Positions 1-64,000 of a stretch of 64,000 nucleotides of DNA are shown here, piece by piece. Source of the stretch: Patescibacteria group bacterium (GTDB lineage: Bacteria > Patescibacteriota > Patescibacteriia > UBA1558 > UBA10009); the NCBI GenBank assembly GCA_041662565.1, contig JBAZSE010000001.1, positions 257,084 through 321,083 on the forward strand. The letters are read 5' to 3'. A program made the position numbers and the translations under genes. Positions within the stretch are counted from its first letter, which is position 1; each line of letters begins with the position of its first letter. The notes under the pieces are model-generated. The model saw only the letters and a program-made list of their open reading frames with translations, was not told the origin of the DNA and ran no database searches.

Positions 1-378
1 CGTAGCGGCGGTAAAGCCGGCCTTAATTTAATGGGCATAAAAAGTTATTTGCAAAGAATTCCTAAAAATAAGGGTTTTAACAGCTTGGCTATTAGAAAAG
101 AAACCGTTAATTTGGGCGAATTGGATTTGGCTTTTAAAACAGGCGAATTGGTGGATATCAAGGCCTTGGCTCACAAAGGTTTAATCAGAAGTACTAAATC
201 CGGCCTTAAAGTTTTAGCCGGCGGCAAGCTTACCAAACCATTAATTATTCAGGCCAACGCCTTTTCAGAATCAGCTAAAGAAGCTATTATTAAAGCAGGC
301 GGCAAGGCCGAAGAAATTAAAAAGGAAAAGGTTAAGAATCAAAAGTACGCCCTTAGCCGAGTTAAAAAGTCCAAATAA
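1..378 (+). CDS. rplO: 50S ribosomal protein L15, C-terminal part (5-prime end outside window)
   Basis: The ORF frame is open to position 1. It is Lys/Gly rich and lies immediately upstream of secY, as in the spc operon. Confidence 0.75.
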   Translation, partial: RSGGKAGLNLMGIKSYLQRIPKNKGFNSLAIRKETVNLGELDLAFKTGELVDIKALAHKGLIRSTKSGLKVLAGGKLTKPLIIQANAFSESAKEAIIKAGGKAEEIKKEKVKNQKYALSRVKKSK

Positions 379-423
379 ACTTTAAACTCTTTTCTTTAAC
401 CGTTCTCTCGAGCATCATCTAAT

Positions 424-1695
424 ATGTTGGAAAAATTATTACAAATTTGGAAAGCGAAAGATTTGCGTAATAATATTCTTTTTGTTTTGTTGTTGTTGGT
501 TGTTTTTAGAATCGCCGCCCATGTGCCGATTCCCGGCATCGGCGTCAGCAGCTTAAGGGATTTTTTCAACCAAAACCAAATTTTGGGCTTATTGAATATT
601 TTTTCAGGCGGTGGCTTGGAAAATTTTTCCATTGTTATGCTTGGCGTTGGTCCTTACATTACCGCTTCCATTATCATCCAATTGTTGACTATGATTGTGC
701 CTTCATTGGAAGCTATGTCCAAAGAAACAGCCGGTCAGCATAAAATCAACCAATATACTCGTTTGTTAACCGTGCCTTTGGCCGCTTTACAGGGTTACAG
801 CTTTATTACCTTGCTGACCCGCCAGGGCGGCGGTATTATTAGTCCTTTAAACGGCGCTCAATGGTTTTCGGCAATTATTACCATTATTGCCGGCACGCTC
901 TTTTTAATGTGGATAGGTGAACTTATTTCGGAAAAGAAAATCGGCAACGGTATTTCTTTGTTGATTTTTGCCGGTATCGTGGCTGGTTTGCCTAGTGCCG
1001 TTCAACGGACTTTGGCGGTATTTGATTCTTCGCAATTGCTTAATATGATTATCTTTATTGCCATTGCCATTGTGACCATTGCCGTGATTGTAATTATCAC
1101 CGAGGGCCAGCGCAATGTGCCGGTTAATTACGCCAAAAGAATCAGGGGCAATCGTATGTACGGCGGAGTTTCTACCCACTTGCCTTTGCGGGTTAATATG
1201 GCCGGCGTTATTCCGATCATCTTTGCCATTTCCATTATTTTATTCCCTGCAATGATCGGACAGTTTTTTGTTAATGCCGCTACTCCTTGGATTGCTTCAA
1301 GCGCCAAATTCGTCATTAATCTGTTCCAGAATCAAATTTTTTACGGCGCCTCATATTTTATTTTGGTTTTTGCCTTTACTTATTTTTATACCTATATTAT
1401 TTTCCACCCCAATCAAATTGCCGAAAATTTGCAAAAGCAAGGCGGGTTTATTCCGGGCATCAGGCCGGGTGCTCATACCATCAGCTATTTGCAGGCCACG
1501 GTTAATAAAATTTTGCTGGCCGGCGCTTTGTTTTTAGCCGTTATTGCCATTTTGCCTATTTTAATCCAACCCTTAACCGGCGGCACTAGTTTGGTTATCG
1601 GTGGCACCAGTTTGCTGATTGTTGTTTCGGTAGTAATCGAAACCGCCAAACAGGTGGATTCGCAGTTAACTATGAGGGATTACGAAGGTTTGTAA
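424..1695 (+). CDS. secY: preprotein translocase subunit SecY
   Basis: 423-aa polytopic membrane protein with the typical SecY length and TM pattern, positioned between L15 and adk. Confidence 0.93.
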   Translation: MLEKLLQIWKAKDLRNNILFVLLLLVVFRIAAHVPIPGIGVSSLRDFFNQNQILGLLNIFSGGGLENFSIVMLGVGPYITASIIIQLLTMIVPSLEAMSKETAGQHKINQYTRLLTVPLAALQGYSFITLLTRQGGGIISPLNGAQWFSAIITIIAGTLFLMWIGELISEKKIGNGISLLIFAGIVAGLPSAVQRTLAVFDSSQLLNMIIFIAIAIVTIAVIVIITEGQRNVPVNYAKRIRGNRMYGGVSTHLPLRVNMAGVIPIIFAISIILFPAMIGQFFVNAATPWIASSAKFVINLFQNQIFYGASYFILVFAFTYFYTYIIFHPNQIAENLQKQGGFIPGIRPGAHTISYLQATVNKILLAGALFLAVIAILPILIQPLTGGTSLVIGGTSLLIVVSVVIETAKQVDSQLTMRDYEGL

Positions 1696-1849
1696 TAGTT
1701 TTTTAAATTGATACATTTAACCGCTCGTCTAAATTAGACGGGCGGTTTTTGGTTAAATTTATTATTTTGATTTGAAATAAAAAAGGCCAGCCTAGCTAAA
1801 AGATCAAATATGATTGATCTGGTAGCTAAGCTGGCAGGGTCATCTCTGG

Positions 1850-2458
1850 TTACATGCACATGATGGAGTGTATGCTTGTCAGAGGCACGCCTAATTGTTG
1901 CGCGCGCGGATCATCTTTGTCCAACCGGACTCGGCGACATGATTCATCAATGAAGTTGAAATCAACAACATCGAATTCGCCTGGTCCTTTGCGGATTTTG
2001 GAATGAACCAAGCCGATGGCAGTCAGGCCAGCTGTTTCTTGTGCATGGAAAGCGTGGATTACTTGGGCGCTCACCAGCAAGCTTTGGCCGGCAACTGCTG
2101 GATGATCGATCAGCTCGAATTCTTCTTGGCCATGCTGGAAGTTGGTCATCAAGGTGCCGCCGTTGGGGTTTTTGAACCCGTGTTCTTCTCCCAAGAAGAG
2201 AAAAGTCGTGGCGCCTTTCATATGCAAGTGACAGTCGGTCATAGTGTCCGCTTGCATCAGAATCAGTTCGCACTGGTCGGGTTTGTAGCCCGCGGCAATG
2301 AGCAGAGGATCTGCATCTTTGAACCAGCCGATGCGGAATCCCAGAAGCTCTTGCTGATCGGTCAGCACGGAAAAGGGTTTGTCCGCAGCTTTGCGAACCA
2401 GCTCGGCCGCTGCTTGTAAAACACGCAGCCGTCTTTTTTTCTCGGTCGTTATATCCAT
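1850..2458 (-). CDS. cupin-fold protein (possible metal-dependent dioxygenase-like), compositionally foreign
   Basis: 202 aa with an H-x-H...E cupin-like motif (CHLHMKGATTFLFLGEEHGF). Local GC is about 55% against about 37% in the flanks. Confidence 0.4.
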   Translation of the reverse strand: MDITTEKKRRLRVLQAAAELVRKAADKPFSVLTDQQELLGFRIGWFKDADPLLIAAGYKPDQCELILMQADTMTDCHLHMKGATTFLFLGEEHGFKNPNGGTLMTNFQHGQEEFELIDHPAVAGQSLLVSAQVIHAFHAQETAGLTAIGLVHSKIRKGPGEFDVVDFNFIDESCRRVRLDKDDPRAQQLGVPLTSIHSIMCM

Positions 2459-2495
2459 TGTTTCGTTCCTTGTGGTGGTTTGGTTGTTGGTTTGG

Positions 2496-2822
2496 CTAGT
2501 CAGTTATAAAACTCCAGCCGGTTGGTATTGGTGTATGTTCAGTAGAAGTTTGAGTCAGTGATGGAATCAGTTGAGCTTCAGAAGCATTGGCTGGTTGAAC
2601 GTTTGAATCAGTTGTTGAAGTTAGTTTTTGGTTTTGCCAGCCAGCGCCATCTTCGGTTATTGGGTTGATGATTGACATCGATGTCCTGCGGTTTAAATTG
2701 TAGGGTACAAAAAACTTCCTCAAATGGAAGTCTTCTTGAGAGATATTATTGTTTGGTAAGTTTATTTCATAACATACCCAAAGAAGGCTTTCATCTGAAA
2801 TGAGACAAAATGTTGGCGCCAA
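2496..2822 (-). CDS. hypothetical protein (Thr/Ser/Gln-rich C-terminus)
   Basis: 108-aa ORF between the TrpR-like and cupin genes on the same strand. No recognisable domain. Confidence 0.25.
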   Translation of the reverse strand: MAPTFCLISDESLLWVCYEINLPNNNISQEDFHLRKFFVPYNLNRRTSMSIINPITEDGAGWQNQKLTSTTDSNVQPANASEAQLIPSLTQTSTEHTPIPTGWSFITD

Positions 2823-2844
2823 TTTTGGTTAAGGTAAATTTGTT

Positions 2845-3123
2845 TCATGGTTTAAGTTTTAAAATTTGATTAAATCCGCCTTGGGGATTTTTTAACATGC
2901 GTGCGCCTCGGGTAATGGTGGCAATGGCTATTTTTAGTTTTTTTGCCACAACTCGCTGTGGCAAACCCTGATGCAATAATTTAACTATACTCAGCCGTCT
3001 TTTAATTTCCGCTAGTTCAGCCGGAGTCAATAAATCCTTTAAAAATATGGCCATAAACTTAGGATCTTTGATTTTGGCCAAAACTTTATTTATTTCCCAA
3101 TCCGTTAAAGTATCTTTTTTCAT
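2845..3123 (-). CDS. TrpR/YerC-YecD family DNA-binding protein
   Basis: 92 aa with the LLTPAELAEIKRRLSIVKLL...IATITRGARML pattern typical of the TrpR-like YerC/YecD family. Confidence 0.7.
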   Translation of the reverse strand: MKKDTLTDWEINKVLAKIKDPKFMAIFLKDLLTPAELAEIKRRLSIVKLLHQGLPQRVVAKKLKIAIATITRGARMLKNPQGGFNQILKLKP

Positions 3124-3131
3124 AATATATA

Positions 3132-3145
3132 TTGTACTAGTACAA
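3132..3145. promoter_or_regulatory. perfect palindrome TTGTACTAGTACAA (trp-operator-like GTACT/AGTAC half sites) at the 5-prime end of the TrpR-like gene
   Basis: 14-bp perfect inverted repeat 9 bp upstream of the minus-strand start codon. A further GTAC half-site lies at 3147-3153. Confidence 0.45.
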
Positions 3146-3297
3146 TAGTACAGTATTGCATAAGTAATGTCAAATAGGGGGCTGTGGATAAGTGTTGAGC
3201 TAAAACAGTGGCAACTTTTAGGAAACGGTAATTGTAGTTAAGATTCTATTATTGAATTTTTAGATATTTTTTGGCTAATATTAGCTAAATTATCTGG

Positions 3298-3326
3298 TTG
3301 AAATATTTAACGACAAATGTTATAAT
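3298..3326 (+). promoter_or_regulatory. sigma70-like promoter (TTGAAA-17-TATAAT) upstream of adk
   Basis: Near-consensus hexamers with 17-bp spacing, 28 bp before the adk start. Confidence 0.5.
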
Positions 3327-3353
3327 GTTGATATTGAATAATCAAGTTTATTT

Positions 3354-3986
3354 ATGAATATTATTATTTTTGGGCCCCAAGGGTCTGGTAAGGGTACGCA
3401 AGCCAACGCCTTATCAACCAAGTTAAACATTCCCCAAATTACTATGGGTGATTTATTGCGCGCCGAAGTTGCCAGTAATTCGGCTTTAGGCGAGCAATTA
3501 AAAGCCATTATGAATCAGGGCAGTTTAGTGCCCAATGAAGTTACGGCCACTTTGTTGGAACACCGGTTAAAAAAAGATGATTGCCAAAATGGTTTTATTT
3601 TGGACGGCTATCCTCGCAATCTTGTTCAGGCCCAAACTTTGGATGCTTTAGTTCACCTGGATACGGCAATGGAAATTTGGATTAGTGATGAGGAAGCTTT
3701 AAGTAGGATCGGCGGGCGCAGAAGCTGCCCCAAGTGCGGTACAATTTTTCATTTAATTACCAATCCGTCAAAAACGGATAATGTTTGCGATAAGTGCGGC
3801 ACCGCCTTGATTATCAGGGAAGATGATAAAGAAGAAGTTATTAAAAAGCGTTTAGCGGTTTATCATGAACAAACCGAACCCTTGGTTGCTTATTATCAAA
3901 CCAAAGGAATTTATTTAAAAATCGATGGCCGGCCTTCTATTGCCGAAGTTAATAAAGAAGTTTTTGCCAAATTAAACATTGCTTAA
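3354..3986 (+). CDS. adk: adenylate kinase (with Cys4 zinc lid)
   Basis: P-loop GPQGSGKGTQ, plus lid CPKCG...CDKCG. Confidence 0.95.
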   Translation: MNIIIFGPQGSGKGTQANALSTKLNIPQITMGDLLRAEVASNSALGEQLKAIMNQGSLVPNEVTATLLEHRLKKDDCQNGFILDGYPRNLVQAQTLDALVHLDTAMEIWISDEEALSRIGGRRSCPKCGTIFHLITNPSKTDNVCDKCGTALIIREDDKEEVIKKRLAVYHEQTEPLVAYYQTKGIYLKIDGRPSIAEVNKEVFAKLNIA

Positions 3987-3991
3987 TTTTT

Positions 3992-4747
3992 ATGACTAAC
4001 TATACCATCAAAACTCCCGAGGAGATTAAAAAATTGCAAGCCGGAGGAAAAATCTTGGCAAAAATAGTTAAGGCCTTGGGTAAGGCAGCCAAGCCAGGTA
4101 TGACTACTTTAGAGTTGGATACTTTGGCTAGAAAATTAATGGCTGATTATAAAGTTCAGCCGTCATTTTTGGAATTCGGTGATCCGCCGTATCCGGCCGT
4201 GTTATGCACATCAATTAACGAAGGTATTGTCCATTGTATTCCCAACGAAACCGTTTTAAAAGAAGGTGATATTATTGGGATTGATTGCGGGATTTGGCAT
4301 GAAAATTTATGCACCGATATGGCTATAACCGTGGGTATTGGTAAAGTTAGCGCTGAAGCCAAAAAATTAATGGAAGTAACGGAAAAATCCTTGAATTTGG
4401 CGATTAAGCAGATCAAGCCGGGCAACACTTTGGGCGATATTGGTTATGCTGTGCAAAGCTATGCCGAAAGTTTTGGCTACGGCGTAGTTAGGCAATTGGT
4501 TGGTCATGGTGTTGGCTACGAAGTCCATGAAGAGCCCAGAATTCCTAATTACGGTATTAAGGGTAAGGGTTTGGTGTTAGAGCCCGGCATGGTTATTGCC
4601 GTTGAGCCGATGATTACGGCGGGCAGTTATGATATTGAAGTCAGCTTTAACGGCTGGGATATTGTTACCAAAGATAAATCATTAGCCGCTCATTTTGAAC
4701 ATACCATTGTAGTTACTAAAAAAGGTTGTGAAGTTTTAACCAAGTAA
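3992..4747 (+). CDS. map: methionine aminopeptidase type I
   Basis: 251 aa with the conserved metal ligands D, D, H, E, E in the pita-bread fold pattern (GHGVGYEVHEEP). Confidence 0.95.
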   Translation: MTNYTIKTPEEIKKLQAGGKILAKIVKALGKAAKPGMTTLELDTLARKLMADYKVQPSFLEFGDPPYPAVLCTSINEGIVHCIPNETVLKEGDIIGIDCGIWHENLCTDMAITVGIGKVSAEAKKLMEVTEKSLNLAIKQIKPGNTLGDIGYAVQSYAESFGYGVVRQLVGHGVGYEVHEEPRIPNYGIKGKGLVLEPGMVIAVEPMITAGSYDIEVSFNGWDIVTKDKSLAAHFEHTIVVTKKGCEVLTK

Positions 4748-4757
4748 TTTATTTATC

Positions 4758-5141
4758 ATGAAATTAGTCGGAATTGATTACGGCTCCAGCAAGGTTGGTT
4801 TGGCTTTAGGAGAAAGCGATATTAAAATGGCTTTGCCTCATAAAGTTGTTGCTCCACAAGAACTGTTTCTGGAAATAGAGCGCTTGGTGGAGCGCGAGGG
4901 GTTGGATTTGGCGGTGATGGGTTTGCCAATGGGCATGAACGGCTTAGAAACCGAACAGACCCAAACGGTTAAAAAATTTGCCGCCGAGTTGGCGGAAAAA
5001 ATTACCATACCTTTGGTTTTTGAAGACGAACGTTTATCCACCGCGCAAGCAAAACGAGACGGCCATGATGATGCCGTGGCCGCCATGTATATTTTACAAT
5101 CTTATTTAGACCGGACTTATGGCTCTAACAGTGCTAAATAA
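4758..5141 (+). CDS. ruvX: Holliday junction resolvase-like protein YqgF/RuvX
   Basis: 127 aa starting MKLVGIDYGSSKVGLALG, the RNase H-like YqgF signature. Confidence 0.85.
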   Translation: MKLVGIDYGSSKVGLALGESDIKMALPHKVVAPQELFLEIERLVEREGLDLAVMGLPMGMNGLETEQTQTVKKFAAELAEKITIPLVFEDERLSTAQAKRDGHDDAVAAMYILQSYLDRTYGSNSAK

Positions 5142-6171
5142 TTATCTTTTGCCTTTTGCTTCGGCTTTTATTATTTCGGTTATCTTAACTTATTTAATCA
5201 AAGGGCTGGCTTTAAAGTTGGATATAGTTGATCGGCCGAGCGAACCCCGGAAAATTCATCACGTGCCTATCCCTAAATTGGGCGGGTTGGCAATTTATTT
5301 AACGGTTTTACTTTTAACCGTTATTTTTTATCAATCGGGCATGTTGCTTGACGGCAAAATCCAAGTTGCTTATTTGGTCGGTTTTTTAATCGGTGGGGCG
5401 ATTTTGATGTTAGGTGGCTGGTTGGATGATAAATACGATCTAAAGCCCGGCCAACAGTTTGTTTTTCCGGTGTTGGCCGCGCTTGTTGTTTTATTAAGCG
5501 GAATTTCGGTTAGCTATGTTACCAGCCCCTTGGGGGGCATTATTAATTTAACAAATACCTGGTGGCCGCCGATTTTGGTTTTTGTTTGGCTGGTGGGTAT
5601 GATGTATACTACTAAGTTTTTGGATGGTTTGGATGGTTTGGTTGGTGGAATTTCGGGCATCGGCTATATTATTCTTTTTTTGGTGAGTTTGTTTTGGGAT
5701 GTGCCCTTAAGCGGAACCTCGATACTTTGTTTGATTTTAGCAGGCTCGGCTTTGGGATTTTTGGTTTGGAATTTTTATCCGGCTAAGATTTTTTTGGGCG
5801 AAGGCGGTAGTTTGTTTTTAGGTTTTTCATTGGCCGTGCTGGCCATTATCAGCGGGGCCAAAATCGCCACAGCTTTGTTAATTATGGGTATTCCAATTTT
5901 GGATGTGGCTTGGGTAATTGCCAGACGCATTTTTAAAGAAAAAAAATCCGCCTTTTTGGGCGATAGCAAGCATTTGCATTTTAGATTGTTGGATGCCGGT
6001 TTAACCCAATCCCAAGCGGTTTTATTTTTATATCTGTTAACCTTGCTGTTTGGCTTAAGTTCTTTGTTCCAACAAACAATCGGCAAAATAATAACTTTGA
6101 TAATTTTGGGAGTGGTTATGCTGTTGTTGGCTTGGTGGCTGGTAAGCAGATATAAAAAAAGAATCGGTTAA
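5119..6171 (+). CDS. glycosyltransferase family 4, MraY/WecA-like polyprenyl-phosphate sugar-1-phosphate transferase
   Basis: 10-11 TM segments with DDxxDL and GxGGSLxLG motifs (DDKYDLKPG; FLGEGGSLFLGF). Confidence 0.7.
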   Translation: MALTVLNNYLLPFASAFIISVILTYLIKGLALKLDIVDRPSEPRKIHHVPIPKLGGLAIYLTVLLLTVIFYQSGMLLDGKIQVAYLVGFLIGGAILMLGGWLDDKYDLKPGQQFVFPVLAALVVLLSGISVSYVTSPLGGIINLTNTWWPPILVFVWLVGMMYTTKFLDGLDGLVGGISGIGYIILFLVSLFWDVPLSGTSILCLILAGSALGFLVWNFYPAKIFLGEGGSLFLGFSLAVLAIISGAKIATALLIMGIPILDVAWVIARRIFKEKKSAFLGDSKHLHFRLLDAGLTQSQAVLFLYLLTLLFGLSSLFQQTIGKIITLIILGVVMLLLAWWLVSRYKKRIG

Positions 6172-6173
6172 AT

Positions 6174-6602
6174 ATGCGCAAGCTGTTAATTATTTTGGTT
6201 TTATTTTTTTTGCTTAGCGGTTGCCAATTTAAGGCCATTGAAGATCGGGTAATTAGCGTTAATGGCCAAGAGTTGAATGTGGAAGTTGTTAAGTCATCGG
6301 CAAAAATGTCCAAAGGCTTATCGGGCCGAACCGGCTTATGCCAAAATTGTGGAATGCTTTTTGAATATCAGGGTGATCAAATCAGAAATTTTTGGATGAA
6401 AGATATGGAGTTTCCGCTGGATATTTTATGGATCAAAGACGATCTTGTGGTTGGCTTGCAAGAAAATATCCCAATTTTTGATTTAGCTGGGCAAATTAGC
6501 CAGATGCAATCACCTCAACCGGTTAATCGGATTTTAGAGGTAAATAGCGGCTGGATTAGTAAAAATAAGCCCAAAATAGGGGATAAAGTGCTGGGTTTAT
6601 AG
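6174..6602 (+). CDS. DUF192-family lipoprotein
   Basis: Lipobox LLSGC, followed by the DUF192-like core (GLSGR...FWMKDMEFPLDILWI). Confidence 0.55.
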   Translation: MRKLLIILVLFFLLSGCQFKAIEDRVISVNGQELNVEVVKSSAKMSKGLSGRTGLCQNCGMLFEYQGDQIRNFWMKDMEFPLDILWIKDDLVVGLQENIPIFDLAGQISQMQSPQPVNRILEVNSGWISKNKPKIGDKVLGL

Positions 6603-6674
6603 AGTTCGGCTTGACTATTTTGGCTGTTCTGTTATAATACGCTCAATTAATATTCAGAAATTAAATGTAACCAT

Positions 6675-6983
6675 ATGAAATTAGCAGTGATAAAAACCGG
6701 CGGCAAGCAATACAAGGTTGCTGAAGGCGATAAATTAAAGATTGAAAAATTGGTTTTAGAAACAGGTGCCAATGTTAATTTTGAAGAAGTTTTATTGGTG
6801 GCTGATGGCGAAAAGGTTTCGGTCGGCACTCCAAATTTAGGTGTCAAAGTTTCTGGCAAAGTTTTAGCTCAAGGCAAGGGTGCCAAAATAATGGTAGAAA
6901 AATATAAGCCAAAAGTCCGTTACCATAAAGTTTACGGACATCGCCAGCCCTTTACCGAAGTTTTGATTGAAAAGATTGGATAA
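6675..6983 (+). CDS. rplU: 50S ribosomal protein L21
   Basis: MKLAVIKTGGKQYKV start, the typical L21 N-terminus. Confidence 0.9.
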   Translation: MKLAVIKTGGKQYKVAEGDKLKIEKLVLETGANVNFEEVLLVADGEKVSVGTPNLGVKVSGKVLAQGKGAKIMVEKYKPKVRYHKVYGHRQPFTEVLIEKIG

Positions 6984-7004
6984 CACGGATTACACAGATT
7001 TTTA

Positions 7005-7049
7005 AAAAAGATTACACGGATAATTATTCAGTGTAATCTTTTTAAATTA
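7005..7049 (+). terminator. rho-independent terminator after rplU, built from GATTACAC/GTGTAATC repeats
   Basis: 11-bp perfect stem aaagattacac/gtgtaatcttt with a 13-nt loop, followed by TTTTT. Two further copies of the 8-mer lie at 6988-6998 and 7050-7060. Confidence 0.5.
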
Positions 7050-7140
7050 GTGTAATCTTTGTTGGGTTGACTTATTTTATTAATTGATGTAGGGTTTAAA
7101 TAATCTGAACTTAACATCACATTTTTTTGAGGAAGGAAAC

Positions 7141-7506
7141 ATGGCTTCTTTAAATCCTAAGTACTGGACAGACATTCCAATGGTCTATACTTTCACTAAA
7201 CCTTTAAGGGGTGCAAGTAAAGACAAAAAATTGTCAACACGCGCACTTTCAATATCCGTGCCAGAAAGCGTAGAGGTTGGGAAGATTCAACTCATCGGAC
7301 CTGATGTCCCATCTGGATTTCATCCGGTACCTTTCCCGAAACAGGCTAAGGCCATGGTGGCCAGAGTTCTATCACCTGATGGCAAGGAAACCAGGGGTTA
7401 TATCACTATGATCGATGATCGTCGTGGTAGTTTTACTCCGGCAACTATGACCGATAGGCAAATCTTCAAATGGAGCAAGGAAGTTATCAGTTGCGGCTGT
7501 TGCTAA
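7141..7506 (+). CDS. hypothetical protein ending in SCGCC, atypical codon usage
   Basis: Strong SD (GAGGAAGGAAAC-ATG) and a downstream terminator. Codon usage differs from neighbouring genes. The C-terminus is ...EVISCGCC. Confidence 0.4.
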   Translation: MASLNPKYWTDIPMVYTFTKPLRGASKDKKLSTRALSISVPESVEVGKIQLIGPDVPSGFHPVPFPKQAKAMVARVLSPDGKETRGYITMIDDRRGSFTPATMTDRQIFKWSKEVISCGCC

Positions 7507-7513
7507 ACGCAAC

Positions 7514-7551
7514 AATCCCGTCGAACCCTGACAGGTTAAACGGGATTTTTT
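7514..7551. terminator. bidirectional hairpin terminator (aatcccgt...acgggatt plus T-run)
   Basis: Inverted repeat with T tract, lying between the convergent ORF 7141-7506 and recR. Confidence 0.5.
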
Positions 7552-7563
7552 TATGGAAGAGTT

Positions 7564-8157
7564 TTAGACTTCCCGACGGTTTTTTAACGCGCTACCCAGT
7601 GTAATTTCATCGGCGTATTCAATATCCGAGCCCGAGGGCAGGCCTTTAGCTAGTCGGGTAATTTTTAAGTTTAAGCTTTGTAAAAGCTTTTGTAGATATA
7701 GAGAAGTGGATTCACCTTCCAAATCGGGGTTTAGGCCCAAAATAATTTCTTTAATTTTGCCACTTTGGGTTCTTGATAAAAGCTGTCTGATATTTAAACT
7801 CTCCGGCCCTATGCCTTCCAATGGGTTTAAAATCCCGCCCAACACATGGTAAACGCCTTGGTATTCACCGGTTCGTTCAATGGCTTGCAAATCATGGCTT
7901 TCGGCTACCACGCAAACAATGTCTTGGTCGCGCTCCGGATTGGAGCATAAGCGGCAGGGATTGGTTTGAGCCAGATCCAGGCAAATAGAACAGGTGATAA
8001 TATCGGCTTTGGCGTGAGTAATGCTGTTGGCAAAAGTTTCCAAATCCGCTTGGGGTTTTTTTAATAAAAAGAAAGCCAGCCGGGAAGCGGTTTTTGGCCC
8101 AATGCCCGGCAGTTTGCCAAGTTGATCAATCAATTTTTGAATAGAAGTAGGTAACAT
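7564..8157 (-). CDS. recR: recombination protein RecR
   Basis: HhH N-terminus GIGPKTASRLAFFLL, C4 zinc finger CSICLD...CRLC, and a Toprim-like region. Confidence 0.9.
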   Translation of the reverse strand: MLPTSIQKLIDQLGKLPGIGPKTASRLAFFLLKKPQADLETFANSITHAKADIITCSICLDLAQTNPCRLCSNPERDQDIVCVVAESHDLQAIERTGEYQGVYHVLGGILNPLEGIGPESLNIRQLLSRTQSGKIKEIILGLNPDLEGESTSLYLQKLLQSLNLKITRLAKGLPSGSDIEYADEITLGSALKNRREV

Positions 8158-8164
8158 GCTGTTT

Positions 8165-8255
8165 TGTCATTTCGACTGTAGCGGAGCGGAACGGAGAAAT
8201 CCCTCTTAATCAAAGGCAGAGATTTCTCCACTCACTTCGTTCGGTCGAAATGACA
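8165..8255. repeat. ~90-bp imperfect inverted repeat in the ybaB-recR intergenic region
   Basis: tgtcatttcgac...ggagaaatc pairs with gatttctcc...gtcgaaatgaca (12 + 9 bp arms around an internal loop). Confidence 0.4.
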
Positions 8256-8266
8256 GGATAGTGTAT

Positions 8267-8590
8267 TTAATTTAGTCCCGGAATTTTAAAACTGCCATCG
8301 GCACGCATTTTTTCCACCATGATTTTTTGGATTTTTTGGATGGCTTCGTTATGCAAATCTTTCAATGTTTCTTCCAGCCGGGTTTTTTTGTCCGGCGAAA
8401 GCAGTTCGGGATTAATGTTAACTTTAATCAATTTTTGGTTGCCGTCCATGGTTAAAAACACTCCATGCTTATCAACGGTAACGGATTCTTCGGCCAGCTG
8501 ATTTTGTAATTTTTTGCCTTGTTGCCTTAAATCCTTAATTTGATTGAGTTTGGAAAATAATGACATATGTTTTTGGTTATTTAATTTCAA
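8267..8590 (-). CDS. ybaB: nucleoid-associated protein YbaB/EbfC
   Basis: 107 aa with the YbaB pattern, in conserved synteny with recR. Confidence 0.85.
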   Translation of the reverse strand: MKLNNQKHMSLFSKLNQIKDLRQQGKKLQNQLAEESVTVDKHGVFLTMDGNQKLIKVNINPELLSPDKKTRLEETLKDLHNEAIQKIQKIMVEKMRADGSFKIPGLN

Positions 8591-8595
8591 ATGTT

Positions 8596-9969
8596 CTAAT
8601 AATATCCTTCTCGTTTTTCTAAGTTTTTAAATGAGGCCTGCTCCTCTTGGAAAAAAAGCTTTATTTCGCCGGTTGGGCCGTTACGGTGTTTGGCAATATG
8701 GATTTCGGCCAAGCCCCGTTCTTCCAAGCTAATATCATCTATGCGGTATTTGCGGTCGGCGCTTTTTCTATAAATAAACATTACCACATCGGCATCCTGT
8801 TCAATGGAGCCGGATTCCCTTAAGTGAGCCAAGCGGGGTATGGCTGGGCCTGTCTGTTGTTCTACGGCACGGGAAAGCTGGGAAAGGGCAATAACCGGAA
8901 TTTCTAATTCCCTGGCAATGGCTTTTAAGGCCCTGGTAATTTCTGAAACCTCTTGCACGCGGTTATCGGTTAAGGTGCGACCTTCCATTAACTGCAAGTA
9001 GTCAATAACCAACAAGCCCAAACCATGTTCCAGTTTAAGCCGGCGGGCTTTGGTTCTGATTTCCATAATATTGGCGGTAGCACTATCATCAATAAAGATA
9101 GGAGCTTCGGCCAATGAACCCATAGCAAAATTGATTTTTTGGAAATCATCGTTTTCACCGCTATCCGAAAGGTGCCCTGTTCTCATGTTCCATAAGTTAA
9201 CTCCGGCTTCAGCGCAGAGTAAGCGATCAATTAGCTGTTCTTTGCTCATTTCCAAGCTAAAAATACCTACCGGGATTTTTTCTTTGGTGGCCGCTTGCCT
9301 GGCAATATCCAAGGCGAGTGAGGTTTTACCAACAGAAGGACGGGCGGCAATAATAATCAAATCGCTTTTTTGCAAACCGGCCAGTTTGTTATCCAAATCC
9401 ACAAAGCCCGTAGTAATGCCCCGCAGTTTGCCACCTTGGCGGTGCAGCTCATCAATTCTTTCAAAAGCGCTGGCTAAAATGTTTTTAATGGGAACAAAAT
9501 TCTGCTTAAGGTATTTTTGGGAAATGGAAAAAAGTTTTTGTTCGGCTTGGTCCAAAATATGGTCTACTTCATCATCTTCTTTAAAGCCCAATTCGGTAAT
9601 TTCGCTGGCGGATTTAATCAACCGGCGCAAGGTGGCCTTTTTTTGGATAATCTGGGCGTAGCTTAAAACATGGCTGGCTGTAGGCACCATGTTGGTTAGG
9701 TTGGCTAAGTATGATTGCCCGCCGATTGTATCCAGCTGGTTTTTTTCCCGCAAACGGTTGGCCAAAGATAACAAATCAATCGGCTCGCGTTTTTCATATA
9801 AATCGTACATGGATTCCAAAATCAAGCCGTTGGTTTCTCGGTAAAAATCCTCGGGGCGCAAAATATCAGCTACCTTGGTAATGGCTTCTTTATCAATCAA
9901 AAGACAGCCCAACACGGATTGTTCGGCTTCCAAGTTTTGAGGCGGAATTTTAATTGACCCTTCTGCCAT
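8596..9969 (-). CDS. dnaB: replicative DNA helicase DnaB
   Basis: N-terminal NLEAEQSVLG motif, Walker A ARPSVGKTS, and RecA-like C-domain motifs. Confidence 0.95.
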   Translation of the reverse strand: MAEGSIKIPPQNLEAEQSVLGCLLIDKEAITKVADILRPEDFYRETNGLILESMYDLYEKREPIDLLSLANRLREKNQLDTIGGQSYLANLTNMVPTASHVLSYAQIIQKKATLRRLIKSASEITELGFKEDDEVDHILDQAEQKLFSISQKYLKQNFVPIKNILASAFERIDELHRQGGKLRGITTGFVDLDNKLAGLQKSDLIIIAARPSVGKTSLALDIARQAATKEKIPVGIFSLEMSKEQLIDRLLCAEAGVNLWNMRTGHLSDSGENDDFQKINFAMGSLAEAPIFIDDSATANIMEIRTKARRLKLEHGLGLLVIDYLQLMEGRTLTDNRVQEVSEITRALKAIARELEIPVIALSQLSRAVEQQTGPAIPRLAHLRESGSIEQDADVVMFIYRKSADRKYRIDDISLEERGLAEIHIAKHRNGPTGEIKLFFQEEQASFKNLEKREGYY

Positions 9970-10222
9970 AGAATTAATAAAATCATCTTATCAGAAATCA
10001 ATTTAACAAACAACTGCATTTTTAACACCTTTTGCACTTTAAACTGTGGCTAACAAAAAAGCCGCTTAATTCAGGAACAATTTCTCAAAATACAACTACA
10101 ACCTCAATGTATTGGGGATTTTTCTAATGGAGTCCTGGTCGAGCTAAGCTCGATGGTCCGCATATTCACAATCTTTTTTCGATAGGGCTTTACTTTTAGG
10201 TATCTGGTGTTATTATAAAAGC

Positions 10223-10573
10223 ATGGTTGAAAATATGAGCAAAAACCGAAAAATAATTCTGGATAAACACGACGAAGCATTAACGGATTTTATTCGCACG
10301 GCGATTGACAAAGTTATTGCAAAAGCACATATGCCATCAGGGGTTGCCAAAAGAATTGTTAGTCGTGCTGTGTATCATCGGAATATGGGGCGCAAAGCCG
10401 CCATCGCTAATTACCCATTTAGCGGTATCTGTGAGGTAAGCGGGCTTCCTATAGATGACTCAATCAAGTCGCTTGATGAAATAGAGGGTGCCAAGGGCTA
10501 TGTTAGTGGGAATTTACGTTGGGTATGTCAAAAAGCAAATAATAATGGTACTGGAACTTGCGGTAAATGCTGA
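10223..10573 (+). CDS. small Endonuclease VII/HNH-fold-like protein with substituted catalytic histidines
   Basis: C-terminal pattern C-x...LDEIEG...GNLRWVCQKANNNG...CGKC resembles the Endo VII HLDHDH...RGLLCNLCN block, but has DEIE in place of DHDH. Confidence 0.3.
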   Translation: MVENMSKNRKIILDKHDEALTDFIRTAIDKVIAKAHMPSGVAKRIVSRAVYHRNMGRKAAIANYPFSGICEVSGLPIDDSIKSLDEIEGAKGYVSGNLRWVCQKANNNGTGTCGKC

Positions 10574-10640
10574 ATAAATCATTTCACATAGTATTACTTA
10601 TTTGCGAATTAAATAAAACAATTTATTTAAATATTTTTTT

Positions 10641-10832
10641 ATGAAAAAACAATTTTATACCTTTGTTATTTTAATTATTTTGTTTGTTGTTAGTACTTTC
10701 TATTGGTTTAATATTAGGCCGAGTGATATAAGAAAAACTTGTATAAATTACTCCATGGCTGATGCTGCAAATCAAGAAATTTTTTGGAATAATTATAAAT
10801 TTTGTCTTGCCAGTAAAGGTTTAAAAGAATAA
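10641..10832 (+). CDS. small membrane protein (1 TM)
   Basis: 63-aa ORF with one hydrophobic helix, in an AT-rich island. Confidence 0.3.
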   Translation: MKKQFYTFVILIILFVVSTFYWFNIRPSDIRKTCINYSMADAANQEIFWNNYKFCLASKGLKE

Positions 10833-10845
10833 TTTTATAAAGACA

Positions 10846-11481
10846 ATGAAAAAAATATTAGTAGTATTATTTTTAATTCCAATATTATCAGGGTGTTCTT
10901 TTATTAAAAATAATGTCGTAAAAAATAACAATATAGCCAAAACTGATAACTCAGCGCAGGACAACAATCTTAATTTAGCAACGACAACTGGCAATACACA
11001 AATAAGCAATTTAAATAATGATATATGTAAAACAGCTACTTTTACTCCGCCATTAGAACAAGAGATTGCCTATAATAACGAAATAAAACAAGATGAATAT
11101 GTAAAATATTTAAGGCGTTCGTTAGATGATTATTTATCTTCTAATTTTTCGACTCAATCTCGAGGTTTCGGACTAATTGATGGTATACACTATGCTGACT
11201 CCGCATATGGTAATTTTAATATGATCGACCCTGCTTATCTAAAAAGTAAATTTATAGTTTTATCAACTGATTTTAATCCATTTGGAGGCAAGGGAATAAC
11301 TTTAATATTTAAAAATAAGCCAGATAGAATATTCTATGCGTGGGTTTATAGATATATAGGAGTTGGTTATGATTTGCGTGATCTTAGTGATTACGAAAAA
11401 TTACAAGATGGCTCAAATGGTGTAAAAGAGGTTCAAGCGGGAGCTATTAATCAACTTTGTAATGACGAATTTGGTTTATAA
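10846..11481 (+). CDS. lipoprotein of unknown function
   Basis: Signal peptide with lipobox ILSGCSF, 211 aa. Local GC is very low (<30%). Confidence 0.5.
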   Translation: MKKILVVLFLIPILSGCSFIKNNVVKNNNIAKTDNSAQDNNLNLATTTGNTQISNLNNDICKTATFTPPLEQEIAYNNEIKQDEYVKYLRRSLDDYLSSNFSTQSRGFGLIDGIHYADSAYGNFNMIDPAYLKSKFIVLSTDFNPFGGKGITLIFKNKPDRIFYAWVYRYIGVGYDLRDLSDYEKLQDGSNGVKEVQAGAINQLCNDEFGL

Positions 11482-11673
11482 TTGATAATCAAATTGACTC
11501 GCTCAAGCGATATTGTTATAGTACTGGCAAAGTTAAAATCAATTGTTTTTTTGTGCTGGAATGTGGCAAGGCAAAAATTCTAATTGGGAATTTATAAGTT
11601 TTTATCATTTTGACTTTTCCAATGTTTTTGCTATAATGCCAGTGCTTAAAAAGTATAATATTAATTTACAATT

Positions 11674-12021
11674 ATGCTAAGATTAGCTAATTTATTTCGA
11701 CCAAAATTGCAAGATGAAGCCATGGATGCTTATTTTCATAGATTGCCCAATGGAATACAGGTAGAATGGTTTCGCGATGGGAATTTTATTATCGGTAATA
11801 TTTTTGCAGAGGGGAATAAGTATATGACTCAAGCCGTATCAGCCAATGAATTTATTGAGATGGTTAATGATACTTTATTGGCTGTTTATGATATTCCCAA
11901 AAACTATCAAAACGAACTATTAAAGTATAAAAAATTTAAGCCGTCAATTCAGGAATTTAATGATCTTAATAACGCCGCTATTAAAAAATCTTCGTTAAAA
12001 TTTGAAAAGCAATTAGCGTAA
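11674..12021 (+). CDS. HicB-like antitoxin N-domain protein (UPF0150-like)
   Basis: Pattern VEWFRDGNFIIGNIFAEGNKYMTQAVSANEFIEMVNDTLLAV fits the HicB N-domain consensus (vpdlpg..tqG.t.eEa..n..eai). It is adjacent to a HicA-like ORF. Confidence 0.4.
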   Translation: MLRLANLFRPKLQDEAMDAYFHRLPNGIQVEWFRDGNFIIGNIFAEGNKYMTQAVSANEFIEMVNDTLLAVYDIPKNYQNELLKYKKFKPSIQEFNDLNNAAIKKSSLKFEKQLA

Positions 12022-12027
12022 GAGATT

Positions 12028-12276
12028 ATGACAGAATACGCGGATATTAAATTAAAGAGACTTCGTAATTTTATTAAACATTTAAGCCATAGAACTAACA
12101 TAAAATTAGAAAGAGGCGGTGGCCATGTTGATAAAATTACCTATCCTCATTGGGCAAGGCCATTTCCATTACCCTCAAGGCACGGTACAGTCAATAAGCA
12201 TATTGTTAAGGATTTGTTGGAAAAGTTAATTAACGATGAAATTACCAATCAAGAGGAAATAGATAAAAAATTATAA
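12028..12276 (+). CDS. HicA-like mRNA interferase toxin
   Basis: 82 aa with G-H...YPHWARPFPLPSRHG...HIVKDLLEKL, matching the HicA/YcfA core (GSH...P.H...l....i...l). Confidence 0.5.
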   Translation: MTEYADIKLKRLRNFIKHLSHRTNIKLERGGGHVDKITYPHWARPFPLPSRHGTVNKHIVKDLLEKLINDEITNQEEIDKKL

Positions 12277-12282
12277 ACAAAA

Positions 12283-12310
12283 AACAACGGTTTTAAGCCG
12301 TTGTTTTTGA
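12283..12310 (+). terminator. rho-independent terminator (aacggttttaagccgtt plus T-run)
   Basis: Hairpin followed by TTTTT, immediately after the HicA-like stop. Confidence 0.55.
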
Positions 12311-12346
12311 TACTGGTCCGCCTTATGGGACGAAGTGGGAAGAAAT

Positions 12347-12375
12347 TTGACAGAATTATTGAAATAATCTATAAT
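12347..12375 (+). promoter_or_regulatory. consensus sigma70 promoter TTGACA-17-TATAAT
   Basis: Perfect hexamers with exact 17-bp spacing, about 200 nt upstream of the precursor-like ORF. Confidence 0.55.
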
Positions 12376-12576
12376 ATTATTGTAATAAAATACAGGGTCA
12401 AAATGCCTCAATAAACAGGCCGTTTTGACTTCTTTTATTATAAGGCAATTTTGCTTAAATTAAGCACATTGACAGTAAATTCAGATCTTTATCCGTTAAT
12501 TTCTTATAGTGCAATCAAGTTAAATTGGCGCTGAAAATCAGTAGCCAGCTAAGAGAAAGACGGTTGAGATAAATAC

Positions 12577-12759
12577 ATGGGAGTAAATTTGATGCTTTTT
12601 CCGAACATCAATCGTTGGCGAGATGAAGGATCTAGAATCCCATCATCAGCGCCAAGCAACGTTTCATCGGTCTTAAATGGCACGCAAGATAACAATCTTG
12701 CCGTGTCTCAAGACTGCGAAGCAGACCCGTGCGATTGCACTGGGGATGACGGGGATTAA
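12577..12759 (+). CDS. candidate RiPP precursor peptide (Cys/Asp-rich C-terminal core DCEADPCDCTGDDGD)
   Basis: 60-aa ORF directly upstream of the rSAM/SPASM gene and separated from it by a stem-loop. It has 3 Cys and 7 Asp in the last 16 residues. Confidence 0.4.
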   Translation: MGVNLMLFPNINRWRDEGSRIPSSAPSNVSSVLNGTQDNNLAVSQDCEADPCDCTGDDGD

Positions 12760-12829
12760 TGATTGAAACACCCGGGGTGGTAGAGGTTTTAACAAAATCT
12801 CCGCCACCCCAACATTTCAGGAGAGCAAC

Positions 12830-13858
12830 ATGACTCAACCGGTATTTTCTATCCAGTGGCATATTACTACACGTTGCCAGCAACGTTGCCGTCATTGCTA
12901 TCTTTTTACTTCTCCGGAAGCACAAAAGGAAATATCTGGAGAGAAAAGTGTCACTTTCGACAAGTTAAAACTGATCGCTGACAACTTAGTTTTTTCTTGT
13001 CAAAAGCTAGGCGCTAAACCAAAAACATCAATCACCGGAGGTGATCCAATCCTCCACCCATATTTTTGGGAGCTGCTAGCTTACCTCGAAAAGTTGGGTA
13101 TTAAAGTCAGCATTCTTGGTAATCCATTCAAAATTACCAATAAGGTCGCTGAAAAATTAACTCACCTGGGAGTTAGTAAATACCAAATGTCTTTAGATGG
13201 GCTTCCTGAAACTCATGATCGACTGAGGAAGCCGGGATCATTCGATCGGACAATTCGTGCCAGTAAGATTCTAAAGAAACATGGGATAAAAGTCGGCATC
13301 ATGACTACAGTTTCAAAGTTGAACGCCTCAGAGATACCCTCTTTGATTGAATTAGTAGCTAAAGAAGGAATAAATAGCTACTCATTCGCGCGCTATTGTC
13401 CGACTCACAACGATCTTGGTTATATGTTCAGCCCGCAAGAATACCGCAGTTTTTTAGCTTCGGTTTGGGAAACTTATACTAAGAATGTTGACAGAGGAAC
13501 TAAATTCACATTGAAAGATCATCTTTGGCTTTTATTCCTCAAGGAGGAAGGCCTATTCAGGCCAGAGCCTACTAATGGGATTATTATCAGCGGTTGCGGT
13601 CTTGGCATATCACACTTATCGGTTTTGGCTGATGGTACGGTTTATGCCTGCCGCAGATTTCATAGTCCCGTTGGCCAAGTTCCTGAGCAAAGTTTTTACG
13701 AGATTTTCACCGGAGTTCAAATGAATGAATTTCGGGATTATTCTCGCTTGGAAAAATGCAAGGATTGCGAATTGCTTTGTTACTGCCGTGGCTGTATGGC
13801 AGTCGCCTATGGCTTTACCAATCACTGGACTGCGCCAGATCCACAATGCTGGAAATAA
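12830..13858 (+). CDS. radical SAM enzyme with C-terminal SPASM domain (peptide-modifying maturase-like)
   Basis: N-terminal CQQRCRHC (CxxxCxxC), plus a C-terminal Cys cluster CRRF...CKDCELLCYCRGC typical of SPASM/twitch auxiliary Fe-S domains. Confidence 0.85.
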   Translation: MTQPVFSIQWHITTRCQQRCRHCYLFTSPEAQKEISGEKSVTFDKLKLIADNLVFSCQKLGAKPKTSITGGDPILHPYFWELLAYLEKLGIKVSILGNPFKITNKVAEKLTHLGVSKYQMSLDGLPETHDRLRKPGSFDRTIRASKILKKHGIKVGIMTTVSKLNASEIPSLIELVAKEGINSYSFARYCPTHNDLGYMFSPQEYRSFLASVWETYTKNVDRGTKFTLKDHLWLLFLKEEGLFRPEPTNGIIISGCGLGISHLSVLADGTVYACRRFHSPVGQVPEQSFYEIFTGVQMNEFRDYSRLEKCKDCELLCYCRGCMAVAYGFTNHWTAPDPQCWK

Positions 13859-13927
13859 CCGAATGGGATGGTTTACATTTTAGACCACCCCATTTTTTTT
13901 AAAGCTTATTTGTGATAAAATTGATAT

Positions 13928-14455
13928 ATGCAACAATTCATCAAAGAGGTTTTAAAATATGCCAATAAAGGTAAAATTTTAGACTTGGGAGCCGGGGTAG
14001 GAAAACAGGCCGAGAAATTTTTAGCAACCGGCGCTTCCGTTACTGCGGTTGATAAAAAAAAACCAAAAAAACAAAATCAAAAAATTATCTGGAAAAAATC
14101 CAGAATGGAAGAATTTATTTTTTCTTCGGATTTTACTGATGTTTATGATGTTATTTTCATGCAGAATATAATTCAATTTTTAGATAAAAAATGGACATTA
14201 GCAACTTTAATGCCTGTTTTACAAAGGCACTTATCTAAAAATGGAATAATAGCTATTAGAACTTTTTATAAAAATCCAATTCCTCCCTTTAATAGAGCCC
14301 CTCTCTCACTTTATAAAATCAACACTTTATTATTCTTATTCAAGGGATGGAAAGTTTTATTTGCCAGACAGTTTAAATATGACGGGCCAGGACTTGATGG
14401 AATTAAAAGGCGTTTTTATTTAAGCGATTTAATTGTAAAAAATCAGAAGAAATAA
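13928..14455 (+). CDS. class I SAM-dependent methyltransferase
   Basis: Motif I ILDLGAGVGKQA with a downstream acidic residue. 175 aa. Confidence 0.6.
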   Translation: MQQFIKEVLKYANKGKILDLGAGVGKQAEKFLATGASVTAVDKKKPKKQNQKIIWKKSRMEEFIFSSDFTDVYDVIFMQNIIQFLDKKWTLATLMPVLQRHLSKNGIIAIRTFYKNPIPPFNRAPLSLYKINTLLFLFKGWKVLFARQFKYDGPGLDGIKRRFYLSDLIVKNQKK

Positions 14456-14463
14456 AACAAAAG

Positions 14464-14488
14464 CAACGGCTAAAACCGTTGTTTTTAA
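14464..14488 (+). terminator. rho-independent terminator (aacggctaaaaccgtt plus T-run)
   Basis: Hairpin then TTTTT after the methyltransferase stop. The same hairpin family appears at 12283. Confidence 0.5.
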
Positions 14489-14489
14489 T

Positions 14490-14566
14490 TGGTCCGCACA
14501 GCAGGATTCGAACCTGCGACCGTTTGCTTAAAAGGCAACTGCTCTACCAGGCTGAGCTATGTGCGG
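14490..14566 (-). tRNA. tRNA-Lys (anticodon UUU)
   Basis: Hand-folded cloverleaf: acceptor CCGCACA/TGTGCGG, D-arm GCTC..GAGC, anticodon loop CTTTTAA, T-arm GCAGG-TTCGAAT-CCTGC, encoded CCA. Confidence 0.85.
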
Positions 14567-14760
14567 GCGTGTGGTAGACTATAATTTCATAACTTTCGCT
14601 AGAATAACACAATCTTTGCCGTTTGGCAAGCCCGTAGGCATTTTTGATAAGAAATGAATGGAATTTTTGAGAATTGGCAAAAATTATTTTTTATGGTAAG
14701 ATAGTAGTAGTAATGATGATTTCACGATCATCCATTTTTTATCATTAACCATACAAAAAT

Positions 14761-15555
14761 ATGGAAAATCAAGATCAAGCTTGTTCCGGCAATGGCTGTT
14801 GCCGATCAATGTTTTCAGCAAAGCATCTCATTGCCTTAGTGCTAATTTTAGGCGCTATTACTTTGGGTATTGTGTCTTTAGTGAGGGATAGAATTGTTAA
14901 TCCTGATCGCAATCAGGTTTCGTTTACGGCCGATGCCAAGGTTTTTGCCAAACCGGATATTGCTCAAATCCAACTGGCTGTTAAAACCGAACGCTCCAAA
15001 GATGCCGTTACAGCGGTTAAAAATAACACTGCTAAAATGAATGCGGTAACCGATAAGTTAAAAGAGCTGGGTATTGAAGATAAAGATGTTAAAACAACCA
15101 ATTATAATTTAAGCCCGGAATACGATTACACCATTAATGTGGGCCGAAGCACTTTAGCCGGCTACAGTGTTTATCAGGAAGTAACCGTTAAAATCAGAGA
15201 TTTGGATAAGGTTGGCACGATTATTGAAGCCGCAACATCAGCCGGATCCAATCAAGTTGGCGGTATTTCTTTTACCATTGATGATTTAACTGAAATTAAA
15301 AAGCAAGCCAGAGCCGAGGCCATTGCCAAAGCCAAAGAGCAAGCCAAGAGCATGGCCGAACTAACCGGCATCAAATTAGGCAAACTGGTTAATGTTTACG
15401 AAAATACCGGCAGCCCAATGCCATACTATGATAACGGCATTTACTCGGCTAAAACCATGGGTATGGGCGGCGCGGAACTATCTGTTGCTCCAACCATTCA
15501 AACCGGTGAAAATGAAGTTAGGGTCGAAATTACTTTGAGTTACGAAGTTAAATAA
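14761..15555 (+). CDS. SIMPL (DUF541) family protein with N-terminal CSGNGCC motif and TM anchor
   Basis: The central and C-terminal region matches the SIMPL/26-kDa periplasmic immunogenic protein pattern. The N-terminus is MENQDQACSGNGCC followed by one TM helix. Confidence 0.65.
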   Translation: MENQDQACSGNGCCRSMFSAKHLIALVLILGAITLGIVSLVRDRIVNPDRNQVSFTADAKVFAKPDIAQIQLAVKTERSKDAVTAVKNNTAKMNAVTDKLKELGIEDKDVKTTNYNLSPEYDYTINVGRSTLAGYSVYQEVTVKIRDLDKVGTIIEAATSAGSNQVGGISFTIDDLTEIKKQARAEAIAKAKEQAKSMAELTGIKLGKLVNVYENTGSPMPYYDNGIYSAKTMGMGGAELSVAPTIQTGENEVRVEITLSYEVK

Positions 15556-15661
15556 ATATCAAAAAGCTCCGGCATTACTTACGGTAAAAGTCGGAGCTTT
15601 TTTAATTACCAAAATTTTCAAATTCCTGTATAATAGAGGTATTATTTTTAATATTTGTTAT

Positions 15662-18037
15662 ATGAAAAACATTCTTTGGTTTAATGAACTAAATATTTCC
15701 GATATTCCCAAGGTGGGTGGAAAAAACGCTTCTTTGGGCGAAATGTATCAAAAATTAACGAAAAAAGGGATTAAAGTGCCTAATGGTTTTGCCATCAGTT
15801 CCGGCGCTTATTATACCTTTCTTAAATTAACGGGAATTGATAAGGAAATTAAAAAAATTCTCACAGGTTTGGATACCGGCAATATGAAGGATTTAGCCAA
15901 AAGAGGCGCGCTTGTTAGGGAGGTGATTTTAAATGCCGAATTTCCTAACGAACTTAAAACCGATATTGATTCTGCTTACAAAAAATTATGCACGTTTGCT
16001 AAAAGGCAAAATGTTGATGTGGCTGTCCGCTCCAGCGCTACGGCCGAGGATTTGCCCGATGCTTCTTTTGCCGGCCAACAGGAATCTTATTTAAATATCA
16101 AGGGCGAGCATTCGTTATTGGAAGCGGTTAAGCAATGCATGGCCTCGTTATTTACCGATCGAGCCATTAGCTATCGAGTGGATAAAAAATACGATCATTT
16201 TAAAATTGGCCTTTCGGTCGGGGTGCAAATTATGGTGCGATCGGATTTAGCTTGTTCGGGCGTAATGTTTTCCATTCATACGGAAACAGGTTTTAAAAAC
16301 GCCGTCATTATCAATGCCTCTTACGGTTTGGGCGAATATATTGTTAAAGGCACAGTTACGCCGGATGAATATTTGGTTTTTAAGCCAACTTTAAAGCAGG
16401 GCTTTAAATCCATTATCGGAAAAGAATTGGGCAGTAAAAAACATAAACTAATTTACGCTTCCGGCGGAACAAAACCAACTCAAGATGTGGAAGTTTCGGC
16501 AAGCGATCAAAATAAATACGCGCTTAATGATGCCGAAATTTTGCAGTTGGCCAAATGGGGTTGTTTAATTGAAGATCATTACAAAAAACCCATGGATATG
16601 GAATGGGCCAAAGATGGCCATAGCAAACAATTATTTATCGTCCAGGCCAGGCCCGAAACGGTTGAATCGCGCGTTAATCCCAATGTGATTGAAGAATATA
16701 TTTTGGAAGAAAAAGGCAAAATAATCGTGGAAGGCGCTGCTGTTGGTAAAAAAATCGGGCAGGGCAAGGTGCGGGTAATTCCGGATGTTTCGCAGCTGCA
16801 TGTTTTTAAAGAAGGGGAGATTTTGGTTGCCGAAATGACTGATCCGGATTGGGAGCCGATAATGAAAAAGGCCAAAGGCATTATTACCGATTCCGGTGGC
16901 CGAACTTGCCACGCAGCCATAGTTTCCCGCGAGCTTGGTATTCCTTGCGTGGTGGGCACAGGTAAAGCCACCGAGCTCTTGCGCACCGGCCAAGAAGTTA
17001 CTTTAAGCGGAGTGGAGGGCGAAGTTGGCCGGGTTTATAACGGGCTGTTAAAATATAAAATAAAAAAAACCAATATTAAAAATCTTAAGCGTCCTAAACG
17101 CGTTAAGGTGATGATGAATGTGGGCAATCCCGAAGCGGCATTTGCCGAAAGTTTTATTCCCAATGACGGCGTTGGCTTGGCCCGTGAAGAATTTATTATT
17201 TCCAATTTTATTAAAATTCATCCCTTGGCTTTAATTAATTACAAAAAGATCAAGGATTTGGCTGTTAAAAATCAGATTGATGAGCTAACGGCAGCTTATG
17301 ATAACAAAGTCCAATTTTACATTGATAAGCTGGCTTACGGCATTGGCAGGATTGCCGGCGCGTTTTGGCCCAAGGATGTTATTGTTCGCTTATCCGATTT
17401 TAAAACCAATGAATACGCCGGTTTAATCGGCGGTAAAATGTACGAACCTTTGGAAGATAATCCGATGATCGGCTGGCGCGGGGCTTCTAGATATTACGAT
17501 CCCAAATACATTGAAGGTTTTAAGTTGGAATGCCTGGCGTTTAAAAAAGCCCGTGAAGAAATGGGTTTAACTAATATTAAAATCATGGTGCCGTTTTGCC
17601 GAACTATTGAAGAGGGTGAAAAGGTCTTAAAAATTATGGCGCAACATGGCTTAAAGCGGGGGGTTAAAGGTTTGGAAGTTTACGTGATGTGCGAAATTCC
17701 TTCCAATGTTATTTTAGGCAAAGAATTTTGTAAAATCTTTGACGGTTTTTCGATTGGCTCCAATGATTTAACTCAGCTCACGCTGGGCGTGGATAGGGAT
17801 TCGCAGTTGGTGGCTCATGTGTATAACGAAAAAAACGAGGCCGTTAAAATATTAATCAGGCAGATTATCAAAACAGCTCATCAGTATAAGCGCAAGGTGG
17901 GTATTTGCGGACAGGCACCATCGGATTTTCCAGATTTTGCCCAATTTTTGGTTAGAGAAGGTATAGATTCCATTTCCTTAATTCCGGATACGGTAATTTC
18001 CACTACGGTAAAAATCGCCCAAGCAGAGAAGAAATAG
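15662..18037 (+). CDS. ppsA: phosphoenolpyruvate synthase (pyruvate, water dikinase)
   Basis: 791 aa with an ATP-grasp N-domain, the phosphohistidine region GGRTCHAAIVSRELGIPCVVG, and a PEP-utilising C-domain. Confidence 0.92.
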   Translation: MKNILWFNELNISDIPKVGGKNASLGEMYQKLTKKGIKVPNGFAISSGAYYTFLKLTGIDKEIKKILTGLDTGNMKDLAKRGALVREVILNAEFPNELKTDIDSAYKKLCTFAKRQNVDVAVRSSATAEDLPDASFAGQQESYLNIKGEHSLLEAVKQCMASLFTDRAISYRVDKKYDHFKIGLSVGVQIMVRSDLACSGVMFSIHTETGFKNAVIINASYGLGEYIVKGTVTPDEYLVFKPTLKQGFKSIIGKELGSKKHKLIYASGGTKPTQDVEVSASDQNKYALNDAEILQLAKWGCLIEDHYKKPMDMEWAKDGHSKQLFIVQARPETVESRVNPNVIEEYILEEKGKIIVEGAAVGKKIGQGKVRVIPDVSQLHVFKEGEILVAEMTDPDWEPIMKKAKGIITDSGGRTCHAAIVSRELGIPCVVGTGKATELLRTGQEVTLSGVEGEVGRVYNGLLKYKIKKTNIKNLKRPKRVKVMMNVGNPEAAFAESFIPNDGVGLAREEFIISNFIKIHPLALINYKKIKDLAVKNQIDELTAAYDNKVQFYIDKLAYGIGRIAGAFWPKDVIVRLSDFKTNEYAGLIGGKMYEPLEDNPMIGWRGASRYYDPKYIEGFKLECLAFKKAREEMGLTNIKIMVPFCRTIEEGEKVLKIMAQHGLKRGVKGLEVYVMCEIPSNVILGKEFCKIFDGFSIGSNDLTQLTLGVDRDSQLVAHVYNEKNEAVKILIRQIIKTAHQYKRKVGICGQAPSDFPDFAQFLVREGIDSISLIPDTVISTTVKIAQAEKK

Positions 18038-18046
18038 ATCAGGGGC

Positions 18047-18114
18047 GGTTATCAACTTGACCATTTTTGAAACTTAAGATAAGTTAATAAACAGCGTCAT
18101 GGTGACGCTGTTTT
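18047..18114 (+). repeat. copy 1 of a ~67-bp direct repeat module (TTGACC...TAAGTT promoter-like region plus 21-bp palindrome ACAGCGTCATGGTGACGCTGT plus T-run)
   Basis: Nearly identical to 18496-18562. Each copy precedes a small ORF with a conserved aatggagat RBS context. Confidence 0.6.
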
Positions 18115-18158
18115 TGTTCCTCACCGGTTCATCAACCCGGTAAACAAATGGAGATCTC

Positions 18159-18431
18159 ATGAAAATGAGAGCAGAGCGACAGCGGAAAAAGAAAGACGAA
18201 GAAGATCTTCTTTCTTTGCTACCCCCTGGTATGAAGGGGTTGGGTTCGTCGGGCACGTTGGTCCAAAAAACAGTCAAGGCCTATTTTGTGGGCATTGGCA
18301 CTCGTGACGTGCCTGATATATTCGTTATTGACAAAGAAACGGTGAGATTACCCGGAGGGGTGATTACGGGTAATCGTAATGATAAGAAGATGATTGATGG
18401 CTGTATTATGAACTCATCGCCAAGTGGTTAG
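18159..18431 (+). CDS. hypothetical small protein (GC-rich, Lys/Glu-rich N-terminus)
   Basis: 90-aa ORF downstream of repeat copy 1. GC about 47%. Confidence 0.3.
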   Translation: MKMRAERQRKKKDEEDLLSLLPPGMKGLGSSGTLVQKTVKAYFVGIGTRDVPDIFVIDKETVRLPGGVITGNRNDKKMIDGCIMNSSPSG

Positions 18432-18495
18432 CGGCTGTTACTCTCATTGATTTTTTGGCCCGTTGGAGCATCTGCTCACGGGTCTTTTTTTTGAC

Positions 18496-18562
18496 GGTTA
18501 TCAACTTGACCATTTTTAAAACTTAAGATAAGTTAATAAACAGCGTTAAGGTAACGCTGTTT
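18496..18562 (+). repeat. copy 2 of the ~67-bp direct repeat module (palindrome variant ACAGCGTTAAGGTAACGCTGT)
   Basis: The palindromic symmetry is kept despite substitutions relative to copy 1, which suggests a conserved structure or site. Confidence 0.6.
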
Positions 18563-18605
18563 ATTTGAACACATTCACACACAGGTCTAACAATGGAGAT
18601 GCATC

Positions 18606-18800
18606 ATGCATCATCAGGGAAAGGTCGAGCAGAATGGAACATTAAAAGTTAATGTTCCTGGACATGGGGACGTTGAAGTTTCCAAGGATTATTTGACCGA
18701 AGGTGGTCGTACAGTTCAGGTGCCCGAAAGACTTTTGTCAGAAGGAGGAAAGGGCTATAGAAATGTACCTTATGTGGCGCCACCGAGGCATAAGCGATAA
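18606..18800 (+). CDS. hypothetical small protein (Gly-rich)
   Basis: 64-aa ORF downstream of repeat copy 2. Confidence 0.3.
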   Translation: MHHQGKVEQNGTLKVNVPGHGDVEVSKDYLTEGGRTVQVPERLLSEGGKGYRNVPYVAPPRHKR

Positions 18801-18935
18801 ATTGCTCGCACCGCTTCTCTGATTTTATCAGCCCGTCTCTCTATTAATTCATTGCCATAAAGCTTTGATTAAGAGTTGCGCGGGCTCTTTTTTTTAAACA
18901 AAAAAGAGACAGTTAATCTCTTTTTAAAATCAATG

Positions 18936-18975
18936 GCGTGACGCTTAGCGTCACAATCGTCACGCTAAGTGTGGC
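18936..18975. promoter_or_regulatory. cluster of overlapping palindromes sharing the TGACGCT/AGCGTCA half-site (gtgacgcttagcgtcac...gtcacgctaag)
   Basis: Same half-site as in the 67-bp repeat palindromes. Confidence 0.35.
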
Positions 18976-19140
18976 GGTGTATCATGGTTTGGTACATCGA
19001 AAGTAAGGACATTATAAGGGTTTTTTAGCTTTCTATTCAGGTGGCCTTAGAGGCACTTGGGTCAGGGGAACTAATTAGTGAAATGAAAAAACATTAAGAA
19101 TAGTTCTTTGTAAAAAATAATAAATAATTATACAATAAAA

Positions 19141-19193
19141 AATGCTCTACACTAGGTTATAGTTCCTAAGAACTAACCTGTGTAGAGCATTGG
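19141..19193 (-). terminator. long hairpin terminator (about 22-bp stem) for the minus-strand T9SS-CTD gene
   Basis: aatgctctacac...gtgtagagcatt inverted repeat, followed on the minus strand by TTTTTT. Confidence 0.6.
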
Positions 19194-19199
19194 TTGTGT

Positions 19200-20621
19200 T
19201 CACTTAATCAGCGTCACCTTTTGCATGATTGTTGTAGATGACGACGATTGAAGCTGCAAGAAGTAAAATCCAGAGGGCAAATTTTGCCCGTTAATAGTGA
19301 TGTGAAAGTCCCCAGTGGCCGGACCGTTAAACAGTTTGTTCACTTCTCGTCCATAAGGATCAACGAGTAATAAACTCACTTGCTCAAAACCAGGCGGCAC
19401 TGCGTAATGAATGATTGCCGAAGAGTTGAATGGGTTAGGAAATACCTGTAATAGCGTTCCAACTGGAATCAACGGCATAACCTGGGTTGAAAGCTGATCA
19501 ATACCTGTTTTAACAAGCCACATGTTAGCCGAATATAGATCTGTTGGTCCTTTTGAACCGGCTAAGGTATAACTGCCATCAGGATTTTCTATCAAACTGC
19601 GGCACTCTTCATATTCTTCGGTACCATATGTTTTAGACCAAAGAATATTGCCTCTTGAACCAGTTCGTATTAGCCAGAAGTCTTTATTATTAGCACCAAA
19701 AGATGTCGTGTTTCCGGCTAAAACAAATCCGCCGTCAGGCATTTCAATAATGGAATTGCAGTCATTGTTGCCATTATTTTCATAAAGGCATGATAATAAA
19801 CTGTCGCCGTTTTCATTAATCAGCAACAGCCAAGCATCCCAATTATCCGGATTATGAGAATAGGCAGACCCAACTAAAGCAATTCTGCCATCAGTTGTAA
19901 GAATAGCAGATTCGCAAAAATTATGGCCGCCAATTTCGTAAGTACGGGACCAGATTGAATCGCCATCGGCGTTGATTTTGATCGCCCAGCAATCGCTTCC
20001 ATAGTTCCCGGCTAAAACGAATCCGCCGTCAGGCATTTCAATAATGGAATTACACTTGTCAGACCATAATCCGCCATACGTACGGGACCAGATTGAATCG
20101 CCATCGGCGTTGATTTTGATTATCCACCAATCTATGTCGCCAGCGCCAAAAGACATTGTACTGCCGATTAACATAAAACCGTCATCAGCAGTTTGAATAA
20201 TCGATCGGCAATACTCATGGCTTGCCCCGCCATAAAAGCGGGAATAGATGACGTCACCATCGGAATTGATTTTAGTAAATTTAAAATCTAAACCGAAGAC
20301 GTCAGGCTTCATTGCATCGCCAGCAAAGGCGAATCCGCCATGACATTGGATAAGAGAATTACAGTCTGCAATGAATCCTTCATAAGCGCGTGACCAAACA
20401 GAATCACCACGCTCATTTGTGCGAATTAGCCAAGGACATTCTCCTTGCCCAAAAGATGCAGTAACGCCTCCTAACAAGTATCCCTCGTCAGATCGCAGAG
20501 CAGTCCGACATTGTTCAGTGTGATTTCCGTATTGGTGGCTCCAAACGGTATCAGGTTGCGCCAAACAAGTACTGACAAAAATAGCCAATACAAGCGCGTA
20601 AAGTGAGATCTTTCTAAACAT
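19200..20621 (-). CDS. secreted repeat (beta-propeller-like, GDSIWSRTYGG repeats) protein with T9SS/Por-type C-terminal sorting domain
   Basis: Signal peptide, then at least 6 repeats of about 45 aa with the G-D-S-I/V-W-S-R/K-T/A-Y-G-G core. The C-terminal ~80 aa (VFPNPFNSSAIIHY...GFYFLQLQ...) matches the Por secretion tail pattern. GC about 44%. Confidence 0.6.
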   Translation of the reverse strand: MFRKISLYALVLAIFVSTCLAQPDTVWSHQYGNHTEQCRTALRSDEGYLLGGVTASFGQGECPWLIRTNERGDSVWSRAYEGFIADCNSLIQCHGGFAFAGDAMKPDVFGLDFKFTKINSDGDVIYSRFYGGASHEYCRSIIQTADDGFMLIGSTMSFGAGDIDWWIIKINADGDSIWSRTYGGLWSDKCNSIIEMPDGGFVLAGNYGSDCWAIKINADGDSIWSRTYEIGGHNFCESAILTTDGRIALVGSAYSHNPDNWDAWLLLINENGDSLLSCLYENNGNNDCNSIIEMPDGGFVLAGNTTSFGANNKDFWLIRTGSRGNILWSKTYGTEEYEECRSLIENPDGSYTLAGSKGPTDLYSANMWLVKTGIDQLSTQVMPLIPVGTLLQVFPNPFNSSAIIHYAVPPGFEQVSLLLVDPYGREVNKLFNGPATGDFHITINGQNLPSGFYFLQLQSSSSTTIMQKVTLIK

Positions 20622-20773
20622 CTCAAACCCTTCTTTCTTGAATTTTAAGGTACCTTTTAGGTAAAATTACAATAAATTAACTAAAATGTAAAGCTAAAAT
20701 ATTATATTGGTTATGTTTTAATAAGCAAAAACTGCCTTTCAAAGCAGTTGGATTCATCGATACTTTATTGTAC

Positions 20774-20863
20774 TGGCGGAGAGGCAGGGATTTGAACCCT
20801 GGAAGGCTTTTACACCTTACTTGCTTTCCAAGCAAGCGCACTAGACCACTATGCGACCTCTCC
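20774..20863 (-). tRNA. tRNA-Ser (anticodon GGA), long variable arm
   Basis: Hand-folded: acceptor GGAGAGG/CCTCTCC, anticodon loop TTGGAAA, long variable arm, T-loop TTCAAAT, encoded CCA. Confidence 0.85.
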
Positions 20864-21010
20864 ACGTGTTTCGCCCTAGCCAGCCGAGAAGGGCTGGCGA
20901 AGGCGGATAATTTAGAGTAATATACTATATTTTCCAATTTAAATCAAGCAATGACTACCCATGCAAAATATGGTATAATATGAATAATTATTAATTTAAG
21001 CTTAAAATAT

Positions 21011-22138
21011 ATGAAGAATTTGTTTAAGTTAGCAGTCTTTAGTTTAATTTTAGCTATGCCTATAATATCTTTGGCAGCGGAATTTAGGGCTGGTGATACA
21101 CCTTCAATAGGCAGAGACGAAGCTATTACCAACGATGTTTATATGGGCGGTGGTAATGTTACCAGCGCCGGGAGCATCAGCGGCGATCTTATTACCGGAG
21201 GCGGTAACATTGTTATTAGCGGTGATGTTGGTGCTGATATTATTGTTGCAGGTAATAATATAAGTATATTGTCAAATATCGGTGATGATGTGCGGGCTGT
21301 TGGTAACACCGTTATTATTACAGGTCATGTAGAGGGAGATTTGTTGGCTGGTGGCGGGCAAATAGTTGTGAGCGGAGTCGGTGTGGGTGGGGATGTGGTT
21401 ATCGGCGGGGGCAATATTCGGCTGGATGCGCCGGTATCAGGAAATCTTTTGATTGGCGGTGGAACTGTTTATATTAATTCTGCGATAGGCGGTAATGTAA
21501 AAATAGACGCGGAAAAAATCACTTTTGGGAAAAATGCCGTTATTTCCGGTAATGTAACTTACAAGTCCATTAAGGAGATGGTTAAAGAAGATGGGGTAAC
21601 AATTAAGGGTTCTGTTGATTTTAAATTAAGAGAAAAGAAAACTGTTTCTCATCAAGCGCTGTTGGGGATTTTTTCCGCTTTTATGTTATGGAAATTTTTA
21701 GCGCTGTTGGCCTGTTCATTGGTTATTGGGCTATCATTTAAGCGTTATAGTAAGGAAATTGTTGCTTTAGCTGTTAAGAAGCCGTGGCTAGAGCTTGGTA
21801 GGGGCCTGATTGTTATGATAGTTACGCCAATTATCTCCATCATGCTTTTATTTACCTTAGTGGGAATTCCATTCGGCATACTTGGTTTGTTGGCTTATGT
21901 TATTATGATGATGTTTGCTTGGATGATAGCGCCGATAATTTTGGGGAGCGTTGTTTACGGTTACTTTGCCAAAAAAGAATTTATTGTTTCTTGGAAAACC
22001 ATTCTTTTGGGAACATTAATTTTTGTGCTTTTGGGGTTGGTGCCGTTTATCGGCTGTTTTGCTCAAGCATTACTGATGTTTATTACTCTTGGTGCCATCA
22101 TTGCTCTTAAATTACACGTTATCAAAGATTGGAGATAA
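21011..22138 (+). CDS. membrane protein with secreted bactofilin-like beta-helical repeat domain and C-terminal 4-TM domain
   Basis: Signal peptide, then about 150 aa of G-x-V-x-G-D-V repeats similar to bactofilin/polymer-forming DUF583, followed by four hydrophobic helices. Confidence 0.4.
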   Translation: MKNLFKLAVFSLILAMPIISLAAEFRAGDTPSIGRDEAITNDVYMGGGNVTSAGSISGDLITGGGNIVISGDVGADIIVAGNNISILSNIGDDVRAVGNTVIITGHVEGDLLAGGGQIVVSGVGVGGDVVIGGGNIRLDAPVSGNLLIGGGTVYINSAIGGNVKIDAEKITFGKNAVISGNVTYKSIKEMVKEDGVTIKGSVDFKLREKKTVSHQALLGIFSAFMLWKFLALLACSLVIGLSFKRYSKEIVALAVKKPWLELGRGLIVMIVTPIISIMLLFTLVGIPFGILGLLAYVIMMMFAWMIAPIILGSVVYGYFAKKEFIVSWKTILLGTLIFVLLGLVPFIGCFAQALLMFITLGAIIALKLHVIKDWR

Positions 22139-22201
22139 AAAATTGTTATAAAAAGAGCCCCGACGTTTGCTACGCAAAGTCGGGGCTCTTTTAAATTTAA
22201 T

Positions 22202-22873
22202 TTAAACTTTTAAACTAAACGGATTAAAGTTAGTTTCCTTGTCGTAGTAATCTTCCTGTTCCGATTTTTTAAGGTAGCCAACAACTTTGTAAGTCAGGGG
22301 AGTTAATAAAACTTCCACACCGCATTTAAAGATGTAGTTGGAAAAAATAATAGTAATCAATAGTTCGGTGGGTAAAATTCCCCAAAAAGCAATCAGGCAA
22401 AATAAAATCGTGTCTAATCCTTCACCAATCAAGGTGGAGCCAATGGTTCTAAGCCACAACCATTTGCCGGCAGTGGCAATTTTTAATTTTGCCAAAGTAA
22501 AAGAGTTGGCAAATTCGCCGGCAAAGTAAGCAATTAAACTGGCTAAAACCAATCTAGGAGTTAAGCCCAAAATGGCTTGATAAGCGCTTTGGTTTTCCCA
22601 ACCCTCGGCCGCCGGTAGCCAACCCACAATCATTAACACAGCCGACATTAACAGGGCGCTAAAAAACCCGAGCCAAATAACTCTACGTGATTTTTTGTAG
22701 CCGTAAACTTCGGTTAAAATATCGCCAAAAATGTAGGCCAGCGGGAAAAGCAAAGTTCCGCCATCAAAGCTAAACAATCCAAGATTTAAAATCTTAGTAG
22801 AAGCAATGTTGGAAATTAACAACACGGCCACAAACAGTCCTAAAATAATATCAAAATGTTTATAATTTTTCAT
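22202..22873 (-). CDS. yhhQ: queuosine precursor transporter, YhhQ/DUF165 family
   Basis: Hallmark FPLAYIFGDILTEVYGY motif and 6 TM segments. ATG start at 22873; the ORF track extends to an upstream GTG inside the leader. Confidence 0.8.
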   Translation of the reverse strand: MKNYKHFDIILGLFVAVLLISNIASTKILNLGLFSFDGGTLLFPLAYIFGDILTEVYGYKKSRRVIWLGFFSALLMSAVLMIVGWLPAAEGWENQSAYQAILGLTPRLVLASLIAYFAGEFANSFTLAKLKIATAGKWLWLRTIGSTLIGEGLDTILFCLIAFWGILPTELLITIIFSNYIFKCGVEVLLTPLTYKVVGYLKKSEQEDYYDKETNFNPFSLKV

Positions 22874-22892
22874 AATGACAATGTTATTGTTC

Positions 22893-23016
22893 GGGCAAGA
22901 CACAAAAATTTTTTTGTCTGCGGAACTCGTGCCCTCGCTGCTGCCCGGCTTTGCCGGTCATAGCTCGGTCACTCAAACAAGTCCTCGTCTGCAAAAATTC
23001 TTATGTCTTGCCCTCA
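22893..23016 (-). promoter_or_regulatory. GC-rich structured 5-prime leader of yhhQ (candidate riboswitch, possibly preQ1-responsive)
   Basis: ~124-nt leader closed by a long-range helix, GGGCAAGACA...UGUCUUGCCC, enclosing GC-rich hairpins (ccggcaaagccgg). It sits next to a queuosine-precursor transporter gene. Confidence 0.3.
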
Positions 23017-23110
23017 TTAAATAATAATAAGTATTCATTAATATACAACATAGGGTTAATTTTCGCAATATTTGCTAAAACCCTTGATTTTGCTATGATA
23101 CCAAAGCCAT

Positions 23111-24871
23111 ATGCCCAGTGATGTAGAAGATATAAAAAATCGTTTGGATTTGGGGGATTTAATTGGCGAATACGTTAAGTTAACTCCGGCCGGTGTTAAC
23201 TTTAAGGCCAATTGCCCTTTCCATAACGAAAAAACCGCCTCTTTTATTGTTAGCCCAGATAAGCAAATCTGGCATTGTTTTGGTTGCGGCAAAGGCGGGG
23301 ATCATTTTAGTTTTATTCAACAATTAGAGGGCTTGGAATTTCCCGAGGCCTTGCGAGTTTTGGCGGCACGGGCCGGTGTTAAGTTGGAATATCGTAATCC
23401 CGAACAGCATAACCACAAAACCCGTTTGTTGGATTTAAATAAAGCCATTATGGAGCATTGGCAGAATTTACTGGCCAAAGATCCTTCTGCCCAGTTAGCC
23501 AGAGATTATTTACAGCAAAGGCAATTAAAAGAAGAAACCATCAAGCAATTTTGTTTGGGTTATGGTTTGGAGGCCTGGGATAGCGCTGTTAAGTTTTTGC
23601 AAAGCAAGGGTTTTACTTTAAAAGAAATGGCTGATGCCGGTATTACCGTAGTAGGAGAAAAAGGCCGGCCCTATGATAGGTTCAGGGGGCGCTTGATTTT
23701 TCCCATCAGAGACGTGCACGGCAATGTAGTTGGTTTTACCGCCCGCAAACTTAAAGAAGAAGATCACGGCGGCAAATACGTAAATTCTCCGCAAACCGAA
23801 ATTTACAACAAAAGCCAGATTTTATATAACTTGGATTTAGCCAAAACCGAAATCAAGCGATTAAATTACGCCATTTTGGTAGAAGGCAATATGGATGCCA
23901 TTGCTTGTTATCAAGCAGGCACCAAAAACGCCGTGGCAATTTCGGGCACGGCATTAACGCCCGAACAGATAAAATTATTAAAACGCTACACCCAAAATGT
24001 GATGATTGCTTTTGATGCCGACCCGGCCGGAGTTCAAGCCAATTTACGGGGCATTGATTTGGCTTGGCAAGCAGGTCTTAATGTTAAAGTTATCAGCATG
24101 ATTTCCGGCAAAGATCCCGATGAATTGATTAGGGAAAATCCTGATAAATGGCGCGAATCGGTAAAAGGCGCTTACAATTTTATGGATTACGCTTTTGTGG
24201 CGATTTTGCAGGGTTTGGATCTTGCCCGAGTGGACCATAAAAAAACAGCGGCCAAAAAAATCCTACCTTTAATTAGAAATTTGGGCGATGAAGTGGAAAA
24301 ATCCCATTATTTAAGGAAACTAGCCGATATTTTAGGGGTTAATGAAGAATCTTTGGCTAATACCTTATCAGCCATTAAAGTGGCGCCAAGTTTACAGCCA
24401 ATTAAAGAAAAAACCCGCCAAAGCGAAGAAATCGACCATAATCGCACTTTAGCCGAGCATTTACTGGCATTATTGGTTAAATTTCCCCATCAGCTTAAAG
24501 AAGTTGCTCAACATCTGGAGCCGGCCATGCTCAATTATCAGCCGGCCGCGCGCCTTTACACGGAACTGATAATACATTATAATAAGAATCATCATTTGCC
24601 CGAAACGGAGTTATTAAAAGATTTTGACTCCGAACAGCCGGGTTATCTGGATCAGCTGTTTTTATTGGTTGGTGAAGAATTTATCAATCCAACGCCTGAT
24701 TTGCTTAATCATGAAATTTTAAGCGCTGTTAAACGCTTAAAAGATAATCATATTCGCGCTCGACTTCAACACATTGCTTGGGCGTTAAAACAAGCCGAAC
24801 AAGCCGGCCAAACAGATGAGGTCAGCAGATTAATCCAAGAATCAACCAATTTGTCTCGCCAGCTAAAATAA
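23111..24871 (+). CDS. dnaG: DNA primase DnaG
   Basis: Zinc-ribbon CPFHNEKTASF...CFGCGKGGD, Toprim EGNMDA...D-x-D, and a C-terminal helicase-interaction region. Confidence 0.92.
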   Translation: MPSDVEDIKNRLDLGDLIGEYVKLTPAGVNFKANCPFHNEKTASFIVSPDKQIWHCFGCGKGGDHFSFIQQLEGLEFPEALRVLAARAGVKLEYRNPEQHNHKTRLLDLNKAIMEHWQNLLAKDPSAQLARDYLQQRQLKEETIKQFCLGYGLEAWDSAVKFLQSKGFTLKEMADAGITVVGEKGRPYDRFRGRLIFPIRDVHGNVVGFTARKLKEEDHGGKYVNSPQTEIYNKSQILYNLDLAKTEIKRLNYAILVEGNMDAIACYQAGTKNAVAISGTALTPEQIKLLKRYTQNVMIAFDADPAGVQANLRGIDLAWQAGLNVKVISMISGKDPDELIRENPDKWRESVKGAYNFMDYAFVAILQGLDLARVDHKKTAAKKILPLIRNLGDEVEKSHYLRKLADILGVNEESLANTLSAIKVAPSLQPIKEKTRQSEEIDHNRTLAEHLLALLVKFPHQLKEVAQHLEPAMLNYQPAARLYTELIIHYNKNHHLPETELLKDFDSEQPGYLDQLFLLVGEEFINPTPDLLNHEILSAVKRLKDNHIRARLQHIAWALKQAEQAGQTDEVSRLIQESTNLSRQLK

Positions 24872-24903
24872 ATATTTTTTTAAATTATTTTCTTTAATTT
24901 TCC

Positions 24904-26289
24904 ATGGCTACTAAAAAAAATACTTCTTCCTCAAAGCTTAAAGAGCAAAAGGGGAAAAGCAAAAAAAACGCCGGTAAAAAAGTTTTTAAAAAAAAGGCCA
25001 AAACAATAAAGGCCAAAGCCAAGCCGGCTAAAAAGGCGGATAAAAAAAAGCCCGCGATTTTTAAATCCAAAAAAGCCAAACAACGCATCATTAAAGCCAA
25101 GCCATTTAAAAAACATTACCGCCTGCCGGAAGTTAAGCATAAAAATGTTCAACCCCAGCAGGATGAAACCACAGTTAAGGGCTTGGATTTGGCAGTTGTT
25201 AGGGCCTTGGAAGAAAAAGGCCGTTTTAGAAGTTTTATTACCGAAGAAGAAGTGCTGTATGTTTTTACCGAAGCTGAAGAATATCTGGATCAGTTAGAAG
25301 AATTTTTAGATCGTTTAAACGAAGCCGGCATTCAAATGGTTTCGCGCGAAGGCGGATTTTTGGGTGAAACGGAAAATATTCCCGTAACTCCGGCCAGCAA
25401 AAAAAAGACCCACGAACTTTCGGCTAAGGAATTGTTGGAACTGCAAAAATTGGATCTAACCGATATTTCTTCCGATTCCATTCAGATGTACCTGCGGGAA
25501 ATCGGCAAGGTTCATTTGCTAACTACCGAAGAAGAAGTGCAATTGGCCAAGCGCAAAGAAAAAGGGGATATGGAAGCCAAGAAAAGGTTGGTTGAAGCCA
25601 ACTTGCGTTTGGTGGTATCCATTGCCAAAAAGTTTACTGGCCGCAGTTTAAGTTTGTTGGATTTAATCCAAGAGGGCAATATTGGCTTATTTAGGGCAGT
25701 AGAAAAATTTGATTATCGCAAAGGTTATAAGTTTTCCACTTACGCTACTTGGTGGATCAGGCAAGCTATTACTCGCGCGCTGGCCGATCAATCTAGAACA
25801 ATCCGCATTCCGGTGCACATGGTAGAAACCATTAATCGTTTCCAACAGGCCGAAAGAAGGTTGATTCAGGATTTAGGCAGAGAGCCAATGCCCGAAGAAA
25901 TTGCCGCGGAAATGGGCGAGGAGCTTGACAAAGTCCGCCAAATCATTAAAATATCACAAGAAACCGTTTCGCTGGAAACATCGGTAGGCGAAGATGACGA
26001 AGATTCCACTTTAGGTGATTTTATAGAGGATGAAAAAACCATTTCACCGGATAAGGTTGCGGCTTTGCAATTGTTAAAAGATCATGTTCAGCAGATTATT
26101 TCTGACCTTACCCCCAGAGAGCAAAAGATTTTGGAAATGCGTTTTGGTCTTTTAGACGGTGTAGCCCATACTTTGGAAGAAGTGGGTCAGGAATTTGGCG
26201 TAACCCGCGAGCGCATTAGGCAAATTGAAGCCAAAGCCCTGGAAAGAATTCAGCATAACACAGGCATGCGTAAATTAAGAGATTATTAA
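24904..26289 (+). CDS. rpoD: RNA polymerase sigma factor RpoD with Lys/Ala-rich N-terminal extension
   Basis: Regions 1.2 through 4.2 are recognisable ([10 protein letters not shown], the [16 protein letters not shown] block, and [22 protein letters not shown]). The first ~60 aa are a KKAK-repeat tail. Confidence 0.92.
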
Positions 26290-26462
26290 TTTTATAAAAT
26301 TGTTCATTAAATTGTTGATTTAAAAATCGCCGAGCTCGAAAGGGCGAGGCGAAGAGGAAGAAGTTGATTGAAGCCGGAGTGGCTTCGCGATAAGCGGAGG
26401 CACGGAGGCTGAAAGCAACTTTTGACGATCGGGAGTAGCTCAGTGGTAGAGCAGTTGGCTGT

Positions 26463-27010
26463 GAACACGGTCTTTGCTATAATCAGTTTATGGCTAAAGA
26501 CAAAAGAACCTATCGTGATCGCGCTGAATATCTTAAAAAAGCTGTTGATAAAAGGCGTAAGAGTTTACGTTTAATGGCTGTAAGATATAAAGGCGGCAAG
26601 TGTCAACTTTGCGGATACAAAAAGTGCATTCAAGCATTAGATTTTCATCATTTAGATCCTAAAAAGAAAGATTTTGGAATTTCAGAATCCGGAACAACAA
26701 GATCTTGGATGAAAATTAAAACGGAATTGGATAAATGTCTAATGATTTGTGCTAATTGTCATCGTGAAGTTCATCATGGTAAAACGCAGCTTTTTGCCGT
26801 AAGGCAGATTGAAAAATGAGGTGAACTCGGGGAAGCCTGAAATGGTAATCCCGAGCCAAGCCCTGATCTTGCTTAAGCAAGCGTCGGGGAAGGTGTAGAG
26901 ACTATCCTTAACAGGAGTACCTTGTAATGATTACAAGGGAAGCGCCTCATCTCCTAAAAGTTTTAGGAGAATGATATAGTCCACCCTTTAGAGAAATCTA
27001 GAGACAAGTG
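26463..27010 (+). mobile_element. group I self-splicing intron (~548 nt) carrying an HNH homing-endonuclease ORF
   Basis: The 5-prime exon ends in U and the intron ends in G, as group I splicing requires. R-like (GUAGAGACUAUCC) and S-like (GAUAUAGUCC) elements sit at 26895-26906 and 26973-26982. There is also a CGGGGAAGG P-like element. Confidence 0.55.
26490..26819 (+). CDS. HNH homing endonuclease (intron-encoded)
   Basis: CQLCG...LDFHHLDPKKKD...CANCHREVHHG: the classic HNH His-Asn-His/zinc-finger arrangement. Confidence 0.8.
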   Translation: MAKDKRTYRDRAEYLKKAVDKRRKSLRLMAVRYKGGKCQLCGYKKCIQALDFHHLDPKKKDFGISESGTTRSWMKIKTELDKCLMICANCHREVHHGKTQLFAVRQIEK

Positions 27011-27045
27011 TAACCAATTGGTCGTGGGTTCGAATCCCTCCTCCC

Positions 27046-27115
27046 GAGCCATTAAAAAACCACCAAAGAAATTTGATGGTTTTTTATTATTCCAAGATTA
27101 ACGATATTGAGGGAT
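27046..27115 (+). repeat. 70-bp direct repeat R, copy A (contains a terminator-like hairpin aaccaccaaa/tttgatggtt plus T-run)
   Basis: About 94% identical to 30092-30161. It begins at the GAGCCA 3-prime end of the tRNA. Confidence 0.6.
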
Positions 27116-27272
27116 TCGAACGGGCAGAAGCGAGGCAAGCCCTCAGGGCGCAGATGAGCGTCGACAAAAGCGACCAATCGGAAGCTTTTGGCGCTGCCCA
27201 GGACAACGAGACCCGCAAAGCGGGGCGAGGCGGAAATCTTTACCCGCCTTTGGCTGGCCTCCTCCCGAGCCA
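27111..27272 (+). ncRNA. GC-rich structured element ending in a second copy of the tRNA 3-prime end (GGCCTCCTCCCGAGCCA). Candidate small RNA or att-site remnant. It contains a tmRNA-like GGAUUCGAACGGG motif.
   Basis: About 60% GC in a 37% GC genome. It starts with GAGGGATTCGAACGGG, which resembles the conserved tmRNA 5-prime motif, and ends with a 17-nt match to the tRNA acceptor/CCA end followed by a terminator hairpin. Confidence 0.2.
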
Positions 27273-27360
27273 GTAAAAGTGCATCAACGATTGTTGGTGC
27301 TTTTTTAATAAATAAGCTTTTAAAAACCACAAAAATATGATAACATGTATTTAATAAAAA

Positions 27361-28620
27361 ATGCTTGAACAGGCAAATTGTATGAGAAATGTTTTTATAA
27401 AATTTATCCCTTTTTGGATTTTTCTAATTATCTATAAGCTAGGAGGCAGTTTGCACTATTCCTTAATCTCACCTCTTGGGGAAAGGCTTTTACCTTTATG
27501 GATTGTCGGGCTTTTAATGGGCGGCAGCTCAATTATCCAAATGTTGCTTGATGTTCCGGCAGGTCATTTTTTGGATCGCTTTGGTTATCTTAAACTGTTA
27601 AAACTAACGACTTTTATTTTTCTCTTTGCCGGCATTGCCTTTATTTTTAATTTTACCATTGCCACTTATATTATTAGCCTGATAGCCGCCACTTTCGGTT
27701 GGGTGTTGTTTGGTCCCGGAGTTAACGCCTATATTCTTTCTCAGGCACCTAAAAAAAATTCCGGCACTTTCATCTCCTTTAGGGATATTTTCGGCTCAGC
27801 TGGTGTTTTTCTGGCCAGCGCCGTTTTAGGCCTAGTACTTGCCTTAACTCCGACCACCATAGGAACAATAATATTCGCCATAATGCTGGCGGCACTGGCA
27901 GCGCTTTACTTTAGCCCTCCAGATACCATTTCTGTTCATCATGAACAAAAACTCCCCACACAACATCATTATATAAGAAGAAATTATCCTCATAAACTTT
28001 TGCCTATTTTAAAAAAGCTTAATCCGGCTAGTTCCATGCTTTTGCTAACAGGACTTACTTCTTCTATTTTTTACGGCGTCATCTGGTTTGTAGTGCCTAT
28101 AGTAATTGCCAATAGCGCTAACTCGGGCTTGCTCAGTATCGGTCTAGGTATTTTTGATTTTGCCATAGTAGCGCTTGGATTTCTATTAGGTAAGATGGCG
28201 GACAAAGGCAATAAAAGAACGCTGGTCTTTTTTGGATTGTTATTGTTTGCCGTATCGGGAATTCTGATCGGTTTTAATTTTAACTGGCTGTTCCTGGTTT
28301 TGGGATTTTTAGCTACCACTGGCGACGAAATGGCAAGCATTTCCTTATGGTCATGGTTGCATAGTTTAGATAAAGAACACGCTAATGATGGCCTGCTTTC
28401 CGGCGCCATTAACCTTTTTCAAGATTTGGGCTGGGCCATCGGACCGATTATTTCTGGATTTCTTTTTACCTTGATCGGGCCTTCATGGACTATTATGTTT
28501 TCAGCTGTCTTGTTATTCGCCACTTGGATTGTTTACCAATTTTTAATCAAACAGCACCGCCTGTCTTCAACCGGAATTGATATTCCTAAAAAGCCGCATC
28601 GAGCCAGGCATCATGTGTAA
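27361..28620 (+). CDS. MFS transporter
   Basis: 419 aa, 12 predicted TM helices, and an MFS-like loop motif (GHFLDRFGY). Confidence 0.75.
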   Translation: MLEQANCMRNVFIKFIPFWIFLIIYKLGGSLHYSLISPLGERLLPLWIVGLLMGGSSIIQMLLDVPAGHFLDRFGYLKLLKLTTFIFLFAGIAFIFNFTIATYIISLIAATFGWVLFGPGVNAYILSQAPKKNSGTFISFRDIFGSAGVFLASAVLGLVLALTPTTIGTIIFAIMLAALAALYFSPPDTISVHHEQKLPTQHHYIRRNYPHKLLPILKKLNPASSMLLLTGLTSSIFYGVIWFVVPIVIANSANSGLLSIGLGIFDFAIVALGFLLGKMADKGNKRTLVFFGLLLFAVSGILIGFNFNWLFLVLGFLATTGDEMASISLWSWLHSLDKEHANDGLLSGAINLFQDLGWAIGPIISGFLFTLIGPSWTIMFSAVLLFATWIVYQFLIKQHRLSSTGIDIPKKPHRARHHV

Positions 28621-28785
28621 GAAAAAGATATTTCACAATTTGTATAATAAGTTATAACCTCGTCTACTATGGTGAGCCACTAAAAAGGCCTTATTTTATA
28701 GGGCTTTTTTGATTGACCGCAAAAGGGATTAGAACTTTTCATAATTATCAAAATATGATAATCTATCTTTATAAGTATATCCAAT

Positions 28786-29640
28786 ATGAAAAATATTATT
28801 ATAGAAAAACCAATAAATGATTCCCTGCCAGCTCAATTATTATCTTTATATAATGCATTTAAAAATATTAAGGATGGCGAAGATTTAAATTTTGATTTGA
28901 ATAAACTGGTTTGGGTTAGTCCATTGTTGGTTTTACCTATCAGTGCTTACATCGGTTCAACTAACAGTAGTTATAATTTAGATAACTGTTCGGTTAAAGA
29001 ATATCTAAGTATAATTAATTTTCCAAAAGGAATTGATTCGGTATCGTCTTTAGACGAGGCTATGCAAATAAATAAAAGTTATATTCCGATTGGTAAATTA
29101 ATAAAAAATCTAGGCATAGAACGGGAGCGCCTGGAGTCTATGTTTAGTAAAATGATCTATAAAGTAGTTGATACTTCTGCGCAAGGAGCCAGAAGTGCGA
29201 TTTACTATCCTATTGAGGAATTGGTTGGTAATATTTTTGAGCATAGTAAAAAAGAGGAGGGTTTTATCTTTGGGCAGTATTACCCAAAAAAAGAATACCT
29301 GGATATTTGTATCGTTGATAGAGGCCGAGGATTAAAAGGTTCTTATAAAGAAGAGCAAAATATAATAATTACCGATGCAGAAGCTATTAACAGAGTGATG
29401 AGCGGTCATTCCGTTAAATCGGATATAGAGAGAGGTTATGGTGTTAGAACTTCTAAACGTGTAGTGTGCGAAGGTTTGGGAGGAAGTTTTATATTATTAT
29501 CAGGATCAGTCGCTTTAATTTCTTCCCAAAATCAAGACAAAATAGTTGAATTGCCAAATTTTTATTGGCAAGGTGTAATTGTTGCGTATCGAATTCCAAA
29601 ACCAATCAAATCATTTGATATTTCTAAGTATGTGGAATAG
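28786..29640 (+). CDS. GHKL/histidine-kinase-like ATPase domain protein (no HisKA domain)
   Basis: N-box-like ELVGNIFEHS, the G1 motif DRGRGL, and the G2 motif GYGVRTS in the C-terminal half. Confidence 0.5.
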   Translation: MKNIIIEKPINDSLPAQLLSLYNAFKNIKDGEDLNFDLNKLVWVSPLLVLPISAYIGSTNSSYNLDNCSVKEYLSIINFPKGIDSVSSLDEAMQINKSYIPIGKLIKNLGIERERLESMFSKMIYKVVDTSAQGARSAIYYPIEELVGNIFEHSKKEEGFIFGQYYPKKEYLDICIVDRGRGLKGSYKEEQNIIITDAEAINRVMSGHSVKSDIERGYGVRTSKRVVCEGLGGSFILLSGSVALISSQNQDKIVELPNFYWQGVIVAYRIPKPIKSFDISKYVE

Positions 29641-29678
29641 TATTACAAGTTATGTTATACTAAAAAAAGAGGAGAAAT

Positions 29679-30026
29679 ATGGAAAAAATTACTAAAAACA
29701 CTATAAAAATAGCCGATTTAGTCGCCCCTGTAATTAGCTCCAGGGATATAGCTCTTATTCTTAAGAGTAGTATTTTAAAGTCTAATTTCTCTATAGTTGA
29801 GTTGGATTTTTCTAATGTTGAATTTATTTCCAGGTCCGCCGCTCACAGCTTGATTTTAATGAAAGAAGATTTAAAAAGAAGATTTTTTAAAAAGAGAGAT
29901 GTAATTCTTGTTAATACCAATGAAGAGGTTAGTAAAATGTTGCGTATAATTGCGGCTAATAGAGTTTCCCCTAAATCCAAGCCCAATTTTAAAGCTGAAA
30001 AAATAGATATAACAACCTTGGCTTAA
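29679..30026 (+). CDS. STAS-like (DUF4325-like) small protein, partner of the upstream GHKL ATPase
   Basis: 115 aa with ELDFSNVEFISRSAAHSL, resembling anti-sigma-antagonist/STAS-like folds. It is probably translationally coupled to the GHKL ATPase gene, with a 38-bp gap. Confidence 0.4.
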   Translation: MEKITKNTIKIADLVAPVISSRDIALILKSSILKSNFSIVELDFSNVEFISRSAAHSLILMKEDLKRRFFKKRDVILVNTNEEVSKMLRIIAANRVSPKSKPNFKAEKIDITTLA

Positions 30027-30091
30027 ATTTCGGGTATAAAAATATAACCCTTTTTCTCCTTAAATACCGTTATAATATCGTTGACTAAGCG

Positions 30092-30161
30092 GAGCCATTA
30101 AAAAACCACCAAAGAAATTTGATGGTTTTTTATTATTCCGAGATTAATGATATTAAGGGAT
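30092..30161 (+). repeat. 70-bp direct repeat R, copy B, followed (30186-30205) by a third 20-nt tRNA-3-prime-end mimic GAATCCCTCCTCCCGAGCCA
   Basis: Sequence identity with 27046-27115. The 20-mer is identical to tRNA positions 27032-27051. Confidence 0.6.
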
Positions 30162-30251
30162 GAGAAGTTTACACCTCGGAGGGGTGAATCCCTCCTCCCG
30201 AGCCATCAAAAAACATTAGTGAAAACTAGTGTTTTTTGTTATAATGTTTCT

Positions 30252-30428
30252 ATGAATAAAAACAGATTACTATATTTAATTCTCGGCATATTAGCCATAT
30301 TATTCGGAGCATTTCTGTTTGTTTATGGTGAATTTGACGATAGTCCTGGAGGACAAGTGATTGGCCTCGTATTGGCTATTACCGGCATTGTAGTTATTAT
30401 TAAGAGCAGGAAGCAAAATTTTAGCTAA
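30252..30428 (+). CDS. small 2-TM membrane protein
   Basis: MNKNRLLYLILGILAILFGAFLF... The ORF track extends further upstream into the repeat, but the internal ATG start is more plausible. Confidence 0.3.
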   Translation: MNKNRLLYLILGILAILFGAFLFVYGEFDDSPGGQVIGLVLAITGIVVIIKSRKQNFS

Positions 30429-30521
30429 GCTAAATCAGATCTAATTTTGTTTTAGGGGGCAAATCATAAGCCCAGGTTATTTAAAAGTACATTAAAGAAT
30501 TTTAGCGTACTTTTTTGTTTG

Positions 30522-30550
30522 TTTGACACTATATTATAAGGGTAGTATAA
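30522..30550 (+). promoter_or_regulatory. consensus sigma70 promoter TTGACA-17-TATAAT
   Basis: Perfect hexamers preceded by a hairpin terminator (30482-30516), upstream of ORF 30658-30984. Confidence 0.5.
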
Positions 30551-30657
30551 TAAGGATAGTATAACTTTAGGATTATTAAATCTTCTTTTCCATTGGTATG
30601 TGGACAAGCTAATGGATTGGCTGATAAATTATTTTATTATTAATAACAAATATCTAT

Positions 30658-30984
30658 ATGGAAAATAAATTCAAAAAAGGCCTTATCTTGGGCGGATTGC
30701 TCGCTGTTGGCGCGGCCATTGGCTTTGCTTTAACCAAAGAAGGCCAAGAATTAACCGAAGAATTGCAAAAAGACGTTAAAACTTTGGCTAAGCATTTAAA
30801 AAAGAATCTTGGCGATTTGGAAGATGTTACCAAAGAAAACTTTAATGAATTGGTGGATAACTTGGTTGAAGAGTATGCCGCCAAGCATGAACTGGCTGCT
30901 GAAGCCAAAATTTCCTTAATTAAGGCCTTACAAGCCAAATGGCATGAAATGGAAGAAGAATATTTGTCCGAGCAAGATAAATAA
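30658..30984 (+). CDS. YtxH-like/DUF948-like small protein (N-terminal TM, coiled-coil)
   Basis: N-terminal GLILGGLLAVGAAIGFAL followed by a charged helical region. Confidence 0.35.
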   Translation: MENKFKKGLILGGLLAVGAAIGFALTKEGQELTEELQKDVKTLAKHLKKNLGDLEDVTKENFNELVDNLVEEYAAKHELAAEAKISLIKALQAKWHEMEEEYLSEQDK

Positions 30985-31077
30985 AAGACGTAAGATTAAA
31001 AATAGGCAATTATAAAACCCGGATCTTTTAAGATCTGGGTTTTTTAAAGTTACAGAAAAGTGATAGGGATAACAAAT

Positions 31078-31287
31078 TTATTTTAACAACTCGTCTATGG
31101 TGCAACGTAAGGCGTCAGAAATCCTTTTAACGGTTTCTACTCGGGGATCCAGGGTAGCGCCGGATTCAATTTTAGTTATGGTATAAAGAGTTACGCCCGC
31201 TAACTTAGAGAGTTTATCTTGAGACAAACCGGCCTTTAAGCGGTATTTTTTGATATTTCTGGCAATAGAAATAGTGATTTCCGGCAT
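31078..31287 (-). CDS. XRE-family HTH transcriptional regulator
   Basis: 69 aa with IKKYRLKAGLSQDKLSKLAGVTLYTITKIESG, the Cro/C1 HTH pattern. Confidence 0.8.
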   Translation of the reverse strand: MPEITISIARNIKKYRLKAGLSQDKLSKLAGVTLYTITKIESGATLDPRVETVKRISDALRCTIDELLK

Positions 31288-31498
31288 ATGTTTGACAGTT
31301 TATTAATTTAATGGTAAAATTATACTATACTTATTTTATATATATTATTGTACTACCAAAATTATAATAGTAGTAAATCACCCTTTTTACCGATTTTTAA
31401 TTTAAGAAATACTAAACTAATATTAGTTTACATTAATTAAACTAAAAAAACAAGACCTAACTCCCTTATAAGTAAAAAATTAAAATTAGCTCAAGGAG

Positions 31499-32080
31499 GT
31501 GAAAAATATGGTAAATAATAAAGTAGATGAAAATATCAAAGAGTCAAAAGAAGTCGCCTTGCATTACATGAAAACATTAGTCGAGGTTGCCAGGGAATCT
31601 TTTTTAATTCTTGATTCCGAGCTTAGGGTTGTTTCGGCCAACCCGACTTTTTATCAGAGTTTTAAGGTTTCAGAAAAAGAAACCGAAAATATGCTTCTTT
31701 ATAATTTAGGCAATGGGCAATGGGATATTGTTGAACTTAAAAAATTATTGGAAGAAATTCTTCCGGAAAATAATGTAATTAAGGATTATGAAGTTACGCA
31801 TGTTTTTGAAAATATCGGACAAAAAACAATTGTGCTTAATGCCAGGCAAATTGATTCGGTGCAATTGATTATTTTGGCTATGGAAGATGTAACTGCTAAA
31901 AATCAGTTGGAACATAAATTATCCGAGTATACTAAAAATCTGGAAATTAAAATCGCTGAGCGGACCAAGCAGCTTACCATCAAAGTTAAGGAACTGGAAG
32001 ATCTTAATAAAAGCATGGTTGGCAGAGAAATAAAAATGGTTGAACTGCAGAAAACAATTGAAGAGTTGAAGAAAGATTAA
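31499..32080 (+). CDS. PAS-domain protein with C-terminal coiled coil
   Basis: PAS-like fold pattern in residues about 20-130, followed by a heptad-rich tail. Confidence 0.45.
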   Translation: MKNMVNNKVDENIKESKEVALHYMKTLVEVARESFLILDSELRVVSANPTFYQSFKVSEKETENMLLYNLGNGQWDIVELKKLLEEILPENNVIKDYEVTHVFENIGQKTIVLNARQIDSVQLIILAMEDVTAKNQLEHKLSEYTKNLEIKIAERTKQLTIKVKELEDLNKSMVGREIKMVELQKTIEELKKD

Positions 32081-32198
32081 TAACATTCAAAAAAACAGCT
32101 CGGGTTTTACTTTAACAAAAATTGAAGCTGTTTTGTTTATAATTTTTTGGTTTAAATTGAGGTTTTTTGAAATCTAAAAAAGTGGTATAATATGAAAT

Positions 32199-33722
32199 AT
32201 GAATACCATTTCAACAAAAAGAGTTTATTTCGTTGCAGTTGTTTCTTTAGTATTGGGAATCTTATTTGATTATCTGTTTTACGATAAACAAATAGGCATT
32301 TCATTTTTGATTTATGAAGTTTTACTCTTGGCCGGCTTATTTTGCTTTTTGTTTGCTTTTAAAATCCGGCCGGATAAGGCCGTTTTTTTGTTTTTGCCGG
32401 CAATTTTATTTTTTGCCTTAATGGTCGGGATTAGAGATAATATTTTTTTGCTATTTTGGAATGTTGTGATGACGATTGGTTTAATGCTGTTAATGGCGCA
32501 TCAAATAATCGGCCGAAAAATAAATCAGATCCTGTTTTTAGATTATCTTAAAACCGCCGTTATTGTGCCTTTTAGCATGTTAGGTAAATCTATTGGAGCT
32601 TTAGGTAGAATAATTGCCGTGGGTAAAGGCAATAAAGAGAACCAAAAAACTTCGCAAATTGCCAAAGGTATTTTAATTACCTTGCCCATTGCCTTGGCTT
32701 TTTTATTTTTATTAACTTCGGCGGATTTGGTTTTTAAAAAATTGCTTACTAATTTATTCAGTTTTAATTTTAGCATTAATCCCGATGTGGTGGCGCAAAT
32801 TTGGTGGGCCGCGTTTTTTGCTTTTTTGTGGCTGGGTGTTTATATTTACATTTTAGAAAATGCCGGCCAGCCGAAAAATTCCGAGCCGGATTTATTAAAC
32901 CGGATTTATAAGTTTGGCAATATTGAAGCCGGCATTTTATTTACTACCCTAAATGTTTTATTTTTGTCTTTTGTAATTATCCAAATAAAATATTTATTTG
33001 CCGGCCATGGCGCCATAACCCAATTCGGTTACACTTACGCCGAATACGCTCACAAGGGTTTTGGAGAGCTGATCGCGGTTGCTGTAGTAACTTTTGCCCT
33101 TGTTTTTTTGGCCGAAAAGCATATTGAGCGAAGTGAAAATAAACCCAACAGGTTATTTAAAATTTTAACATGTATTTTAATGCTGCTGGTAATAGTGATC
33201 ATGGCTTCGGCTTTTACCAGATTAGGCATTTATGAACAGGCCTATGGTTTTACCTTGTTGCGCCTTTTGGTTCAGGCCTTTATTATCTGGCTAGCCGTTG
33301 TATTTTTGTGGTTAACTTATAAAATTATCAGGAACACAAAAGATCGGCCGTTTATCTTTGGCATATTTTTGTCGGTTGTAACGTTTTTTGTCGTTTTTAA
33401 TCTGTTTAATCCCGATGCTTTTGTGGCTAAAAAAAACATCAATCAATTTGTTAAAACAGGCGCTTTGGATACCAAATATTTGTCAACTTTATCAGCGGAT
33501 GTGGTGCCTGATTTGATGCCATTGTTAGCCATGCCTCAAATCCAGGATAAATACGGTAATCAGCTGGCTATAGAGATTGCGTTCATCTTAAAGAATTTTT
33601 ATGATTTATCAGCCAAACAACCTTGGCAATCTTACAATCTTTCTCGCATAAGGGCTATTGAGCTGATAAATAGCCAGTGGGGTCTGATTTCAACCTTAGC
33701 CCAGAAGAAGTTAATTAATTAA
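32199..33722 (+). CDS. polytopic membrane protein of unknown function
   Basis: 507 aa with at least 10 hydrophobic helices. Confidence 0.4.
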   Translation: MNTISTKRVYFVAVVSLVLGILFDYLFYDKQIGISFLIYEVLLLAGLFCFLFAFKIRPDKAVFLFLPAILFFALMVGIRDNIFLLFWNVVMTIGLMLLMAHQIIGRKINQILFLDYLKTAVIVPFSMLGKSIGALGRIIAVGKGNKENQKTSQIAKGILITLPIALAFLFLLTSADLVFKKLLTNLFSFNFSINPDVVAQIWWAAFFAFLWLGVYIYILENAGQPKNSEPDLLNRIYKFGNIEAGILFTTLNVLFLSFVIIQIKYLFAGHGAITQFGYTYAEYAHKGFGELIAVAVVTFALVFLAEKHIERSENKPNRLFKILTCILMLLVIVIMASAFTRLGIYEQAYGFTLLRLLVQAFIIWLAVVFLWLTYKIIRNTKDRPFIFGIFLSVVTFFVVFNLFNPDAFVAKKNINQFVKTGALDTKYLSTLSADVVPDLMPLLAMPQIQDKYGNQLAIEIAFILKNFYDLSAKQPWQSYNLSRIRAIELINSQWGLISTLAQKKLIN

Positions 33723-33788
33723 TATAAAGTTTTTGTTTCACTTAAATTGTGGTATAATATTAATCTAAACAGTAATCAATAATACTAT

Positions 33789-33854
33789 ATGGCCAAAGGC
33801 AATAATTCGCGCAGAAAAGAAACCAAGAAACCAAAAAAAGGCGCTAAAAAATAA
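33789..33854 (+). CDS. 21-aa Lys-rich peptide MAKGNNSRRKETKKPKKGAKK (not in ORF track)
   Basis: Extended -10 promoter TGTGGTATAAT at 33749-33759, then the ORF, then a hairpin terminator at 33866-33898 (aaccccg...cggggtt plus T-run). Confidence 0.3.
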   Translation: MAKGNNSRRKETKKPKKGAKK

Positions 33855-33953
33855 ATTCTGCTCTAAAACCCCGTTCTTTGCAAAGGGCGGGGTTTTTATT
33901 TTAGACAAATGCACAGATTATGATTTTAGGTCATTTTTTGCTATTATAAGTAA

Positions 33954-34451
33954 ATGCAAACACCTTTTAGAAAACCCGGTGAATTTACTAACATCGTGCC
34001 TGATCCTCATTTAACTCAAGCCAAGTTTAATCAACTTCAGGATAAATTAGCTAAGCTTAAATCGGCCTTGCCAGGAGCAATTAAAGAACTTCAGCGCTTG
34101 GCGGAAATGGGCGATTTTTCCGAAAACGCCGCTTACCAAATGGCCAAAGGCAGGGTTAGATCCTTAAACGATAAGATTTTTGGGATTGAAGAGCATTTAA
34201 AATCCGCTATTATTATCCAGCCAGTTGATCAATCAGGCAGTGTGCAATTGGGCAGTACGGTAACCATTAATTTGGCCGGCCAAGAAAAAACCTATTTGAT
34301 CCTGGGTTCGGCGGAAATTGATTTGTCTCAAAATATTATTTCCCATAATTCACCCTTGGGCTTTGCCTTAATGGGTAAAAAACCCGGAGATGACTTTACT
34401 ATTAAACAAGGTGATAAAGAAACAATTGGCCAAGTAATTAAAGTTGAATAA
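33954..34451 (+). CDS. greA: transcription elongation factor GreA
   Basis: GDFSENAAYQMAKGR motif and a C-terminal FKBP-like domain. Confidence 0.85.
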   Translation: MQTPFRKPGEFTNIVPDPHLTQAKFNQLQDKLAKLKSALPGAIKELQRLAEMGDFSENAAYQMAKGRVRSLNDKIFGIEEHLKSAIIIQPVDQSGSVQLGSTVTINLAGQEKTYLILGSAEIDLSQNIISHNSPLGFALMGKKPGDDFTIKQGDKETIGQVIKVE

Positions 34452-34456
34452 TTTTC

Positions 34457-34708
34457 ATGTATTACCTTTATTTGGTTAAATGCTCGGATGCCACTTTGTA
34501 CGCCGGCATAACCATTGATTTAAAAAGGCGGATTAATGAACATAATGGTTCGCCTCTGGGAGCAAAATATACCAGAGGCCGCAGGCCGGTTAAGCTTGTT
34601 TTTTTTAAAAAGTATAAGAATAAATCTTTAGCTACCAAAGCCGAGTCCAAAATTAAAAAACTATCCAGAACGGAAAAATTAAAATTATGTATAAAAAAAT
34701 CATTATAG
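34457..34708 (+). CDS. GIY-YIG nuclease family protein (YhbQ/UPF0213-like)
   Basis: MYYLYLVKCSDATLYAGIT...RRINEHN, the GIY-YIG core. Confidence 0.8.
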   Translation: MYYLYLVKCSDATLYAGITIDLKRRINEHNGSPLGAKYTRGRRPVKLVFFKKYKNKSLATKAESKIKKLSRTEKLKLCIKKSL

Positions 34709-35664
34709 TAGTTTCTTTAATTTTAGTAATTTTACTTGGCTTGTTTGTTTGGCAAAAGTTTTTTAAAGCTCCTAATTGGCAGGCAGGGTGCACTATGGAA
34801 GCTAAATTATGCCCAGATGGCTCGGCTGTGGGCCGAAGCGGACCTAATTGCGAGTTTAGCGCTTGTCCGGAAGTTGTTAAAGATAACCCTGATAACGGCT
34901 GGAAAACTTTAACTGATTCATTACAGGGCATAAGTTTTAAATATCCCGAAAAATTATCGGCAAATTTTACCAGCACTGTGGCCTGGCCGCCGGTAGTTAA
35001 AGTTGAAATTGGAAAATTTATCTGTAATGCTCAAGATGGCACAGCCAGTTTGCCTTCAAGAATTATTAAAAGATTGGTTGATGATAGGGTTTATTGCGTT
35101 GAAGCTATGAGTGAAGGCGCGGCCGGCAGTACATATACTTCTTACGCTTATACCACCGCGCAGTTTGGTAAATTAATAACGTTGTCTTTTACTTTGCGTT
35201 ATCCGCAATGTTTAAATTATGATGATCCGCAAAAAACATCTTGCCAAAATGAAAGAGAGAGTTTTGATTTGGACGGCGTAGTTGATAGGATGTTTCAGAG
35301 CATTGTTTTTATTGGCAATGTTGCTGCTAAAGCCGATTTAGTTAAAGTTGATTTTCCATTAGTTAATCAAGTTGTTAGCAGTCCGTTAACAGTTAGCGGT
35401 CAAGCCAGGGGAGTATGGTTTTTTGAAGCCAGTTTTCCGGTTCAGCTAATAGATGTTGACGGACAAATTATAGCTTCGGGAATTGCCCAGGCCAAAGGCG
35501 ATTGGATGACTCAGGAATTTGTGCCATTTGAAGCCAAATTATCTTTTACTCCACCTCCTCAAAGCACCAAAGGCCTGTTAATTCTTAAAAAAGATAATCC
35601 CTCGGGTTTGCCGGAGCATGATGATTTTTTGGAAATGCCGGTTGTTTTTAACAATAGTAATTAA
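34687..35664 (+). CDS. secreted protein with C-terminal Gmad2 Ig-like domain
   Basis: N-terminal TM/signal. The C-terminal ~110 aa (SGQARGVWFFEASFPVQLIDVDGQII...GLLILKKDNPSGLPE) matches the Gmad2/GerM-associated pattern. Confidence 0.55.
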   Translation: MYKKIIIVVSLILVILLGLFVWQKFFKAPNWQAGCTMEAKLCPDGSAVGRSGPNCEFSACPEVVKDNPDNGWKTLTDSLQGISFKYPEKLSANFTSTVAWPPVVKVEIGKFICNAQDGTASLPSRIIKRLVDDRVYCVEAMSEGAAGSTYTSYAYTTAQFGKLITLSFTLRYPQCLNYDDPQKTSCQNERESFDLDGVVDRMFQSIVFIGNVAAKADLVKVDFPLVNQVVSSPLTVSGQARGVWFFEASFPVQLIDVDGQIIASGIAQAKGDWMTQEFVPFEAKLSFTPPPQSTKGLLILKKDNPSGLPEHDDFLEMPVVFNNSN

Positions 35665-35670
35665 TATTTT

Positions 35671-36336
35671 ATGATTTTGTGGAATTTTTTTAAATCAATT
35701 TATTTTCAGCACAAGGATTTTTGGACCAAAGAAAGATGCGCTTTATTGATCGGCGGAATTTTATTTTTTGTTGCGGCTTTGGTGTTGCAGGGTGTTGCCG
35801 GTCGTTACTTGGCATCCGTGGTGGGTACGCCGGTTAATGATTTAATTTTAAAATATTTGCCTCTTTTGGATATTGATTTGTTGATTGTCCAAGGCGCCTT
35901 GGTATTAACTTTTATTTTAATTTGGCTGTTTTTAACCAAGCCCAAATATTTGTTGTTTGCCCTTAAAGCCCTGGCCTTGTTTGTGATGATCCGCTCATTT
36001 TTTATTACTTTAACCCATTTGGGCATTAGCCCACATCAACTGGTTTTTGACGCTAACAGTTTTGGTTTTGGTTTGTATAATTTTTTGTATAACAGTAAAA
36101 GCGATTTTTTCTTTTCCGGGCACACCGGCGTGCCATTTTTAATGGGGTTGATTTTTTGGCCGGAAAAATGGTGGCGGATTTTTTTCTTTACGGTTTCTTT
36201 TTTATTCGGTTGCGGCGTTTTAATCGCTCGGGTTCATTATTCCATAGATGTTTTTGCCGCGCCTTTTATTACTTACGCCATTTTTGCCATGGCTAAAAAA
36301 CTGTTTCCCAAAGATTATTTTTTGCTGCGATCATAG
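35671..36336 (+). CDS. PAP2-superfamily-like membrane protein
   Basis: SGHTG and RVHYSID motifs (PSGH / SR-x5-H-x3-D-like) within a 5-6 TM protein. Confidence 0.4.
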   Translation: MILWNFFKSIYFQHKDFWTKERCALLIGGILFFVAALVLQGVAGRYLASVVGTPVNDLILKYLPLLDIDLLIVQGALVLTFILIWLFLTKPKYLLFALKALALFVMIRSFFITLTHLGISPHQLVFDANSFGFGLYNFLYNSKSDFFFSGHTGVPFLMGLIFWPEKWWRIFFFTVSFLFGCGVLIARVHYSIDVFAAPFITYAIFAMAKKLFPKDYFLLRS

Positions 36337-36407
36337 GATTAATTTTAATTTAAACGGGGCTGGGATACGCCCTGTTTTAAGTTGTGATTTTCTGTTAAAA
36401 TTACTTT

Positions 36408-37817
36408 ATGTTTTGGAAAAATAATTTATCAATACCAATAGGGGTTTTACTGGTAATATTATTAATGCCGTTATTTGGTGTTTTTTCACAAGAAGCCGCT
36501 TCAAACCAACTAACAGCGGAGCAAACCAAAGAATTGCAAACAGAATTGGATAAGATTGAATTTGAAATAGCTCAATACGAAAGCCAGCTTTCTTCGGTTA
36601 AATCGGAAAAAAACACTTTAAATAAAAAAATCAGCCAGCTTAAGTTGCAACAAAGCAAGCTTAAAGCCCAAATTAAGCAATCAACTTTAGCCATAAAAAG
36701 TTTGGAAAATCAGTTAACGGAGGTGGAAAAAGATATTCAAGCCCGGGCCGAAAAAGTTTCTTTGTTAAACAATTCGGTAGCAGAATTAATTAGGCAAATC
36801 AACCAAAAAGACCGTCATTCGATTTTGGCAATTTTAACCAATCAAAACGGTTTGGGTGCTTTTTTTGAATCTTTAAGCGAATACAAAAAAATCAGTGCCA
36901 GTTTAACAACAGCGGTAGAGGAATTAAAAGCTGAACAAGCGGCTTTGGCTGTTGACGGTGAAAAGCTTAATAACCAGCGAGATGACCAGCAGAATTTATT
37001 ATCTATCGTTAGTTTGCAAAATAAAGAACTTGCTTCCACTTTGGCCGAACGAAGCGATTTGTTGGCCAAAACCAAGGACCAGGAAAAAAATTATCAGGCC
37101 GTTTTGGCTGACCGTAAAAAACGTGCCGCTCAAATCAAAAGCCGGATTTACGAACTTTTGGGCATTAGCACCCAAGTTACTTTTGGTCAGGCCTTAGTTA
37201 TTGCTCAGTGGGCCGAAAGTCAAACAGGGGTTAGGGCGGCTTTTTTGTTGGCTATATTAACTCAAGAATCCAATTTGGGCAAAAACGTGGGTACCTGCAA
37301 TCGCGTTGGCGATCCACCAGAAAAAAGTTGGCAGGTAATTATGCCTGGTCCGATCCATTACGCTAACTATGTTAAAAACGGCAAATCCTGCGAAGGGGCC
37401 GATACCCCTTGCTCTTATCGTAATGACCAAGATGCTTTTGTTTCTATAACTTCCGAGCTAGGCATGGATCCTGATATCACTCCTGTTTCCTGCCCCATGA
37501 AAGATAGTAAGGGTAATCGGCTGGGTTGGGGAGGTGCCATGGGGCCGGCACAGTTTATTCCAACCACTTGGCTGGGGTATAAAGCCAAGGTTGCCGCTTT
37601 AACCGGCAAGGCCGCTAATCCTTGGGATATTAGGGATGCTTTTGCCGCGGCCGCCATTAAATTAAAGGCCGACGGTGCCGGCAGTAAATCCGGTGAATGG
37701 GCGGCGGCTATGAAATATTTTTCAGGTTCAACCAATACCAGGTATCGTTTTTACGGGGATAATGTGGCAGCTACAGCTGAAAAATACCAGCAGGATATTG
37801 ATGATTTAGCTAATTAA
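36408..37817 (+). CDS. coiled-coil protein with C-terminal lytic murein transglycosylase (MltB/SLT_2-like) domain
   Basis: Signal peptide, a long heptad-repeat region, then LTQESNLG...GWGGAMGPAQFIPTTW, characteristic of MltB-family transglycosylases. Confidence 0.7.
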   Translation: MFWKNNLSIPIGVLLVILLMPLFGVFSQEAASNQLTAEQTKELQTELDKIEFEIAQYESQLSSVKSEKNTLNKKISQLKLQQSKLKAQIKQSTLAIKSLENQLTEVEKDIQARAEKVSLLNNSVAELIRQINQKDRHSILAILTNQNGLGAFFESLSEYKKISASLTTAVEELKAEQAALAVDGEKLNNQRDDQQNLLSIVSLQNKELASTLAERSDLLAKTKDQEKNYQAVLADRKKRAAQIKSRIYELLGISTQVTFGQALVIAQWAESQTGVRAAFLLAILTQESNLGKNVGTCNRVGDPPEKSWQVIMPGPIHYANYVKNGKSCEGADTPCSYRNDQDAFVSITSELGMDPDITPVSCPMKDSKGNRLGWGGAMGPAQFIPTTWLGYKAKVAALTGKAANPWDIRDAFAAAAIKLKADGAGSKSGEWAAAMKYFSGSTNTRYRFYGDNVAATAEKYQQDIDDLAN

Positions 37818-38005
37818 AAATTAAGTATCAGGTATTAGTGATCAGATGACATTGTTTTAGTTTATAGTGTTTAACCCGAATGTTGTTGGGTAAAACACTT
37901 TTTTATTTTTTAGCTGATTTGACAAAATTCAATTATTGTAGTATAGTTAAATGTTTCGTTCGTAAACATCAAAAAAATGCCCAAAAACGGGTAAGAAAGG
38001 CCAAA

Positions 38006-39352
38006 ATGAAGAAAATCTGGTTGCTATCTCTTGCCATTGTTGCGATAATCGTCATTATTGCAATATTTGCAAATCGTCAGACCGTTAACATTGAACCAAC
38101 GGAAACGGTAATGATTGATTCAACGGAGCAGGCATCTGCTGCTGTTACAAGTCCTACTTCCTCGGAAGTGATTACCAGTAGTCCTTTACCTGAAATTCTT
38201 GATTCAACTGATGAATCAATTCGAATTAAGCTTGATCAGGTTCGGGTAGTTGCTCGTGAGGACACTTTGATTATTATGGCTAGGCAGGAATCTACTGATG
38301 AACAATCAGCGCGCCTTGCCGTCAAAGTTGAGCCGGTTGTGGAAGTTGAAGATGAAGTTGACTTGGTTCAAACCATCGCCACTCCAGCGAAGATGATTGT
38401 TCAAGAAGTAATTCTTGGTCAAGGCCAAGATACTCTTTGGTCCGATGAACGTCCTTCACCTTGGAAACGAGTTGCTGGTTCAAGCGGTGTGGCTAAAGGA
38501 GCGTTGGTTGATTATCAGTATAGTTACGGCGATCGACCTGTAAAAAAGGTGGAATATGTCGTAATTGGCAATCAACTTCAGATTTTGAGCGAGGAATTGA
38601 TTCAAGCCATGCTTGAGCAATACCGGCAGAATCTCGCTAATGTTTCTGCTACCGAAACAGAAGAATTTGATCTGATTGTAAATCTTGATTTGTCCGGCTC
38701 TTCAGCCAATTCAAATTCGAGCAACAATTATCGTTTTGCTCGAGTTGATGAGGTTGAGTGGTCAACTGATAAGATTAAGGTCATGGAGTTTACGCTTCGT
38801 GACCAAAATCCTGATTTAAGTGAGTTACTTGGTCAGATTAAATCTGAGTTGTCTTCTTCGGTTGTTGACCTTCCTTTTGTCCAGGTTGTAATTCATGTGA
38901 TTCGACTTGGACAGGCAACGCCAAATTTGGCTATTCAAACGGGGGAAAGCGTTCCTAACTGGCTTAAGCCGGATGGGATCTATGCTTTCTCAGCGAATTT
39001 CCAAGGCGATAATGATTATAATCCAAACTTACCGAAACCATTTACCGGAAAATTGTCTGAGTTTGGCGTTTATTGGCATTTGATAGAACTTTCAGAAATT
39101 TCTTTTGCAGTGCCATTGATTGCCCGATTGGCGATTAATAACCATGGACATTTGGTTGGAGTTATAGATGGAGTCACCTTCCAAATAATGATCTATGGGT
39201 TTCGGGTCCAGTTTCCTGTTATAGGTATAAGGTCAGAATTTGGCACAAATGGCATAACCAGCGTATCCGAATTGGGTATTTTTTCTTCAATACAGTCTGG
39301 TTCATACTATGGTCAATCCATTCATTTGCCCACTATCACTTACGAGTGGTAG
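38006..39352 (+). CDS. secreted/anchored hypothetical protein with atypical codon usage
   Basis: MKKIWLLSLAIVAIIVIIAIF signal anchor. GC and codon usage differ from neighbours. A hairpin terminator lies at 39365-39398. Confidence 0.35.
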   Translation: MKKIWLLSLAIVAIIVIIAIFANRQTVNIEPTETVMIDSTEQASAAVTSPTSSEVITSSPLPEILDSTDESIRIKLDQVRVVAREDTLIIMARQESTDEQSARLAVKVEPVVEVEDEVDLVQTIATPAKMIVQEVILGQGQDTLWSDERPSPWKRVAGSSGVAKGALVDYQYSYGDRPVKKVEYVVIGNQLQILSEELIQAMLEQYRQNLANVSATETEEFDLIVNLDLSGSSANSNSSNNYRFARVDEVEWSTDKIKVMEFTLRDQNPDLSELLGQIKSELSSSVVDLPFVQVVIHVIRLGQATPNLAIQTGESVPNWLKPDGIYAFSANFQGDNDYNPNLPKPFTGKLSEFGVYWHLIELSEISFAVPLIARLAINNHGHLVGVIDGVTFQIMIYGFRVQFPVIGIRSEFGTNGITSVSELGIFSSIQSGSYYGQSIHLPTITYEW

Positions 39353-39524
39353 TCATAAGAGGTAATACAGACGTTCAGTGTAAACTGGACGTCTTTTTTT
39401 TGATGTTTTTGATTTAAGGGCTTTAAAACTTGACAAAATTCAAAAAATAAATTACAATATTGTCTATTACCTTGAGAATTGCGGGTTTTCGTGATTCTTT
39501 TAATTTATAGGGGCAAAATTTACT

Positions 39525-41327
39525 ATGGAAATCAGAAATATAGCCATTATCGCTCATGTTGACCATGGCAAAACAACTTTAACCGATGCTTTAATGAAGC
39601 AAACCGGCATGACCGATGGCACAGTAACCATGGACAGCAATACTTTGGAAAAAGAACGGGGGATTACCATTTATTCCAAAAACACCTCGGTTTTTTACCC
39701 TTCGGCAAGCTCAGGGCGTGCCGTTACCAAAATCAACATCGTGGATACTCCGGGACATGCCGACTTTAGTTCGGAAGTGGAACGTATTTTAAGATCCATT
39801 GATTGCGTTTTATTATTGGTTGATGCGCAAGAAGGCCCCATGCCTCAAACCAAATTCGTCCTAAAAAAATCCTTACAACTCGGCTTAAAACCTATTGTGG
39901 TTATTAACAAGATTGATAAACCGGCTGCTAGGCCTTTGGAAGTTCAGGAAATGGTTTACGAATTGTTTTTGGATCTGGGCGCTAGTGATGAACAGTTGGG
40001 TTTTCCGGTAATTTTTGCCGCTTCCAAATTGGGCTTGGCTAAAATGAAATTGGAAGAAGAAGCCAAAGATTTAACTCCTCTGTTAGATTTGATTTTGGAA
40101 AAAGTGCCAAGTATTTCGCCGGAAGCCGTAGCCCAGCCATTTGCCGCTCAGCCGTTTAACCTGGCTTATGATAATTTTTTGGGTAGGTGCGCTATTTGCC
40201 GGGTTTATGCCGGCACAGTTAAAGATGGTCAAACAGTTTCCGTTATCAACGGTTCCGCTCGCACTGGAAAAATTACCAAACTTTTTACTTTTCAAGGATT
40301 AACCAGGCAGGAAGTGGCAGAATCCCAAGCCGGGGATATTGTGATGATTGCCGGCATTCCGGATATTGAAATAGGTGAAACCATTGCCGCCTCTTCTTCA
40401 CAAAAACCTTTACCCGCTATTTCTATTGATGAACCGACAATTTCTTTGAATTTTTTAGTCAACAATTCGCCGTTTGCCGGACGCGAAGGTAAATTTGTTA
40501 CCAATCGCCAGATTAAGGAAAGATTGGAAAAAGAATTGGAAGTTAACGTTGGCTTAAAAATCGATTTTTCCGATAATGCTTTTTACAATGTTTGCGGCCG
40601 CGGTGAACTTCATATTGCCATTTTACTGGAAAACTTAAGGCGCGAGGGCTATGAGTTGCAGGTTTCTCAACCCCAGGTAATTATTAAAGAAGTTAATGGT
40701 CAAAAATTAGAGCCGTTTGAAGAAGTAACGATTGATGTGCCCGAGGCCTCTCAGGGCACGGTGATTGAAAAAGTTTCCAAGCGAAAAGGCCTGCTAACTG
40801 ATTTAAAAACCCATAACGGCCAAACTCGATTGGTTTTTGAAATGCCTACCCGCGGTTTGCTTGGTTACCGCAATGAATTTGTAGTTGATACCAGAGGCGA
40901 AGGCATATTATGTACTCATGTTTTGGGCTTTAAACCTTATGCCGGTGAAATTGAAAGAACCGAACTGGGAAGCATGATTTCTATGGCAACCGGCAAGGCC
41001 TTGGCTTTTTCTTTGGCTAATTTGCAGGAAAGAGGCACTTTGTATATTACCGCCAATACCGAAGTTTACGAAGGCATGGTTATCGGCAACGCCGCTAAAG
41101 GCAACGATATGGCTGTTAATCCCATTAAGGGCAAACAGTTAACCAACATGCGCGCTTCCGGATCGGATGATGCTATTAAGCTGGTAACCCCCATGGAAAT
41201 AACACTGGAAACCGGCTTGGCGATTATGAATGAAGATGAATATTTGGAAGTAACTCCTAAAAGCGTGCGTTTGCGCAAACAGTATTTAACCGAAAATGAA
41301 CGGGTCAGATACAAGCGCAAAAATTAA
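39525..41327 (+). CDS. typA: translational GTPase TypA/BipA
   Basis: G1 [11 protein letters not shown]3 DTPGHADF, G4 NKID, and EF-G-like domains. 600 aa. Confidence 0.95.
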
Positions 41328-41480
41328 AACGTCGTTGTTGTAAAATTTATGGTAATTTCACCGTAGAGGCGGGGTAACCCCGCCTCTACTTTGTTTTCGA
41401 TAATAATGGTTTTATCATACCGTTTTAATTTTTGCGCTTTTTGTGTTATGATTAAGGTATAATTATTAACCTTTTAATAT

Positions 41481-41690
41481 ATGCAGGATAATAATATGTG
41501 TTCCGGCAAGGGCTGTTGCCCATGCCCTCATCATAAAATCATCTCGGTGTTAATCACCCTGTTTGGTTTGCTTTTTTTGCTGGGCGCTATGGAAATTTTT
41601 AGCGAAACAACGGTTGGTTTTGTTTGGCCGGTTTTGGTTATTATAGCCGGTTTGTTTAAAATGACTTCCAATAAGTGTAAGTGTTGTTAA
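41481..41690 (+). CDS. small Cys-rich membrane protein (N-terminal MCSGKGCCPCPHH, C-terminal KCKCC)
   Basis: 69 aa with 2 TM helices. It shares the CSG[NK]GCC N-terminal motif with the SIMPL protein at 14761. A terminator follows at 41708-41740. Confidence 0.4.
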   Translation: MQDNNMCSGKGCCPCPHHKIISVLITLFGLLFLLGAMEIFSETTVGFVWPVLVIIAGLFKMTSNKCKCC

Positions 41691-41746
41691 GAATTTAGCA
41701 TATTTAAAAACCCCGCCCTTTGTAAAGAGCGGGGTTTTTGTTTTAT

Positions 41747-42385
41747 TTAAGAGTTCGGCGCCAGTTGATTTATGGCTAGGGCGGCGTCTTTATTTTCTAC
41801 AATAATCGTTAATTCGGAAGATGAAGAAATCACCTCAATGATGTTTATTTTTTTAATGGCGATTTTTTTAATTAAACTGTAAATAATGTTGGGCTCTGAA
41901 AGGTAGCTAAGCGGAAATTTTAATGAAATGCCGGTAAGGTTTTTTTTGTGAAAAAGGTGGTTTGGGCCGAAATCGTTTTTTATTCTGGCCATGGATTTTT
42001 GATCGCCAACCATGGTAATTTCGGTGATGCTTTGGGTAATGGCCAAAAAGTTTTGTTCCTGATGAGCCAGTTGTTTGTAAGAGTGGGAAAGTTTTTGTAA
42101 AAAAACCGAGGTTTTTTCGTAAGACAATTCTTCCAAATCAGCGTAAACCGCCAGACGGGAAATTTTTAAGTTTTTCTCTTCTGCTTGTTCCGGCAAACTT
42201 TTGGCTATTCTGGAAAGGGTAACCACGATAGAGCTGGTTTTGATGTTTTTTTTCGTTAAAACTTCAACTTTACTTTTGATTTTTTTGGCATAGGCCGAAA
42301 GGTTAATTAAACCCTTTTTTAAAGGAGAGTGAAGTTCCATGTCTTGTTCCACCAGATTTTTTACCGCTTCAGATATTTTTAACAT
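41747..42385 (-). CDS. hypothetical protein (possible ACT-like C-terminal domain)
   Basis: 212 aa. The C-terminal region shows a beta-alpha-beta-beta-alpha-beta-like pattern. It is transcribed divergently from the lysW operon. Confidence 0.25.
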   Translation of the reverse strand: MLKISEAVKNLVEQDMELHSPLKKGLINLSAYAKKIKSKVEVLTKKNIKTSSIVVTLSRIAKSLPEQAEEKNLKISRLAVYADLEELSYEKTSVFLQKLSHSYKQLAHQEQNFLAITQSITEITMVGDQKSMARIKNDFGPNHLFHKKNLTGISLKFPLSYLSEPNIIYSLIKKIAIKKINIIEVISSSSELTIIVENKDAALAINQLAPNS

Positions 42386-42502
42386 ATTTGTTATAAATTA
42401 AACATTTAGTAAATATATTGTAACAAATTCATAAAAATTTTACAAGCTGGCATTAATCCGATAAATTATTGTTAGTATTATCATAATTTAATTGTTTAAT
42501 AT

Positions 42503-42736
42503 ATGTCTAACTTAACCGTTTCCTGTCCGTGGGATGATTGCCAAAATTTAGTTGCCATTGCCGATTCCGCTCAAGAAAGCGATGTTTTGGTTTGTCGCAC
42601 AAACGAGCAAACACCAGCCAATGCCCAAGGTTGTAACCGCAATGTGGAAGTAACCTCATTGGTTAAAGCAGAAAATAATTTGCCTGTTTCAGCCGTGCTG
42701 AGCCCTTTGGCAGTAAGCGAAGATTGGGGAGAATAA
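42503..42736 (+). CDS. lysW: amino-group carrier protein LysW
   Basis: Zinc-finger Cys pairs CPWDDC...CRTN...GC, acidic linker, and the diagnostic C-terminal EDWGE. Confidence 0.8.
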   Translation: MSNLTVSCPWDDCQNLVAIADSAQESDVLVCRTNEQTPANAQGCNRNVEVTSLVKAENNLPVSAVLSPLAVSEDWGE

Positions 42737-42741
42737 CAACT

Positions 42742-43596
42742 ATGCCAAATCTTATCGCTTTATTGCATACCGGCATCCGTGAGGAAGAGCGGATGATTTT
42801 GGAAAAAGCTAAAGAACTGGGAGTGGCCATGGAACCCTTGGACGCCCGAGGTGTTGTTTTTGGTTCTCAAAATAGAGATTCTTTTACCAAATACAGTTTG
42901 GTTTTACAGCGTTGTGTGGCGGCCAATAAAGCCGAGAATGTTTTGTGGTATTTTGAAGAAATGGGAATTCCGGTGGTTAACAGCTTAGCCATTTCTGAAT
43001 TGTGTAAAAATAAATTCGCCACTTCTTTAAGGTTATTTGAAAAAGGTGTGCCCACTCCACGCTTTGCTTTGGTTTTTAACGAAGCATCCGCTTTAAATGC
43101 GGTAAAAGATTTAGGCGGTTTTCCGGTGGTGATTAAGCCCATCAAGGGTACTTCTTGGGGCCGGTTAATGGGTAAGGTTAATGATGCCGATGGCCTAGAA
43201 ATGATTTTGGAACACAAAGAAGCCATGGGCGTTAATCATCAATCGTTTTATTTACAAGAATATATCAATAAGCCGGGAAGAGATATTAGAATTTATGTAG
43301 CTCAAGGTGAAGTGTACGCCGCAATATATCGTTTTGCCCCCCATTGGATAACTAATACGGCCAGGGGCGCCACGGTAGAAGTTTGCCCAATTACGCCCGA
43401 GATTCAAGAACTGGGCAAAAAAATCCAATCAGCTATGGGTAATGGATTATTGGCCGTTGATCTTTTTGAAAGTGAACAGGGTTTACTGGTTAATGAAGTT
43501 AACGATAATATGGAATTTAAAAACGTGGTAAAAATTACAGGCCAGGATGTGCCTAAGAAAATTATTGAATACTGTCTGTCAGTCATGAAGAGTTAG
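42742..43596 (+). CDS. lysX: ATP-grasp ligase LysX/ArgX (RimK family), LysW C-terminal Glu ligase
   Basis: RimK-like ATP-grasp pattern (GGFPVVIKP...GSWGR...FYLQEYI...RDIRIYV...VNEVN), immediately downstream of lysW. Confidence 0.8.
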   Translation: MPNLIALLHTGIREEERMILEKAKELGVAMEPLDARGVVFGSQNRDSFTKYSLVLQRCVAANKAENVLWYFEEMGIPVVNSLAISELCKNKFATSLRLFEKGVPTPRFALVFNEASALNAVKDLGGFPVVIKPIKGTSWGRLMGKVNDADGLEMILEHKEAMGVNHQSFYLQEYINKPGRDIRIYVAQGEVYAAIYRFAPHWITNTARGATVEVCPITPEIQELGKKIQSAMGNGLLAVDLFESEQGLLVNEVNDNMEFKNVVKITGQDVPKKIIEYCLSVMKS

Positions 43597-43775
43597 TTTT
43601 AAGTCGGCTGAGATTGGTAATTTTTTTCGTAACGGGACTGTGTGAGCCGAAATTACATCGCGCAACCAAAGTCGCTAAAAGGAGCATTAGATTAAATCAA
43701 AGCACAAATGGTAGGCGAGTTTCGCGAGCGGAAAAAATTAGCAATTTCAGCCGACATTTTAGTAGAGATATTTTT

Positions 43776-44819
43776 ATGAATCAAGAAAAAATAAAAATAG
43801 CCATAGTTGGCGCCAGCGGTTATGCCGGCGGGGAATTATTAAGGATTTTACTCAATCATCCTTTGGTTGAAGTTGTTCAAGCCACTTCACGCAAGTTTTT
43901 TGGCAAAAAAGTTGCTTTGTTGCATCCAAATTTGCGCGGGCTTACGGATTTAAAATTTTGCCAACCCGCTGAACTAGTTAAGTGCGATTTGCTTATTTTA
44001 GCCACGCCCCATGGCGAGGTCATGGGCAATTTGGATCATTATTTAAAATTAGCCGATAAAATTATTGATTTATCAGCTGATTTTAGATTAAAAAATCCGG
44101 CTGATTATCCTAAATGGTATAAGCTTAATCATCCTGCCCCCAATTATTTGCCTAAATTTATCGGCGGTTTAGCCGAGCTTTATCGTGAGCAAATTAAAAC
44201 TGCCAATTTGGTATCTTGTTACGGGTGTGAAGCCACTTGCGCCATTTTAGGGCTTTATCCTTTATTTAAAGAAGGGGTAGTGGAAAATCATCAGGTTTTT
44301 TTGGATGTTAAAATAGGTTCCAGTGCGGCCGGGGCCGAAAGTTCCAGTTCCAGTCATCATCCCGAAAGAGCCGGCGCTGTTCGCTCTTATAAACCAACCG
44401 GGCACAGGCATATGGCCGAAATTTCTCAAGAATTGGGTAGCAACAAAGTTTATCTTTCCGCCACAGCGATTGAAATGGTTAGAGGTATTTTAATCACTTC
44501 GCAAATTTTATTAAATAAGGATTTAACCGAAGAGGATATTTTAGGCATTTACCGCAAGTTTTATTTAAACGAACCGTTTATTAGAATCATTCGCGATAAA
44601 ATGGGCTTGTATCGTTTTCCGGAACCAAAGATATTAGCCGGCAGTAATTTTTGCGATATTGGTTTTGAAAAAGAACAGGGGACTAATCGTTTGGTAGTTG
44701 TTTCGGCCATCGATAATTTGGTTAAAGGTACGGCTGGTCAGGCCATTCAGGCATTAAATATTATGTACGGCTTTGAAGAAAGAATTGGTTTGGAATTTCC
44801 CGGGCTTCATCCAATATAA
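43776..44819 (+). CDS. lysY: N-acetyl-gamma-glutamyl-phosphate reductase family (LysY/ArgC)
   Basis: IAIVGASGYAGGELLRIL Rossmann N-terminus and the active-site Cys region (SCYGCEAT). Confidence 0.85.
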   Translation: MNQEKIKIAIVGASGYAGGELLRILLNHPLVEVVQATSRKFFGKKVALLHPNLRGLTDLKFCQPAELVKCDLLILATPHGEVMGNLDHYLKLADKIIDLSADFRLKNPADYPKWYKLNHPAPNYLPKFIGGLAELYREQIKTANLVSCYGCEATCAILGLYPLFKEGVVENHQVFLDVKIGSSAAGAESSSSSHHPERAGAVRSYKPTGHRHMAEISQELGSNKVYLSATAIEMVRGILITSQILLNKDLTEEDILGIYRKFYLNEPFIRIIRDKMGLYRFPEPKILAGSNFCDIGFEKEQGTNRLVVVSAIDNLVKGTAGQAIQALNIMYGFEERIGLEFPGLHPI

Positions 44820-44832
44820 TTTTTATTTTTAT

Positions 44833-45639
44833 ATGATTTTAGTAAAAATTGGCGGTGGACAGGCAATAAATTTTGATTATATCGTTTCTGATATTGCCGA
44901 GCTTATTAAAAAAGGCGAACAATTTATTTTAGTGCACGGAGCTAATTATGAAAGAAACGAACTGGCTCGCAAACTGGGCATTGAAGTTAAAAAAATTACC
45001 GCTCCTTCGGGTATTTCTTCGGTTTACACCACGCCCCAGGTAATGGAAACAATTTTAATGAGCTACGCCGGGCTGGTTAATAAAAAATTAGTGGCTAAAT
45101 TGCAAAGCTTGAATGTTCCAGCTATTGGTTTAACCGGTGCAGATGGGCGGTTAATTGAAGCTGAAAGAAAAGAATTAATATTATCCCAAGAAGGTGAACG
45201 AGTTAGAGCCATCAGGGATGATTTAAGCGGTAAAGTAGTTAAAATAAATACCAATCTGTTGGAACTTTTATTGGCTAATAAATATGTGCCTGTTTTAACC
45301 ATTCCGGCTATAACCGCTTCAGGGCAGTTGCTTAATGTTGATAACGACCAGTTTTGCGCTATGCTGGTTAAAAGTTTAAAAATCAGTAGAATGGTTTTTT
45401 TATTTGAAGAAAAAGGTTTATTAAAAGAATCCGATAATCCCGATTCTGTGGTAAAAAAAATAACTTTTGCCAATTTAAATCAAGCTATGGCTTGGTCTAA
45501 CGGCCGGATGAAACAAAAGATATTGGGTGTTATTGGTTCATTACAAACCGGAGTTAAAGAAATTTATTTTGCCGATGGCCGAATAGAGCAGCCAATTTCC
45601 AATGCTTTAGCCGGCGAAGGCACGATTATCACCAATTAA
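44833..45639 (+). CDS. lysZ: amino acid kinase family (LysZ/ArgB)
   Basis: MILVKIGGG N-terminus and the AAK fold pattern. Confidence 0.8.
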   Translation: MILVKIGGGQAINFDYIVSDIAELIKKGEQFILVHGANYERNELARKLGIEVKKITAPSGISSVYTTPQVMETILMSYAGLVNKKLVAKLQSLNVPAIGLTGADGRLIEAERKELILSQEGERVRAIRDDLSGKVVKINTNLLELLLANKYVPVLTIPAITASGQLLNVDNDQFCAMLVKSLKISRMVFLFEEKGLLKESDNPDSVVKKITFANLNQAMAWSNGRMKQKILGVIGSLQTGVKEIYFADGRIEQPISNALAGEGTIITN

Positions 45640-45674
45640 ATTAATCCATTCCTTATTAATTATTTACTTCCCCT

Positions 45675-46331
45675 ATGTGCCGTTTTCTTATTATTAATCA
45701 ACAAGAGCCAAAAAACATTCAAGAATATCTTGTTCCCTTTGCAACCAGTTGCCAGCAAAGCGAACGCTGGCAAGGCGACGGTTGGGGAATCTCTTGGTTG
45801 GATAAGGGAGTTTGGAAAACTTATTATTCTTTAAAACCGATCTGGGAAGATCAAAAAAATTTCAGTCAGATCCCCATTAGCCAATTATTTTTAATCCATG
45901 CTCGGGGTTCTTCTTTTCCTAAAGATAAAGGCAATTTGGAATATAACCAACCGTTTATCAAGGGCAATTTGGCCTTTGTGTTTAACGGATTTTTAAATGG
46001 CGTTAAATTATCCCAACCAATTGAAGGCAAGGTTGGTTCGCAAAAGATTTTTAATTTATTACTTTCCTCATCCGGTTCTTTGGCTGCTGAAAAATTACAG
46101 CAAGCCACAAATGCCTTGCTTGGTAATTCTTCCATTGTTGAGGCCTTAAATATCGGCTTAGCCACACCTCAAGAAATTATTTTATTTAATCATTTTATTA
46201 CCCAAGGGACTTATCACCAGCTTTATAATTATCACACCAATAATTTAAGATTGGTTTCTCTGGAACCTTTTGGTGATTTTGCTTGGCAGGCCTTGCCTCA
46301 TGATCAGGTTATTAATATTCCGGTTTTGTAA
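45675..46331 (+). CDS. class II glutamine amidotransferase-like Ntn hydrolase (Cys2 nucleophile)
   Basis: MC N-terminus plus HARGSS...NQPF...FVFNGFLNG, matching the GATase-II HxRxAT...NxHPF...HNGxIxN pattern. It is embedded between lysZ and lysJ. Confidence 0.65.
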   Translation: MCRFLIINQQEPKNIQEYLVPFATSCQQSERWQGDGWGISWLDKGVWKTYYSLKPIWEDQKNFSQIPISQLFLIHARGSSFPKDKGNLEYNQPFIKGNLAFVFNGFLNGVKLSQPIEGKVGSQKIFNLLLSSSGSLAAEKLQQATNALLGNSSIVEALNIGLATPQEIILFNHFITQGTYHQLYNYHTNNLRLVSLEPFGDFAWQALPHDQVINIPVL

Positions 46332-46332
46332 T

Positions 46333-47493
46333 ATGGATAATTTAGCCATCCAAAAACAATTCATGTTGTCGCTTTATCCCAACCGCCAATTGGTTTTAAC
46401 CAAGGGCGAGGGCGTTTATTTATTTGATGAAGAGAATAATAAATATCTTGATTTGTTAAGCAATTACGGCGTTAATATTTTGGGTTATAATAATTTAGCG
46501 ATCAATCAGGTTTTGTCTGAACAGCTAAATAAATTAATTAATCTGCACGGCAGTTTTGGCAATGACCAAAGATCTTTGGCTTTGCAAAGTTTAGCTGATT
46601 GTTTGCCCAGTGGTTTAAATAAAGTTTTTTTTAGCAATTCCGGCACCGAAAGTATAGAAGCGGCTTTAAAGTTTGCTTTATTTGCTAGCGGCAAAACTCA
46701 ACTGTTAGCCGCGCGCAACGGTTATCACGGTAAAACCCTGGGCGCTTTAGGAGCTACCACCAGCCACCAGGATCATTATCGTCAGCCGTTTTTAAAATTT
46801 GTTCCCAAGTTTGATTTTATAGAATTTAACAACATCGCCAGTTTATCGGCTATTACCAATCAAACTGCCGCGGTTATTATTGAACCCTTGCAAGGTGAAG
46901 GCGGGGTAGTGGTTGGTAATAAAGATTTTTTTACCAAGTTACGGCAAATTTGCGACCAAACCGGAACATTACTTATTATGGATGAGGTGCAAACGGGATT
47001 AGGCAGAACCGGCCGGCTGTTCGCTTATGAGCATTTTGGCATTATTCCGGATATTTTGTGCTTAGGCAAGGGTTTGGCGGGCGGATTGCCGGCCGGCCTA
47101 ACTATTATTTCAGATTCAGTGGCTGCTAAATTAACCAAGGGCTTGCACACCAATACTTTTGGCGGCGGCCCGTTGGTTTGTGCGGGAATTAGTACTACTT
47201 TAAAGTTTTTGCAAGATAACAAGTTGCCTGTTCAGACCTCATTTAACGGATTGTATTTTATGAGTGAATTACAAAAATTAAATTCCCCGTTGATTAAAGA
47301 AGTTAGGGGATTGGGTTTGATGATTGCCATTGAATTAACAGCCAAGGCCTTACCCTATTTAATGGCTTTGCAAAAAAACGGCATAATTGCCGGACCAAGT
47401 GAAGAAAACGTGATTCGCTTGTTACCGCCTTTAATAATTTCTCAATCCGAAATTGATGAGGCCATTAGAATATTTAAGAAAGTTTTAAGTTAA
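46333..47493 (+). CDS. lysJ: class III PLP aminotransferase (LysJ/ArgD, acetylornithine aminotransferase family)
   Basis: DEVQTGLGRTG and the GKGLAGGLP PLP-lysine region. Confidence 0.85.
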   Translation: MDNLAIQKQFMLSLYPNRQLVLTKGEGVYLFDEENNKYLDLLSNYGVNILGYNNLAINQVLSEQLNKLINLHGSFGNDQRSLALQSLADCLPSGLNKVFFSNSGTESIEAALKFALFASGKTQLLAARNGYHGKTLGALGATTSHQDHYRQPFLKFVPKFDFIEFNNIASLSAITNQTAAVIIEPLQGEGGVVVGNKDFFTKLRQICDQTGTLLIMDEVQTGLGRTGRLFAYEHFGIIPDILCLGKGLAGGLPAGLTIISDSVAAKLTKGLHTNTFGGGPLVCAGISTTLKFLQDNKLPVQTSFNGLYFMSELQKLNSPLIKEVRGLGLMIAIELTAKALPYLMALQKNGIIAGPSEENVIRLLPPLIISQSEIDEAIRIFKKVLS

Positions 47494-47581
47494 AATTTTT
47501 TTAAATAAAAAATATCGTAGCAGTAAATTGTCTCCAATTCAAGAACCGATAGCTGGAGGCATTTTTATTTTTATCTAAAAA

Positions 47582-48184
47582 GTGCTAACCTTACCTCGGA
47601 TAAATATCCAGTTTATGCCGGAAAATAAGGATGAACAGCTGGCGGCTGCCTATTTGCAGGGCGATGCCGTGGCTTTAGAAACTTTGATTAAACATTATTT
47701 AAAGCCGATTTATGGTTTTGTTTTTAGGTTTGTTGGTAATAGATCGGATGCCGAAGATATTACGCAGGAAGTTTTTTTGCGTGTTTGGCGTTCTATGAAA
47801 AAGTTTGACCTTAAACGGTCTTTTCGGCCGTGGCTTTATGCTATTGCCAAAAACGTGGTTATTGATTGGTTGCGGCGCAAGAAAATTTTATCAGCCGCCC
47901 AACTGAGTTTAACCGAAGAAGATGAAGATTTGCTTGATAATTTGCCAGATGTTGGCCCGTTACCCGATGAAGTTTTGGATCAGCAATTTTTAGCTCAAGA
48001 GCTTGATCGGTTATTAACGGAACTGCCGGTTAAATATAAAACAGTCTTAGTACTTTATTATCAATCTGATTTTAGTTTGCCCGAGATCGCTGGAATTTTA
48101 AAAAAACCTTTAAATACGGTTAAAAGCTGGCATCGCCGGGGATTGCTTAATTTACGTCAGTTGGTTGATAAAAATCGTTTTTGA
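47582..48184 (+). CDS. ECF-subfamily RNA polymerase sigma factor
   Basis: Sigma-70 region 2 (DAEDITQEVFLRVWRS...RPWLYAIAKN) and region 4 (SLPEIAGILKKPLNTVKSWHRRG). Confidence 0.85.
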   Translation: MLTLPRINIQFMPENKDEQLAAAYLQGDAVALETLIKHYLKPIYGFVFRFVGNRSDAEDITQEVFLRVWRSMKKFDLKRSFRPWLYAIAKNVVIDWLRRKKILSAAQLSLTEEDEDLLDNLPDVGPLPDEVLDQQFLAQELDRLLTELPVKYKTVLVLYYQSDFSLPEIAGILKKPLNTVKSWHRRGLLNLRQLVDKNRF

Positions 48185-48235
48185 TTTTTTGCACCCAATT
48201 GGCTGGCGATTACGTATTAACTAATAGACACATCT

Positions 48236-48661
48236 ATGCCGCAAAATTATCAACAATTATTCAAATCATTGCCTTTACCCGAGCCGGCGGACGGTTTAGC
48301 CGATAAAATCATATCCGCCATTAGTGAGCAGGCCTTGCTTAAGCTACGCTTTAGGCTATTTTTTGGCTTAACGGCCATATTGGCTTGCGGCGTTGGTTTT
48401 TGGTGGTCGGGCGGTTTGTTGCAAAATAGTTTGGTTCAATCGGGTTTTTGGGAATTTTTTAAGTTATTTTTTTCCGACGCCAGCTCGGTGGTTTATTATT
48501 GGCAAAGTTTTTTATTAGCGCTTTTAGAATCTCTACCTGTTTTGGGGCTGGCAGCTATATTAGCTGTGACCTTGGTTTTTATCATGTCGCTTAAATTTAT
48601 TAATATTAATTGGTTAAGCTATAAAGCTTTTAACCGGCCTAATAATTATGGAACAAACTAA
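48236..48661 (+). CDS. putative anti-sigma factor / membrane protein
   Basis: Position immediately after the ECF sigma gene, with 2-3 TM helices. Confidence 0.3.
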   Translation: MPQNYQQLFKSLPLPEPADGLADKIISAISEQALLKLRFRLFFGLTAILACGVGFWWSGGLLQNSLVQSGFWEFFKLFFSDASSVVYYWQSFLLALLESLPVLGLAAILAVTLVFIMSLKFININWLSYKAFNRPNNYGTN

Positions 48662-49163
48662 TTTTTTTCAATCTAAAATATTTAAAATCTGCTTGTTGGT
48701 TTTGGTCTGGCTAATTTCTTTATTACTGGTTTTTAAAGCCGGTTTATTGATTGGCCTCACTAAAGCCAGGTTTAATTTTAGCTGGGGTGAAAATTATCAG
48801 GATAATTTTTTGGGCCGCCGGCCTGGGCCGAGCAAAATGATGATTAGGGATCTTGATGATCGGCTGTTAATGCCGGCTCATGGCGTAGCTGGCCAGATTA
48901 TTAAACTGAATGGACTGGAATTAGTGATTAAAGGGGATGATGGAGCGGAAAAAATAGTTTTGGTTAATGATCAGACCGAAATCAGGGAATTTCAAGATAA
49001 AGCCGCTTTAGCTGATCTTAAAATTGATGATTTTATCGTGGTCATTGGCGAACCCAATGAGACAGGACAAATTGCAGCTAAGTTTATCCGTTTAATGCCA
49101 CCTCGTCCGTCTAGCGGATTATTTGAGCCGATAATGGGGTTACCTAGACATCTTAAGATTTAA
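48648..49163 (+). CDS. membrane-anchored hypothetical protein
   Basis: N-terminal TM anchor. 171 aa. Confidence 0.3.
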   Translation: MEQTNFFQSKIFKICLLVLVWLISLLLVFKAGLLIGLTKARFNFSWGENYQDNFLGRRPGPSKMMIRDLDDRLLMPAHGVAGQIIKLNGLELVIKGDDGAEKIVLVNDQTEIREFQDKAALADLKIDDFIVVIGEPNETGQIAAKFIRLMPPRPSSGLFEPIMGLPRHLKI

Positions 49164-49174
49164 TTGATTATTTT

Positions 49175-50965
49175 ATGGTTGCTAAATTTTTAAGTTTTAT
49201 TTTTGCCCATAAGGTCTTAATGTTTTTTCTGGTAATTATTTTAGCCGGTGGCGGTTATTGGTTTTATCAGGACGCTCATTCTCAGGGCGCGGTTAGTACT
49301 TATGTGCTAGCCAAGGTTACTAAAGATACGCTAATTTCTACGGTTTCCGGCAGTGGACAGATGGCCGCCTCTAATCAGGTGGATCTTAAAGCTAAGGCCT
49401 CGGGTAAAGCTTTGTATGTGGGTGTGATTCAAGGGCAGGAAGTTAAAAGTGGCGCTTTGTTGGTTCAATTAGATACCCGTGAGGCGCAAAAATCGGTAAG
49501 GGATGCTCAAGCTAATTTGGCTTCGGCCGAACTGGCCATGGAAAAATTACAGCAGCCGGCCGATCAGTTAAGTTTATTGCAGCAAGAAAATTCTTTAGCT
49601 CAGGCAGAAGAAAATAAACAGACAACCCTTGATGATTTGGAAAAAGATTACGATGACGGTTTTAATTCCGTGGCTAACGCCTTTTTGGATTTGCCTGATG
49701 TGATGAATGGCTTGACCGCAGTTTTATTTGGTACAGATTTAAGTACGCAAAAAAGTTGGAATATGAATTTTTTTACCGACAGCGTTAAGTCTTATGATCC
49801 GACCGTAGAAATTTATCGTCAGAGCGCCGAGAACTCTTATCTCCAGGCACAAGAAGCTTATGAAGAAAATTTTAATAACTACAAGGTGGAAGGGCGTTTT
49901 TCCGATACTGAGGCTATTGAAAATTTAATTGATCAGACCTACAATACCACTAAAAAAATCGCTGAAGCCATTAAAAATTCTAACAATTTGATTCAATTTT
50001 ATCTTAATAATTTAGCTAATCGTAATATAAAACCCAGCGCCACGGTGACCGCCTATCTGGCTGATTTGAATAGCTATACCAGCCAAACCAATAACCATCT
50101 TTCCAGTTTGTTATCTATTAAGCGCGCTATTCAAACCGGCAAAGAAGATATTATTAACGCCGATCGGACAATTGCCGAACGCACTCAATCTTTGGCCGAT
50201 CTTAAGGCCGGAACCGATCAATTGGATCTTAAATCCGAGCAGTTAAGTTTAAAGCAGCGTCAAAATGCGCTTTTGGATGCTCAAGAAAAATTAGCCGATT
50301 ATTATATCCGCGCTCCTTTTGCAGGGGTGGCGGCTCAGGTTGAGGTTAAAAAAGGCGATGATGTTTCTTCGGGTTTAGTGGCTATTACTTTAATTACCAA
50401 ACAGCAGTTGGCGGAGATTTCTTTAAATGAGGTTGATGCCGCTAAAGTTAAGGCCGGCCAAAAAGCGACTTTGACTTTTGATGCTGTACCGGATCTGACT
50501 TTAACCGGCAGTGTGGTTTATTTAGATGCCGTCGGTACTGTTTCTCAGGGTGTTAGTTCTTATGTGGCCAAAATTGCTTTTGATGCTCAAGATGATCGGG
50601 TAAAACCCGGTATGAGCGTTTCTGCCAGTATTATTACCGAAGTTAAATCCGATGCTTTGTTGGTTCCAAATACTGCGTTAAAGATTCAAGGAGAAAGTTA
50701 TTATGTGGAAATGCCCGATTCAGCCGATCCTGCCTTGATTTCGGGTAATCAGTCAGGTGTGGTTTTAACGCTCCCAACAACTCGCAAAACAGTTTTAATT
50801 GGTTCTGCTAATGACGAATTTACCGAAATTATTTCTGGTTTAGCAGAGGGCGAAAATATTATTTCCAATACCCTTAGTGCGGTTAAAACCACGGCCACTC
50901 AAACATCCGCCAAAAGCGGTGGGTTTAGTATTCCCGGTTTAACAGGCGGAGGGCCTGGTCGATAA
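49175..50965 (+). CDS. efflux transporter periplasmic adaptor (HlyD/MacA family)
   Basis: N-terminal TM, long coiled-coil hairpin region, and a beta-barrel/lipoyl-like C-terminal region. It precedes the ABC ATPase and FtsX-like permease. Confidence 0.75.
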   Translation: MVAKFLSFIFAHKVLMFFLVIILAGGGYWFYQDAHSQGAVSTYVLAKVTKDTLISTVSGSGQMAASNQVDLKAKASGKALYVGVIQGQEVKSGALLVQLDTREAQKSVRDAQANLASAELAMEKLQQPADQLSLLQQENSLAQAEENKQTTLDDLEKDYDDGFNSVANAFLDLPDVMNGLTAVLFGTDLSTQKSWNMNFFTDSVKSYDPTVEIYRQSAENSYLQAQEAYEENFNNYKVEGRFSDTEAIENLIDQTYNTTKKIAEAIKNSNNLIQFYLNNLANRNIKPSATVTAYLADLNSYTSQTNNHLSSLLSIKRAIQTGKEDIINADRTIAERTQSLADLKAGTDQLDLKSEQLSLKQRQNALLDAQEKLADYYIRAPFAGVAAQVEVKKGDDVSSGLVAITLITKQQLAEISLNEVDAAKVKAGQKATLTFDAVPDLTLTGSVVYLDAVGTVSQGVSSYVAKIAFDAQDDRVKPGMSVSASIITEVKSDALLVPNTALKIQGESYYVEMPDSADPALISGNQSGVVLTLPTTRKTVLIGSANDEFTEIISGLAEGENIISNTLSAVKTTATQTSAKSGGFSIPGLTGGGPGR

Positions 50966-50968
50966 TTT

Positions 50969-51673
50969 ATGCTGTCCGTTAAAAACATCAGTAAAATTTA
51001 TCAGATCGGCGATAATATTACCACAGCTTTGAATAATGTCAGTTTTGATATTAAAGACGGTGAGTTTGTGGCGATTATGGGGCCTTCTGGGAGCGGCAAA
51101 TCTACGCTGATGCATATTTTGGGTTGTTTGGATATACCAACTTCCGGATCTTATTTGTTAGATGAGCATGATGTTGCTCATATGTCCGATGATCAGTTGG
51201 CCGAAATTCGCAATCAAAAAATCGGTTTTGTTTTTCAGGGATTTAATTTGTTAGCCAGGGCTACTGTTTTGCGCAATGTTATTTTGCCCCTGGTTTACGC
51301 TGGTTTGGAAAAATCCAAGCGTCAGGCCGCAGTCAAGTTGGCTTTGGAGGCAGCAGCTTTTCCGGAAAAATTTTGGCAGCATCGGCCTAATGAACTTTCT
51401 GGCGGTATGATGCAACGAGTGGCGATTGCTAGAGCCCTGGTTAATAATCCGGCTTTAATTTTGGCCGATGAGCCGACCGGTAATTTGGATACCAAAACTG
51501 GCGAGGCCGTATTGGCGACTTTTCAGCATTTGCATCAAGTCCAGCATCGTACCATTATTTTAATTACCCACGAACTTTATGTAGCCGAGCACGCTCAAAG
51601 AATTATTCAGATTCGTGATGGCGCTTTAATTTCCGATACGCAGGTGGTTAATCGCCGTTTAGCAAAGTTATAA
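50969..51673 (+). CDS. ABC transporter ATP-binding protein (MacB/LolD-like)
   Basis: Walker [13 protein letters not shown] signature [15 protein letters not shown], Walker [12 protein letters not shown]. Confidence 0.9.
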
Positions 51674-51682
51674 GATATTTTT

Positions 51683-52894
51683 ATGAAAACCGAAGATATT
51701 TTTCAAGAAACCTTTTCCGCCTTATTGGCCAATAAAGTCCGCTCGGGCCTGACTATTTTAGGTATTGTGATTGGTATTGCTTCGGTAATTGCTATGGTAG
51801 CTATTGGCCAAGGCGCTAGCAGCAACATTCAATCCAGCATCGAGGGATTGGGTTCAAATTTACTAACAGTTTCGCCAGGGGCGGCGCAAGCAGGCAGTGG
51901 TTTTGTTTCTTCCGGCCGCGGTGGCGCGCAAACTTTAAAAAATGGCGACGCCGAAGCTTTGCGGGATTTGGATGGTGTCGCGGCGGTTTCGCCGGAATAT
52001 CAAAGCCGTTTTCAAATTGTCGCGCCTGGTTATAATACTAATTCCACTGTGATTGGCGCAACTGCCGGTTATGCCGAAGTCAGAAATGTGACCATTGATC
52101 GCGGCTCGTTTTTAACTTCCAGTCATGAATCTGCGATATCCAAAGTGGCGGTTGTCGGGCCTACAGCAGCCGTTGATTTATTTGGCGAAGGCGTTGATCC
52201 AGTAGGTAAAACTATTAGGATTAAGGGAGTAAATTTTAAAGTGATTGGTATATTAAAGGCCATTGGCGGTTCAGGGTTTTTTAATCCAGATGAAGCCGTG
52301 TTAGTGCCTTTAAGCACAATGCATAAGATTTTAGCCGGAGTGGAACATCTTTCCAATATTTCCATCAAAGTAATTACTAAAGAGCAAATGAGTTTGGTTC
52401 AGGAACGAGCAACTGCTTTATTACTGAGTCGCCATAAAGTTGTTGAGGCGGATTTTTCCGTTGTTTCTCAGGCCGATATTTTAGGTGCCTTAACTTCAGT
52501 CACCAATACTTTTACTTTTTTCTTAGCATCCATTGCTGGTATTTCTTTATTGGTTGGCGGTATAGGAATTATGAATATGATGTTAACGGCCGTAACCGAA
52601 AGAACCAGGGAAATCGGTTTAAGAAAAGCCATCGGCGCGCGCAAACGCGACATTTCCACTCAATTTTTAATTGAAGCGATTATGTTGACTTTTTTTGGTG
52701 GTGCTGTTGGCGTTATTTTAGGCAGTTTAACGGCTTCTTTGGTAACGCGTTTTTCGGGTATTGCTACCACAATTTCTCTTCAGTCGGTTTTATTGGCTTT
52801 TGGCGTGTCTGCTTTTATTGGCATTCTCTTTGGTTATTATCCGGCGGCCAGGGCGGCGGGTTTAAGGCCGATTGAAGCCTTGAGATATGAATAA
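51683..52894 (+). CDS. ABC transporter permease (MacB_PCD plus FtsX domain)
   Basis: N-terminal TM, large periplasmic domain, and a C-terminal FtsX 3-TM bundle. Confidence 0.85.
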   Translation: MKTEDIFQETFSALLANKVRSGLTILGIVIGIASVIAMVAIGQGASSNIQSSIEGLGSNLLTVSPGAAQAGSGFVSSGRGGAQTLKNGDAEALRDLDGVAAVSPEYQSRFQIVAPGYNTNSTVIGATAGYAEVRNVTIDRGSFLTSSHESAISKVAVVGPTAAVDLFGEGVDPVGKTIRIKGVNFKVIGILKAIGGSGFFNPDEAVLVPLSTMHKILAGVEHLSNISIKVITKEQMSLVQERATALLLSRHKVVEADFSVVSQADILGALTSVTNTFTFFLASIAGISLLVGGIGIMNMMLTAVTERTREIGLRKAIGARKRDISTQFLIEAIMLTFFGGAVGVILGSLTASLVTRFSGIATTISLQSVLLAFGVSAFIGILFGYYPAARAAGLRPIEALRYE

Positions 52895-53059
52895 AACTTT
52901 TCTGCAATTTTAGATTTTTGGCTGCGACTTCGTCAAACTGCGCAAAATGATTTTCGACGTAACTTTATTACGCCTCAAATCATTTTGCTGGTTTTCCTTG
53001 TCTCGCCTAGAAATCTAAAATTGTATGGTATAAGTAAATTAATAATTAATTTTAAAAAA

Positions 53060-53512
53060 ATGAAGAAAATATTATTGTATGTTGTTATCGCGGTAGTTGT
53101 GGCCGGTGCTGGCGGTTTTTATGGCGGAATAAAATATAACCAGGTCAAGTCAGACGCTGCCTTTGCCAAGGGCAATCTTCAAAATTTCCGAACCGGTTCA
53201 GGCGCTGGATTAATAGGTGGTCGTGGCAATGGCGCTATTAACGGTGGGTTTTTAAGCGGTGAAATTATAGCTAAAGATGATAAAAGCATGACTCTTAAAT
53301 TAAGAGACGGCGGTTCTAAAATAGTTTTTTATAGTTTAACCACCGAAGTAAGTAAATTTGATGCGGGTACGGCTGATGATTTAGTTATCGGCCAAACCGT
53401 ATCGGTGAATGGTAAGGTTAATACTGACGGCACCGTAGTGGCTCAATCTGTTCAGATTAGGCCAGCTATGCCAATCGTTAATCCGGTTAATAATGTGGTT
53501 CAGCCAAAATAA
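53060..53512 (+). CDS. membrane-anchored hypothetical protein (DUF5666-like)
   Basis: N-terminal TM anchor and a Gly-rich linker. Terminator at 53615-53655. Confidence 0.35.
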   Translation: MKKILLYVVIAVVVAGAGGFYGGIKYNQVKSDAAFAKGNLQNFRTGSGAGLIGGRGNGAINGGFLSGEIIAKDDKSMTLKLRDGGSKIVFYSLTTEVSKFDAGTADDLVIGQTVSVNGKVNTDGTVVAQSVQIRPAMPIVNPVNNVVQPK

Positions 53513-53663
53513 TTAAATTTTGGTATTTATTAAGATGGTGGTCAAAGTTTGTTTATGCAGAATTTAGGTAGTTTAAAAATCGGTGAATTATAAAAAGGGA
53601 TTTGAGTATTATAAAACCCCGCTTCGAGCATAGCTGAGAAGCGGGGTTTAATTTTAGCAGTTA

Positions 53664-54221
53664 TTATTCAACAATCAAATTGCCTTTCATGCCCATAGCG
53701 CGATGCTGTCCAACGGAACAGTAATATTCAAAAGTTCCTGTTTTATCGGCTGTAAAGGTAACTTCGGTTTGTTGATTGGCTTTAAGTTGAGCGCTTTTAA
53801 CGTTAAATTCATCAATCAAAATATCATGAAAACCTTCCTGATTATCCAAAATGATTTTTACGATATCACCATTGTTAACCCTAATTTCAGGCAAGGAAAA
53901 GGAAAAGTTTTTGGCTATTACGGTAAAAGTTTTTACCTCTTGGGTTGTTTTAGAAGGTTGTTCCGGGTTAACAATTGCTTCGTTAACGTTACCTGATTGA
54001 CCTTCTTCCAAAGCGGGCATTTGTTGATTAATCGGATTTTGTTCTTGGTTTTGATTTAAATCCTGAGTATTGGGTTGGGCTGATTTTTTTTCTTCAGATT
54101 GGTTGGACATTTTGCTAATGGCCAAAATAGACGAAACAACTACCACGATCACGATTGCCGCAATAACAATAGCGGTTGATTTGCTGGAGGGATCTACTGG
54201 CTGAGGAATATTTTCTTCCAT
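53664..54221 (-). CDS. cupredoxin (type 1 blue copper, plastocyanin/amicyanin-like), membrane anchored
   Basis: C-terminal ligand set H...C-x4-H-x4-M (FHDI...YYCSVGQHRAMGM), plus an N-terminal TM helix. Confidence 0.75.
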   Translation of the reverse strand: MEENIPQPVDPSSKSTAIVIAAIVIVVVVSSILAISKMSNQSEEKKSAQPNTQDLNQNQEQNPINQQMPALEEGQSGNVNEAIVNPEQPSKTTQEVKTFTVIAKNFSFSLPEIRVNNGDIVKIILDNQEGFHDILIDEFNVKSAQLKANQQTEVTFTADKTGTFEYYCSVGQHRAMGMKGNLIVE

Positions 54222-54392
54222 ATGTATAAAAAAATTAATTATTAATCAAGTTATCCCCAATTTTTTGAATTTTTATTTTGAGGTGAGGGTATGATATCAT
54301 TTTTTTGCTTTTTCATCAAGTGATTTTTTTGCTACATCGCCCTTTTTGTGGTTATATGCTAAAATTAATGGGTAATTTTTTAATTTTAAAAA

Positions 54393-54992
54393 ATGAAAAA
54401 AAACCATATTTATACGGCTATATTACTGGCAGTTCTACTAATTGTCGGTTTTAGCTGGTTTTGGAGAAATCAAGGCAACAGTACCCAACAAACAGCGGTT
54501 GATCAAGCTGATCAAGAAGCGCAATCTGTAGAAAGAACAATCACTAAAACTTCTTTTAATATTTTGGCCCCTACCGGTTGGGCCGAAATTGTTGCTCCGG
54601 CCAATACCAGTTTGTTGATTGTAAATACCGCCGAAAAATTTCCCAACCCTATTTTGGAAAAATTGAATTTTAAAACCTATTACGCTTTAACCGATAAATC
54701 CTTAAACGGTTCGGATTTGAGCGGTTTTATTGCCGAAACCAAAACCCAACTTGCCGGTCTGTATCCTTTAATGAAGCTTGAGCCCTTACCCAGCCGTTTG
54801 GTTAATGGGAAAGAGGTAAAAATTTTTGGCGGTGAAATGGTGGAGCAAGGCGCGCAGTTTAAAATGATGCTGGCATTTTTTGCGGGAAAAAATAATGATG
54901 CTTGGACGCTAAGCTTTAACACAGGTGCTGATAATTGGGAAGTGTACCAACCCGTTATTAATAGTGTTATTGATTCTTTCAAGCTAAACTAA
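54393..54992 (+). CDS. secreted hypothetical protein
   Basis: Signal anchor. 199 aa. Confidence 0.3.
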   Translation: MKKNHIYTAILLAVLLIVGFSWFWRNQGNSTQQTAVDQADQEAQSVERTITKTSFNILAPTGWAEIVAPANTSLLIVNTAEKFPNPILEKLNFKTYYALTDKSLNGSDLSGFIAETKTQLAGLYPLMKLEPLPSRLVNGKEVKIFGGEMVEQGAQFKMMLAFFAGKNNDAWTLSFNTGADNWEVYQPVINSVIDSFKLN

Positions 54993-55018
54993 CGGCTTAA
55001 TAATTATTTAATAAAAGT

Positions 55019-55249
55019 ATGTTAGCTAATTTAGGTTTAATTTTAATTATTTTGGGTTGGCTGTACCAGCTTAGTTGGATTTTAAAATCCCAAAAAGAAA
55101 TCCAGACCGGTTTTTTAACGCTTTACGGCCTGGGAGTTTTACTTCTGATAATTGATGGATTTTACAGCGAAGCCAAAGTATTAGCTTGGTTGAATTTGAT
55201 TATTTTGGGAATTATTTTTTTAATTCGGCAAAGGGTTTCGAAAAGGTAA
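55019..55249 (+). CDS. small 2-TM membrane protein
   Basis: 76-aa hydrophobic ORF. Confidence 0.25.
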   Translation: MLANLGLILIILGWLYQLSWILKSQKEIQTGFLTLYGLGVLLLIIDGFYSEAKVLAWLNLIILGIIFLIRQRVSKR

Positions 55250-56417
55250 ACCAAATTACGGCAATTATTGAAGTTAGGGCGCCAAATAAGAAAGGCGCGC
55301 TCGGGTTAAGGTATTTCCATAATAAGCCGGCTCCAAAAGAAGCAAAAAAGACGCAAAAACCTGTTAGCATTAAATAGGCACCCAATGCTGTGCCTATTTT
55401 TTCTTTTGGAACCATTTTGGCAATGTAGGCCTTGCTAATCCCATCGGTTAAAGCCATGTAAATTCCATAAATGGGGAATAAAAACCAAATCCAAAGATCA
55501 TTTTTTATCAAACCCAAACTAAGATAAACCAAAGCAAAGAGCCAATAGCCCAAGGTTAAGATTTTTTTGGCGCCGATTTTATCCGCAATAATGCCAGCCG
55601 GGTAAGAAAATAAAGAATAAGTTAAATTGAATAAAACGTAAGCGGAAACGGTTAAGGTAGCGGCCAGGCCCAAATCAATGGCTCTTAAAATTAAAAAAGC
55701 ATCGGAGCTGTTGCCAATGGCAAAAATTATTGAAATCAGCAGAAATTTTTTAAAAGCCGGGTCTAGTTCTTTCCAGGAAAATTTGTAATTGGCTATTAAG
55801 GGCTTATTTAATCCGCTGGGTGCTTTTTCTTTGATTTTTTCTTTAACAAACAACAAAAGCAAAATGACGCCGATGGTAGAAGGGATGCCGGCCAAAAAGA
55901 AAATCAATCTAAAATTATTTTGATATAAAAAAATAAGCAATAAAGCCAAGATGGGGCCGATAACAGCTCCTAAAGAATCCATGGAGCGATGCAAGCCAAA
56001 GGCCCGGCCTTGGTTTTGGGGTTCTACCGAATCTATTATCAGAGCGTCTCTGGCCGCCGTTCTAGTGCCTTTGCCAAAGCGATCTAAAAAGCGGGCAAAT
56101 AAAACAAACGGCCAAGCGTGCGCCAGGCCGATTAAAAATTTGGAAGCAGCGGATAATGAATAGCCCACGGCCACAAAGATTTTTCTTTTTTGTAAGCGGT
56201 CCGATAACCAACCAGAAATCATTTTTAGCAAGCTGGCGGTTGATTCGGCCGCGCCTTCAATTAAGCCCACGGCCGTGGCCGGGGCGCCCAAAACCGTAGT
56301 TAAAAAAATCGGAACAATCGGATAAATCATTTCCGAAGAAATATCGTTAAATAAGCTGACCAAACCCATGATTTTAACATTCCTGGGCATGGTTATTTTT
56401 TTTGGATTTTCCATCAT
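55212..56417 (-). CDS. MFS transporter
   Basis: 401 aa, 12 TM, with MFS loop motifs (GWLSDRLQKRK). Confidence 0.75.
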   Translation of the reverse strand: MMENPKKITMPRNVKIMGLVSLFNDISSEMIYPIVPIFLTTVLGAPATAVGLIEGAAESTASLLKMISGWLSDRLQKRKIFVAVGYSLSAASKFLIGLAHAWPFVLFARFLDRFGKGTRTAARDALIIDSVEPQNQGRAFGLHRSMDSLGAVIGPILALLLIFLYQNNFRLIFFLAGIPSTIGVILLLLFVKEKIKEKAPSGLNKPLIANYKFSWKELDPAFKKFLLISIIFAIGNSSDAFLILRAIDLGLAATLTVSAYVLFNLTYSLFSYPAGIIADKIGAKKILTLGYWLFALVYLSLGLIKNDLWIWFLFPIYGIYMALTDGISKAYIAKMVPKEKIGTALGAYLMLTGFCVFFASFGAGLLWKYLNPSAPFLFGALTSIIAVIWFTFSKPFAELKK

Positions 56418-56531
56418 AAAAGTTGGTTAGGTAATTGATTATATTTTAACCGTAATAAGCCAGGCGGTCAATGTTGTGATAGTTGTTAAGTTGATATATA
56501 ATAAAGAAAATAATCATTAATCATCAATTTT

Positions 56532-56930
56532 ATGCAGGGATATCACGGCAATGTTGAACAATTAACTTTAGCTAACGAAAATTTTAGGCAAGTATTATAT
56601 ACTGCCGAACATTCCCAATTGGTTTTAATGTCACTTAAGCCTAATGAGGAAATTGGCGAGGAAATTCACCAAGAAAATGATCAGTTTTTCCGTTTTGAAG
56701 CAGGGGAGGGCAAGGCAATAATTGACGGTAATGAATATGAATTGGTTGACGGTGATGTTATTATCGTACCGGCGGGCGCCAAACATAATATTATTAACAC
56801 CTCAGCTAGCCAATCTCTCAAACTATATACCTTATATTGCCCAGCTCACCACCGCGATGGCGTGATTCACGCCACCAAAGAGCAGGCCCAAGGAGACGAT
56901 GAAGAATTTGATGGCCAGACAACGGAATAA
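56532..56930 (+). CDS. cupin-2 domain protein
   Basis: EEIHQENDQFFRFEAGEG...GDVIIVPAGAKHNI cupin barrel motifs. Confidence 0.6.
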   Translation: MQGYHGNVEQLTLANENFRQVLYTAEHSQLVLMSLKPNEEIGEEIHQENDQFFRFEAGEGKAIIDGNEYELVDGDVIIVPAGAKHNIINTSASQSLKLYTLYCPAHHRDGVIHATKEQAQGDDEEFDGQTTE

Positions 56931-57535
56931 TGAATAAACTATTCAAAGTTAAACATCTAAACAATCAATATTATATTTTGCGCCATGGCCAAAGCAAGGC
57001 CAATGTTTTAGGTTTAATTGTTAGCCAGCCAAAAAATGCTTTAAATAAATTTGGTTTAACCCCCATTGGCCGTAAACAAGTTGTTAAATCAATAAGCCGA
57101 GTTAAACTTTTGTTAAATGATCCGATCATTTATAGTTCTGATTTTTTAAGAACCAAGCAAACCGCTCAAATTGCTCAAAAAATATTAAAAGTTAAAAAAA
57201 TAACTTTAACTCCTTTGCTTAGAGAAAGAAATTTTGGCCAACTGGAATTAACCAGCCATGTTAATTATCCCAAAGTTTGGGTTTATGATCGTCAAAGCCC
57301 GCGTTTGCACGGGCATGGCGCGGAAAGCGTGGCGGAAGTTATTAAACGATTAATAAAGTTAATCGGCCGATTGGAAAAAAAATATCAAGGCCGGAAAATT
57401 TTATTGGTCAGCCATGGCGATCCGTTAAAAATTTTACGAGGCGTTTTTAAAGGATTAAAAAATCCTTTTGTTAGGCGAATTAAAGAAATCGCCGTTGCTC
57501 AATTTATCCGTTTAAGCTTAAGCTCTAAAAATTAA
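56930..57535 (+). CDS. histidine phosphatase family protein (phosphoglycerate mutase-like)
   Basis: RHG motif YILRHGQSKAN and a later SHG region. Confidence 0.75.
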   Translation: MNKLFKVKHLNNQYYILRHGQSKANVLGLIVSQPKNALNKFGLTPIGRKQVVKSISRVKLLLNDPIIYSSDFLRTKQTAQIAQKILKVKKITLTPLLRERNFGQLELTSHVNYPKVWVYDRQSPRLHGHGAESVAEVIKRLIKLIGRLEKKYQGRKILLVSHGDPLKILRGVFKGLKNPFVRRIKEIAVAQFIRLSLSSKN

Positions 57536-57689
57536 TCTCTTTCTTAAAAACCTTACTCTGCCTTAGTAATAAAGCCCTAAAATGGGCTTTATTTTAATAT
57601 TTGTGCATAAGTATCTTGATTTTTTCCGGCTTTTCTGTATAATGATGGAATTTCAGAGGTAGAGTGATTTCTGATTATTAATATTATTT

Positions 57690-59213
57690 ATGGATTCAAC
57701 CGATAGTTTTTTAGCCCTTAAAGATAAGGTATTAAGCAAAAAGCCGATTTTAAGAGAAATTTTAGCCAAGCACGGCAGTAAGAGCTTATTTGATTATGTT
57801 AAGGGCTATATCAGCGTTAATTTAAATCCCCCGATAAAATCTCGGCAAAACGAGCTGATCGGAACAATTAAAGAAGAGGTGGGCAAGCTGTTAGGCAAGC
57901 AAGCCGGCCAAAGCGTGGCTAACCAACTAAAGCGGTATTATTACGTTTCCACCGCCGATCATCATGGGCCAATCTGCCATCCTTTCTTTTTATCATCCAA
58001 TTTAATATCTGCCGCGCCTTATTTTGAACAGGGCGATACCGTGTTAAATAACGTTATTGTTTTATCTTGCGGCAATGTTTCTTTAAATAACTCCTCTTTT
58101 CCGAGGGGTTTGATTTTTAATGCTTTAGGTAAAAACGGCTTGGCCTTGCACCAACTGCCTTTTTCTTCGGCTCAATACAGGCAATGTCCGGTTTTTAATT
58201 TTCCCAAATATACGGAAGAAAATATTACCAGCACCTTTAAATTGCTTTATGAAAAGGTGCAAAGCGGAGAGTTGACCCAAGCAGTTGCCGAAAAAGCCGT
58301 TGGCTTACTGGAAGAAATTTATTTAAAGCCGGATGTGCTGGAGGCTAATGATTATTCGGAACAGATAACCAAAACCAATTTTACTCTGTGGCAAAAATTT
58401 TTTAATGCCATGAAAATCAAGCACGCACCGAACTTGATTTATTTGGAGCAAGAAAGTTTGGTTAATCGGTTGCTGATCAACCATCATTTATTTGAAGATA
58501 CGGTTATTAGTCGGATGATTTTTGATCCTTCATTTGAAAAATTGATCTTAAAATATTTTGATAATATCCAAGGAGCTTTTTCCGTTGCCGAGGGCTGGGG
58601 TACTTATTTTTTCTGGGCTTTGCCTAAAGGCGCTAAATACCGTTTGCAACTGTTTAAGCAAGGCAATTATCTGGCTTCCGCTGATGGTTCTTATAAAGTC
58701 GCTTTAACTCCCGATGGTTTGTATCAGGCCTTGGTTAAAAAAGAACTGATCCCCAGCATGATGATGTGCTATGTCTTATTGACTTTTTATTACGGCCTTA
58801 AGTGTTTGGGCGGTTTTAGCCAGGTAAATTATTTAACTTTCATGAAAAAGGCCTATATTAAAATGCAGGCCGATAGAGGCAAGTTTAAAAGCATTGAACT
58901 GTGTGCCCGTGTTCAAACCAAAGAAATGGGCGGTGATTTTACTTTGGCATTTTTATCAGGCGGCCAGGCCGGCTTGGTGCCGGCTACGGGTTTGGATTTA
59001 TTGCTTTACGGGGATGAAAAAACTTGGCCCTGTTTGGTTAATGAATCCAAAAATATTACTTTGGAAGAAGCCATTAATCCGCTTTTGCCGGAATTTTATC
59101 GGATTATCTATCCCGAAAACATGCGCACTCCGGAATTAATGGAATTATCCTCTCAAGAAATTTCCCGTTTGACTTATTTGGAGAAAAAAATCAGCCCCTG
59201 CGTGACTTTATAA
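57690..59213 (+). CDS. hypothetical protein, 507 aa
   Basis: Long ORF with no recognisable motif by eye. Confidence 0.35.
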   Translation: MDSTDSFLALKDKVLSKKPILREILAKHGSKSLFDYVKGYISVNLNPPIKSRQNELIGTIKEEVGKLLGKQAGQSVANQLKRYYYVSTADHHGPICHPFFLSSNLISAAPYFEQGDTVLNNVIVLSCGNVSLNNSSFPRGLIFNALGKNGLALHQLPFSSAQYRQCPVFNFPKYTEENITSTFKLLYEKVQSGELTQAVAEKAVGLLEEIYLKPDVLEANDYSEQITKTNFTLWQKFFNAMKIKHAPNLIYLEQESLVNRLLINHHLFEDTVISRMIFDPSFEKLILKYFDNIQGAFSVAEGWGTYFFWALPKGAKYRLQLFKQGNYLASADGSYKVALTPDGLYQALVKKELIPSMMMCYVLLTFYYGLKCLGGFSQVNYLTFMKKAYIKMQADRGKFKSIELCARVQTKEMGGDFTLAFLSGGQAGLVPATGLDLLLYGDEKTWPCLVNESKNITLEEAINPLLPEFYRIIYPENMRTPELMELSSQEISRLTYLEKKISPCVTL

Positions 59214-59336
59214 TTGGCTGTTAAATGGCATATTTTTTGATTTAAGATTCGGTCAAGATTTGCCTTTTTTGTCAATCTCTGTTATTTTACAAGGTATTGT
59301 TTAAATTACTGCCAATTATTGGCTTGTTTTTCAAAT

Positions 59337-61625
59337 ATGCCTGATGATTTAATTATTGTAGAATCGCCAACCAAGGCCAAAACCATTGCCAAATTTTTAG
59401 GCAAAGGTTTTAAGGTTGAATCATCTTACGGCCATGTTAGAGATTTGCCCAAGAGTAAAATGGGCGTGGATATTGAGCATGATTTTACTCCGGCTTACAT
59501 CATTCCCACCAAGGCCAAAAAAAAGGTCAGTGAATTAAAAAAATTGGCCGCTAAAGCGAAAAATATCTATTACGCGACTGATGAGGACCGTGAAGGCGAA
59601 GCCATTTCTTGGCATTTGGATTATTTATTCGGTTCACCCAAAAACGCTTCCAGAATAGCTTTTCATGAAATTACCAAAACAGCGATCGAAAACGCTTTAG
59701 CCAACCCGCGGAGCATTAGGATTGATTTGGTTAACGCTCAGCAAGCTAGGCGCATTTTGGATCGGCTGGTGGGCTACGAGCTTTCTCCTTTATTATGGAA
59801 AAAGGTAGCCAGAGGCCTTTCGGCCGGCCGAGTGCAATCGGTTGCCGTTCGTTTGGTGGTAGAGCGCGAACGGGAAATTCTGGCTTTTAATAAAGAAGAG
59901 TATTGGACTATAGAAGCCGTTTTTTCCAAAAGTGGTTCGACTGCGCTCACCACAGGCGGACAGAATTTTTCGGCTATTTTGCACAGTTCTGAAGGTAAAA
60001 AATTGGAAAAGTTTGATTTAACAACTGCCGAACAAGCAAGTAAAATAGTTGAATCCATTAAGCGGGATAATTTTTCAGTAGAAAATATTGAACAAAAAGA
60101 GACCTTTAAAAATCCGCCAACGCCACTGACCACTTCCACCTTGCAACAACGCGCCAATCGTATGTTGGGTTTTTCGGCTAAGCAAACCATGGTCCTGGCT
60201 CAGCAATTATATGAAGGTTTGGATTTGGGTGATAAAGGTTCGGCTGGTTTGATAACTTACATGAGAACCGATTCGCTTAATTTATCGGAACAGTTTTTAA
60301 TTGATGCTCAAGAGGTGATTAAAAATAGGTTTGGTGCCGAATATGCCCAAGGCATAAAAAAATATACCGCTAAATCAAAACTGGCCCAAGAAGCCCATGA
60401 AGCCATTAGGCCGACCAATCCGGCATTTTTTCCTGAAGAAATAAAAGAATTTTTGGATCCCAGGCAATATAAATTGTACGATTTAATTTGGCGCCGAACC
60501 ATGGCTTCGCAAATGCCGCCGGCTAAAGTTTTTAATACTACCGTAGATTTAACCGACGGTGCTGATCATATTTTTAGAGCCAGCGGCTCGGTTATCACCT
60601 TTGAAGGTTTTTTGAAAGTTTTACCTCAAGCAGGAGATAAGGAGATTTTACCTTCTTTGGTTCAGGGCGATTTGGTTAAAACAGAAAGCTTGGAACCCTT
60701 ACAACATTTTACCGAACCGCCGGCTAGGTATAGTGAAGCCAGTTTAATTAAGGCCCTGGAAGAATACGGCATTGGTCGCCCTTCCACTTACGCTCCTACC
60801 ATTGCTACTATTCAAGATCGCAATTACGTTAATCTGGAAGAAAAAAAACTAAAGCCAACCGAAATCGGTTTGGTGGTTAATGATTTGCTGGTGGAAAATT
60901 TTCCTAACATCGTTGATTATTCTTTTACCGCCAGAGTGGAAGATGAGTTTGATAAAATCGCCGAAGGCGAAGAGGATTGGGTTAAAATGCTTAAAGAGTT
61001 TTACGGGCCGTTCCACGAAAATTTATTAGCAAAAGCAGAAACTGTCAGCAAAGAAAGCACCGTGGGCATGCGAGAACTGGGAGCGGATCCGGAGTCGGGC
61101 AAAATGATTTACGTGCGCATGGGCCGGTTTGGGCCGTTTGTGCAAAAGGGCGCCGGTGAAAACGATGAAAAACCCAAGTTTGCTCCTTTAAAAAAAGGAC
61201 AAAGCCAGGCGGACTTAACATTAGCCGATGCCGTGGAACTTTTTAAAATTCCCCGCGTTTTAGGCAAAACAGAAAACGGTGAAGAAGTTATAGTTAATCG
61301 CGGTCGTTTTGGCCCTTATGTTAAAATTGGTTTGCAGAATTTTTCTTTAAAAGATGAAGATCCTTATACGGTAACACTGGAAGAAGCGTTGAATGCCATT
61401 AAAGAACAGCAAGAAAAAAAAGCCAATCGCTTAATTAAAGATTGGCCCGAAGCAACGGTGCAAGTTTTAAACGGCCGGTTTGGCCCGTATATTACCGATG
61501 GCAAAAAAAATGCCAAGATTCCCAAAGAAACAGATCCCGCCAGCTTAACTTTGGAAATTTGCCAAGAACTTTTGGCTAAAGCCCCAATCAGAAGAGCTCG
61601 GTATGTGAGAAAAGGAAAAAAGTAG
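59337..61625 (+). CDS. topA: DNA topoisomerase I
   Basis: Toprim N-terminus (IIVESPTKAKTI...DEDREGE), active-site Tyr region, and C-terminal repeated GRFGPY/GRFGPF zinc-ribbon-like motifs. Confidence 0.95.
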   Translation: MPDDLIIVESPTKAKTIAKFLGKGFKVESSYGHVRDLPKSKMGVDIEHDFTPAYIIPTKAKKKVSELKKLAAKAKNIYYATDEDREGEAISWHLDYLFGSPKNASRIAFHEITKTAIENALANPRSIRIDLVNAQQARRILDRLVGYELSPLLWKKVARGLSAGRVQSVAVRLVVEREREILAFNKEEYWTIEAVFSKSGSTALTTGGQNFSAILHSSEGKKLEKFDLTTAEQASKIVESIKRDNFSVENIEQKETFKNPPTPLTTSTLQQRANRMLGFSAKQTMVLAQQLYEGLDLGDKGSAGLITYMRTDSLNLSEQFLIDAQEVIKNRFGAEYAQGIKKYTAKSKLAQEAHEAIRPTNPAFFPEEIKEFLDPRQYKLYDLIWRRTMASQMPPAKVFNTTVDLTDGADHIFRASGSVITFEGFLKVLPQAGDKEILPSLVQGDLVKTESLEPLQHFTEPPARYSEASLIKALEEYGIGRPSTYAPTIATIQDRNYVNLEEKKLKPTEIGLVVNDLLVENFPNIVDYSFTARVEDEFDKIAEGEEDWVKMLKEFYGPFHENLLAKAETVSKESTVGMRELGADPESGKMIYVRMGRFGPFVQKGAGENDEKPKFAPLKKGQSQADLTLADAVELFKIPRVLGKTENGEEVIVNRGRFGPYVKIGLQNFSLKDEDPYTVTLEEALNAIKEQQEKKANRLIKDWPEATVQVLNGRFGPYITDGKKNAKIPKETDPASLTLEICQELLAKAPIRRARYVRKGKK

Positions 61626-61697
61626 GGCAGTTGACTTACATTAGGTTTTAATATATACTACTTTTCAATACAGTATTCCATTAATCTATATAATACT

Positions 61698-61931
61698 ATG
61701 TCTAGAGTTTGCCAGATTACCGGTCAAAAAACTTCTTCCGGCTGCACTGTCAGCCACAGCAAGCGCCAAGTAAAGCGCCAGGTTTTTTCTAATTTGCAAA
61801 GCAAAAGATTGCTTAATCCCGCTACCGGCAGGATGATGCGATTAACCGTTTCTACCAGCGCGCTTAAAACTTTGGCCAAATGGCAAAGAGCCGGCAAGAA
61901 ATACGATTTAAGCAAATTGATTAAAAACTAG
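61698..61931 (+). CDS. rpmB: 50S ribosomal protein L28
   Basis: MSRVCQITGQK...SHS.RQVKR pattern of bL28. Confidence 0.8.
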   Translation: MSRVCQITGQKTSSGCTVSHSKRQVKRQVFSNLQSKRLLNPATGRMMRLTVSTSALKTLAKWQRAGKKYDLSKLIKN

Positions 61932-62094
61932 TTCTTTTGAAAAAAAATCATAAAATCCTCACCTTAACGGTGGGGGTTTTTGATAAAAACCCAGTAAATA
62001 CTTATCCACTTTTAAGATGCTTCATTTTTCCCTTATTTTTTGCTATAATTTATCCACAAGTCGATAAAACCTTAATAAATAACCAAAATTTACT

Positions 62095-62376
62095 ATGGCC
62101 AAAATGACCAAGTCACAAATGCTCCAAAGTTTGGCTGACAGCACCCAAATGTCCAAAAAGGACCTGTCAACAGTTTTGGAAGCATTAACCTCCTTAGTTT
62201 ATAAGGAAGTTAAAACAAATGGCGAATGCACCATTCCGGGCATTGGCAAGTTAGTCAAAAAGCATCGCAGTGCCAGACAGGGCCGCAATCCTGCCACCGG
62301 CGCAACTATTCAGATTCCTGCCAAAACCGTGGTTAAGTTCAGGGTTTCCAAGGCAGCCAAGGACGCCATTTTGTAA
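62095..62376 (+). CDS. hup: DNA-binding protein HU
   Basis: MTKSQMLQSLA...GIGKL...RQGRNPATG: the HU/IHF fold signature. Terminator at 62391-62424. Confidence 0.9.
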   Translation: MAKMTKSQMLQSLADSTQMSKKDLSTVLEALTSLVYKEVKTNGECTIPGIGKLVKKHRSARQGRNPATGATIQIPAKTVVKFRVSKAAKDAIL

Positions 62377-62457
62377 TTTCGTCCAACTTTTTAAAAAACG
62401 GCGCTTGCTAAGCGCCGTTTTTTTGTTATACTGATAGTTGTAATTATCCGAACCATT

Positions 62458-63735
62458 ATGAAAAAAACTTTATTATTATCAGCTTTATTATCACTGGCTA
62501 TTTGGAGTTTATTTTCTGTAACTCCAACTAAAGCCCAAGAAGCCGCAGATGATTCGGCTGTTAACCAAACGGCTAAGCTTTATTTTTTTTACGGCGATGG
62601 CTGCCCGCATTGCGCTAAAGAGGAAGAGTTTATTAAACAGTTGTTATCCCAGGAAAATAATTTTAGCGTTGTTGCTTTTGAAGTTTGGAAAAATTCTCAA
62701 AACCGCGAGTTAATGGTAAAAGTGGGCGAGGCCCTGGGAGTTAACCCAACAGGCGTACCTTTTAATATTGTTGGTAAACAGAGTTTTACTGGTTATTTAA
62801 ATGATGAAACCAACGGCGAGCAAATCAGACAAATGCTACAATCATGTTTAGTTGAGCAATGCGAAGATGTGGTTGGCCAAATTATCGCCCAAACCGGTTT
62901 AGGCAAAGAAGATAAGAAAATTTTTAAAGAAGTTCAAAACGATCAGCCAAAAAACAATCAACCGGTTGCGGCTGGGCAGGATTTGCCTGAAACTCTAACC
63001 GTGCCGATTTTTGGGACATTGGATTTAAAAACCATTTCCTTGCCCGCCTTTACCATCATTATCGGTTTGCTGGATGGCTTTAATCCCTGCGCTATGTGGG
63101 TTTTGCTATTTTTAATTTCTTTACTGCTGGGAATGAAAAACCGTAAGCGAATGTGGATTTTAGGCGTAACTTTTATTTTAGCTTCGGCCGGGGTTTATTT
63201 TTTGGTCATGGCCGCCTGGCTTAATGTTTTGTTATTGCTCGGGTTTATTATCTGGCTAAGATACGGCATCGGTTTGGTAGCTTTGTTTAGCGGTTTTTAC
63301 CATTTAAGGAGTTTTTCTAAAAATAAAGTCGGCGAATGCGAGGTTACCGATACTCAAAAGCGCCGCCGTTTTTTTGATAAACTTAAAGAAATCACTCAAT
63401 CCAGCCATTGGCTCTTGGCTTTGGGCGGGATTATTATTTTAGCTGCTTCGGTTAATTTGGTGGAGTTGCTGTGTTCGGCCGGTTTGCCTGCGGTTTATAC
63501 CCAGGTGTTAACCATGAATAATTTATCCATGCCCGCTTATTACGGTTACATCCTGTTTTATCTGTTCTTTTTTATGTTGGATGATTTAGCCGTTTTTTTC
63601 ATTGCCATGGTAACTTTGCGCGGCGTAGGTATGTCGGGCAAATACAATCGTTGGTCTTCTTTAATTGGCGGAATTTTAATGCTCTTAATCGGCGTTTTGT
63701 TAATTTTTAAGCCCGGTTGGCTAATGTTTGGGTAA
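62458..63735 (+). CDS. thiol:disulfide interchange protein: N-terminal thioredoxin-like (CPHC) domain fused to a CcdA/DsbD-type TM domain
   Basis: Signal peptide, then YFFYGDGCPHCAKEE (CxxC). The C-terminal 6-TM domain has the conserved Cys pattern NPCAMW. Confidence 0.7.
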   Translation: MKKTLLLSALLSLAIWSLFSVTPTKAQEAADDSAVNQTAKLYFFYGDGCPHCAKEEEFIKQLLSQENNFSVVAFEVWKNSQNRELMVKVGEALGVNPTGVPFNIVGKQSFTGYLNDETNGEQIRQMLQSCLVEQCEDVVGQIIAQTGLGKEDKKIFKEVQNDQPKNNQPVAAGQDLPETLTVPIFGTLDLKTISLPAFTIIIGLLDGFNPCAMWVLLFLISLLLGMKNRKRMWILGVTFILASAGVYFLVMAAWLNVLLLLGFIIWLRYGIGLVALFSGFYHLRSFSKNKVGECEVTDTQKRRRFFDKLKEITQSSHWLLALGGIIILAASVNLVELLCSAGLPAVYTQVLTMNNLSMPAYYGYILFYLFFFMLDDLAVFFIAMVTLRGVGMSGKYNRWSSLIGGILMLLIGVLLIFKPGWLMFG

Positions 63736-63768
63736 ACATTTCTTGGCTAAAAAATTTAACTACGGCGT

Positions 63769-64000
63769 TTATTTACTAATAATAACTTTTAATCTTTGAG
63801 GCAGAATTTCTGCCTCTATTTTATTAACACGAACTTCTTCTCCGTCCAGTTGGATTATTTTTCCAGCCAAACAGCTTGCTTCAATTTTAATTTGTTTGGC
63901 TTTATGCCAAAAAAGATAAGGGATGAATTTTTTATTCAGCCAGGAAAAAAAAGCGATCATAAAAAATGACCAAACCGAACTGTTTTTAGTTACCATAACT
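63769..64000 (-). CDS. hypothetical protein, C-terminal part (gene start outside window)
   Basis: Minus-strand ORF running to the window edge. Confidence 0.25.
   Translation of the reverse strand, partial: VMVTKNSSVWSFFMIAFFSWLNKKFIPYLFWHKAKQIKIEASCLAGKIIQLDGEEVRVNKIEAEILPQRLKVIISK

Follow-up and report, generated by a model that had tools for sequence, protein, structure and literature searches.

A duplicated promoter-plus-hairpin cassette downstream of ppsA in a Komeilibacteria-like genome is consistent with overlap of a promoter and an intrinsic terminator

Introduction

Rho-independent terminators of the bidirectional type are built from an A-tract, a stem and a U-tract. Hairpins close to the transcription start, whose formation depends on exactly where or how transcription begins, occur in leader attenuators and start-site-dependent leaders such as those of B. 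subtilis pyrG and E. coli pyrC. The joining of initiation and termination signals is the subject of a recent preprint entitled [quoted passage not shown] (bioRxiv 10.64898/2026.08.19.745784). Repeated promoters have been classed as putative mobile promoters (PMPs), sequences of 50 nt or more that are 80% or more identical and precede non-homologous genes of a single genome (Nijveen, Matus-Garcia and van Passel 2012, PMC3575422). Additionally, 5'-terminal stem-loops are known as mRNA stabilizers, including the E. coli ompA and papA leaders and the 5' stabilizers of B. subtilis, where RppH needs at least two unpaired 5' nucleotides (PMC3997798). Hardly any work exists on the transcription signals of Patescibacteria, and the locus described here provides a small comparative case.

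Results

A 68-nt cassette is repeated downstream of ppsA

The window, the whole 64-kb stretch of DNA that was analyzed, derives from a Komeilibacteria-like Patescibacteria MAG. It encodes the phosphoenolpyruvate synthase PpsA (15662–18037, + strand; 791 aa), which carries the Pfam domains PPDK_N, PEP-utilizers and PEP-utilizers_C. Homologs of ppsA in related genomes share 79–85% identity and conserved synteny; in these genomes ppsA is followed by the promoter, then by one or more small orphan genes and then by dnaG. The slot behind ppsA is a conserved chromosomal site for small orphan genes among these relatives, filled by four different protein families or orphans across the hairpin-bearing genomes.

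Just 3' of ppsA lies a direct repeat of 68 nt (18046–18113 and 18495–18562), the copies of which are identical at 64 of 68 positions (94%) and 449 nt apart, at −113 to −46 and −111 to −44 from the start codons of two small ORFs. A sequence-only reading of this DNA had described a duplicated promoter/palindrome module here, with coordinates off by one; the module is confirmed, as is its internal order of TTGACC, a 17-nt spacer, TAAGTT, a palindrome and a T-run in both copies. Cassette copy 1 (18046–18113, + strand) comprises a −35 element at 18057–18062, a −10 element at 18080–18085 and a hairpin at 18089–18113, with a U-run extending to 18118. Cassette copy 2 (18495–18565, + strand) comprises a −35 element at 18506–18511, a −10 element at 18529–18534 and a 14-bp hairpin at 18535–18565 with the interrupted U-run TTTATTT. 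The −10 hexamer TAAGTT is a weak match, and a consensus promoter scan missed the cassette promoter. Four differences separate the copies: one base in the spacer, one in the loop, and the paired residues C18098/G18104, which are T18547/A18553 in copy 2.

In the 64 kb searched, part of an 809-kb contig, the full 21-nt palindrome pattern and both halves of the promoter part are confined to the two cassettes (0.00–0.05 matches expected by chance); this was a window-scale version of the motif search that the sequence-only reading had proposed genome-wide. Across 185,579 reference genomes the palindrome AACAGCGTNANNNTNACGCTGTT was found in 92 stretches, none with the promoter part; each was an unrelated coding sequence, a terminator of generic type or an operator foreign to this system. 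Scans of the JGI metagenome and IMG/VR collections, both of which lack the source genome, returned two and five chance matches to the promoter-plus-palindrome pattern, respectively, the viral ones within coding sequence.

Beyond the 68 nt no alignment of the units is possible, and tandem duplication of whole gene units was rejected because the cassette and the RBS words are all that they have in common. The 17-nt promoter spacers of relatives show, by inspection, no evident similarity to those of the window; the 94% identity within one genome thus points to recent duplication. As judged from sequence, the promoter-plus-hairpin cassette is a recent duplication placed before a second, unrelated orphan ORF, a case of promoter reuse. 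Other origins were considered and rejected: an integron attC array, since the 68 nt contain no core sites (RYYYAAC ... GTTRRRY) and no integrase is encoded in the neighborhood, and a MITE, since there are two copies in all, both at this locus, and the collection scans gave no match. Nor do promoters of this genome have a hairpin at +1 as a rule: of the 19 consensus promoters in the window, only 2 have one.

Two orphan ORFs follow the cassettes

The ORFs of 90 and 64 aa and their shared RBS context (AATGGAGAT) are as the earlier reading had reported. ORF1 (18159–18431, + strand) has a GGAG at 18151–18154, its frame being the best of six for codon usage, and is followed by its own intrinsic terminator (18457–18492, + strand; stem 18457–18484, then T8; fold −16.9 kcal/mol). 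ORF2 (18606–18800, + strand) has a GGAG at 18595–18598 and is followed by a terminator region with two hairpins and T/A runs (18864–18929, + strand), identified by sequence. The GC contents of the ORFs, previously put at 47–50%, are 45.6% and 46.4%, compared with 40.7 ± 2.4% for long genes in the window. Codon scores are 0.05 and 0.01 in the annotated frames versus −0.18 to −0.66 in the others, and rank no higher than the 5th percentile among fragments of real genes.

Homology searches with both proteins found no real homolog. Pfam, NCBIfam, PHROGs and PADLOC gave no family match; by k-mer search ORF1 matched itself alone among 5.8e9 proteins and ORF2 itself alone in the protein database, and exhaustive HMMER with ORF1 returned only spurious repeat proteins. 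BLASTP produced no alignment between ORF1 and ORF2. AF2 confidence is low for both proteins, in which the earlier reading had seen no recognizable fold: ORF1 has a pLDDT of 41, and ORF2, with a pLDDT of 60 and a small beta sheet, had no match in Foldseek against the PDB (best E 0.95). In relatives the post-ppsA slot holds small proteins of a family X, 29–60% identical across four genomes; descent of ORF1 or ORF2 from this family was rejected (hhalign probability <1%; tblastn nothing in any frame). The suggestion that the proteins are phage- or island-derived finds no support: there is no DNA similarity to phages or plasmids and no PHROGs or PADLOC match, tblastn against phages was empty, and the slot is conserved chromosomally.

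A third palindrome cluster shares only a short word with the cassettes

A third palindrome cluster (18936–18975) and two further hairpins occupy 18936–19033 (+ strand). Within it, GTGACGCT-T-AGCGTCAC (18938–18954) overlaps a longer hairpin, ACGCTTAGCGT/ACGCTAAGTGT; the fold reaches −38.8 kcal/mol (z −5.0) on the + strand and −20.4 kcal/mol on the − strand. The window contains 8 instances of TGACGCT (3.6 expected), of which 5 fall within 18093–19216, and the 7–8-mer (G)TGACGCT is found again at 19210 as well as in the third cluster. A third cluster with the same half-site is real as far as sequence goes; however, its half-sites are everted relative to those of the cassettes, not inverted, and a gapped local alignment scores within the range of shuffles, with nothing alignable beyond the 8-mer GTGACGCT, so that a degenerate module copy was rejected. 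Duplication of a tRNA 3' end (an att site) was also rejected, only TGGCG being common to the cluster and the tRNA-Ser gene at 20774–20863. The cluster has no Rfam match and was not found in relatives. Finally, 19195–19220 (− strand) is a partial inverted copy of the hairpin right arm plus 14 nt downstream, identical to 18548–18573 at 22 of 26 positions (0 of 200 shuffles reach 22; maximum 20); it overlaps the last codons and stop of a 473-aa gene.

The palindrome has the form of an intrinsic terminator

The copy 1 palindrome, AAACAGCGTCA-TGG-TGACGCTGTTT (18089–18113), is followed by TTGTT, and the corresponding hairpin of copy 2 is AATAAACAGCGTTA-AGG-TAACGCTGTTTATT (18535–18565). The stems span 11–14 bp, that of copy 1 having 11 bp with five GC pairs, then TTTTTGTT, and the folds reach −14.8 kcal/mol in copy 1 and −15.4 kcal/mol in copy 2. 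Copy 1 was flagged as terminator-like by a scan. A covariance model of the hairpin also matched two ordinary terminators of the window, at 62393–62423 (−18.3 kcal/mol) and 12279–12309 (−14.5 kcal/mol), which lie directly after stop codons, have the same form of A-run, GC stem and T-run, and are close to the cassette hairpins in energy. No known RNA family in Rfam came near its gathering score.

The copy 1 hairpin begins 52 nt past the ppsA stop codon, and no other terminator candidate lies between ppsA and ORF1; in L103 and L111, two of the relatives, there is likewise no other terminator between ppsA and the next gene. Upstream of the hairpins of copy 2, L110 and L106, a terminator is already present. 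That the hairpin is the sole terminator candidate for ppsA, and is built like the ordinary terminators of the genome, had gone unnoticed in the earlier reading. With its GC stem and U-run, its position 3' of a gene end and the architecture of the genome's terminators, copy 1 is a predicted intrinsic terminator.

The hairpin is conserved in relatives and covaries

An orthologous hairpin stands behind the promoter, at the same distance from the −10 element, in L103 (TTGACT-17-TAGTAT-ATAAAAA-GCAGCGTCA-ATCA-TGATGCTGTTTTT), L110 (TTGACA-17-TATTAT-AAAAAA-GCGTT-CAAT-GACGC-TTTTT) and L111 (TTGACA-17-TAAACT-AAGCATC-AGCATC-TAAACTG-GATGCT-TTTTT). L106/L112 have a hairpin of unrelated sequence with a T-run at the same place, behind TTGACA-17-TATTAT. 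The GC core starts 6–8 nt past the −10 element in all five to six cases; the earlier placement of a structure at the predicted +1, directly behind the promoter, is supported. A T-run follows every hairpin (T5, T3AT3, T5, T5, T6, T4), including that of L111, which has no matching A-run.

In an alignment of five sequences (the two copies of the window, L103, L110 and L111), 92.7% of cells pair, compared with 31–63% when partners are slid. In 4 of the 11 stem pairs both partners vary across the five copies. Another four cells hold G.U or U.G wobbles, which pair on the + strand only and are C.A mismatches on the other, and one stem position runs through the series G:C, G.U, A:U. A shuffle control gave 16/500, a figure that comes from five sequences only and is not a probability. 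Loop lengths are 3, 3, 4, 4 and 7 nt, so the spacing of the arms is not fixed. Five stem pairs are invariant although the spacers have diverged, which could reflect sequence-specific recognition by a protein. The other four copies carry C:G or U.G where copy 2 has T:A; this pair is thus derived in copy 2, and pairing has persisted there although ORF1 ends in a terminator of its own. The argument that paired substitutions preserving symmetry speak for function is upheld by this C:G to T:A change, which indicates selection on pairing. Together, the compensatory and wobble pattern and the variable loop favor a + strand RNA hairpin over an operator of fixed spacing.

Discussion

We propose, with a probability of roughly 55%, that the cassette is a ppsA terminator with the promoter of the next gene wedged upstream of it, that it was later copied before a second orphan gene, and that its palindrome works as an RNA hairpin and not as an operator. 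The copy 1 hairpin would end ppsA transcription, the putative sigma-70-type promoter of the small gene sitting between the ppsA stop codon and the terminator; a promoter wedged there would put the +1, predicted from hexamer spacing at 6–8 nt past the −10 element, at the foot of the GC core. RNA that reads through from ppsA would include the A-tract arm and fold the full stem (about −15 kcal/mol, as the genome's other terminators do). RNA started at the promoter would be without the A-tract and would form a weaker hairpin flush with its 5' end, of about −9 to −11 kcal/mol in copy 1 and −7 to −9 kcal/mol in copy 2; the computed energy drops stepwise as the assumed start shifts into the stem. The element may in this manner insulate the small gene from ppsA read-through and constitutively throttle the output of its own promoter, and the surviving mRNA would keep a base-paired 5' end. 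Both termination itself and an effect on mRNA stability we infer from sequence. Because copy 2, L110 and L106 have a strong upstream terminator, termination of the upstream gene cannot be the whole function.

The sequence-only reading had left the choice between an operator for a dimeric regulator and an intrinsic attenuator at +1. The latter half of that choice fits: the evidence favors an intrinsic-terminator-type hairpin in + strand RNA, placed at +1. A regulated leader attenuator is not apparent, as there is no antiterminator or sensor, the leader folds show independent hairpins only, and Rfam gave no leader or riboswitch. RNA started at the promoter would have nothing preceding the stem. 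It counts against the proposed mechanism that most transcripts would be lost to a terminator at +1 that no antiterminator could oppose, as do the weak −10 match and the small share of consensus promoters with such a hairpin. Should the palindrome instead be a double-stranded operator, a dimeric repressor would block RNA polymerase at +1, and the small genes, perhaps with the third cluster, would form a regulon. The perfect dyad symmetry over the promoter and predicted start suits such a site, as do the core AGCGT/ACGCT, kept across relatives while the spacers are not, the recurrence of (G)TGACGCT noted above, and comparable palindromes that overlap promoters in Lachnospiraceae, Nocardia and other unrelated bacteria. 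However, the arm spacing shifts by 1–4 nt between orthologs, symmetric double changes and wobbles confined to the + strand would be meaningless for duplex recognition, and the hairpin of L106 has unrelated sequence at the same position. The third-cluster half-sites are everted, there is no further site in the 64 kb, and the surrounding ±10 kb encodes no HTH regulator; we consider an operator distinctly unlikely. An equally doubtful idea treats the post-ppsA stretch as a fixed "landing pad" of conserved promoter and +1 hairpin, behind which unrelated small orphans would repeatedly be replaced or newly born, the hairpin throttling new genes to a safe low level and the cassette copying itself locally through palindrome rearrangements.

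Slightly better placed, and still unlikely, is a hairpin that serves purely as a 5'-terminal stabilizer of the small-gene mRNAs against 5'-end-dependent decay, with no significant termination. The distance of the GC core from the −10 element would leave the predicted RNA 5' end paired, with 0–2 free nucleotides, 5'-terminal pairing is an established protective feature (PMC3997798), and the hairpin is retained in copy 2, L110 and L106 despite the upstream terminator; yet stabilization would not need the T-run found behind every hairpin, even in L111, and the shape equals that of the genome's terminators. The second hairpin might also be a functionless passenger, carried along in a recent neutral block duplication of the promoter and ppsA terminator. 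Both the 94% identity in the face of dissimilar spacers between species and the strong ORF1 terminator just 5' of copy 2 would suit this, and hairpin-derived fragments nearby (the third cluster and 19195–19220) suggest local rearrangements at the palindrome. We rate it very unlikely, as two of the four substitutions fall at paired positions with pairing restored (rough chance estimate about 1%), the paired change is derived in copy 2, and the copy 2 stem is even longer, at 14 bp. Least credible to us are two small non-coding RNA genes with untranslated ORFs: the missing homologs of ORF1 and ORF2, the low AF2 confidence and the low codon scores would all be explained, but GGAG stands 4–7 nt before the ATG of each ORF, among the six frames the annotated one scores clearly best, relatives have conserved small protein genes (family X) in the slot, and Rfam gave no match.

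On the preferred reading, the cassettes are a neat and rather unremarkable example of promoter reuse combined with promoter/terminator overlap, and the palindrome is no binding site for a repressor. Intrinsic terminators, promoter reuse and 5' hairpins are all already known, and no new field is opened. The locus shows reuse of a promoter cassette for an unrelated orphan gene, and an overlap so tight that the RNA of the next gene should begin at the terminator stem. If the start site were confirmed, it would show how neighbors can be insulated without a regulator, and young genes kept at low expression, in very small genomes.

Among the known systems, the pyrG and pyrC leaders resemble the cassettes in having a terminator or hairpin very close to the predicted +1; no reiterative-transcription tract, alternative antiterminator or sensor is visible in the cassettes. 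The ompA and papA stabilizers likewise have a hairpin flush with the RNA 5' end, which in the cassettes rests on a predicted start, and the cassette hairpin differs in the U-run behind it. By the definition of PMPs (PMC3575422), the cassettes qualify with 94% identity over 68 nt and non-paralogous downstream ORFs, but they are adjacent rather than dispersed, are associated with no mobile element and contain a terminator hairpin within the unit. With promoter/terminator coupling (10.64898/2026.08.19.745784), the likeness would lie in initiation and termination signals of neighboring genes on one short stretch of DNA, and the present case is patescibacterial and duplicated. Rho-independent terminators share with the cassettes an 8–11 bp GC-rich stem, a short loop, a U-run and a position after a stop codon. 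Here, by contrast, stop codon and hairpin are separated by a consensus-like promoter, and a second copy stands behind another terminator, so that transcripts of the next gene would have to start at, and pass through, the terminator itself.

Duplicated promoter–hairpin cassette downstream of ppsA

The window forms part of an 809-kb Patescibacteria MAG contig; the nearest homologues of its ppsA gene (15662–18037) carry the label Komeilibacteria. Self-comparison of the window identified a 68-nt direct repeat (18046–18113 and 18495–18562; 64/68 identical), the first copy of which starts 9 nt past the ppsA stop codon, with its -35 hexamer starting 20 nt past that codon. Both copies share the order TTGACC, 17-nt spacer, TAAGTT, AAT, hairpin and T-run on the forward strand, the hairpin being AAACAGCGTCA-TGG-TGACGCTGTTT in copy 1 and AATAAACAGCGTTA-AGG-TAACGCTGTTTATT in copy 2. 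Of the four mismatches, one falls in the spacer and one in the loop; the other two make up a paired change from C:G to T:A. Neither the pattern of the 21-nt palindrome nor either half of the promoter part recurs elsewhere in the 64 kb (chance expectation 0.00–0.05), and each copy is followed about 45 nt downstream by AATGGAGAT and an ORF. The duplicated promoter/palindrome modules preceding two small ORFs, as described in the sequence-only reading, are thus borne out.

We compared the ppsA neighbourhoods of 11 related contigs (ppsA identity 79–85%), which keep the order DnaB ... SIMPL–ppsA–(variable small genes)– ... –DnaG–sigma-70. In most, a consensus -35 (TTGACA/T) starts a few bases from the ppsA stop, with a -10-like hexamer 16–17 nt on, and behind this promoter lie small genes without family assignment. 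Some of these form a small-protein family, family X (loci L102, L103, L106/L112 and L110; 29–60% identical), while unrelated orphans occupy the same slot in L104, L105, L106 and L111. In some relatives, the interval from ppsA to the next promoter has gained GC-rich hairpin elements of about 100–130 nt with the pattern AAAAAGGCCTTGCCC...GGGCAAGGCCTTTTT (L102 8420–8545, L110 5395–5535, L109 4712–4810); these look like structured repeat insertions that may double as terminators. At L105 (6376–6440), the ppsA terminator stem (CAGGAAG ... CTTCCTG + T7) encloses the next gene's -35 TTGACA in its loop, apparently a further way in which promoter and terminator overlap in this clade. The DnaB–SIMPL slot holds a P-type ATPase in several relatives; in the window, it holds a radical SAM/SPASM gene about 4 kb upstream (about 12830–13858; 4672–5700 of fetched stretch L001), preceded by two small ORFs (115 and 82 aa), as well as further small genes. 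The radical SAM gene and these ORFs might make up a RiPP-like cluster with no bearing on the cassette.

ORF1 (18159–18431, forward strand; 90 aa) and ORF2 (18606–18800, forward strand; 64 aa) each have their own strong terminator. Their GC contents of 45.6% and 46.4% exceed that of long genes (40.7 ± 2.4%), in line with the earlier label of GC-rich, although the 47–50% given there was somewhat too high. BLASTP detected no kinship between them, and neither is related to family X (hhalign probability <1%; tblastn empty in all frames). No homologue of either was found in a search of 5.8 billion proteins, no relative of ORF1 by exhaustive HMMER with ORF1 as query, and no match to either in Pfam, NCBIfam, PHROGs or PADLOC; AF2 models were of low confidence and gave no Foldseek match. 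Searches of phage records with both ORFs found no relative, and neither PHROGs nor comparisons with viral and plasmid DNA gave any sign of the suggested phage or island origin. In codon usage, the annotated frame ranks first of six for both ORFs, with scores near the 5th percentile of fragments from real genes (ORF2 slightly under), which is the level that genes of recent origin or poor adaptation should show.

Operator or terminator

Turning to the palindrome itself, a recognizably same-sequence hairpin lies at an equal distance from the -10 in three relatives: TAGTAT-ATAAAAA-GCAGCGTCA-ATCA-TGATGCTGTTTTT in L103, TATTAT-AAAAAA-GCGTT-CAAT-GACGC-TTTTT in L110 and TAAACT-AAGCATC-AGCATC-TAAACTG-GATGCT-TTTTT in L111. 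When these were aligned with copies 1 and 2, standard pairs filled 92.7% of cells, both sides had changed at 4 of 11 stem pairs, and shifting the 3' partners by 1–3 columns reduced pairing to 31–63%; the observed values were matched by 16 of 500 shuffles, which with five related sequences is indicative only. Four cells hold G.U or U.G wobbles, which on the opposite strand would be C.A mismatches; one stem position reads G:C in the window and L110, G.U in L103 and A:U in L111. Loops measure 3, 3, 4, 4 and 7 nt, so the inter-arm distance is not fixed. Changes on both sides of a pair, wobbles that pair on one strand only and a varying distance between arms form the pattern expected of an RNA (or single-strand) hairpin, not of an operator for a dimeric regulator, one of two options raised earlier. 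At L106/L112, a hairpin of unrelated sequence with a T-run occupies the same place, behind TTGACA-17-TATTAT and before a family-X gene; at this locus, it is the structure and not the sequence that recurs.

The other option, an intrinsic terminator or attenuator, fits the pairing pattern, terminator form, T-runs and predicted start at the stem. A covariance model of the five hairpins recovers all five together with ordinary terminators just past stop codons in the window and relatives, including 62393–62423 (after ORF 62095–62376; -18.3 kcal/mol) and 12279–12309 (after ORF 12028–12276; -14.5 kcal/mol). The two copies have similar folding energies (-14.8 and -15.4 kcal/mol) and share with these the form A-run/GC stem/T-run. 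A T-run follows every copy, including that of L111, whose inner stem has no matching A-run before it, which favours a terminator over a mere extended palindrome. Because no other terminator candidate lies between ppsA and ORF1 (nor in the corresponding interval of L103 or L111) and its form is terminator-like, copy 1 is, by form and position, the putative ppsA terminator. Copy 2, where the T:A pair is derived (C:G or U.G in the other copies), has therefore kept its pairing despite ORF1's own terminator directly upstream; taken with L110 and L106, where a terminator likewise precedes the hairpin, this means that terminating the preceding gene would be only part of the role.

The stem core reaches its first G or C 6–8 nt past the -10 in all cases, at the usual start position of RNA polymerase. 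RNA derived from ppsA would include the A-run and fold the full stem, whereas RNA started at the predicted +1 would have no A-run and would form a shorter hairpin that begins right at the 5' end of the transcript. If the 7th or the 8th nt is taken as the start, the energies are -11.4 or -8.9 kcal/mol for copy 1 and -9.1 or -6.6 kcal/mol for copy 2. On this basis, the element would be a compact junction, a reading that depends throughout on the predicted start site: ppsA read-through would be stopped efficiently, while the small gene's own transcripts would be attenuated, less efficiently, and 5'-capped by the hairpin. Base pairing at the 5' terminus is a known protective feature of bacterial mRNAs (review PMC3997798).

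Other palindromes and structured elements

The third palindrome cluster (18936–18975) contains GTGACGCT-T-AGCGTCAC, overlapped by a longer, mutually exclusive hairpin. Its palindromes and an 8-mer shared with copy 1 (GTGACGCT) are present as reported, but the arm order is opposite and nothing beyond the 8-mer can be aligned with the modules. The cluster's hairpin and two more in a row at 18930–19035 (-38.8 kcal/mol, z -5.0, on the forward strand versus -20.4 on the reverse) are possibly a small structured RNA; this region has no clear promoter, no Rfam match and no counterpart in the relatives examined. On the reverse strand, 19195–19220 matches the copy 2 right arm and 14 nt downstream in inverted orientation (22/26 identical; reached by 0/200 shuffles) and covers the 3' end (final seven codons plus stop) of a 473-aa Por_Secre_tail gene, which is missing from this slot in all relatives examined. 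Speculatively, the palindrome may have been a site of local rearrangement that left behind these hairpin-derived fragments, clustered within 1.2 kb.

Elsewhere in the window, 26490–27052 (forward strand) harbours a match to the Rfam group I intron family (RF00028; 26723–27003, 71.6 bits), in a region with a 109-aa ORF bearing an HNH-like motif (CANCHREVHHG). The intron seems to interrupt a tRNA gene, whose 3' half (GGTCGTGGGTTCGAATCCCTCCTCCCGAGCCA) follows directly; ARAGORN made no call for an interrupted tRNA at this position. A genome-wide pattern scan also returned conserved palindromes of about 29 bp (ggtAACAGCGTTAGNNTAACGCTGTTacc) beside gene starts in several Nocardia species (L016, L043, L058, L064, L070, L071) and TTGACT-N10-AACAGCGTTATAATAACGCTGTT in Lachnospiraceae (L025, L090), which are probably genuine operators unrelated to the cassette locus.

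Cassette duplication and comparison with known systems

The copies agree fully in the 11 nt before the -35 and in the discriminator, and their spacers differ by one base, but none of these is recognizably conserved across species; by inspection, the 17-nt spacers of the relatives have no evident similarity to those of the window. Since the copies are alike where species differ, their 94% identity reflects recent intragenomic copying and not a constraint that acts on each base. Beyond these 68 nt and the RBS words, nothing in the two units aligns. The pair falls within the class of putative mobile promoters, or promoter reuse, for which the published thresholds are 80% identity and a length of 50 nt or more ahead of genes that are not paralogues (PMC3575422).

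Intrinsic terminators, promoter reuse and 5' stem-loops are all parts of known kinds, and so, it appears, is promoter/terminator coupling (2026 preprint, bioRxiv 10.64898/2026.08.19.745784). As judged from sequence, what seems less usual is the promoter-then-terminator order with the predicted +1 at the stem base, the apparent conservation of the promoter-then-hairpin arrangement in four lineages, and the duplication of the cassette, together with the likely turnover of unrelated orphan genes behind the promoter–hairpin element.

Follow-up and report, generated by a model that had tools for sequence, protein, structure and literature searches.

Two halves of a tRNA, held 548 nt apart with an open reading frame between them, raise the questions of which tRNA the gene encodes, what interrupts it, and whether the interrupting element still works. 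We took these up in the window, the whole 64,000-nt stretch of Patescibacteria DNA analysed, and in loci related to it. The sequence at 26429-27051 was found to be a tRNA-Asn(GUU) gene in which a group I intron of 548 nt (26463-27010) separates anticodon positions 35 and 36, and the split gene with the same ORF was found again in 68 of 80 related loci. The overall reading, a tRNA-Asn(GUU) gene with a self-splicing IA-type group I intron at U35/U36 and an HNH ORF in the P1 loop, homing and silenced-ORF proposals included, is in our judgement very probably correct. An earlier, sequence-only reading of the same DNA had described the halves, the gap, the ORF, the core elements and a T-stem mismatch, and every one of these statements matched the letters. 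Its remark that this tRNA is not commonly reported as intron-containing is outdated. The class was catalogued as Asn.4Ug in Williams 2020 (bioRxiv 10.1101/2020.01.27.920355), the name that PMC13011429 gives it, and Nakagawa et al. (2026, mSystems; 2025 preprint; PMC13011429) described subgroup IA introns at 35/36 of Patescibacteria tRNA-Asn, HNH-bearing members included, and confirmed splicing in vitro. With its 35/36 insertion, its tRNA-Asn (the class covers tRNA-Asn or tRNA-Asp) and its Patescibacteria genome, the window locus is one further instance of this class, published in 2020 and 2025-26, with no essential difference. Its main parts are listed here.

26429-26462, forward strand: tRNA-Asn 5′ exon, comprising the acceptor strand, D arm, anticodon stem 5′ strand and C32 U33 G34 U35 (TCGGGAG-TA-GCTC-AGTGGTA-GAGC-A-GTTGG-CTGT)
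26463-27010, forward strand: group I intron, subgroup IA-like, 548 nt, at anticodon position 35/36, identified by its RF00028 score, core covariation and a junction seen in 69/69 loci
26490-26819, forward strand: HNH homing-endonuclease ORF, 109 aa, within the P1 loop; the final ~11 codons share letters with the P1 3′ strand, P2, J2/3 and P3
27010, forward strand: terminal guanosine (omega-G), directly before TAA in 69/69 loci, the two preceding bases being variable
27011-27051, forward strand: tRNA-Asn 3′ exon, comprising U36 A37 A38, anticodon stem 3′ strand, variable loop, T arm, acceptor, discriminator G27048 and encoded CCA at 27049-51 (TAA-CCAAT-TGGTC-GTGGG-TTCGAAT-CCCTC-CTCCCGA-G-CCA)
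27053-27086, forward strand: terminator-like hairpin 3′ of the tRNA (inverted repeat I5, 15-nt arms, then a T run)

The joined halves gave a clean 75-nt cloverleaf with anticodon GUU and loop CUGUUAA, and ARAGORN called the joined exons tRNA-Asn(gtt), 75 nt, in agreement with the identity first suggested. The T stem contains one mismatch, U50-U64, which is common to the closest relatives (L082 and L083, from two further assemblies), whose exons are identical to those of the window. In default mode ARAGORN found no tRNA at the locus. A permissive Rfam scan of the flanks (26280-27370) returned the intron only, every other hit falling well short of its gathering score. A GC-rich stretch of 139 nt at 27119-27257, tried as a structured RNA or a piece of permuted tmRNA, found no support from Rfam or ARAGORN. 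Partial extra copies of the tRNA 3′ end lie near the locus.

We used the covariance-model search proposed earlier to ask what the insert is. The Rfam group I intron model RF00028 scored 71.6 bits (gathering score 50; E 3e-16 over the whole window) with a full-length model match at 26723-27003, in which the P1/P2 part of the model is misplaced within the ORF. All core helices from P3 to P9 could be drawn in the window, including the P3/P7 pseudoknot. The insert is confirmed as a group I intron whose P1-P9 core is intact. The R-like and S-like elements noted from the letters (GTAGAGACTATCC, 26896-26908, and GATATAGTCC, 26973-26982) do pair as P7. The elements of the core, with pairing among 51 related sequences, are these.

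26793-26808, forward strand: P2 hairpin with GNRA loop, UUUGCC-GUAA-GGCAGA; 99.7% paired, 5/6 pairs compensatory
26816-26823, forward strand: P3 5′ strand, AUGAGGUG, partner 26943-26950, taken from the Rfam alignment; includes the ORF stop UGA (26817-26819); 88.5% paired, 6/8 compensatory
26826-26893, forward strand: P4-P5-P6 domain, helices 95-100% paired with many compensatory changes
26826-32/26849-55, 26835-37/26844-46 and 26856-57/26892-93, forward strand: P4, P5 and P6, respectively
26861-64/26886-89 and 26868-72/26877-81, forward strand: P6a and P6b, the latter drawn from the window sequence only
26898-26904, forward strand: P7 5′ strand of the guanosine-binding helix, G-A-GACUA with bulged A26899, pairing with 26977-26982; six pairs invariant in 51/51
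26905-26938, forward strand: extra hairpins P7.1 (26905-08/26913-16) and P7.2 (26920-27/26931-38) between P7 and the P3 3′ strand
26943-26950, forward strand: P3 3′ strand, CGCCUCAU, pairing with 26816-26823
26951-26969, forward strand: P8 hairpin, 82% paired, 8/8 pairs compensatory
26976-26982, forward strand: end of J8/7 and P7 3′ strand, A-UAGUCC, invariant
26986-27003, forward strand: P9 hairpin with GAAA loop, 85% paired, 5/6 pairs compensatory

Across the 51 related loci, 88.5% of cells in the core helices were paired, compared with 68% in shuffles and 34-43% when the strands were slid against each other, and 47 of the 63 proposed pairs showed compensatory (double) changes. The P7 pocket was invariant. 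The ribozyme family is thus under strong purifying and compensatory evolution. P7.1 (73% paired, 3/4 pairs compensatory) and P7.2 (68%, 8/8), both scored on a gappy MAFFT alignment, lie between P7 and the P3 3′ strand, an arrangement that, as judged from the folded sequence, makes the intron IA-like; the Asn 35/36 class is assigned to IA in PMC13011429. In this it is unlike the classical bacterial tRNA introns, which are IC3 and with which the earlier reading had compared it. No match to the ribozyme core was obtained by blastn in 50,697 phage records.

We next considered the ORF. Its product matched PHROG 2255 with E 1e-30 (the match spans 92-177 of 211) and scored 21.1 bits with Pfam HNH PF01844, just under the cutoff of 21.4. 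There were 316 homologues, among the matches listed mostly 63-87% identical; an identical protein carries the NCBI source name Patescibacteria group bacterium. Phage homologues numbered 471. In 38 homologues, with a mean column identity of 67%, H53, H54 and H95 as well as C38, C41 and C87 were invariant and N89 and C90 were kept in at least 90%; these conserved residues supply the His...Asn...His of a beta-beta-alpha-metal motif and a CxxC...CxxC zinc site, so the HNH assignment made from the translation holds. The predicted structure had a pLDDT of 84 and gave weak fold hits, to HNH proteins only. Compared with its phage relatives, the protein is missing ~90 residues at the N-terminus, and DNA recognition may consequently be weak or need a partner. 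Relatives encoded by free-standing genes directly adjoin tRNA-Asn genes, both in bacteria and in phage tRNA arrays, which indicates tRNA-Asn DNA as the probable target of a putative endonuclease activity.

The intron might splice while its ORF no longer encodes an active homing endonuclease, being instead a relic, a splicing helper or a nickase of foreign DNA. The length of only 109 aa without the N-terminal domain, the sub-cutoff Pfam score and the PDB sequence and fold searches, which gave weak generic HNH hits and no close structural relative, are all in keeping with this. Such conservation among the homologues, together with 569 or more related stretches in species representatives, occupying one site in one tRNA across several phyla, is a pattern not expected of a decaying gene, and equally short free-standing copies adjoin tRNA-Asn genes. 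We consider loss of homing activity unlikely.

Far less likely is a dead tRNA gene, with intron or tRNA nonfunctional and a separate uninterrupted tRNA-Asn serving the cell. The U50-U64 mismatch could be read in this way, as could the 3′-end copies nearby, which suggest past rearrangement, and our tRNA search covered 64 kb of the genome. Against it, all core helices are intact in the window, in a family evolving as described above, the ORF is intact, and the identical exons in L082 and L083 show a sequence that is being conserved. Interrupted and uninterrupted copies for one anticodon also rarely coexist in a genome (PMC13011429).

The splice junction of the tRNA-Asn gene is tied to P1, the helix that would pair the 5′ exon with the internal guide sequence (IGS).

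26457-26463, forward strand: P1 5′ strand, G30 G31 C32 U33 G34 U35 followed by intron base +1; 5′ splice site at the U35-G26786 wobble
26785-26791, forward strand: internal guide sequence, P1 3′ strand, C-GCAGCU, which is also the ORF codons Thr-Gln-Leu

The intron is preceded by a U and its last base is G. The earlier reading had left open whether splicing follows U35 or U33. In 69/69 loci the 5′ exon ended in CUGU and the intron in a G ahead of UAA, so that the junction yields Asn-GUU. U26462 forms a U-G wobble with G26786 in P1, and the +1/-1 pair beside it was formed in 66/69 loci, as G-C, A-U, G-U or U-A, a level reached in 0/5000 shuffles. GCAGC followed the last HNH His within 36 nt in 69/69 intron-borne ORFs and in 0/6 free-standing ones. 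P1 is short, and four of its pairs involve the invariant CUGU and so have no scope to covary. IGS positions 5-6 showed no covariation with anticodon-stem positions 31/30, being paired in 46/69 and 59/69 loci, no better than shuffles; P1 beyond CUGU/GCAG is therefore lineage-dependent. Inspection by eye for a P10 linking UAACC with bases upstream of the IGS found 1-4 scattered pairs, and none is claimed. U1, A72 and G73 were found in the window tRNA and in 69/69 loci, an acceptor end that we take to be characteristic of bacterial tRNA-Asn rather than tRNA-Thr.

ARAGORN in intron mode (-i) gave tRNA-Thr(tgt) i(33,548), that is, a tRNA-Thr(UGU) gene with an intron at 26461-27008 between positions 33 and 34, for which U26460 and G27008 likewise satisfy the U...G rule and a 12-bp hairpin can be drawn with U26460 in a U-G wobble; this is scarcely credible, since its acceptor end would be that of tRNA-Asn and its would-be terminal G is A, C or U in many loci (...TATGTAA, ...ACTGTAA, ...CTCGTAA) while the G before TAA is invariant, a variation that already refutes it. 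The 12-bp hairpin (26455-26497), tried as an alternative P1 with U26460 at the splice site, was rejected, being unconserved and having its 3′ strand taken by a conserved leader hairpin. PMC13011429 records this miscall as well, and there splicing at 35/36 was confirmed by sequencing. U35 thus stands, on the terminal G, the P1 covariation and the splicing of homologues (PMC13011429), and U33 falls.

For the tRNA-Asn intron we propose the following course. C32-U35, with G30-G31 in the window, would pair with GCAGCU (26786-26791) to form P1 and place the U35-G wobble at the splice site. An external guanosine would attack 3′ of U35, after which G27010, as the last intron base, would enter the P7 pocket and the exons would be joined into the loop CUGUUAA. 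Changing the terminal G to C abolished in vitro splicing of homologous tRNA-Asn introns (PMC13011429), and by analogy with these introns, for which precise self-splicing at 35/36 was shown by others, the window intron is expected to splice itself likewise. The P1 loop, roughly 320 nt, houses the 109-aa HNH gene, the 3′ end of which doubles as P1 3′ strand, P2 and P3. This location of the ORF, with a conserved TQL tail encoding the guide sequence, appears to be an addition to PMC13011429, in which a term search found no P1-loop ORF position, guide/coding overlap or free-standing relatives. Most likely the endonuclease makes a nick or cut near the anticodon of uninterrupted tRNA-Asn genes, whereupon repair would copy the intron in; such homing would account for the recurrence of one element at one site across several phyla.

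Two features at the start of the ORF bear on its expression.

26470-26501, forward strand: leader hairpin in the P1 loop, with the start AUG (26490-26492) buried in its 3′ strand; MFE -13.5 kcal/mol
26455-26483, forward strand: sigma-70-like candidate promoter, TTGGCT (in the anticodon stem), 17 nt, TATAAT, with TG upstream; the -10 ends 6 nt before the ATG

Related leaders had a mean z of -3.3, with z<-2 in 35/41, and the AUG was fully paired in 22/41 of them, compared with 27% expected. The promoter matched at 10/12 positions with the TG, and a scan of the 1.2-kb region found 2 such matches against 1.9 expected by chance. In 24/41 related loci a TAYAMT box lay 4-10 nt ahead of the ATG. Opposite the G of the AUG, 22 loci have U and 13 have C, and the TATAAT-like letters may therefore simply mirror hairpin pairing; the argument that this base is nearly always U, considered in favour of a promoter, was dropped on the same counts. 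We infer that the AUG hairpin would keep the ORF silent in the precursor, and that an internal -10-like promoter would supply a near-leaderless mRNA for its expression. The model for this proposal is the phage T4 td intron with I-TevI (Gott et al. 1988, as listed in PMC2330249). The td intron is likewise an IA-type intron with an internal endonuclease gene, in which the endonuclease is expressed apart from the host gene and RNA structure blocks its translation in the precursor. It differs from the window intron in its GIY-YIG enzyme, the loop that holds the ORF, its protein-coding host gene and its phage setting.

Other known systems are compared as follows. The introns of Nakagawa et al. (Asn.4Ug) share with the window intron the tRNA, insertion point, phylum, IA-type core and HNH family (PF01844, in four introns of PMC13011429), and also the miscall as Thr(UGU) 33/34 by ARAGORN/tFind. 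A cyanobacterial tRNA-fMet group I intron with its own endonuclease (Bonocora and Shub 2001, as listed in PMC3984707) is likewise an anticodon-loop intron, and its endonuclease targets the anticodon region of the tRNA gene in which it resides, but it differs in tRNA, position (33/34), phylum and endonuclease family, which is PD-(D/E)XK (PMC13011429). The classical IC3 introns (Anabaena/Nostoc tRNA-Leu 34/35, Azoarcus tRNA-Ile, Agrobacterium tRNA-Arg 36/37) resemble it in anticodon-loop self-splicing after a U and in the contribution of the anticodon stem-loop to P1; they are about 200-250 nt without ORF or P7.1/P7.2, whereas the window intron is IA-like, has 548 nt and carries an ORF. Free-standing homing endonucleases are found in phage tRNA clusters (T4 SegB, T5 F-TflI/II/IV) and are discussed under 'collaborative homing' (PMC2330249; PMC3984707). 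Relatives of the window HNH are free-standing in such clusters too, and also lie beside bacterial tRNA-Asn, with or without an ORF-less intron; the window gene itself, unlike SegB and F-Tfl, is intron-internal, SegB is a GIY-YIG enzyme, and the likeness to F-Tfl is one of setting.

The value of the locus itself is mainly practical. Default tRNA finders overlook the gene and those that allow for introns label it tRNA-Thr, with the result that tRNA-Asn would appear to be missing from the genome; this apparent absence distorts completeness estimates of small Patescibacteria genomes, a point already made in PMC13011429. The abundance and capture-like stages of its relatives may matter more. HNH-bearing IA introns at 35/36 were reported only from Patescibacteria (PMC13011429). 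The related loci, with at least 569 hits among species representatives in several phyla, contradict this and suggest that the HNH-bearing form is common and present outside Patescibacteria, an apparent addition which, if true, would replace the published view of a rare, Patescibacteria-confined form with a common, cross-phylum one. Among them are loci assigned to Acidobacteriota, Omnitrophota, WOR-3 and Elusimicrobiales, unless their contigs are mis-binned. Free-standing HNH relatives abutting tRNA-Asn genes in bacteria or lying inside phage tRNA arrays, there mostly beside tRNA-Asn, likewise appear to be new with respect to PMC13011429. It is possible, with the balance tilted slightly against, that this HNH clade consists of tRNA-Asn-specialised homing endonucleases moving between phage tRNA arrays and bacterial chromosomes, and that the window intron is the end product of an event in which an ORF-less IA intron captured such a gene within its P1 loop. 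If so, the loci would line up as naturally occurring steps of the 'collaborative homing' path by which mobile introns arise, and a survey could document mobile-intron assembly and gene flow between phage tRNA clusters and bacterial chromosomes. The putative series would run from a free-standing gene by an intact tRNA-Asn, through one by an ORF-less intron, to the intron-borne form with its C-terminus recoded as guide. We found a free-standing HNH gene beside uninterrupted tRNA-Asn in one bacterial locus (L062) and in phages, and beside tRNA-Asn with an ORF-less intron in L019, L046, L060 and L061.

The two halves of the tRNA gene form a 75-nt cloverleaf when joined (ARAGORN), though ARAGORN in default mode reported only tRNA-Lys and tRNA-Ser in the 64-kb window and missed the split gene. 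A covariance-model search for the group I core matched the 548 nt between the halves to the Rfam group I intron model at 71.6 bits (gathering score 50, E 3e-16), and the open reading frame (ORF) within them, at 26490-26819, matched an HNH family (PHROGs, 1e-30). Together with the exon sequence, these results confirm in full the sequence-only reading of a tRNA split by an intron with an HNH ORF. The ORF product is identical to an NCBI entry assigned to a Patescibacteria group bacterium, whose contig measures 809 kb; dnaG and rpoD lie upstream of the gene and an MFS transporter downstream.

Parts of the split tRNA gene
26429-26462: tRNA 5' part, with acceptor strand TCGGGAG, D arm, anticodon-stem strand GTTGG and CTGT at its end
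27011-27051: tRNA 3' part, with TAA, CCAAT, variable loop, T arm, acceptor strand CTCCCGA, discriminator G and CCA

Two junctions obey the rule that the exon ends in U and the intron in G. Splicing at U26462 and G27010 gives the loop CUGUUAA of tRNA-Asn(GUU), while U26460 and G27008 give CUUGUAA, that of tRNA-Thr(UGU), which ARAGORN chooses in intron mode. For comparison we used 80 loci encoding relatives of the ORF, one genome per GTDB species. In 68 of them a split tRNA encloses the ORF in the same orientation, making 69 loci with the window. In all 69, CTGT ends the 5' exon and the 3' exon starts with TAA, preceded by G; U1, A72 and G73 were also invariant (69/69). Because the two bases ahead of this G vary (GT, AT, GC, CT, TC, TT, AC), an intron cut at the Thr position would in many loci not end in G; at the Asn position it does so in every locus. 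A rival 12-bp hairpin favouring the Thr junction was not conserved among relatives, and the Thr(UGU) junction was rejected on both grounds.

The guide sequence of P1 lies directly 5' of a GNRA-capped P2:
26786-26791: guide sequence GCAGCU

Its four central pairs oppose the invariant C32-U35 and cannot covary. The next pair, beside the wobble, joins intron base +1 to the base 5' of the guide and was formed in 66 of the 69 loci, as G-C (49), A-U (13), G-U (3) or U-A (1), a count that 5000 shuffles never reached. Judged on this comparative evidence, the gene is tRNA-Asn(GUU) with its intron at 35/36. The identity at first called only likely is thus borne out by the exon ends and the covarying P1 pair, and the doubt over splicing after U35 or U33 is resolved by the invariant G before TAA and the pair beside the wobble.

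Helix assignment drew on the window sequence together with 51 aligned loci.

Elements of the ribozyme core
26793-98/26803-08: P2
26816-23/26943-50: P3
26826-32/26849-55: P4
26835-37/26844-46: P5
26856-57/26892-93: P6
26861-64/26886-89: P6a
26898, 26900-04/26977-82: P7
26905-08/26913-16: P7.1
26920-27/26931-38: P7.2
26951-58/26962-69: P8
26986-92/26997-27003: P9
27010: intron-terminal G

Across the 51 loci, standard pairs occupied 88.5% of alignment cells, against 68.0% in column shuffles and 34-43% with partners slid by 1-3 columns. Double-sided changes were seen in 47 of 63 pairs, and P7 was invariant. The P7.1 and P7.2 hairpins between P7 and P3' are a mark of subgroup IA, so the intron is IA-like, unlike the classical introns of bacterial tRNA genes, which belong to IC3. 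The Rfam alignment wrongly places its P1/P2 positions at 26723-26812, inside the ORF; the actual P1 3' strand and P2 span 26785-26808, and the model coordinates taken alone would shift the intron 5' end by ~260 nt. Some related introns reach 630-716 nt (loci L024, L038, L050 and L070), with the added sequence placed within P4-P6 or at another point of their 3' part.

Nakagawa et al. (bioRxiv 2025; mSystems 2026, PMC13011429) surveyed 95 complete Patescibacteria genomes and found 35/36 group I introns in 15 tRNA-Asn(GUU) and 3 tRNA-Asp genes; nearly all were classed IA, and four of the tRNA-Asn introns held HNH (PF01844) genes. Self-splicing in vitro was precise at 35/36 and was prevented when C replaced the terminal G, and ARAGORN and tFind were found often to miscall such introns as Thr(UGU) or Ala at 33/34 (PMC13011429). 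According to the same paper, the tFind work of Williams (2020 preprint) had catalogued the class as Asn.4Ug. Since both had described the class, our feature is a correct rediscovery: it is real, correctly read and has its junction at 35/36, but it had already appeared in the literature, and the earlier remark that this tRNA is not commonly reported as intron-containing does not stand. Abundance and host range, free-standing relatives and phage relatives apparently go beyond the published papers; the leads are the association of the endonuclease with tRNA-Asn genes and the wide host range.

HEG-bearing IA introns at 35/36 had been seen in Patescibacteria only, with transfer thought probably infrequent (PMC13011429). 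Our pattern scan gave at least 600 stretches, at least 569 of them encoding ORF relatives. HNH-bearing tRNA-Asn introns were present in loci labelled Acidobacteriota/Pyrinomonadaceae/Blastocatellia (L014-16, L021, L026, L031), Omnitrophota (L028, L033, L079) and Elusimicrobiales (L076), and in a complete WOR-3 chromosome (L068, CP070664.1); Deltaproteobacteria and Bacteroidetes labels also occur among hosts of HNH-bearing 35/36 introns (the remaining loci of the set are L071 and L057). The Acidobacteriota-labelled loci have a distinct exon sequence in common, and the contig of one of them is 241 kb long. These labels run contrary to the published confinement to Patescibacteria, though they are those of MAG bins and can be wrong.

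The ORF sits in the P1 loop, and the RNA of its last eleven codons also forms the guide sequence, P2, J2/3 and part of P3, which includes the stop codon:
26817-19: ORF stop codon UGA

The Pfam HNH score was 21.1 bits, just under the 21.4 cutoff. The protein belongs to a large, close-knit family of 316 database clusters, the 120 among the matches listed being 63-87% identical, apart from the identical entry. In 38 aligned homologues, H53, H54, H95, C38, C41 and C87 were invariant and N89 and C90 were kept in at least 90%. A PDB sequence search gave marginal HNH matches only. The AlphaFold model (pLDDT 84) matched solely HNH nuclease domains, weakly throughout (best E 0.13), namely Cap5, McrA, phage GVE2 HNH and the Gme nicking enzyme. 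A C-terminal Thr-Gln-Leu is nearly invariant and is coded by ACG-CAG-CUU, the guide sequence. GCAGC was found within 36 nt past the last catalytic His in 69/69 intron-borne ORFs and in 0/6 free-standing relatives, whose C-termini differ (...TKI, ...AKI, ...VKK); this stretch of protein is thus dictated by the RNA.

A hairpin precedes the ORF:
26470-26501: leader hairpin between 5' splice site and ORF (-13.5 kcal/mol); its 3' strand includes the AUG

Leaders of 41 relatives with a placeable start codon were stabler than shuffled sequences (mean z -3.3; z < -2 in 35/41), and the AUG was fully paired in 22/41, where 27% would be expected. The hairpin 5' strand is TGcTATAAT, ending 6 nt upstream of the ATG; taken as an extended -10 together with the anticodon-stem TTGGCT, it gives a sigma-70 promoter match of 10/12. 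In 24/41 loci the ATG is preceded at 4-10 nt by a TAYAMT box. A promoter scan found sites no more often than in shuffles (2 versus 1.9 expected), and pairing with UAUG could have produced the TATAAT-like sequence as a side effect. In the precursor, the hairpin would leave the ORF untranslated and the ribozyme free to fold, while an internal promoter would yield a near-leaderless mRNA without the masking strand. The same logic reportedly operates in T4 td/I-TevI, where RNA structure leaves the ORF untranslated in the precursor and the ORF is expressed apart from its host gene. Support for this model is modest.

The last 15-20 nt of the tRNA occur in three direct copies, each with its own terminator hairpin:
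27037-27051: first copy of the tRNA 3' end
27258-27272: second copy
30186-30205: third copy

In addition, a 73-nt stretch that starts at GAGCCA and takes in the terminator (27046-27118) is repeated with ~95% identity ~3 kb downstream (30092-30164). The repeats bracket the MFS transporter, an ATPase-like gene and a STAS-like gene and look like an att duplication from integration into a tRNA 3' end; no integrase is present. The closest relative, L082, has no such repeats. Comparison of L082:2800-3830 with window 26200-27100 showed that the exons are identical and the HNH proteins 87% identical; the L082 flanks, however, are entirely different, with DUF5671 and Gmad2 in place of dnaG-rpoD, so the tRNA locus or its surroundings moved between close relatives. 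GC-rich segments flank the tRNA (27119-27257 and 26325-26428; 54-62% GC in a 40% GC genome) and had no Rfam match; in the downstream one, two stretches of the tRNA recur in inverted form, the T arm (27109-21) and the anticodon-stem/variable-loop segment (27171-81).

Free-standing HNH loci, without the C-terminal TQL/GCAGC guide motif
L019:1093-1809
L046:932-1818
L060:1267-2271
L061:1023-1791
L062:1474-1963

In L019, L046, L060 and L061 the HNH gene neighbours a tRNA-Asn with an ORF-less intron, in L060 and L061 on the same strand as this tRNA, and in L062 it lies 73 nt upstream of an uninterrupted tRNA-Asn. ORF relatives were also encoded by 471 phage records; the ribozyme itself had no match among the 50,697 phage records searched. 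We sampled eight phage homologues at 53% identity or more. In six, tRNA-Asn directly adjoins the HNH gene (Vibrio phage VH1_2019, Klebsiella phages Muenster and phiKp_21, Escherichia phage WPEC5, Bacillus phages BCU4 and Bastille); the seventh, Anthony, is within an array holding tRNA-Asn, and the eighth, Lak-B1, is not in such an array. At 51% identity or below, three further homologues have different tRNAs as neighbours in their arrays.

Phage loci beside tRNA-Asn (54-69% identical)
L084:1501-1860
L085:1059-1752
L086:661-1249
L087:558-1249
L088:559-1252
L089:437-1061

The phages whose tRNA arrays hold these adjacent genes are unrelated (KVP40-like Vibrio, Alcyoneusvirus jumbo, Escherichia jumbo and Bacillus Herelleviridae). 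Phage tRNA clusters are already on record as sites of free-standing endonucleases, namely T4 SegB and T5 F-TflI/II/IV (PMC2330249). In "collaborative homing", a free-standing enzyme and an ORF-less intron converge on one site and can merge (PMC3984707); our tRNA-Asn series, from few sampled loci, fits this route. The HNH ORF of VH1_2019 (L084:1501-1767) carries no annotated feature, and the tRNA-Asn(gtt) that ARAGORN finds in WPEC5 (L087:558-642) is unannotated in the public record. This tRNA and that of Muenster (L085:1059-1142) are 84-85 nt with a long variable arm, unusual for tRNA-Asn.

Follow-up and report, generated by a model that had tools for sequence, protein, structure and literature searches.

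Results

Genes and features downstream of tRNA-Asn

The window, by which we mean the whole 64-kb stretch of DNA analysed here, belongs to a CPR bacterium (Patescibacteria) whose genome measures at least 0.8 Mb at 39% GC. The array lies immediately 3' of an intron-containing tRNA-Asn gene, which in relatives follows rpoD (Table 1). ARAGORN did not detect the split tRNA-Asn gene; Rfam matched a group I intron (RF00028) at 26723-27003 with 71.6 bits, and the two exons, when joined, fold as tRNA-Asn(GTT) and have the same sequence as the intron-less gene in a relative (L111), in agreement with the preliminary description of this tRNA as intron-containing. The leader directly 5' of exon 1, here called U, is context rather than part of the repeats; its fold (z = -7.4, with 0 of 200 shuffles equally stable) is specific to the plus strand, it had no Rfam match, and in L111 and L140-143 it is found 97% conserved immediately 5' of tRNA-Asn, except that another hairpin takes the place of the apical one.

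Downstream of the tRNA, Pfam searches confirmed the gene content that had been proposed, namely an MFS transporter (MFS_1, E = 8.5e-30), a GHKL-type ATPase (HATPase_c, a weak match at E = 0.0044) and a STAS protein (E = 5.6e-6). No integrase, transposase or excisionase was found across the 64-kb window, which bears out the earlier statement that no integrase gene remains, and the element behaves as non-autonomous.

Table 1 Features of the tRNA-Asn locus, in window coordinates.
Feature	Position	Strand	Description
U	26328-26428	+	Leader directly 5' of tRNA-Asn exon 1; GC-rich (57%), strongly structured; outside the repeats
tRNA-Asn(GUU) gene	26429-27051	+	CCA encoded; exon 1 26429-26462, group I intron 26463-27010, exon 2 27011-27051
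HNH ORF	26490-26819	+	Inside the group I intron; HNH Pfam match
Copy A of tRNA end	27032-27051	+	Within tRNA-Asn exon 2
R1	27046-27120	+	GAGCCA, bidirectional terminator-like hairpin 27053-27086, AT-rich spacer, first bases of X1 GAGGGATTCGAA; 93% identical to R2
X1	27109-27272	+	164 nt, 63% GC; 5' arm GAGGGATTCGAAC, 3' arm CCTCCTCCCGAGCCA (copy B, 27258-27272)
MFS module	27273-28679	+	hp2, promoter-like AAAATATGATAAC, MFS gene, 3' UTR to copy M
hp2	27281-27300 plus T-run	+	Terminator-like hairpin; left part of MFS module
MFS transporter gene	27361/27382-28620	+	MFS_1 Pfam match
Copy M	28674-28679	+	GAGCCA copy; end of MFS 3' UTR GGTGAGCCA
GHKL-STAS module	28680-30097	+	hp4, GGGATTAGAAC, promoter-like AAAATATGATAAT, two genes, 3' UTR to copy C
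hp4	about 28682-28710	+	Hairpin; left end of GHKL-STAS module
GGGATTAGAAC	28725-28735	+	Between hp4 and the GHKL promoter-like sequence
GHKL-type ATPase gene	28786-29640	+	HATPase_c Pfam match (weak)
STAS gene	29679-30026	+	STAS Pfam match
Copy C	30092-30097	+	GAGCCA copy; end of STAS 3' UTR GCGGAGCCA
R2	30092-30166	+	GAGCCA, hairpin 30099-30132, spacer, AAGGGATGAGAA; second copy of R
X2 (minimal X)	about 30146-30205	+	5' arm AAGGGATGAGAAG, 23 nt, T-arm-like hairpin GGAGGG-GTGAAT-CCCTCC, then ...TCCCGAGCCA (copy D, 30186-30205)
hp3	30206-30240	+	Terminator-like hairpin AAAAAACATTAGTGAAAACTAGTGTTTTTT; closes the array
Small membrane-protein ORF	30252-30428		Chromosomal flank after hp3

Repeats and GAGCCA junctions

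The repeats at this locus are real and non-random. As described before, the 20-mer GAATCCCTCCTCCCGAGCCA occurs exactly twice in the window, at 27032-27051 and 30186-30205, where chance would give none, even when as many as 3 mismatches are tolerated. The further copy that had been reported as a 17-mer at 27256-27272 is indeed a repeat, although its exact match covers only 15 nt (27258-27272). Repeat R was likewise recovered, with 93% identity across 75 nt (27046-27120 and 30092-30166) and a hairpin plus T-run inside.

Copies of the tRNA end number five rather than three, at 27046, 27267, 28674, 30092 and 30200, and each consists of GAGCCA followed by a terminator-like hairpin; the junction that separates the MFS gene from the GHKL gene (28674-28679) was absent from the preliminary description. 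The sequence GAGCCANYAAAA has five sites in the 64-kb window against 0.23 expected, all of them inside the 3.2-kb stretch 27046-30211. A second motif absent from that description, GGGAT(T/G)(C/A)GAA, lies 20-30 nt past three of the five hairpins (27111, 28725 and about 30157). The five junctions separate, in order, the tRNA, X1, the MFS module, the GHKL-STAS module, X2 and the flank. The repeat carried by the protein-coding modules is the 6-nt GAGCCA and not the 20-mer, whereas the copies of 15-20 nt form the 3' arms of two elements, here called X (27109-27272 and about 30146-30205).

R is a break point in short-read assemblies, as might be expected if the repeats were an artefact arising from a chimeric join at a repeated terminator, but the chance of this is negligible. 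The k of 141 exceeds the 48-nt exact repeat and an 809-kb k141 contig resolves R; in an independent Logan assembly of SRR6484324 the contigs on both expected sides reach precisely k-1 bases into the exactly repeated 48 nt of R and stop there; and L135, a different MAG, has the same order of X, hp4, GHKL, STAS and GAGCCA. These three lines agree that the repeats are not produced by assembly.

X recurs beside tRNA genes of CPR bacteria

Elements of the X type are GC-rich and about 55-165 nt long, begin with the T-arm-like sequence GGGATTCGAA and finish with the 3' end of the neighbouring tRNA. X was seen after tRNA-Gln, tRNA-Asn and tRNA-Ser in more than 10 CPR loci (including L100, L103, L117/127, L118, L128, L129, L135 and L018), and its 3' arm always duplicates the end of the adjacent tRNA, including that of tRNA-Ser in L018. 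X1 is 89% identical to positions 5867-6006 of L135, and the stretch between the tRNA and X cannot be aligned. The homology between R1 and R2 stops within a T-loop-like motif, directly after the GGGAT of a sequence resembling GGGAT-TCGAA, and it is at this same motif that the homology between the window and L135 starts. The 5' arm of X2 fits the GGGATGAGAAC type found in L118 and L128.

A family alignment revealed conserved motifs, namely RAGGGATTYGAA at the 5' end, AAGCGAC, and GAGAWYATC directly ahead of the tRNA-like 3' arm. The two arms are predicted to pair in a long, bulged terminal helix around a centre that varies in length and sequence. Tandem partial copies are present in L103, L118 and L128, and in the window X is restricted to this locus, with no dispersed copies. 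X matched no Rfam family and gave no ARAGORN match. The 17-mer and three motifs of the X body were absent from 2.9 million IMG/VR contigs, with the exception of one jumbo-phage tRNA-Gln, and consequently no donor attP is known.

Relatives differ at the tRNA 3' end

In the closest MAG (L135; GHKL 89%), the order is intron-containing tRNA-Asn, hairpin, X, hp4, GHKL, STAS and ...GCGGAGCCA with its hairpin. The GHKL-STAS module is thus at the same place (89% at the amino acid level), including its ...AAGCGGAGCCA plus hairpin end, while the MFS segment is an indel: the 1407 bp are missing, the end of X is joined straight to hp4, and GAGCCA forms the edge on both sides. X2, with copy D, is also missing there. 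The closest MFS homologues (77-78%) are found in Yanofskybacteria, another CPR class, in an ordinary stable operon without tRNA or GAGCCA, and given their placement the MFS gene is consistent with horizontal acquisition. The GHKL-STAS gene pair occurs as well in L136-139, in an unrelated context from which GAGCCA is absent.

In L130, whose RpoD C-terminus equals that of the window at 155 of 156 residues, an intron-less tRNA-Asn is followed by a hairpin, by two-thirds of X counted from its 5' end, and then by an HTH protein and a membrane protein that replace the cassette. L098 and L119 are identical across dnaG-rpoD-tRNA-Asn and diverge right after GAGCCA, where in L119 a Resolvase+Recombinase protein (large serine recombinase) abuts the tRNA. 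The island of L148/L149 consists of an R-like terminator directly after the tRNA, the 5' part of X, HTH_17 and RhuM ending in ...GACGAGCCA; the flank beyond it is the sequence found directly 3' of the tRNA in L098, giving an occupied/empty pair with a 6-nt repeat (GAGCCA). L146/147 carry the same island plus RadC and type I R-M genes. In L140-143 and L111 (RpoD 92%) there is only a terminator after tRNA-Asn, which in L111 is again R-like, and the window is collinear with L140 apart from 27052-36400. Alignment with relatives, suggested beforehand as a check, shows variation exactly at the tRNA 3' end. Rearrangements in the genomes of relatives, some of which have the tRNA inverted with respect to rpoD, complicate the calling of empty sites; a circular or empty-site form of the exact window arrangement, found in one strain only, was not recovered.

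Discussion

Relatives differ exactly at the tRNA end, and this supports site-specific integration in the form of an accreted hotspot array. The preliminary description was right to see an integration scar in so far as the tRNA 3' end is a genuine point of site-specific integration and variation in the clade. Its single 3-kb cassette, bracketed by the copies at 27032 and 30186, has to give way to an array with four modules or more (X1, MFS, GHKL-STAS and X2), all of which close with GAGCCA followed by a terminator-like hairpin, and the longer copies together with R belong to the recurrent X rather than being one-off scars. We favour, with a probability of roughly 0.55, the reading that the locus is a hotspot anchored on tRNA-Asn, in which integrase-less modules have accreted by site-specific recombination at the very 3' ends of tRNA-like sequences. 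Several considerations count against it. The window has no integrase, transposase or excisionase, no circular or empty-site form of its exact arrangement was recovered, no donor attP is known, the origin of X does not fit standard att chemistry (see below), and rearrangement in relatives complicates the calling of empty sites. The 6-nt repeat could stem instead from microhomology-mediated deletion, and the X elements of L118 and L128, which lie in syntenic context and are 92% identical over 64 nt where Pth is about 70% (estimated by eye from translations), could reflect long vertical retention under selection, as of a gene rather than a scar.

The most serious competitor, which we nevertheless consider unlikely, is that X1 and X2 are small-RNA genes whose ends, the 3' one finishing in CCA, pair into a mimic of the acceptor/T-arm minihelix of the adjacent tRNA; R would then be a terminator/promoter region, a local duplication would have made the pair, and the cassette would be ordinary flexible DNA with incidental GAGCCA ends. 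The anatomy proposed earlier for this alternative is present, with two X copies and R ahead of each, and X1 stands out from the 39% GC genome by its 63% GC. Hairpins at homologous positions keep their pairing despite sequence change, both among L130, L135 and the window and inside types T1 and T2, where 8 of the 37 pairs predicted for T2 carry double changes. In L129 a C of the 3' arm has become U across from an A of the 5' arm, and the differences between L118 and L128 fall in loops; moreover, a terminator-like hairpin follows every X, and the motifs named above are shared. The evidence at the RNA level is weak, however, as the fold of X1 has z = -1.0 (30 of 200 shuffles were equally stable), folding is about equal on both strands, T1b elements have z near 0 and there is no recognisable promoter. 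X is also dispensable, being truncated or degenerate in L130, L148, L106 and L098. Its 3' arm tracks the identity of the adjacent tRNA, which calls for a recombinational link beyond RNA function alone, and the three GAGCCA ends of the protein modules and the L148/L098 pair are left unexplained.

Folding of both strands would suit a recombination site active as a folded single strand, like the integron attC or the CTX-phage attP(+) hairpin. On this improbable account, the imperfect 5' arm and the tRNA-like 3' arm would form a duplex copy of T-arm and acceptor, and a host recombinase would capture cassettes into an integron-like array anchored on the tRNA gene. The predicted bulged terminal helix, the variable centre (55-165 nt), the retention of structure rather than sequence, the single orientation of the modules with GAGCCA as a short common core at their boundaries, and the lack of a local integrase, as in attC clusters without an integron integrase, all fit. 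Yet neither the window nor the locus of any relative has an IntI-like gene, the protein modules, which come with promoters and terminators of their own, lack an X-like hairpin at the 3' end, there are at most two X copies per locus, and the register of arm pairing varies among X types. A miniature inverted-repeat or other non-autonomous transposable element, landing beside tRNA genes by way of a terminal repeat that resembles a tRNA 3' end, would also fit the 55-165 bp of X, its imperfect terminal inverted repeats, the rod shape into which either strand folds, its decay in some genomes and the tandem partial copies; the tRNA-end copies would then mark its termini. This we regard as about equally improbable given its confinement to this locus in the window, its constant orientation and position relative to the tRNA, the lack of any visible target-site duplication or transposase partner, and a 3' arm that is the adjacent tRNA's own sequence even for Ser instead of Gln or Asn. 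The proposal of a tmRNA (ssrA) in X1, be it degenerate, minimal or in two pieces, with the repeats as islands integrated in ssrA, draws on the 5' end GGGAUUCGAACGGG, which we take to resemble the tmRNA 5' region motif GGAUUCGACGGG, on the tRNA-like CCA end, and on a short frame, RKR(R)SKAT(T)I-stop, retained in L103, L118 and L128 through an in-frame 6-nt indel and a TGA-to-TAA change. It is effectively refuted: ARAGORN, applied to the window and to 140 loci, detected no tmRNA, Rfam gave no tmRNA-family match even at E <= 10, the 5' acceptor strand, an intact T arm and G3:U70 are all absent, the window and L135, which differ by a 1-nt indel, have no conserved frame in common, type T2 has none either, and the GGATTCGAATCC motif is merely a palindromic T arm.

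Islands at asn-tRNA genes, such as those of the Yersinia High-Pathogenicity Island / ICEKp family, carry a P4-like tyrosine integrase and an approximately 17-bp direct repeat of the tRNA-Asn 3' end. The present locus resembles them in that the tRNA-Asn 3' end is targeted, the tRNA is regenerated, its last 15-20 nt are repeated around foreign DNA and occupancy varies among close relatives. It differs in having no integrase, in protein modules bounded by 6 nt only, in long repeats carried by a conserved element of 55-165 nt with its tRNA-like portion interrupted in the T loop, and in its CPR host, whose genome is 0.8 Mb or more. The streptococcal CIMEs (cis-mobilisable elements) are att-flanked, lack recombination genes of their own and accrete in tandem. 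Tandem arrays and attP mosaicism are mentioned in PMC9580842. As in CIMEs and tandem tRNA/tmRNA island arrays, the modules described here are att-flanked, without their own recombination genes, in tandem at one tRNA and with end modules shared or swapped, but they are very small (0.06-1.4 kb) and their ends coincide with intrinsic-terminator-like hairpins.

Large-serine-recombinase elements offer a further parallel, as a gene of this type abuts the same tRNA-Asn end in L119 and the very short GAGCCA end repeats fit a 2-bp-core crossover, although no such gene lies within the window. Since serine recombination produces no 15-20-nt duplication of its target, it cannot explain the arms of X, and in a classical tyrosine-integrase attR the T arm is contiguous, not split by a body; the origin of X is therefore unexplained by standard att chemistry. 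In its predicted folds X is like attC sites, their integrase-less clusters (CALINs) and the CTX-phage attP(+) used by XerCD, which are likewise imperfect palindromes with bulged arms, and the single cassette orientation without a local integrase recalls CALINs. Unlike in these systems, there is no IntI or dif-like site, cassettes bring their own promoters and terminators, and the few X copies are tRNA-anchored. Insertions in the T loop are known from the group I intron in the tmRNA of Clostridium botulinum and from archaeal 59/60 introns. X has a comparable layout, with the T-stem 5' strand and TTCGAA, then the body, then (A)AT, the T-stem 3' strand, the acceptor 3' strand and CCA; it differs in lacking tRNA positions 1-48 and in a body too small for a group I intron.

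If the locus is an accreted hotspot, the crossover would take place within or beside GAGCCA, through a recombinase acting in trans, which may be a large serine recombinase like that of L119 or else a tyrosine integrase whose overlap measures 6-7 bp. An incoming module would carry its own terminator on the left and ...GAGCCA on the right. X would be the tRNA-proximal end module of such islands, corresponding to tRNA positions about 49-76 with the T loop split by a GC-rich body of 25-130 nt, and its 3' arm, by rebuilding a tRNA-like end with its terminator, would supply a secondary attachment site. New modules could then be inserted with the tRNA untouched, as the MFS module apparently was at the end of X1. 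R1 and R2, each a terminator plus the start of X, may represent the left ends of two successive units, and homologous recombination across R could also remove or add the 3-kb segment in between. X, a candidate attachment-site module, small RNA or folded DNA site, is a previously undescribed short GC-rich element that recurs beside tRNA genes of many CPR bacteria.

Results

Repeats of the tRNA-Asn 3' end punctuate a modular array

The preliminary description had proposed that nested copies of a tRNA 3' end bracket a 3-kb cassette carrying MFS, GHKL and STAS genes. The 20-mer underlying this proposal is present twice, exactly, at 27032-27051 and 30186-30205, whereas chance predicts no occurrence at all, and the repeat R was borne out, as 27046-27120 and 30092-30166 are 93% identical across 75 nt; the middle copy exists as well, with 15 exact nucleotides (27258-27272) rather than the reported 17. 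The intact tRNA gene forms one boundary of the array and the distal 20-mer supplies a direct repeat of the tRNA 3' end at the other, the two boundaries characteristic of a tRNA island. R is composed of GAGCCA, a hairpin with a T-run, an AT-rich spacer and the motif GAGGGATTCGAA / AAGGGATGAGAA. A further junction, beyond the copies first reported, was found at 28674-28679, and 6-nt repeats of the tRNA end lie at 28674 and 30092. Altogether the window has five instances of GAGCCA with an A-rich hairpin behind it, where 0.23 would be expected, and all five fall in one 3.2-kb stretch.

The resulting order is tRNA, R1-X1, hp2-MFS, hp4-GHKL-STAS, R2-X2 and hp3, in which hp2 to hp4 are terminator-like hairpins and X is a short GC-rich element. 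The MFS and GHKL genes have the promoter-like sequence AAAATATGATAAY in common, and the right ends of the modules read ...GCGGAGCCA followed by a hairpin. The similarity between R1 and R2 stops at GGGAT, exactly where that between the window and the related locus L135 begins, with the breakpoints inside a T-loop-like motif. An assembly artefact was rejected. The order is supported by an independent assembly of SRR6484324, whose Logan contigs break off, on the sides predicted, k-1 bases inside the exactly repeated portion of R, and by a second MAG (L135) of the same architecture.

The tRNA-Asn gene, its intron and its leader

The window (GC content 39%) derives from an 809-kb Patescibacteria contig, and the succession of rpoD and tRNA-Asn is also found in relatives. 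ARAGORN overlooks the tRNA gene of the window because a group I intron interrupts it; the spliced exons give a canonical tRNA-Asn(GTT), identical to the intron-less gene of L111. The intron is inserted between anticodon positions 35 and 36 of tRNA-Asn(GUU) and is polymorphic in close relatives: it carries an HNH ORF in the window, is shorter and lacks HNH in L135 (5560-5772), and is absent from L130, L111, L098, L119 and L146-149. Free-standing GIY-YIG genes adjoin the intron-less tRNA in L130 and L146-149.

The leader U (101 nt, 57% GC) has a very stable, strand-specific predicted fold (z = -7.4). Conservation of U among relatives is 97%, with a different apical hairpin in place of its own, and L135 lacks U. 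When the window was compared with the curated families of Rfam 15, only the group I intron and tRNAs scored at or near a gathering threshold, leaving U without a family match and X equally uncovered; U may represent a structured RNA not described before, which RNase P would release. In relatives with 92% RpoD identity, U and tRNA-Asn are inverted with respect to rpoD (L140 9377-9742, L142, L143, L111 1592-1830; against window 26290-27090), which places the tRNA at a rearrangement breakpoint, and in these loci rpoD and tRNA-Asn converge on a common bidirectional terminator.

Positions of genes and RNA elements at the tRNA-Asn locus and in related loci (window positions unless a locus is named)
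Feature	Position	Strand	Remarks
rpoD	24904-26289		Upstream of the tRNA gene and cassette
Leader U	26328-26428; L111 1592-1680; L140 about 9520-9610	minus in L140	Directly 5' of tRNA-Asn
tRNA-Asn(GTT)	26429-27051		Encoded CCA; exon 1 26429-26462, exon 2 27011-27051
Group I intron	26463-27010		Rfam RF00028 match 26723-27003, 71.6 bits
HNH ORF	26490-26819		Inside the group I intron
GHKL-like and STAS genes	28786-30026		284 aa and 115 aa
Large serine recombinase, L119	L119 6018-7634	minus	552 aa; Resolvase and Recombinase domains; ORF runs into the tRNA-Asn 3' end
X-like element, L018	160 nt downstream of tRNA-Ser(GGA) 7892-7982	minus	Saccharibacteria MAG

Occupancy of the site varies among relatives

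Relatives were retrieved by scanning metagenome contigs for the 20-mer, through RpoD homologues and by exact-protein look-ups. Close relatives differed in occupancy, and the breakpoints coincided with the att repeats; these junction differences support the earlier reading of site-specific integration at the tRNA end, but what they delimit is several accreted modules and not one bracketed cassette. In L135, a Komeilibacteria MAG (GHKL 89% identical), the order is dnaG, rpoD, a DUF3800 gene, tRNA-Asn, a different hairpin, X (89% identical), hp4, GGGATTCGAAC, GHKL and STAS, after which come ...AAGCGGAGCCA with another hairpin and then unrelated genes. Relative to L135, window positions 27273-28679 (hp2 and MFS) are an indel with GAGCCA at either edge, and R2-X2 with its tRNA-end copy D is missing from that MAG. 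The locus L130, whose RpoD C-terminus matches that of the window at 155 of 156 residues, has a GIY-YIG gene, the intron-less tRNA-Asn, a hairpin and the 5' two-thirds of X, followed by genes for an HTH protein and a membrane protein.

The loci L098 and L119 are identical through the tRNA and split directly after GAGCCA. The recombinase region of L119 resembles an integrative element occupying the junction at which the array of the window lies; a 391-aa protein comes after the recombinase. In L146-149 (RpoD 84%) the tRNA is followed by an R-like terminator, the first 38 nt of X, HTH_17 and RhuM, and two of these contigs also carry RadC and type I restriction-modification genes. The island of L148/149 ends in ...GACGAGCCA and is followed by the same sequence that stands directly after the tRNA in L098. 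L148/149 and L098 are thus an occupied and empty pair with a 6-nt repeat, the terminator and X lying within the inserted unit.

In L140-143 and L111 (RpoD 92%), tRNA-Asn is convergent with rpoD and neither X nor a cassette is present; the window is otherwise collinear with L140, which has no counterpart of 27052-36400. In L152, rpoD is separated from the tRNA by a MORC-like ATPase gene and an IS3 element. This locus also has two inverted copies of about 60 nt (12760-12825, minus; 14345-14415, plus), each with GAGCCA, around a 1.5-kb segment that could be invertible or mobile, and one copy directly adjoins the tRNA-Asn 3' end. Look-ups of exact protein matches to GHKL, to RpoD and to the 108-aa protein downstream led to the same arrangement only, with no strain-level empty site or circular form.

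Element X ends in a copy of the adjoining tRNA's 3' end

The metagenome scan located X after tRNA-Gln (L100, L103, L117/127, L118, L128, L129), tRNA-Asn (L135) and tRNA-Ser (L018), and tRNA-end copies of 15-20 nt are thus not special to the window locus. At these loci the tRNA is followed by a terminator-like hairpin, the motif RAGGGATTYGAA 42-60 nt past the CCA, the X body and a hairpin. The body is GC-rich, measures 80-130 nt and finishes with GAGAWYATC, to which the terminal 17-19 nt of the adjoining tRNA are joined. Three body types share AAGCGAC and the end motifs, while their middle parts are unalignable, and folds were hence predicted for each type rather than from one alignment or consensus. 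The 5' motif equates to the T-stem 5' strand and T loop, since GGATTCGAATCC is perfectly palindromic, and X therefore reads as tRNA positions ~49-76 with the T loop split by the body. X2 (~30146-30205) is a minimal X with the GGGATGAGAA-type 5' arm of L118 and L128. The L018 element starts with GGATTCGAAC and has the GAGTGAGATT junction found elsewhere, and its 3' arm is the end of tRNA-Ser (TCCCTCCCTCTCCGCCA).

Several related arrangements were observed. L118 and L128 carry a second terminator and a truncated X start past X, mirroring R2-X2 of the window. In L103 (minus), a 61-nt unit comprising the X end and the tRNA-like arm is duplicated head to tail 140-260 nt after tRNA-Gln, and in L115 (5194-5299) a tRNA-like pseudogene and spacer are repeated. 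The 20-mer scan also returned marine tRNA-Asn loci of unrelated bacteria (L113 4928-5423, L086) with classical attR-type partial tRNA copies, contiguous from anticodon stem to CCA (~45 nt), in contrast to the split, body-containing copies of X.

A search of IMG/VR for a phage attP, run with three motifs of the X body and with the 17-mer from the tRNA end, gave a lone match, to a jumbo-phage tRNA-Gln. There were no matches to SRP RNA, 6S RNA, RNase P, Y RNA or omega/guide RNAs in Rfam. A tmRNA, one-piece or permuted, would combine a tRNA-like domain of paired acceptor stem and T arm with a tag reading frame. This identity, including the two-piece form, was rejected for X1: ARAGORN was negative, no Rfam match reached E <= 10, and neither an acceptor 5' strand nor a tag frame conserved between the window and L135 was found. 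Simple promoter and terminator scans detected hp2 alone and were uninformative. Mechanical ORFs over X1 (27073-27276 and 27188-27340, plus; 27052-27330, minus) are almost certainly spurious as genes; in the comparison with L135, a 1-nt indel disrupts their frames.

Cargo of the array

Yanofskybacteria supply the nearest MFS homologues (77-78%), which belong to a stable operon and have neither a tRNA nor GAGCCA nearby, which fits horizontal acquisition of the MFS gene. A mobile MFS cassette with the same ends elsewhere was rejected, as homology to L159 and the Yanofskybacteria loci is limited to the coding region. Upstream of the 78%-identical MFS gene of L159 (1250-1420) are a GGTTCGAATC fragment, a GC-rich stretch with AAGGAGCGTCGATAAC, comparable to GAGCGTCGACAAAAGCGAC of X, and an R-like terminator; this region could be a further X-like setting. 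Downstream of that MFS gene, at a distance of 0.5 kb, is a large serine recombinase gene.

Homologues of the GHKL-STAS pair number more than 300 across Patescibacteria and share 55-60% identity; their length hardly varies (about 284 aa), and one of them is named anti-sigma regulatory factor by one source. A GHKL kinase with a STAS partner would define an anti-sigma kinase/antagonist pair of the RsbW-RsbV or SpoIIAB-SpoIIAA type; in the Pfam comparison the STAS match was above the cut-off (26.5 bits) and HATPase_c below it (17.9 bits), and neither protein has a sequence relative in the PDB. In both the window and L135 the pair lies near a sigma-70 gene. GAGCCA and its hairpin are not intrinsic to this operon, as a 76%-identical pair in L136-139 lacks both. 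Assignment of the cargo to a defence system was rejected, the sole match being a weak PADLOC one to the DrmA ATPase region.

Discussion

The best-supported reading is that the locus is a tRNA-Asn integration hotspot with accreted integrase-less modules. The preliminary description was right that no integrase remains: no large ORF of the 64-kb window has an integrase, transposase or excisionase domain (Phage_integrase, Resolvase and rve gave no match), and recombination-type genes were found in relatives only, as the serine recombinase of L119 and HTH_17 of L146-149. Modules would be added by site-specific recombination at or beside GAGCCA, with a recombinase supplied in trans; the short 6-nt repeats, together with the element in L119, suggest that this enzyme is of the serine type or else a tyrosine recombinase whose overlap is short. 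X would be the tRNA-proximal end module of such islands, its 3' arm and terminator re-creating a tRNA-like end, and it is here that the MFS indel is located.

In the way it would work, the locus resembles asn-tRNA islands such as the Yersinia HPI and ICEKp, and to tandem non-autonomous CIME-type arrays. An autonomous tRNA island has its integrase inside, whereas this locus has none; as in a CIME, att sites are present at both ends and no recombination module is. A CIME would in addition be mobilised in trans by a related element, and L119 contains a candidate for the helper type. Integrons possess IntI, attI and promoter-less cassettes ending in an attC hairpin with an R'/R'' core. Here there is no integrase, promoter-like and terminator-like signals accompany each of the MFS and GHKL modules, whose 3' ends carry no X-like hairpin, and X alone is hairpin-like. 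What is new is the punctuation of modules by GAGCCA and a terminator, the way X tracks the adjacent tRNA, and the CPR setting.

X itself is not explained by standard att chemistry. Serine recombinases do not duplicate 15-20 nt of their target, and in the attR of a tyrosine integrase the T arm would be contiguous, with no body dividing it. We have therefore retained three rival explanations of X. It could be a small-RNA gene, since in some of its helices the sequence changes while pairing is kept; however, the X1 fold is no more stable than dinucleotide shuffles (z = -1.0), strand asymmetry is not significant, with both strands folding about equally well, and several copies are truncated (L130, L148, L106). 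A folded single-strand recombination site would be consistent with predicted folds in which the two arms of X can pair with each other. A MITE, the third candidate, would bring terminal inverted repeats, a target-site duplication and many dispersed copies; in X the inverted arms are imperfect, there is no second copy elsewhere in the window and none dispersed in the window or the loci of relatives, and X is tRNA-adjacent in every case.

A bolder proposal, which we consider improbable, is that X is the working part of a new CPR capture system, integrase-independent or dependent on a host recombinase, in which X, folded as ssDNA or RNA, would rebuild a copy of the neighbouring tRNA T-arm and acceptor as a portable attachment site or guide, stacking GAGCCA-ended cassettes behind tRNA-Gln, -Asn and -Ser genes. 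Functionally, this would amount to an integron-like platform on tRNA genes.

The genomes of CPR/Patescibacteria are tiny and, to our knowledge, little is known of how they acquire genes. This locus and at least seven related loci provide a concrete site of gene flux, the tRNA-Asn 3' end beside dnaG-rpoD, at which transporters, the GHKL-STAS pair, restriction-modification and defence-type genes and a serine-recombinase element are interchanged between close relatives. X is unannotated, copies the end of whichever tRNA precedes it and is found across distant CPR lineages. Should it be no more than att debris in decay, the locus would nonetheless document, in good resolution, how elements accrete in tandem at a tRNA hotspot of an uncultured phylum; should it prove functional, as an attachment module or as an RNA, it would account for the stacking of integrase-less cassettes at tRNA genes and would offer a sequence handle with which to find such islands in metagenomes.
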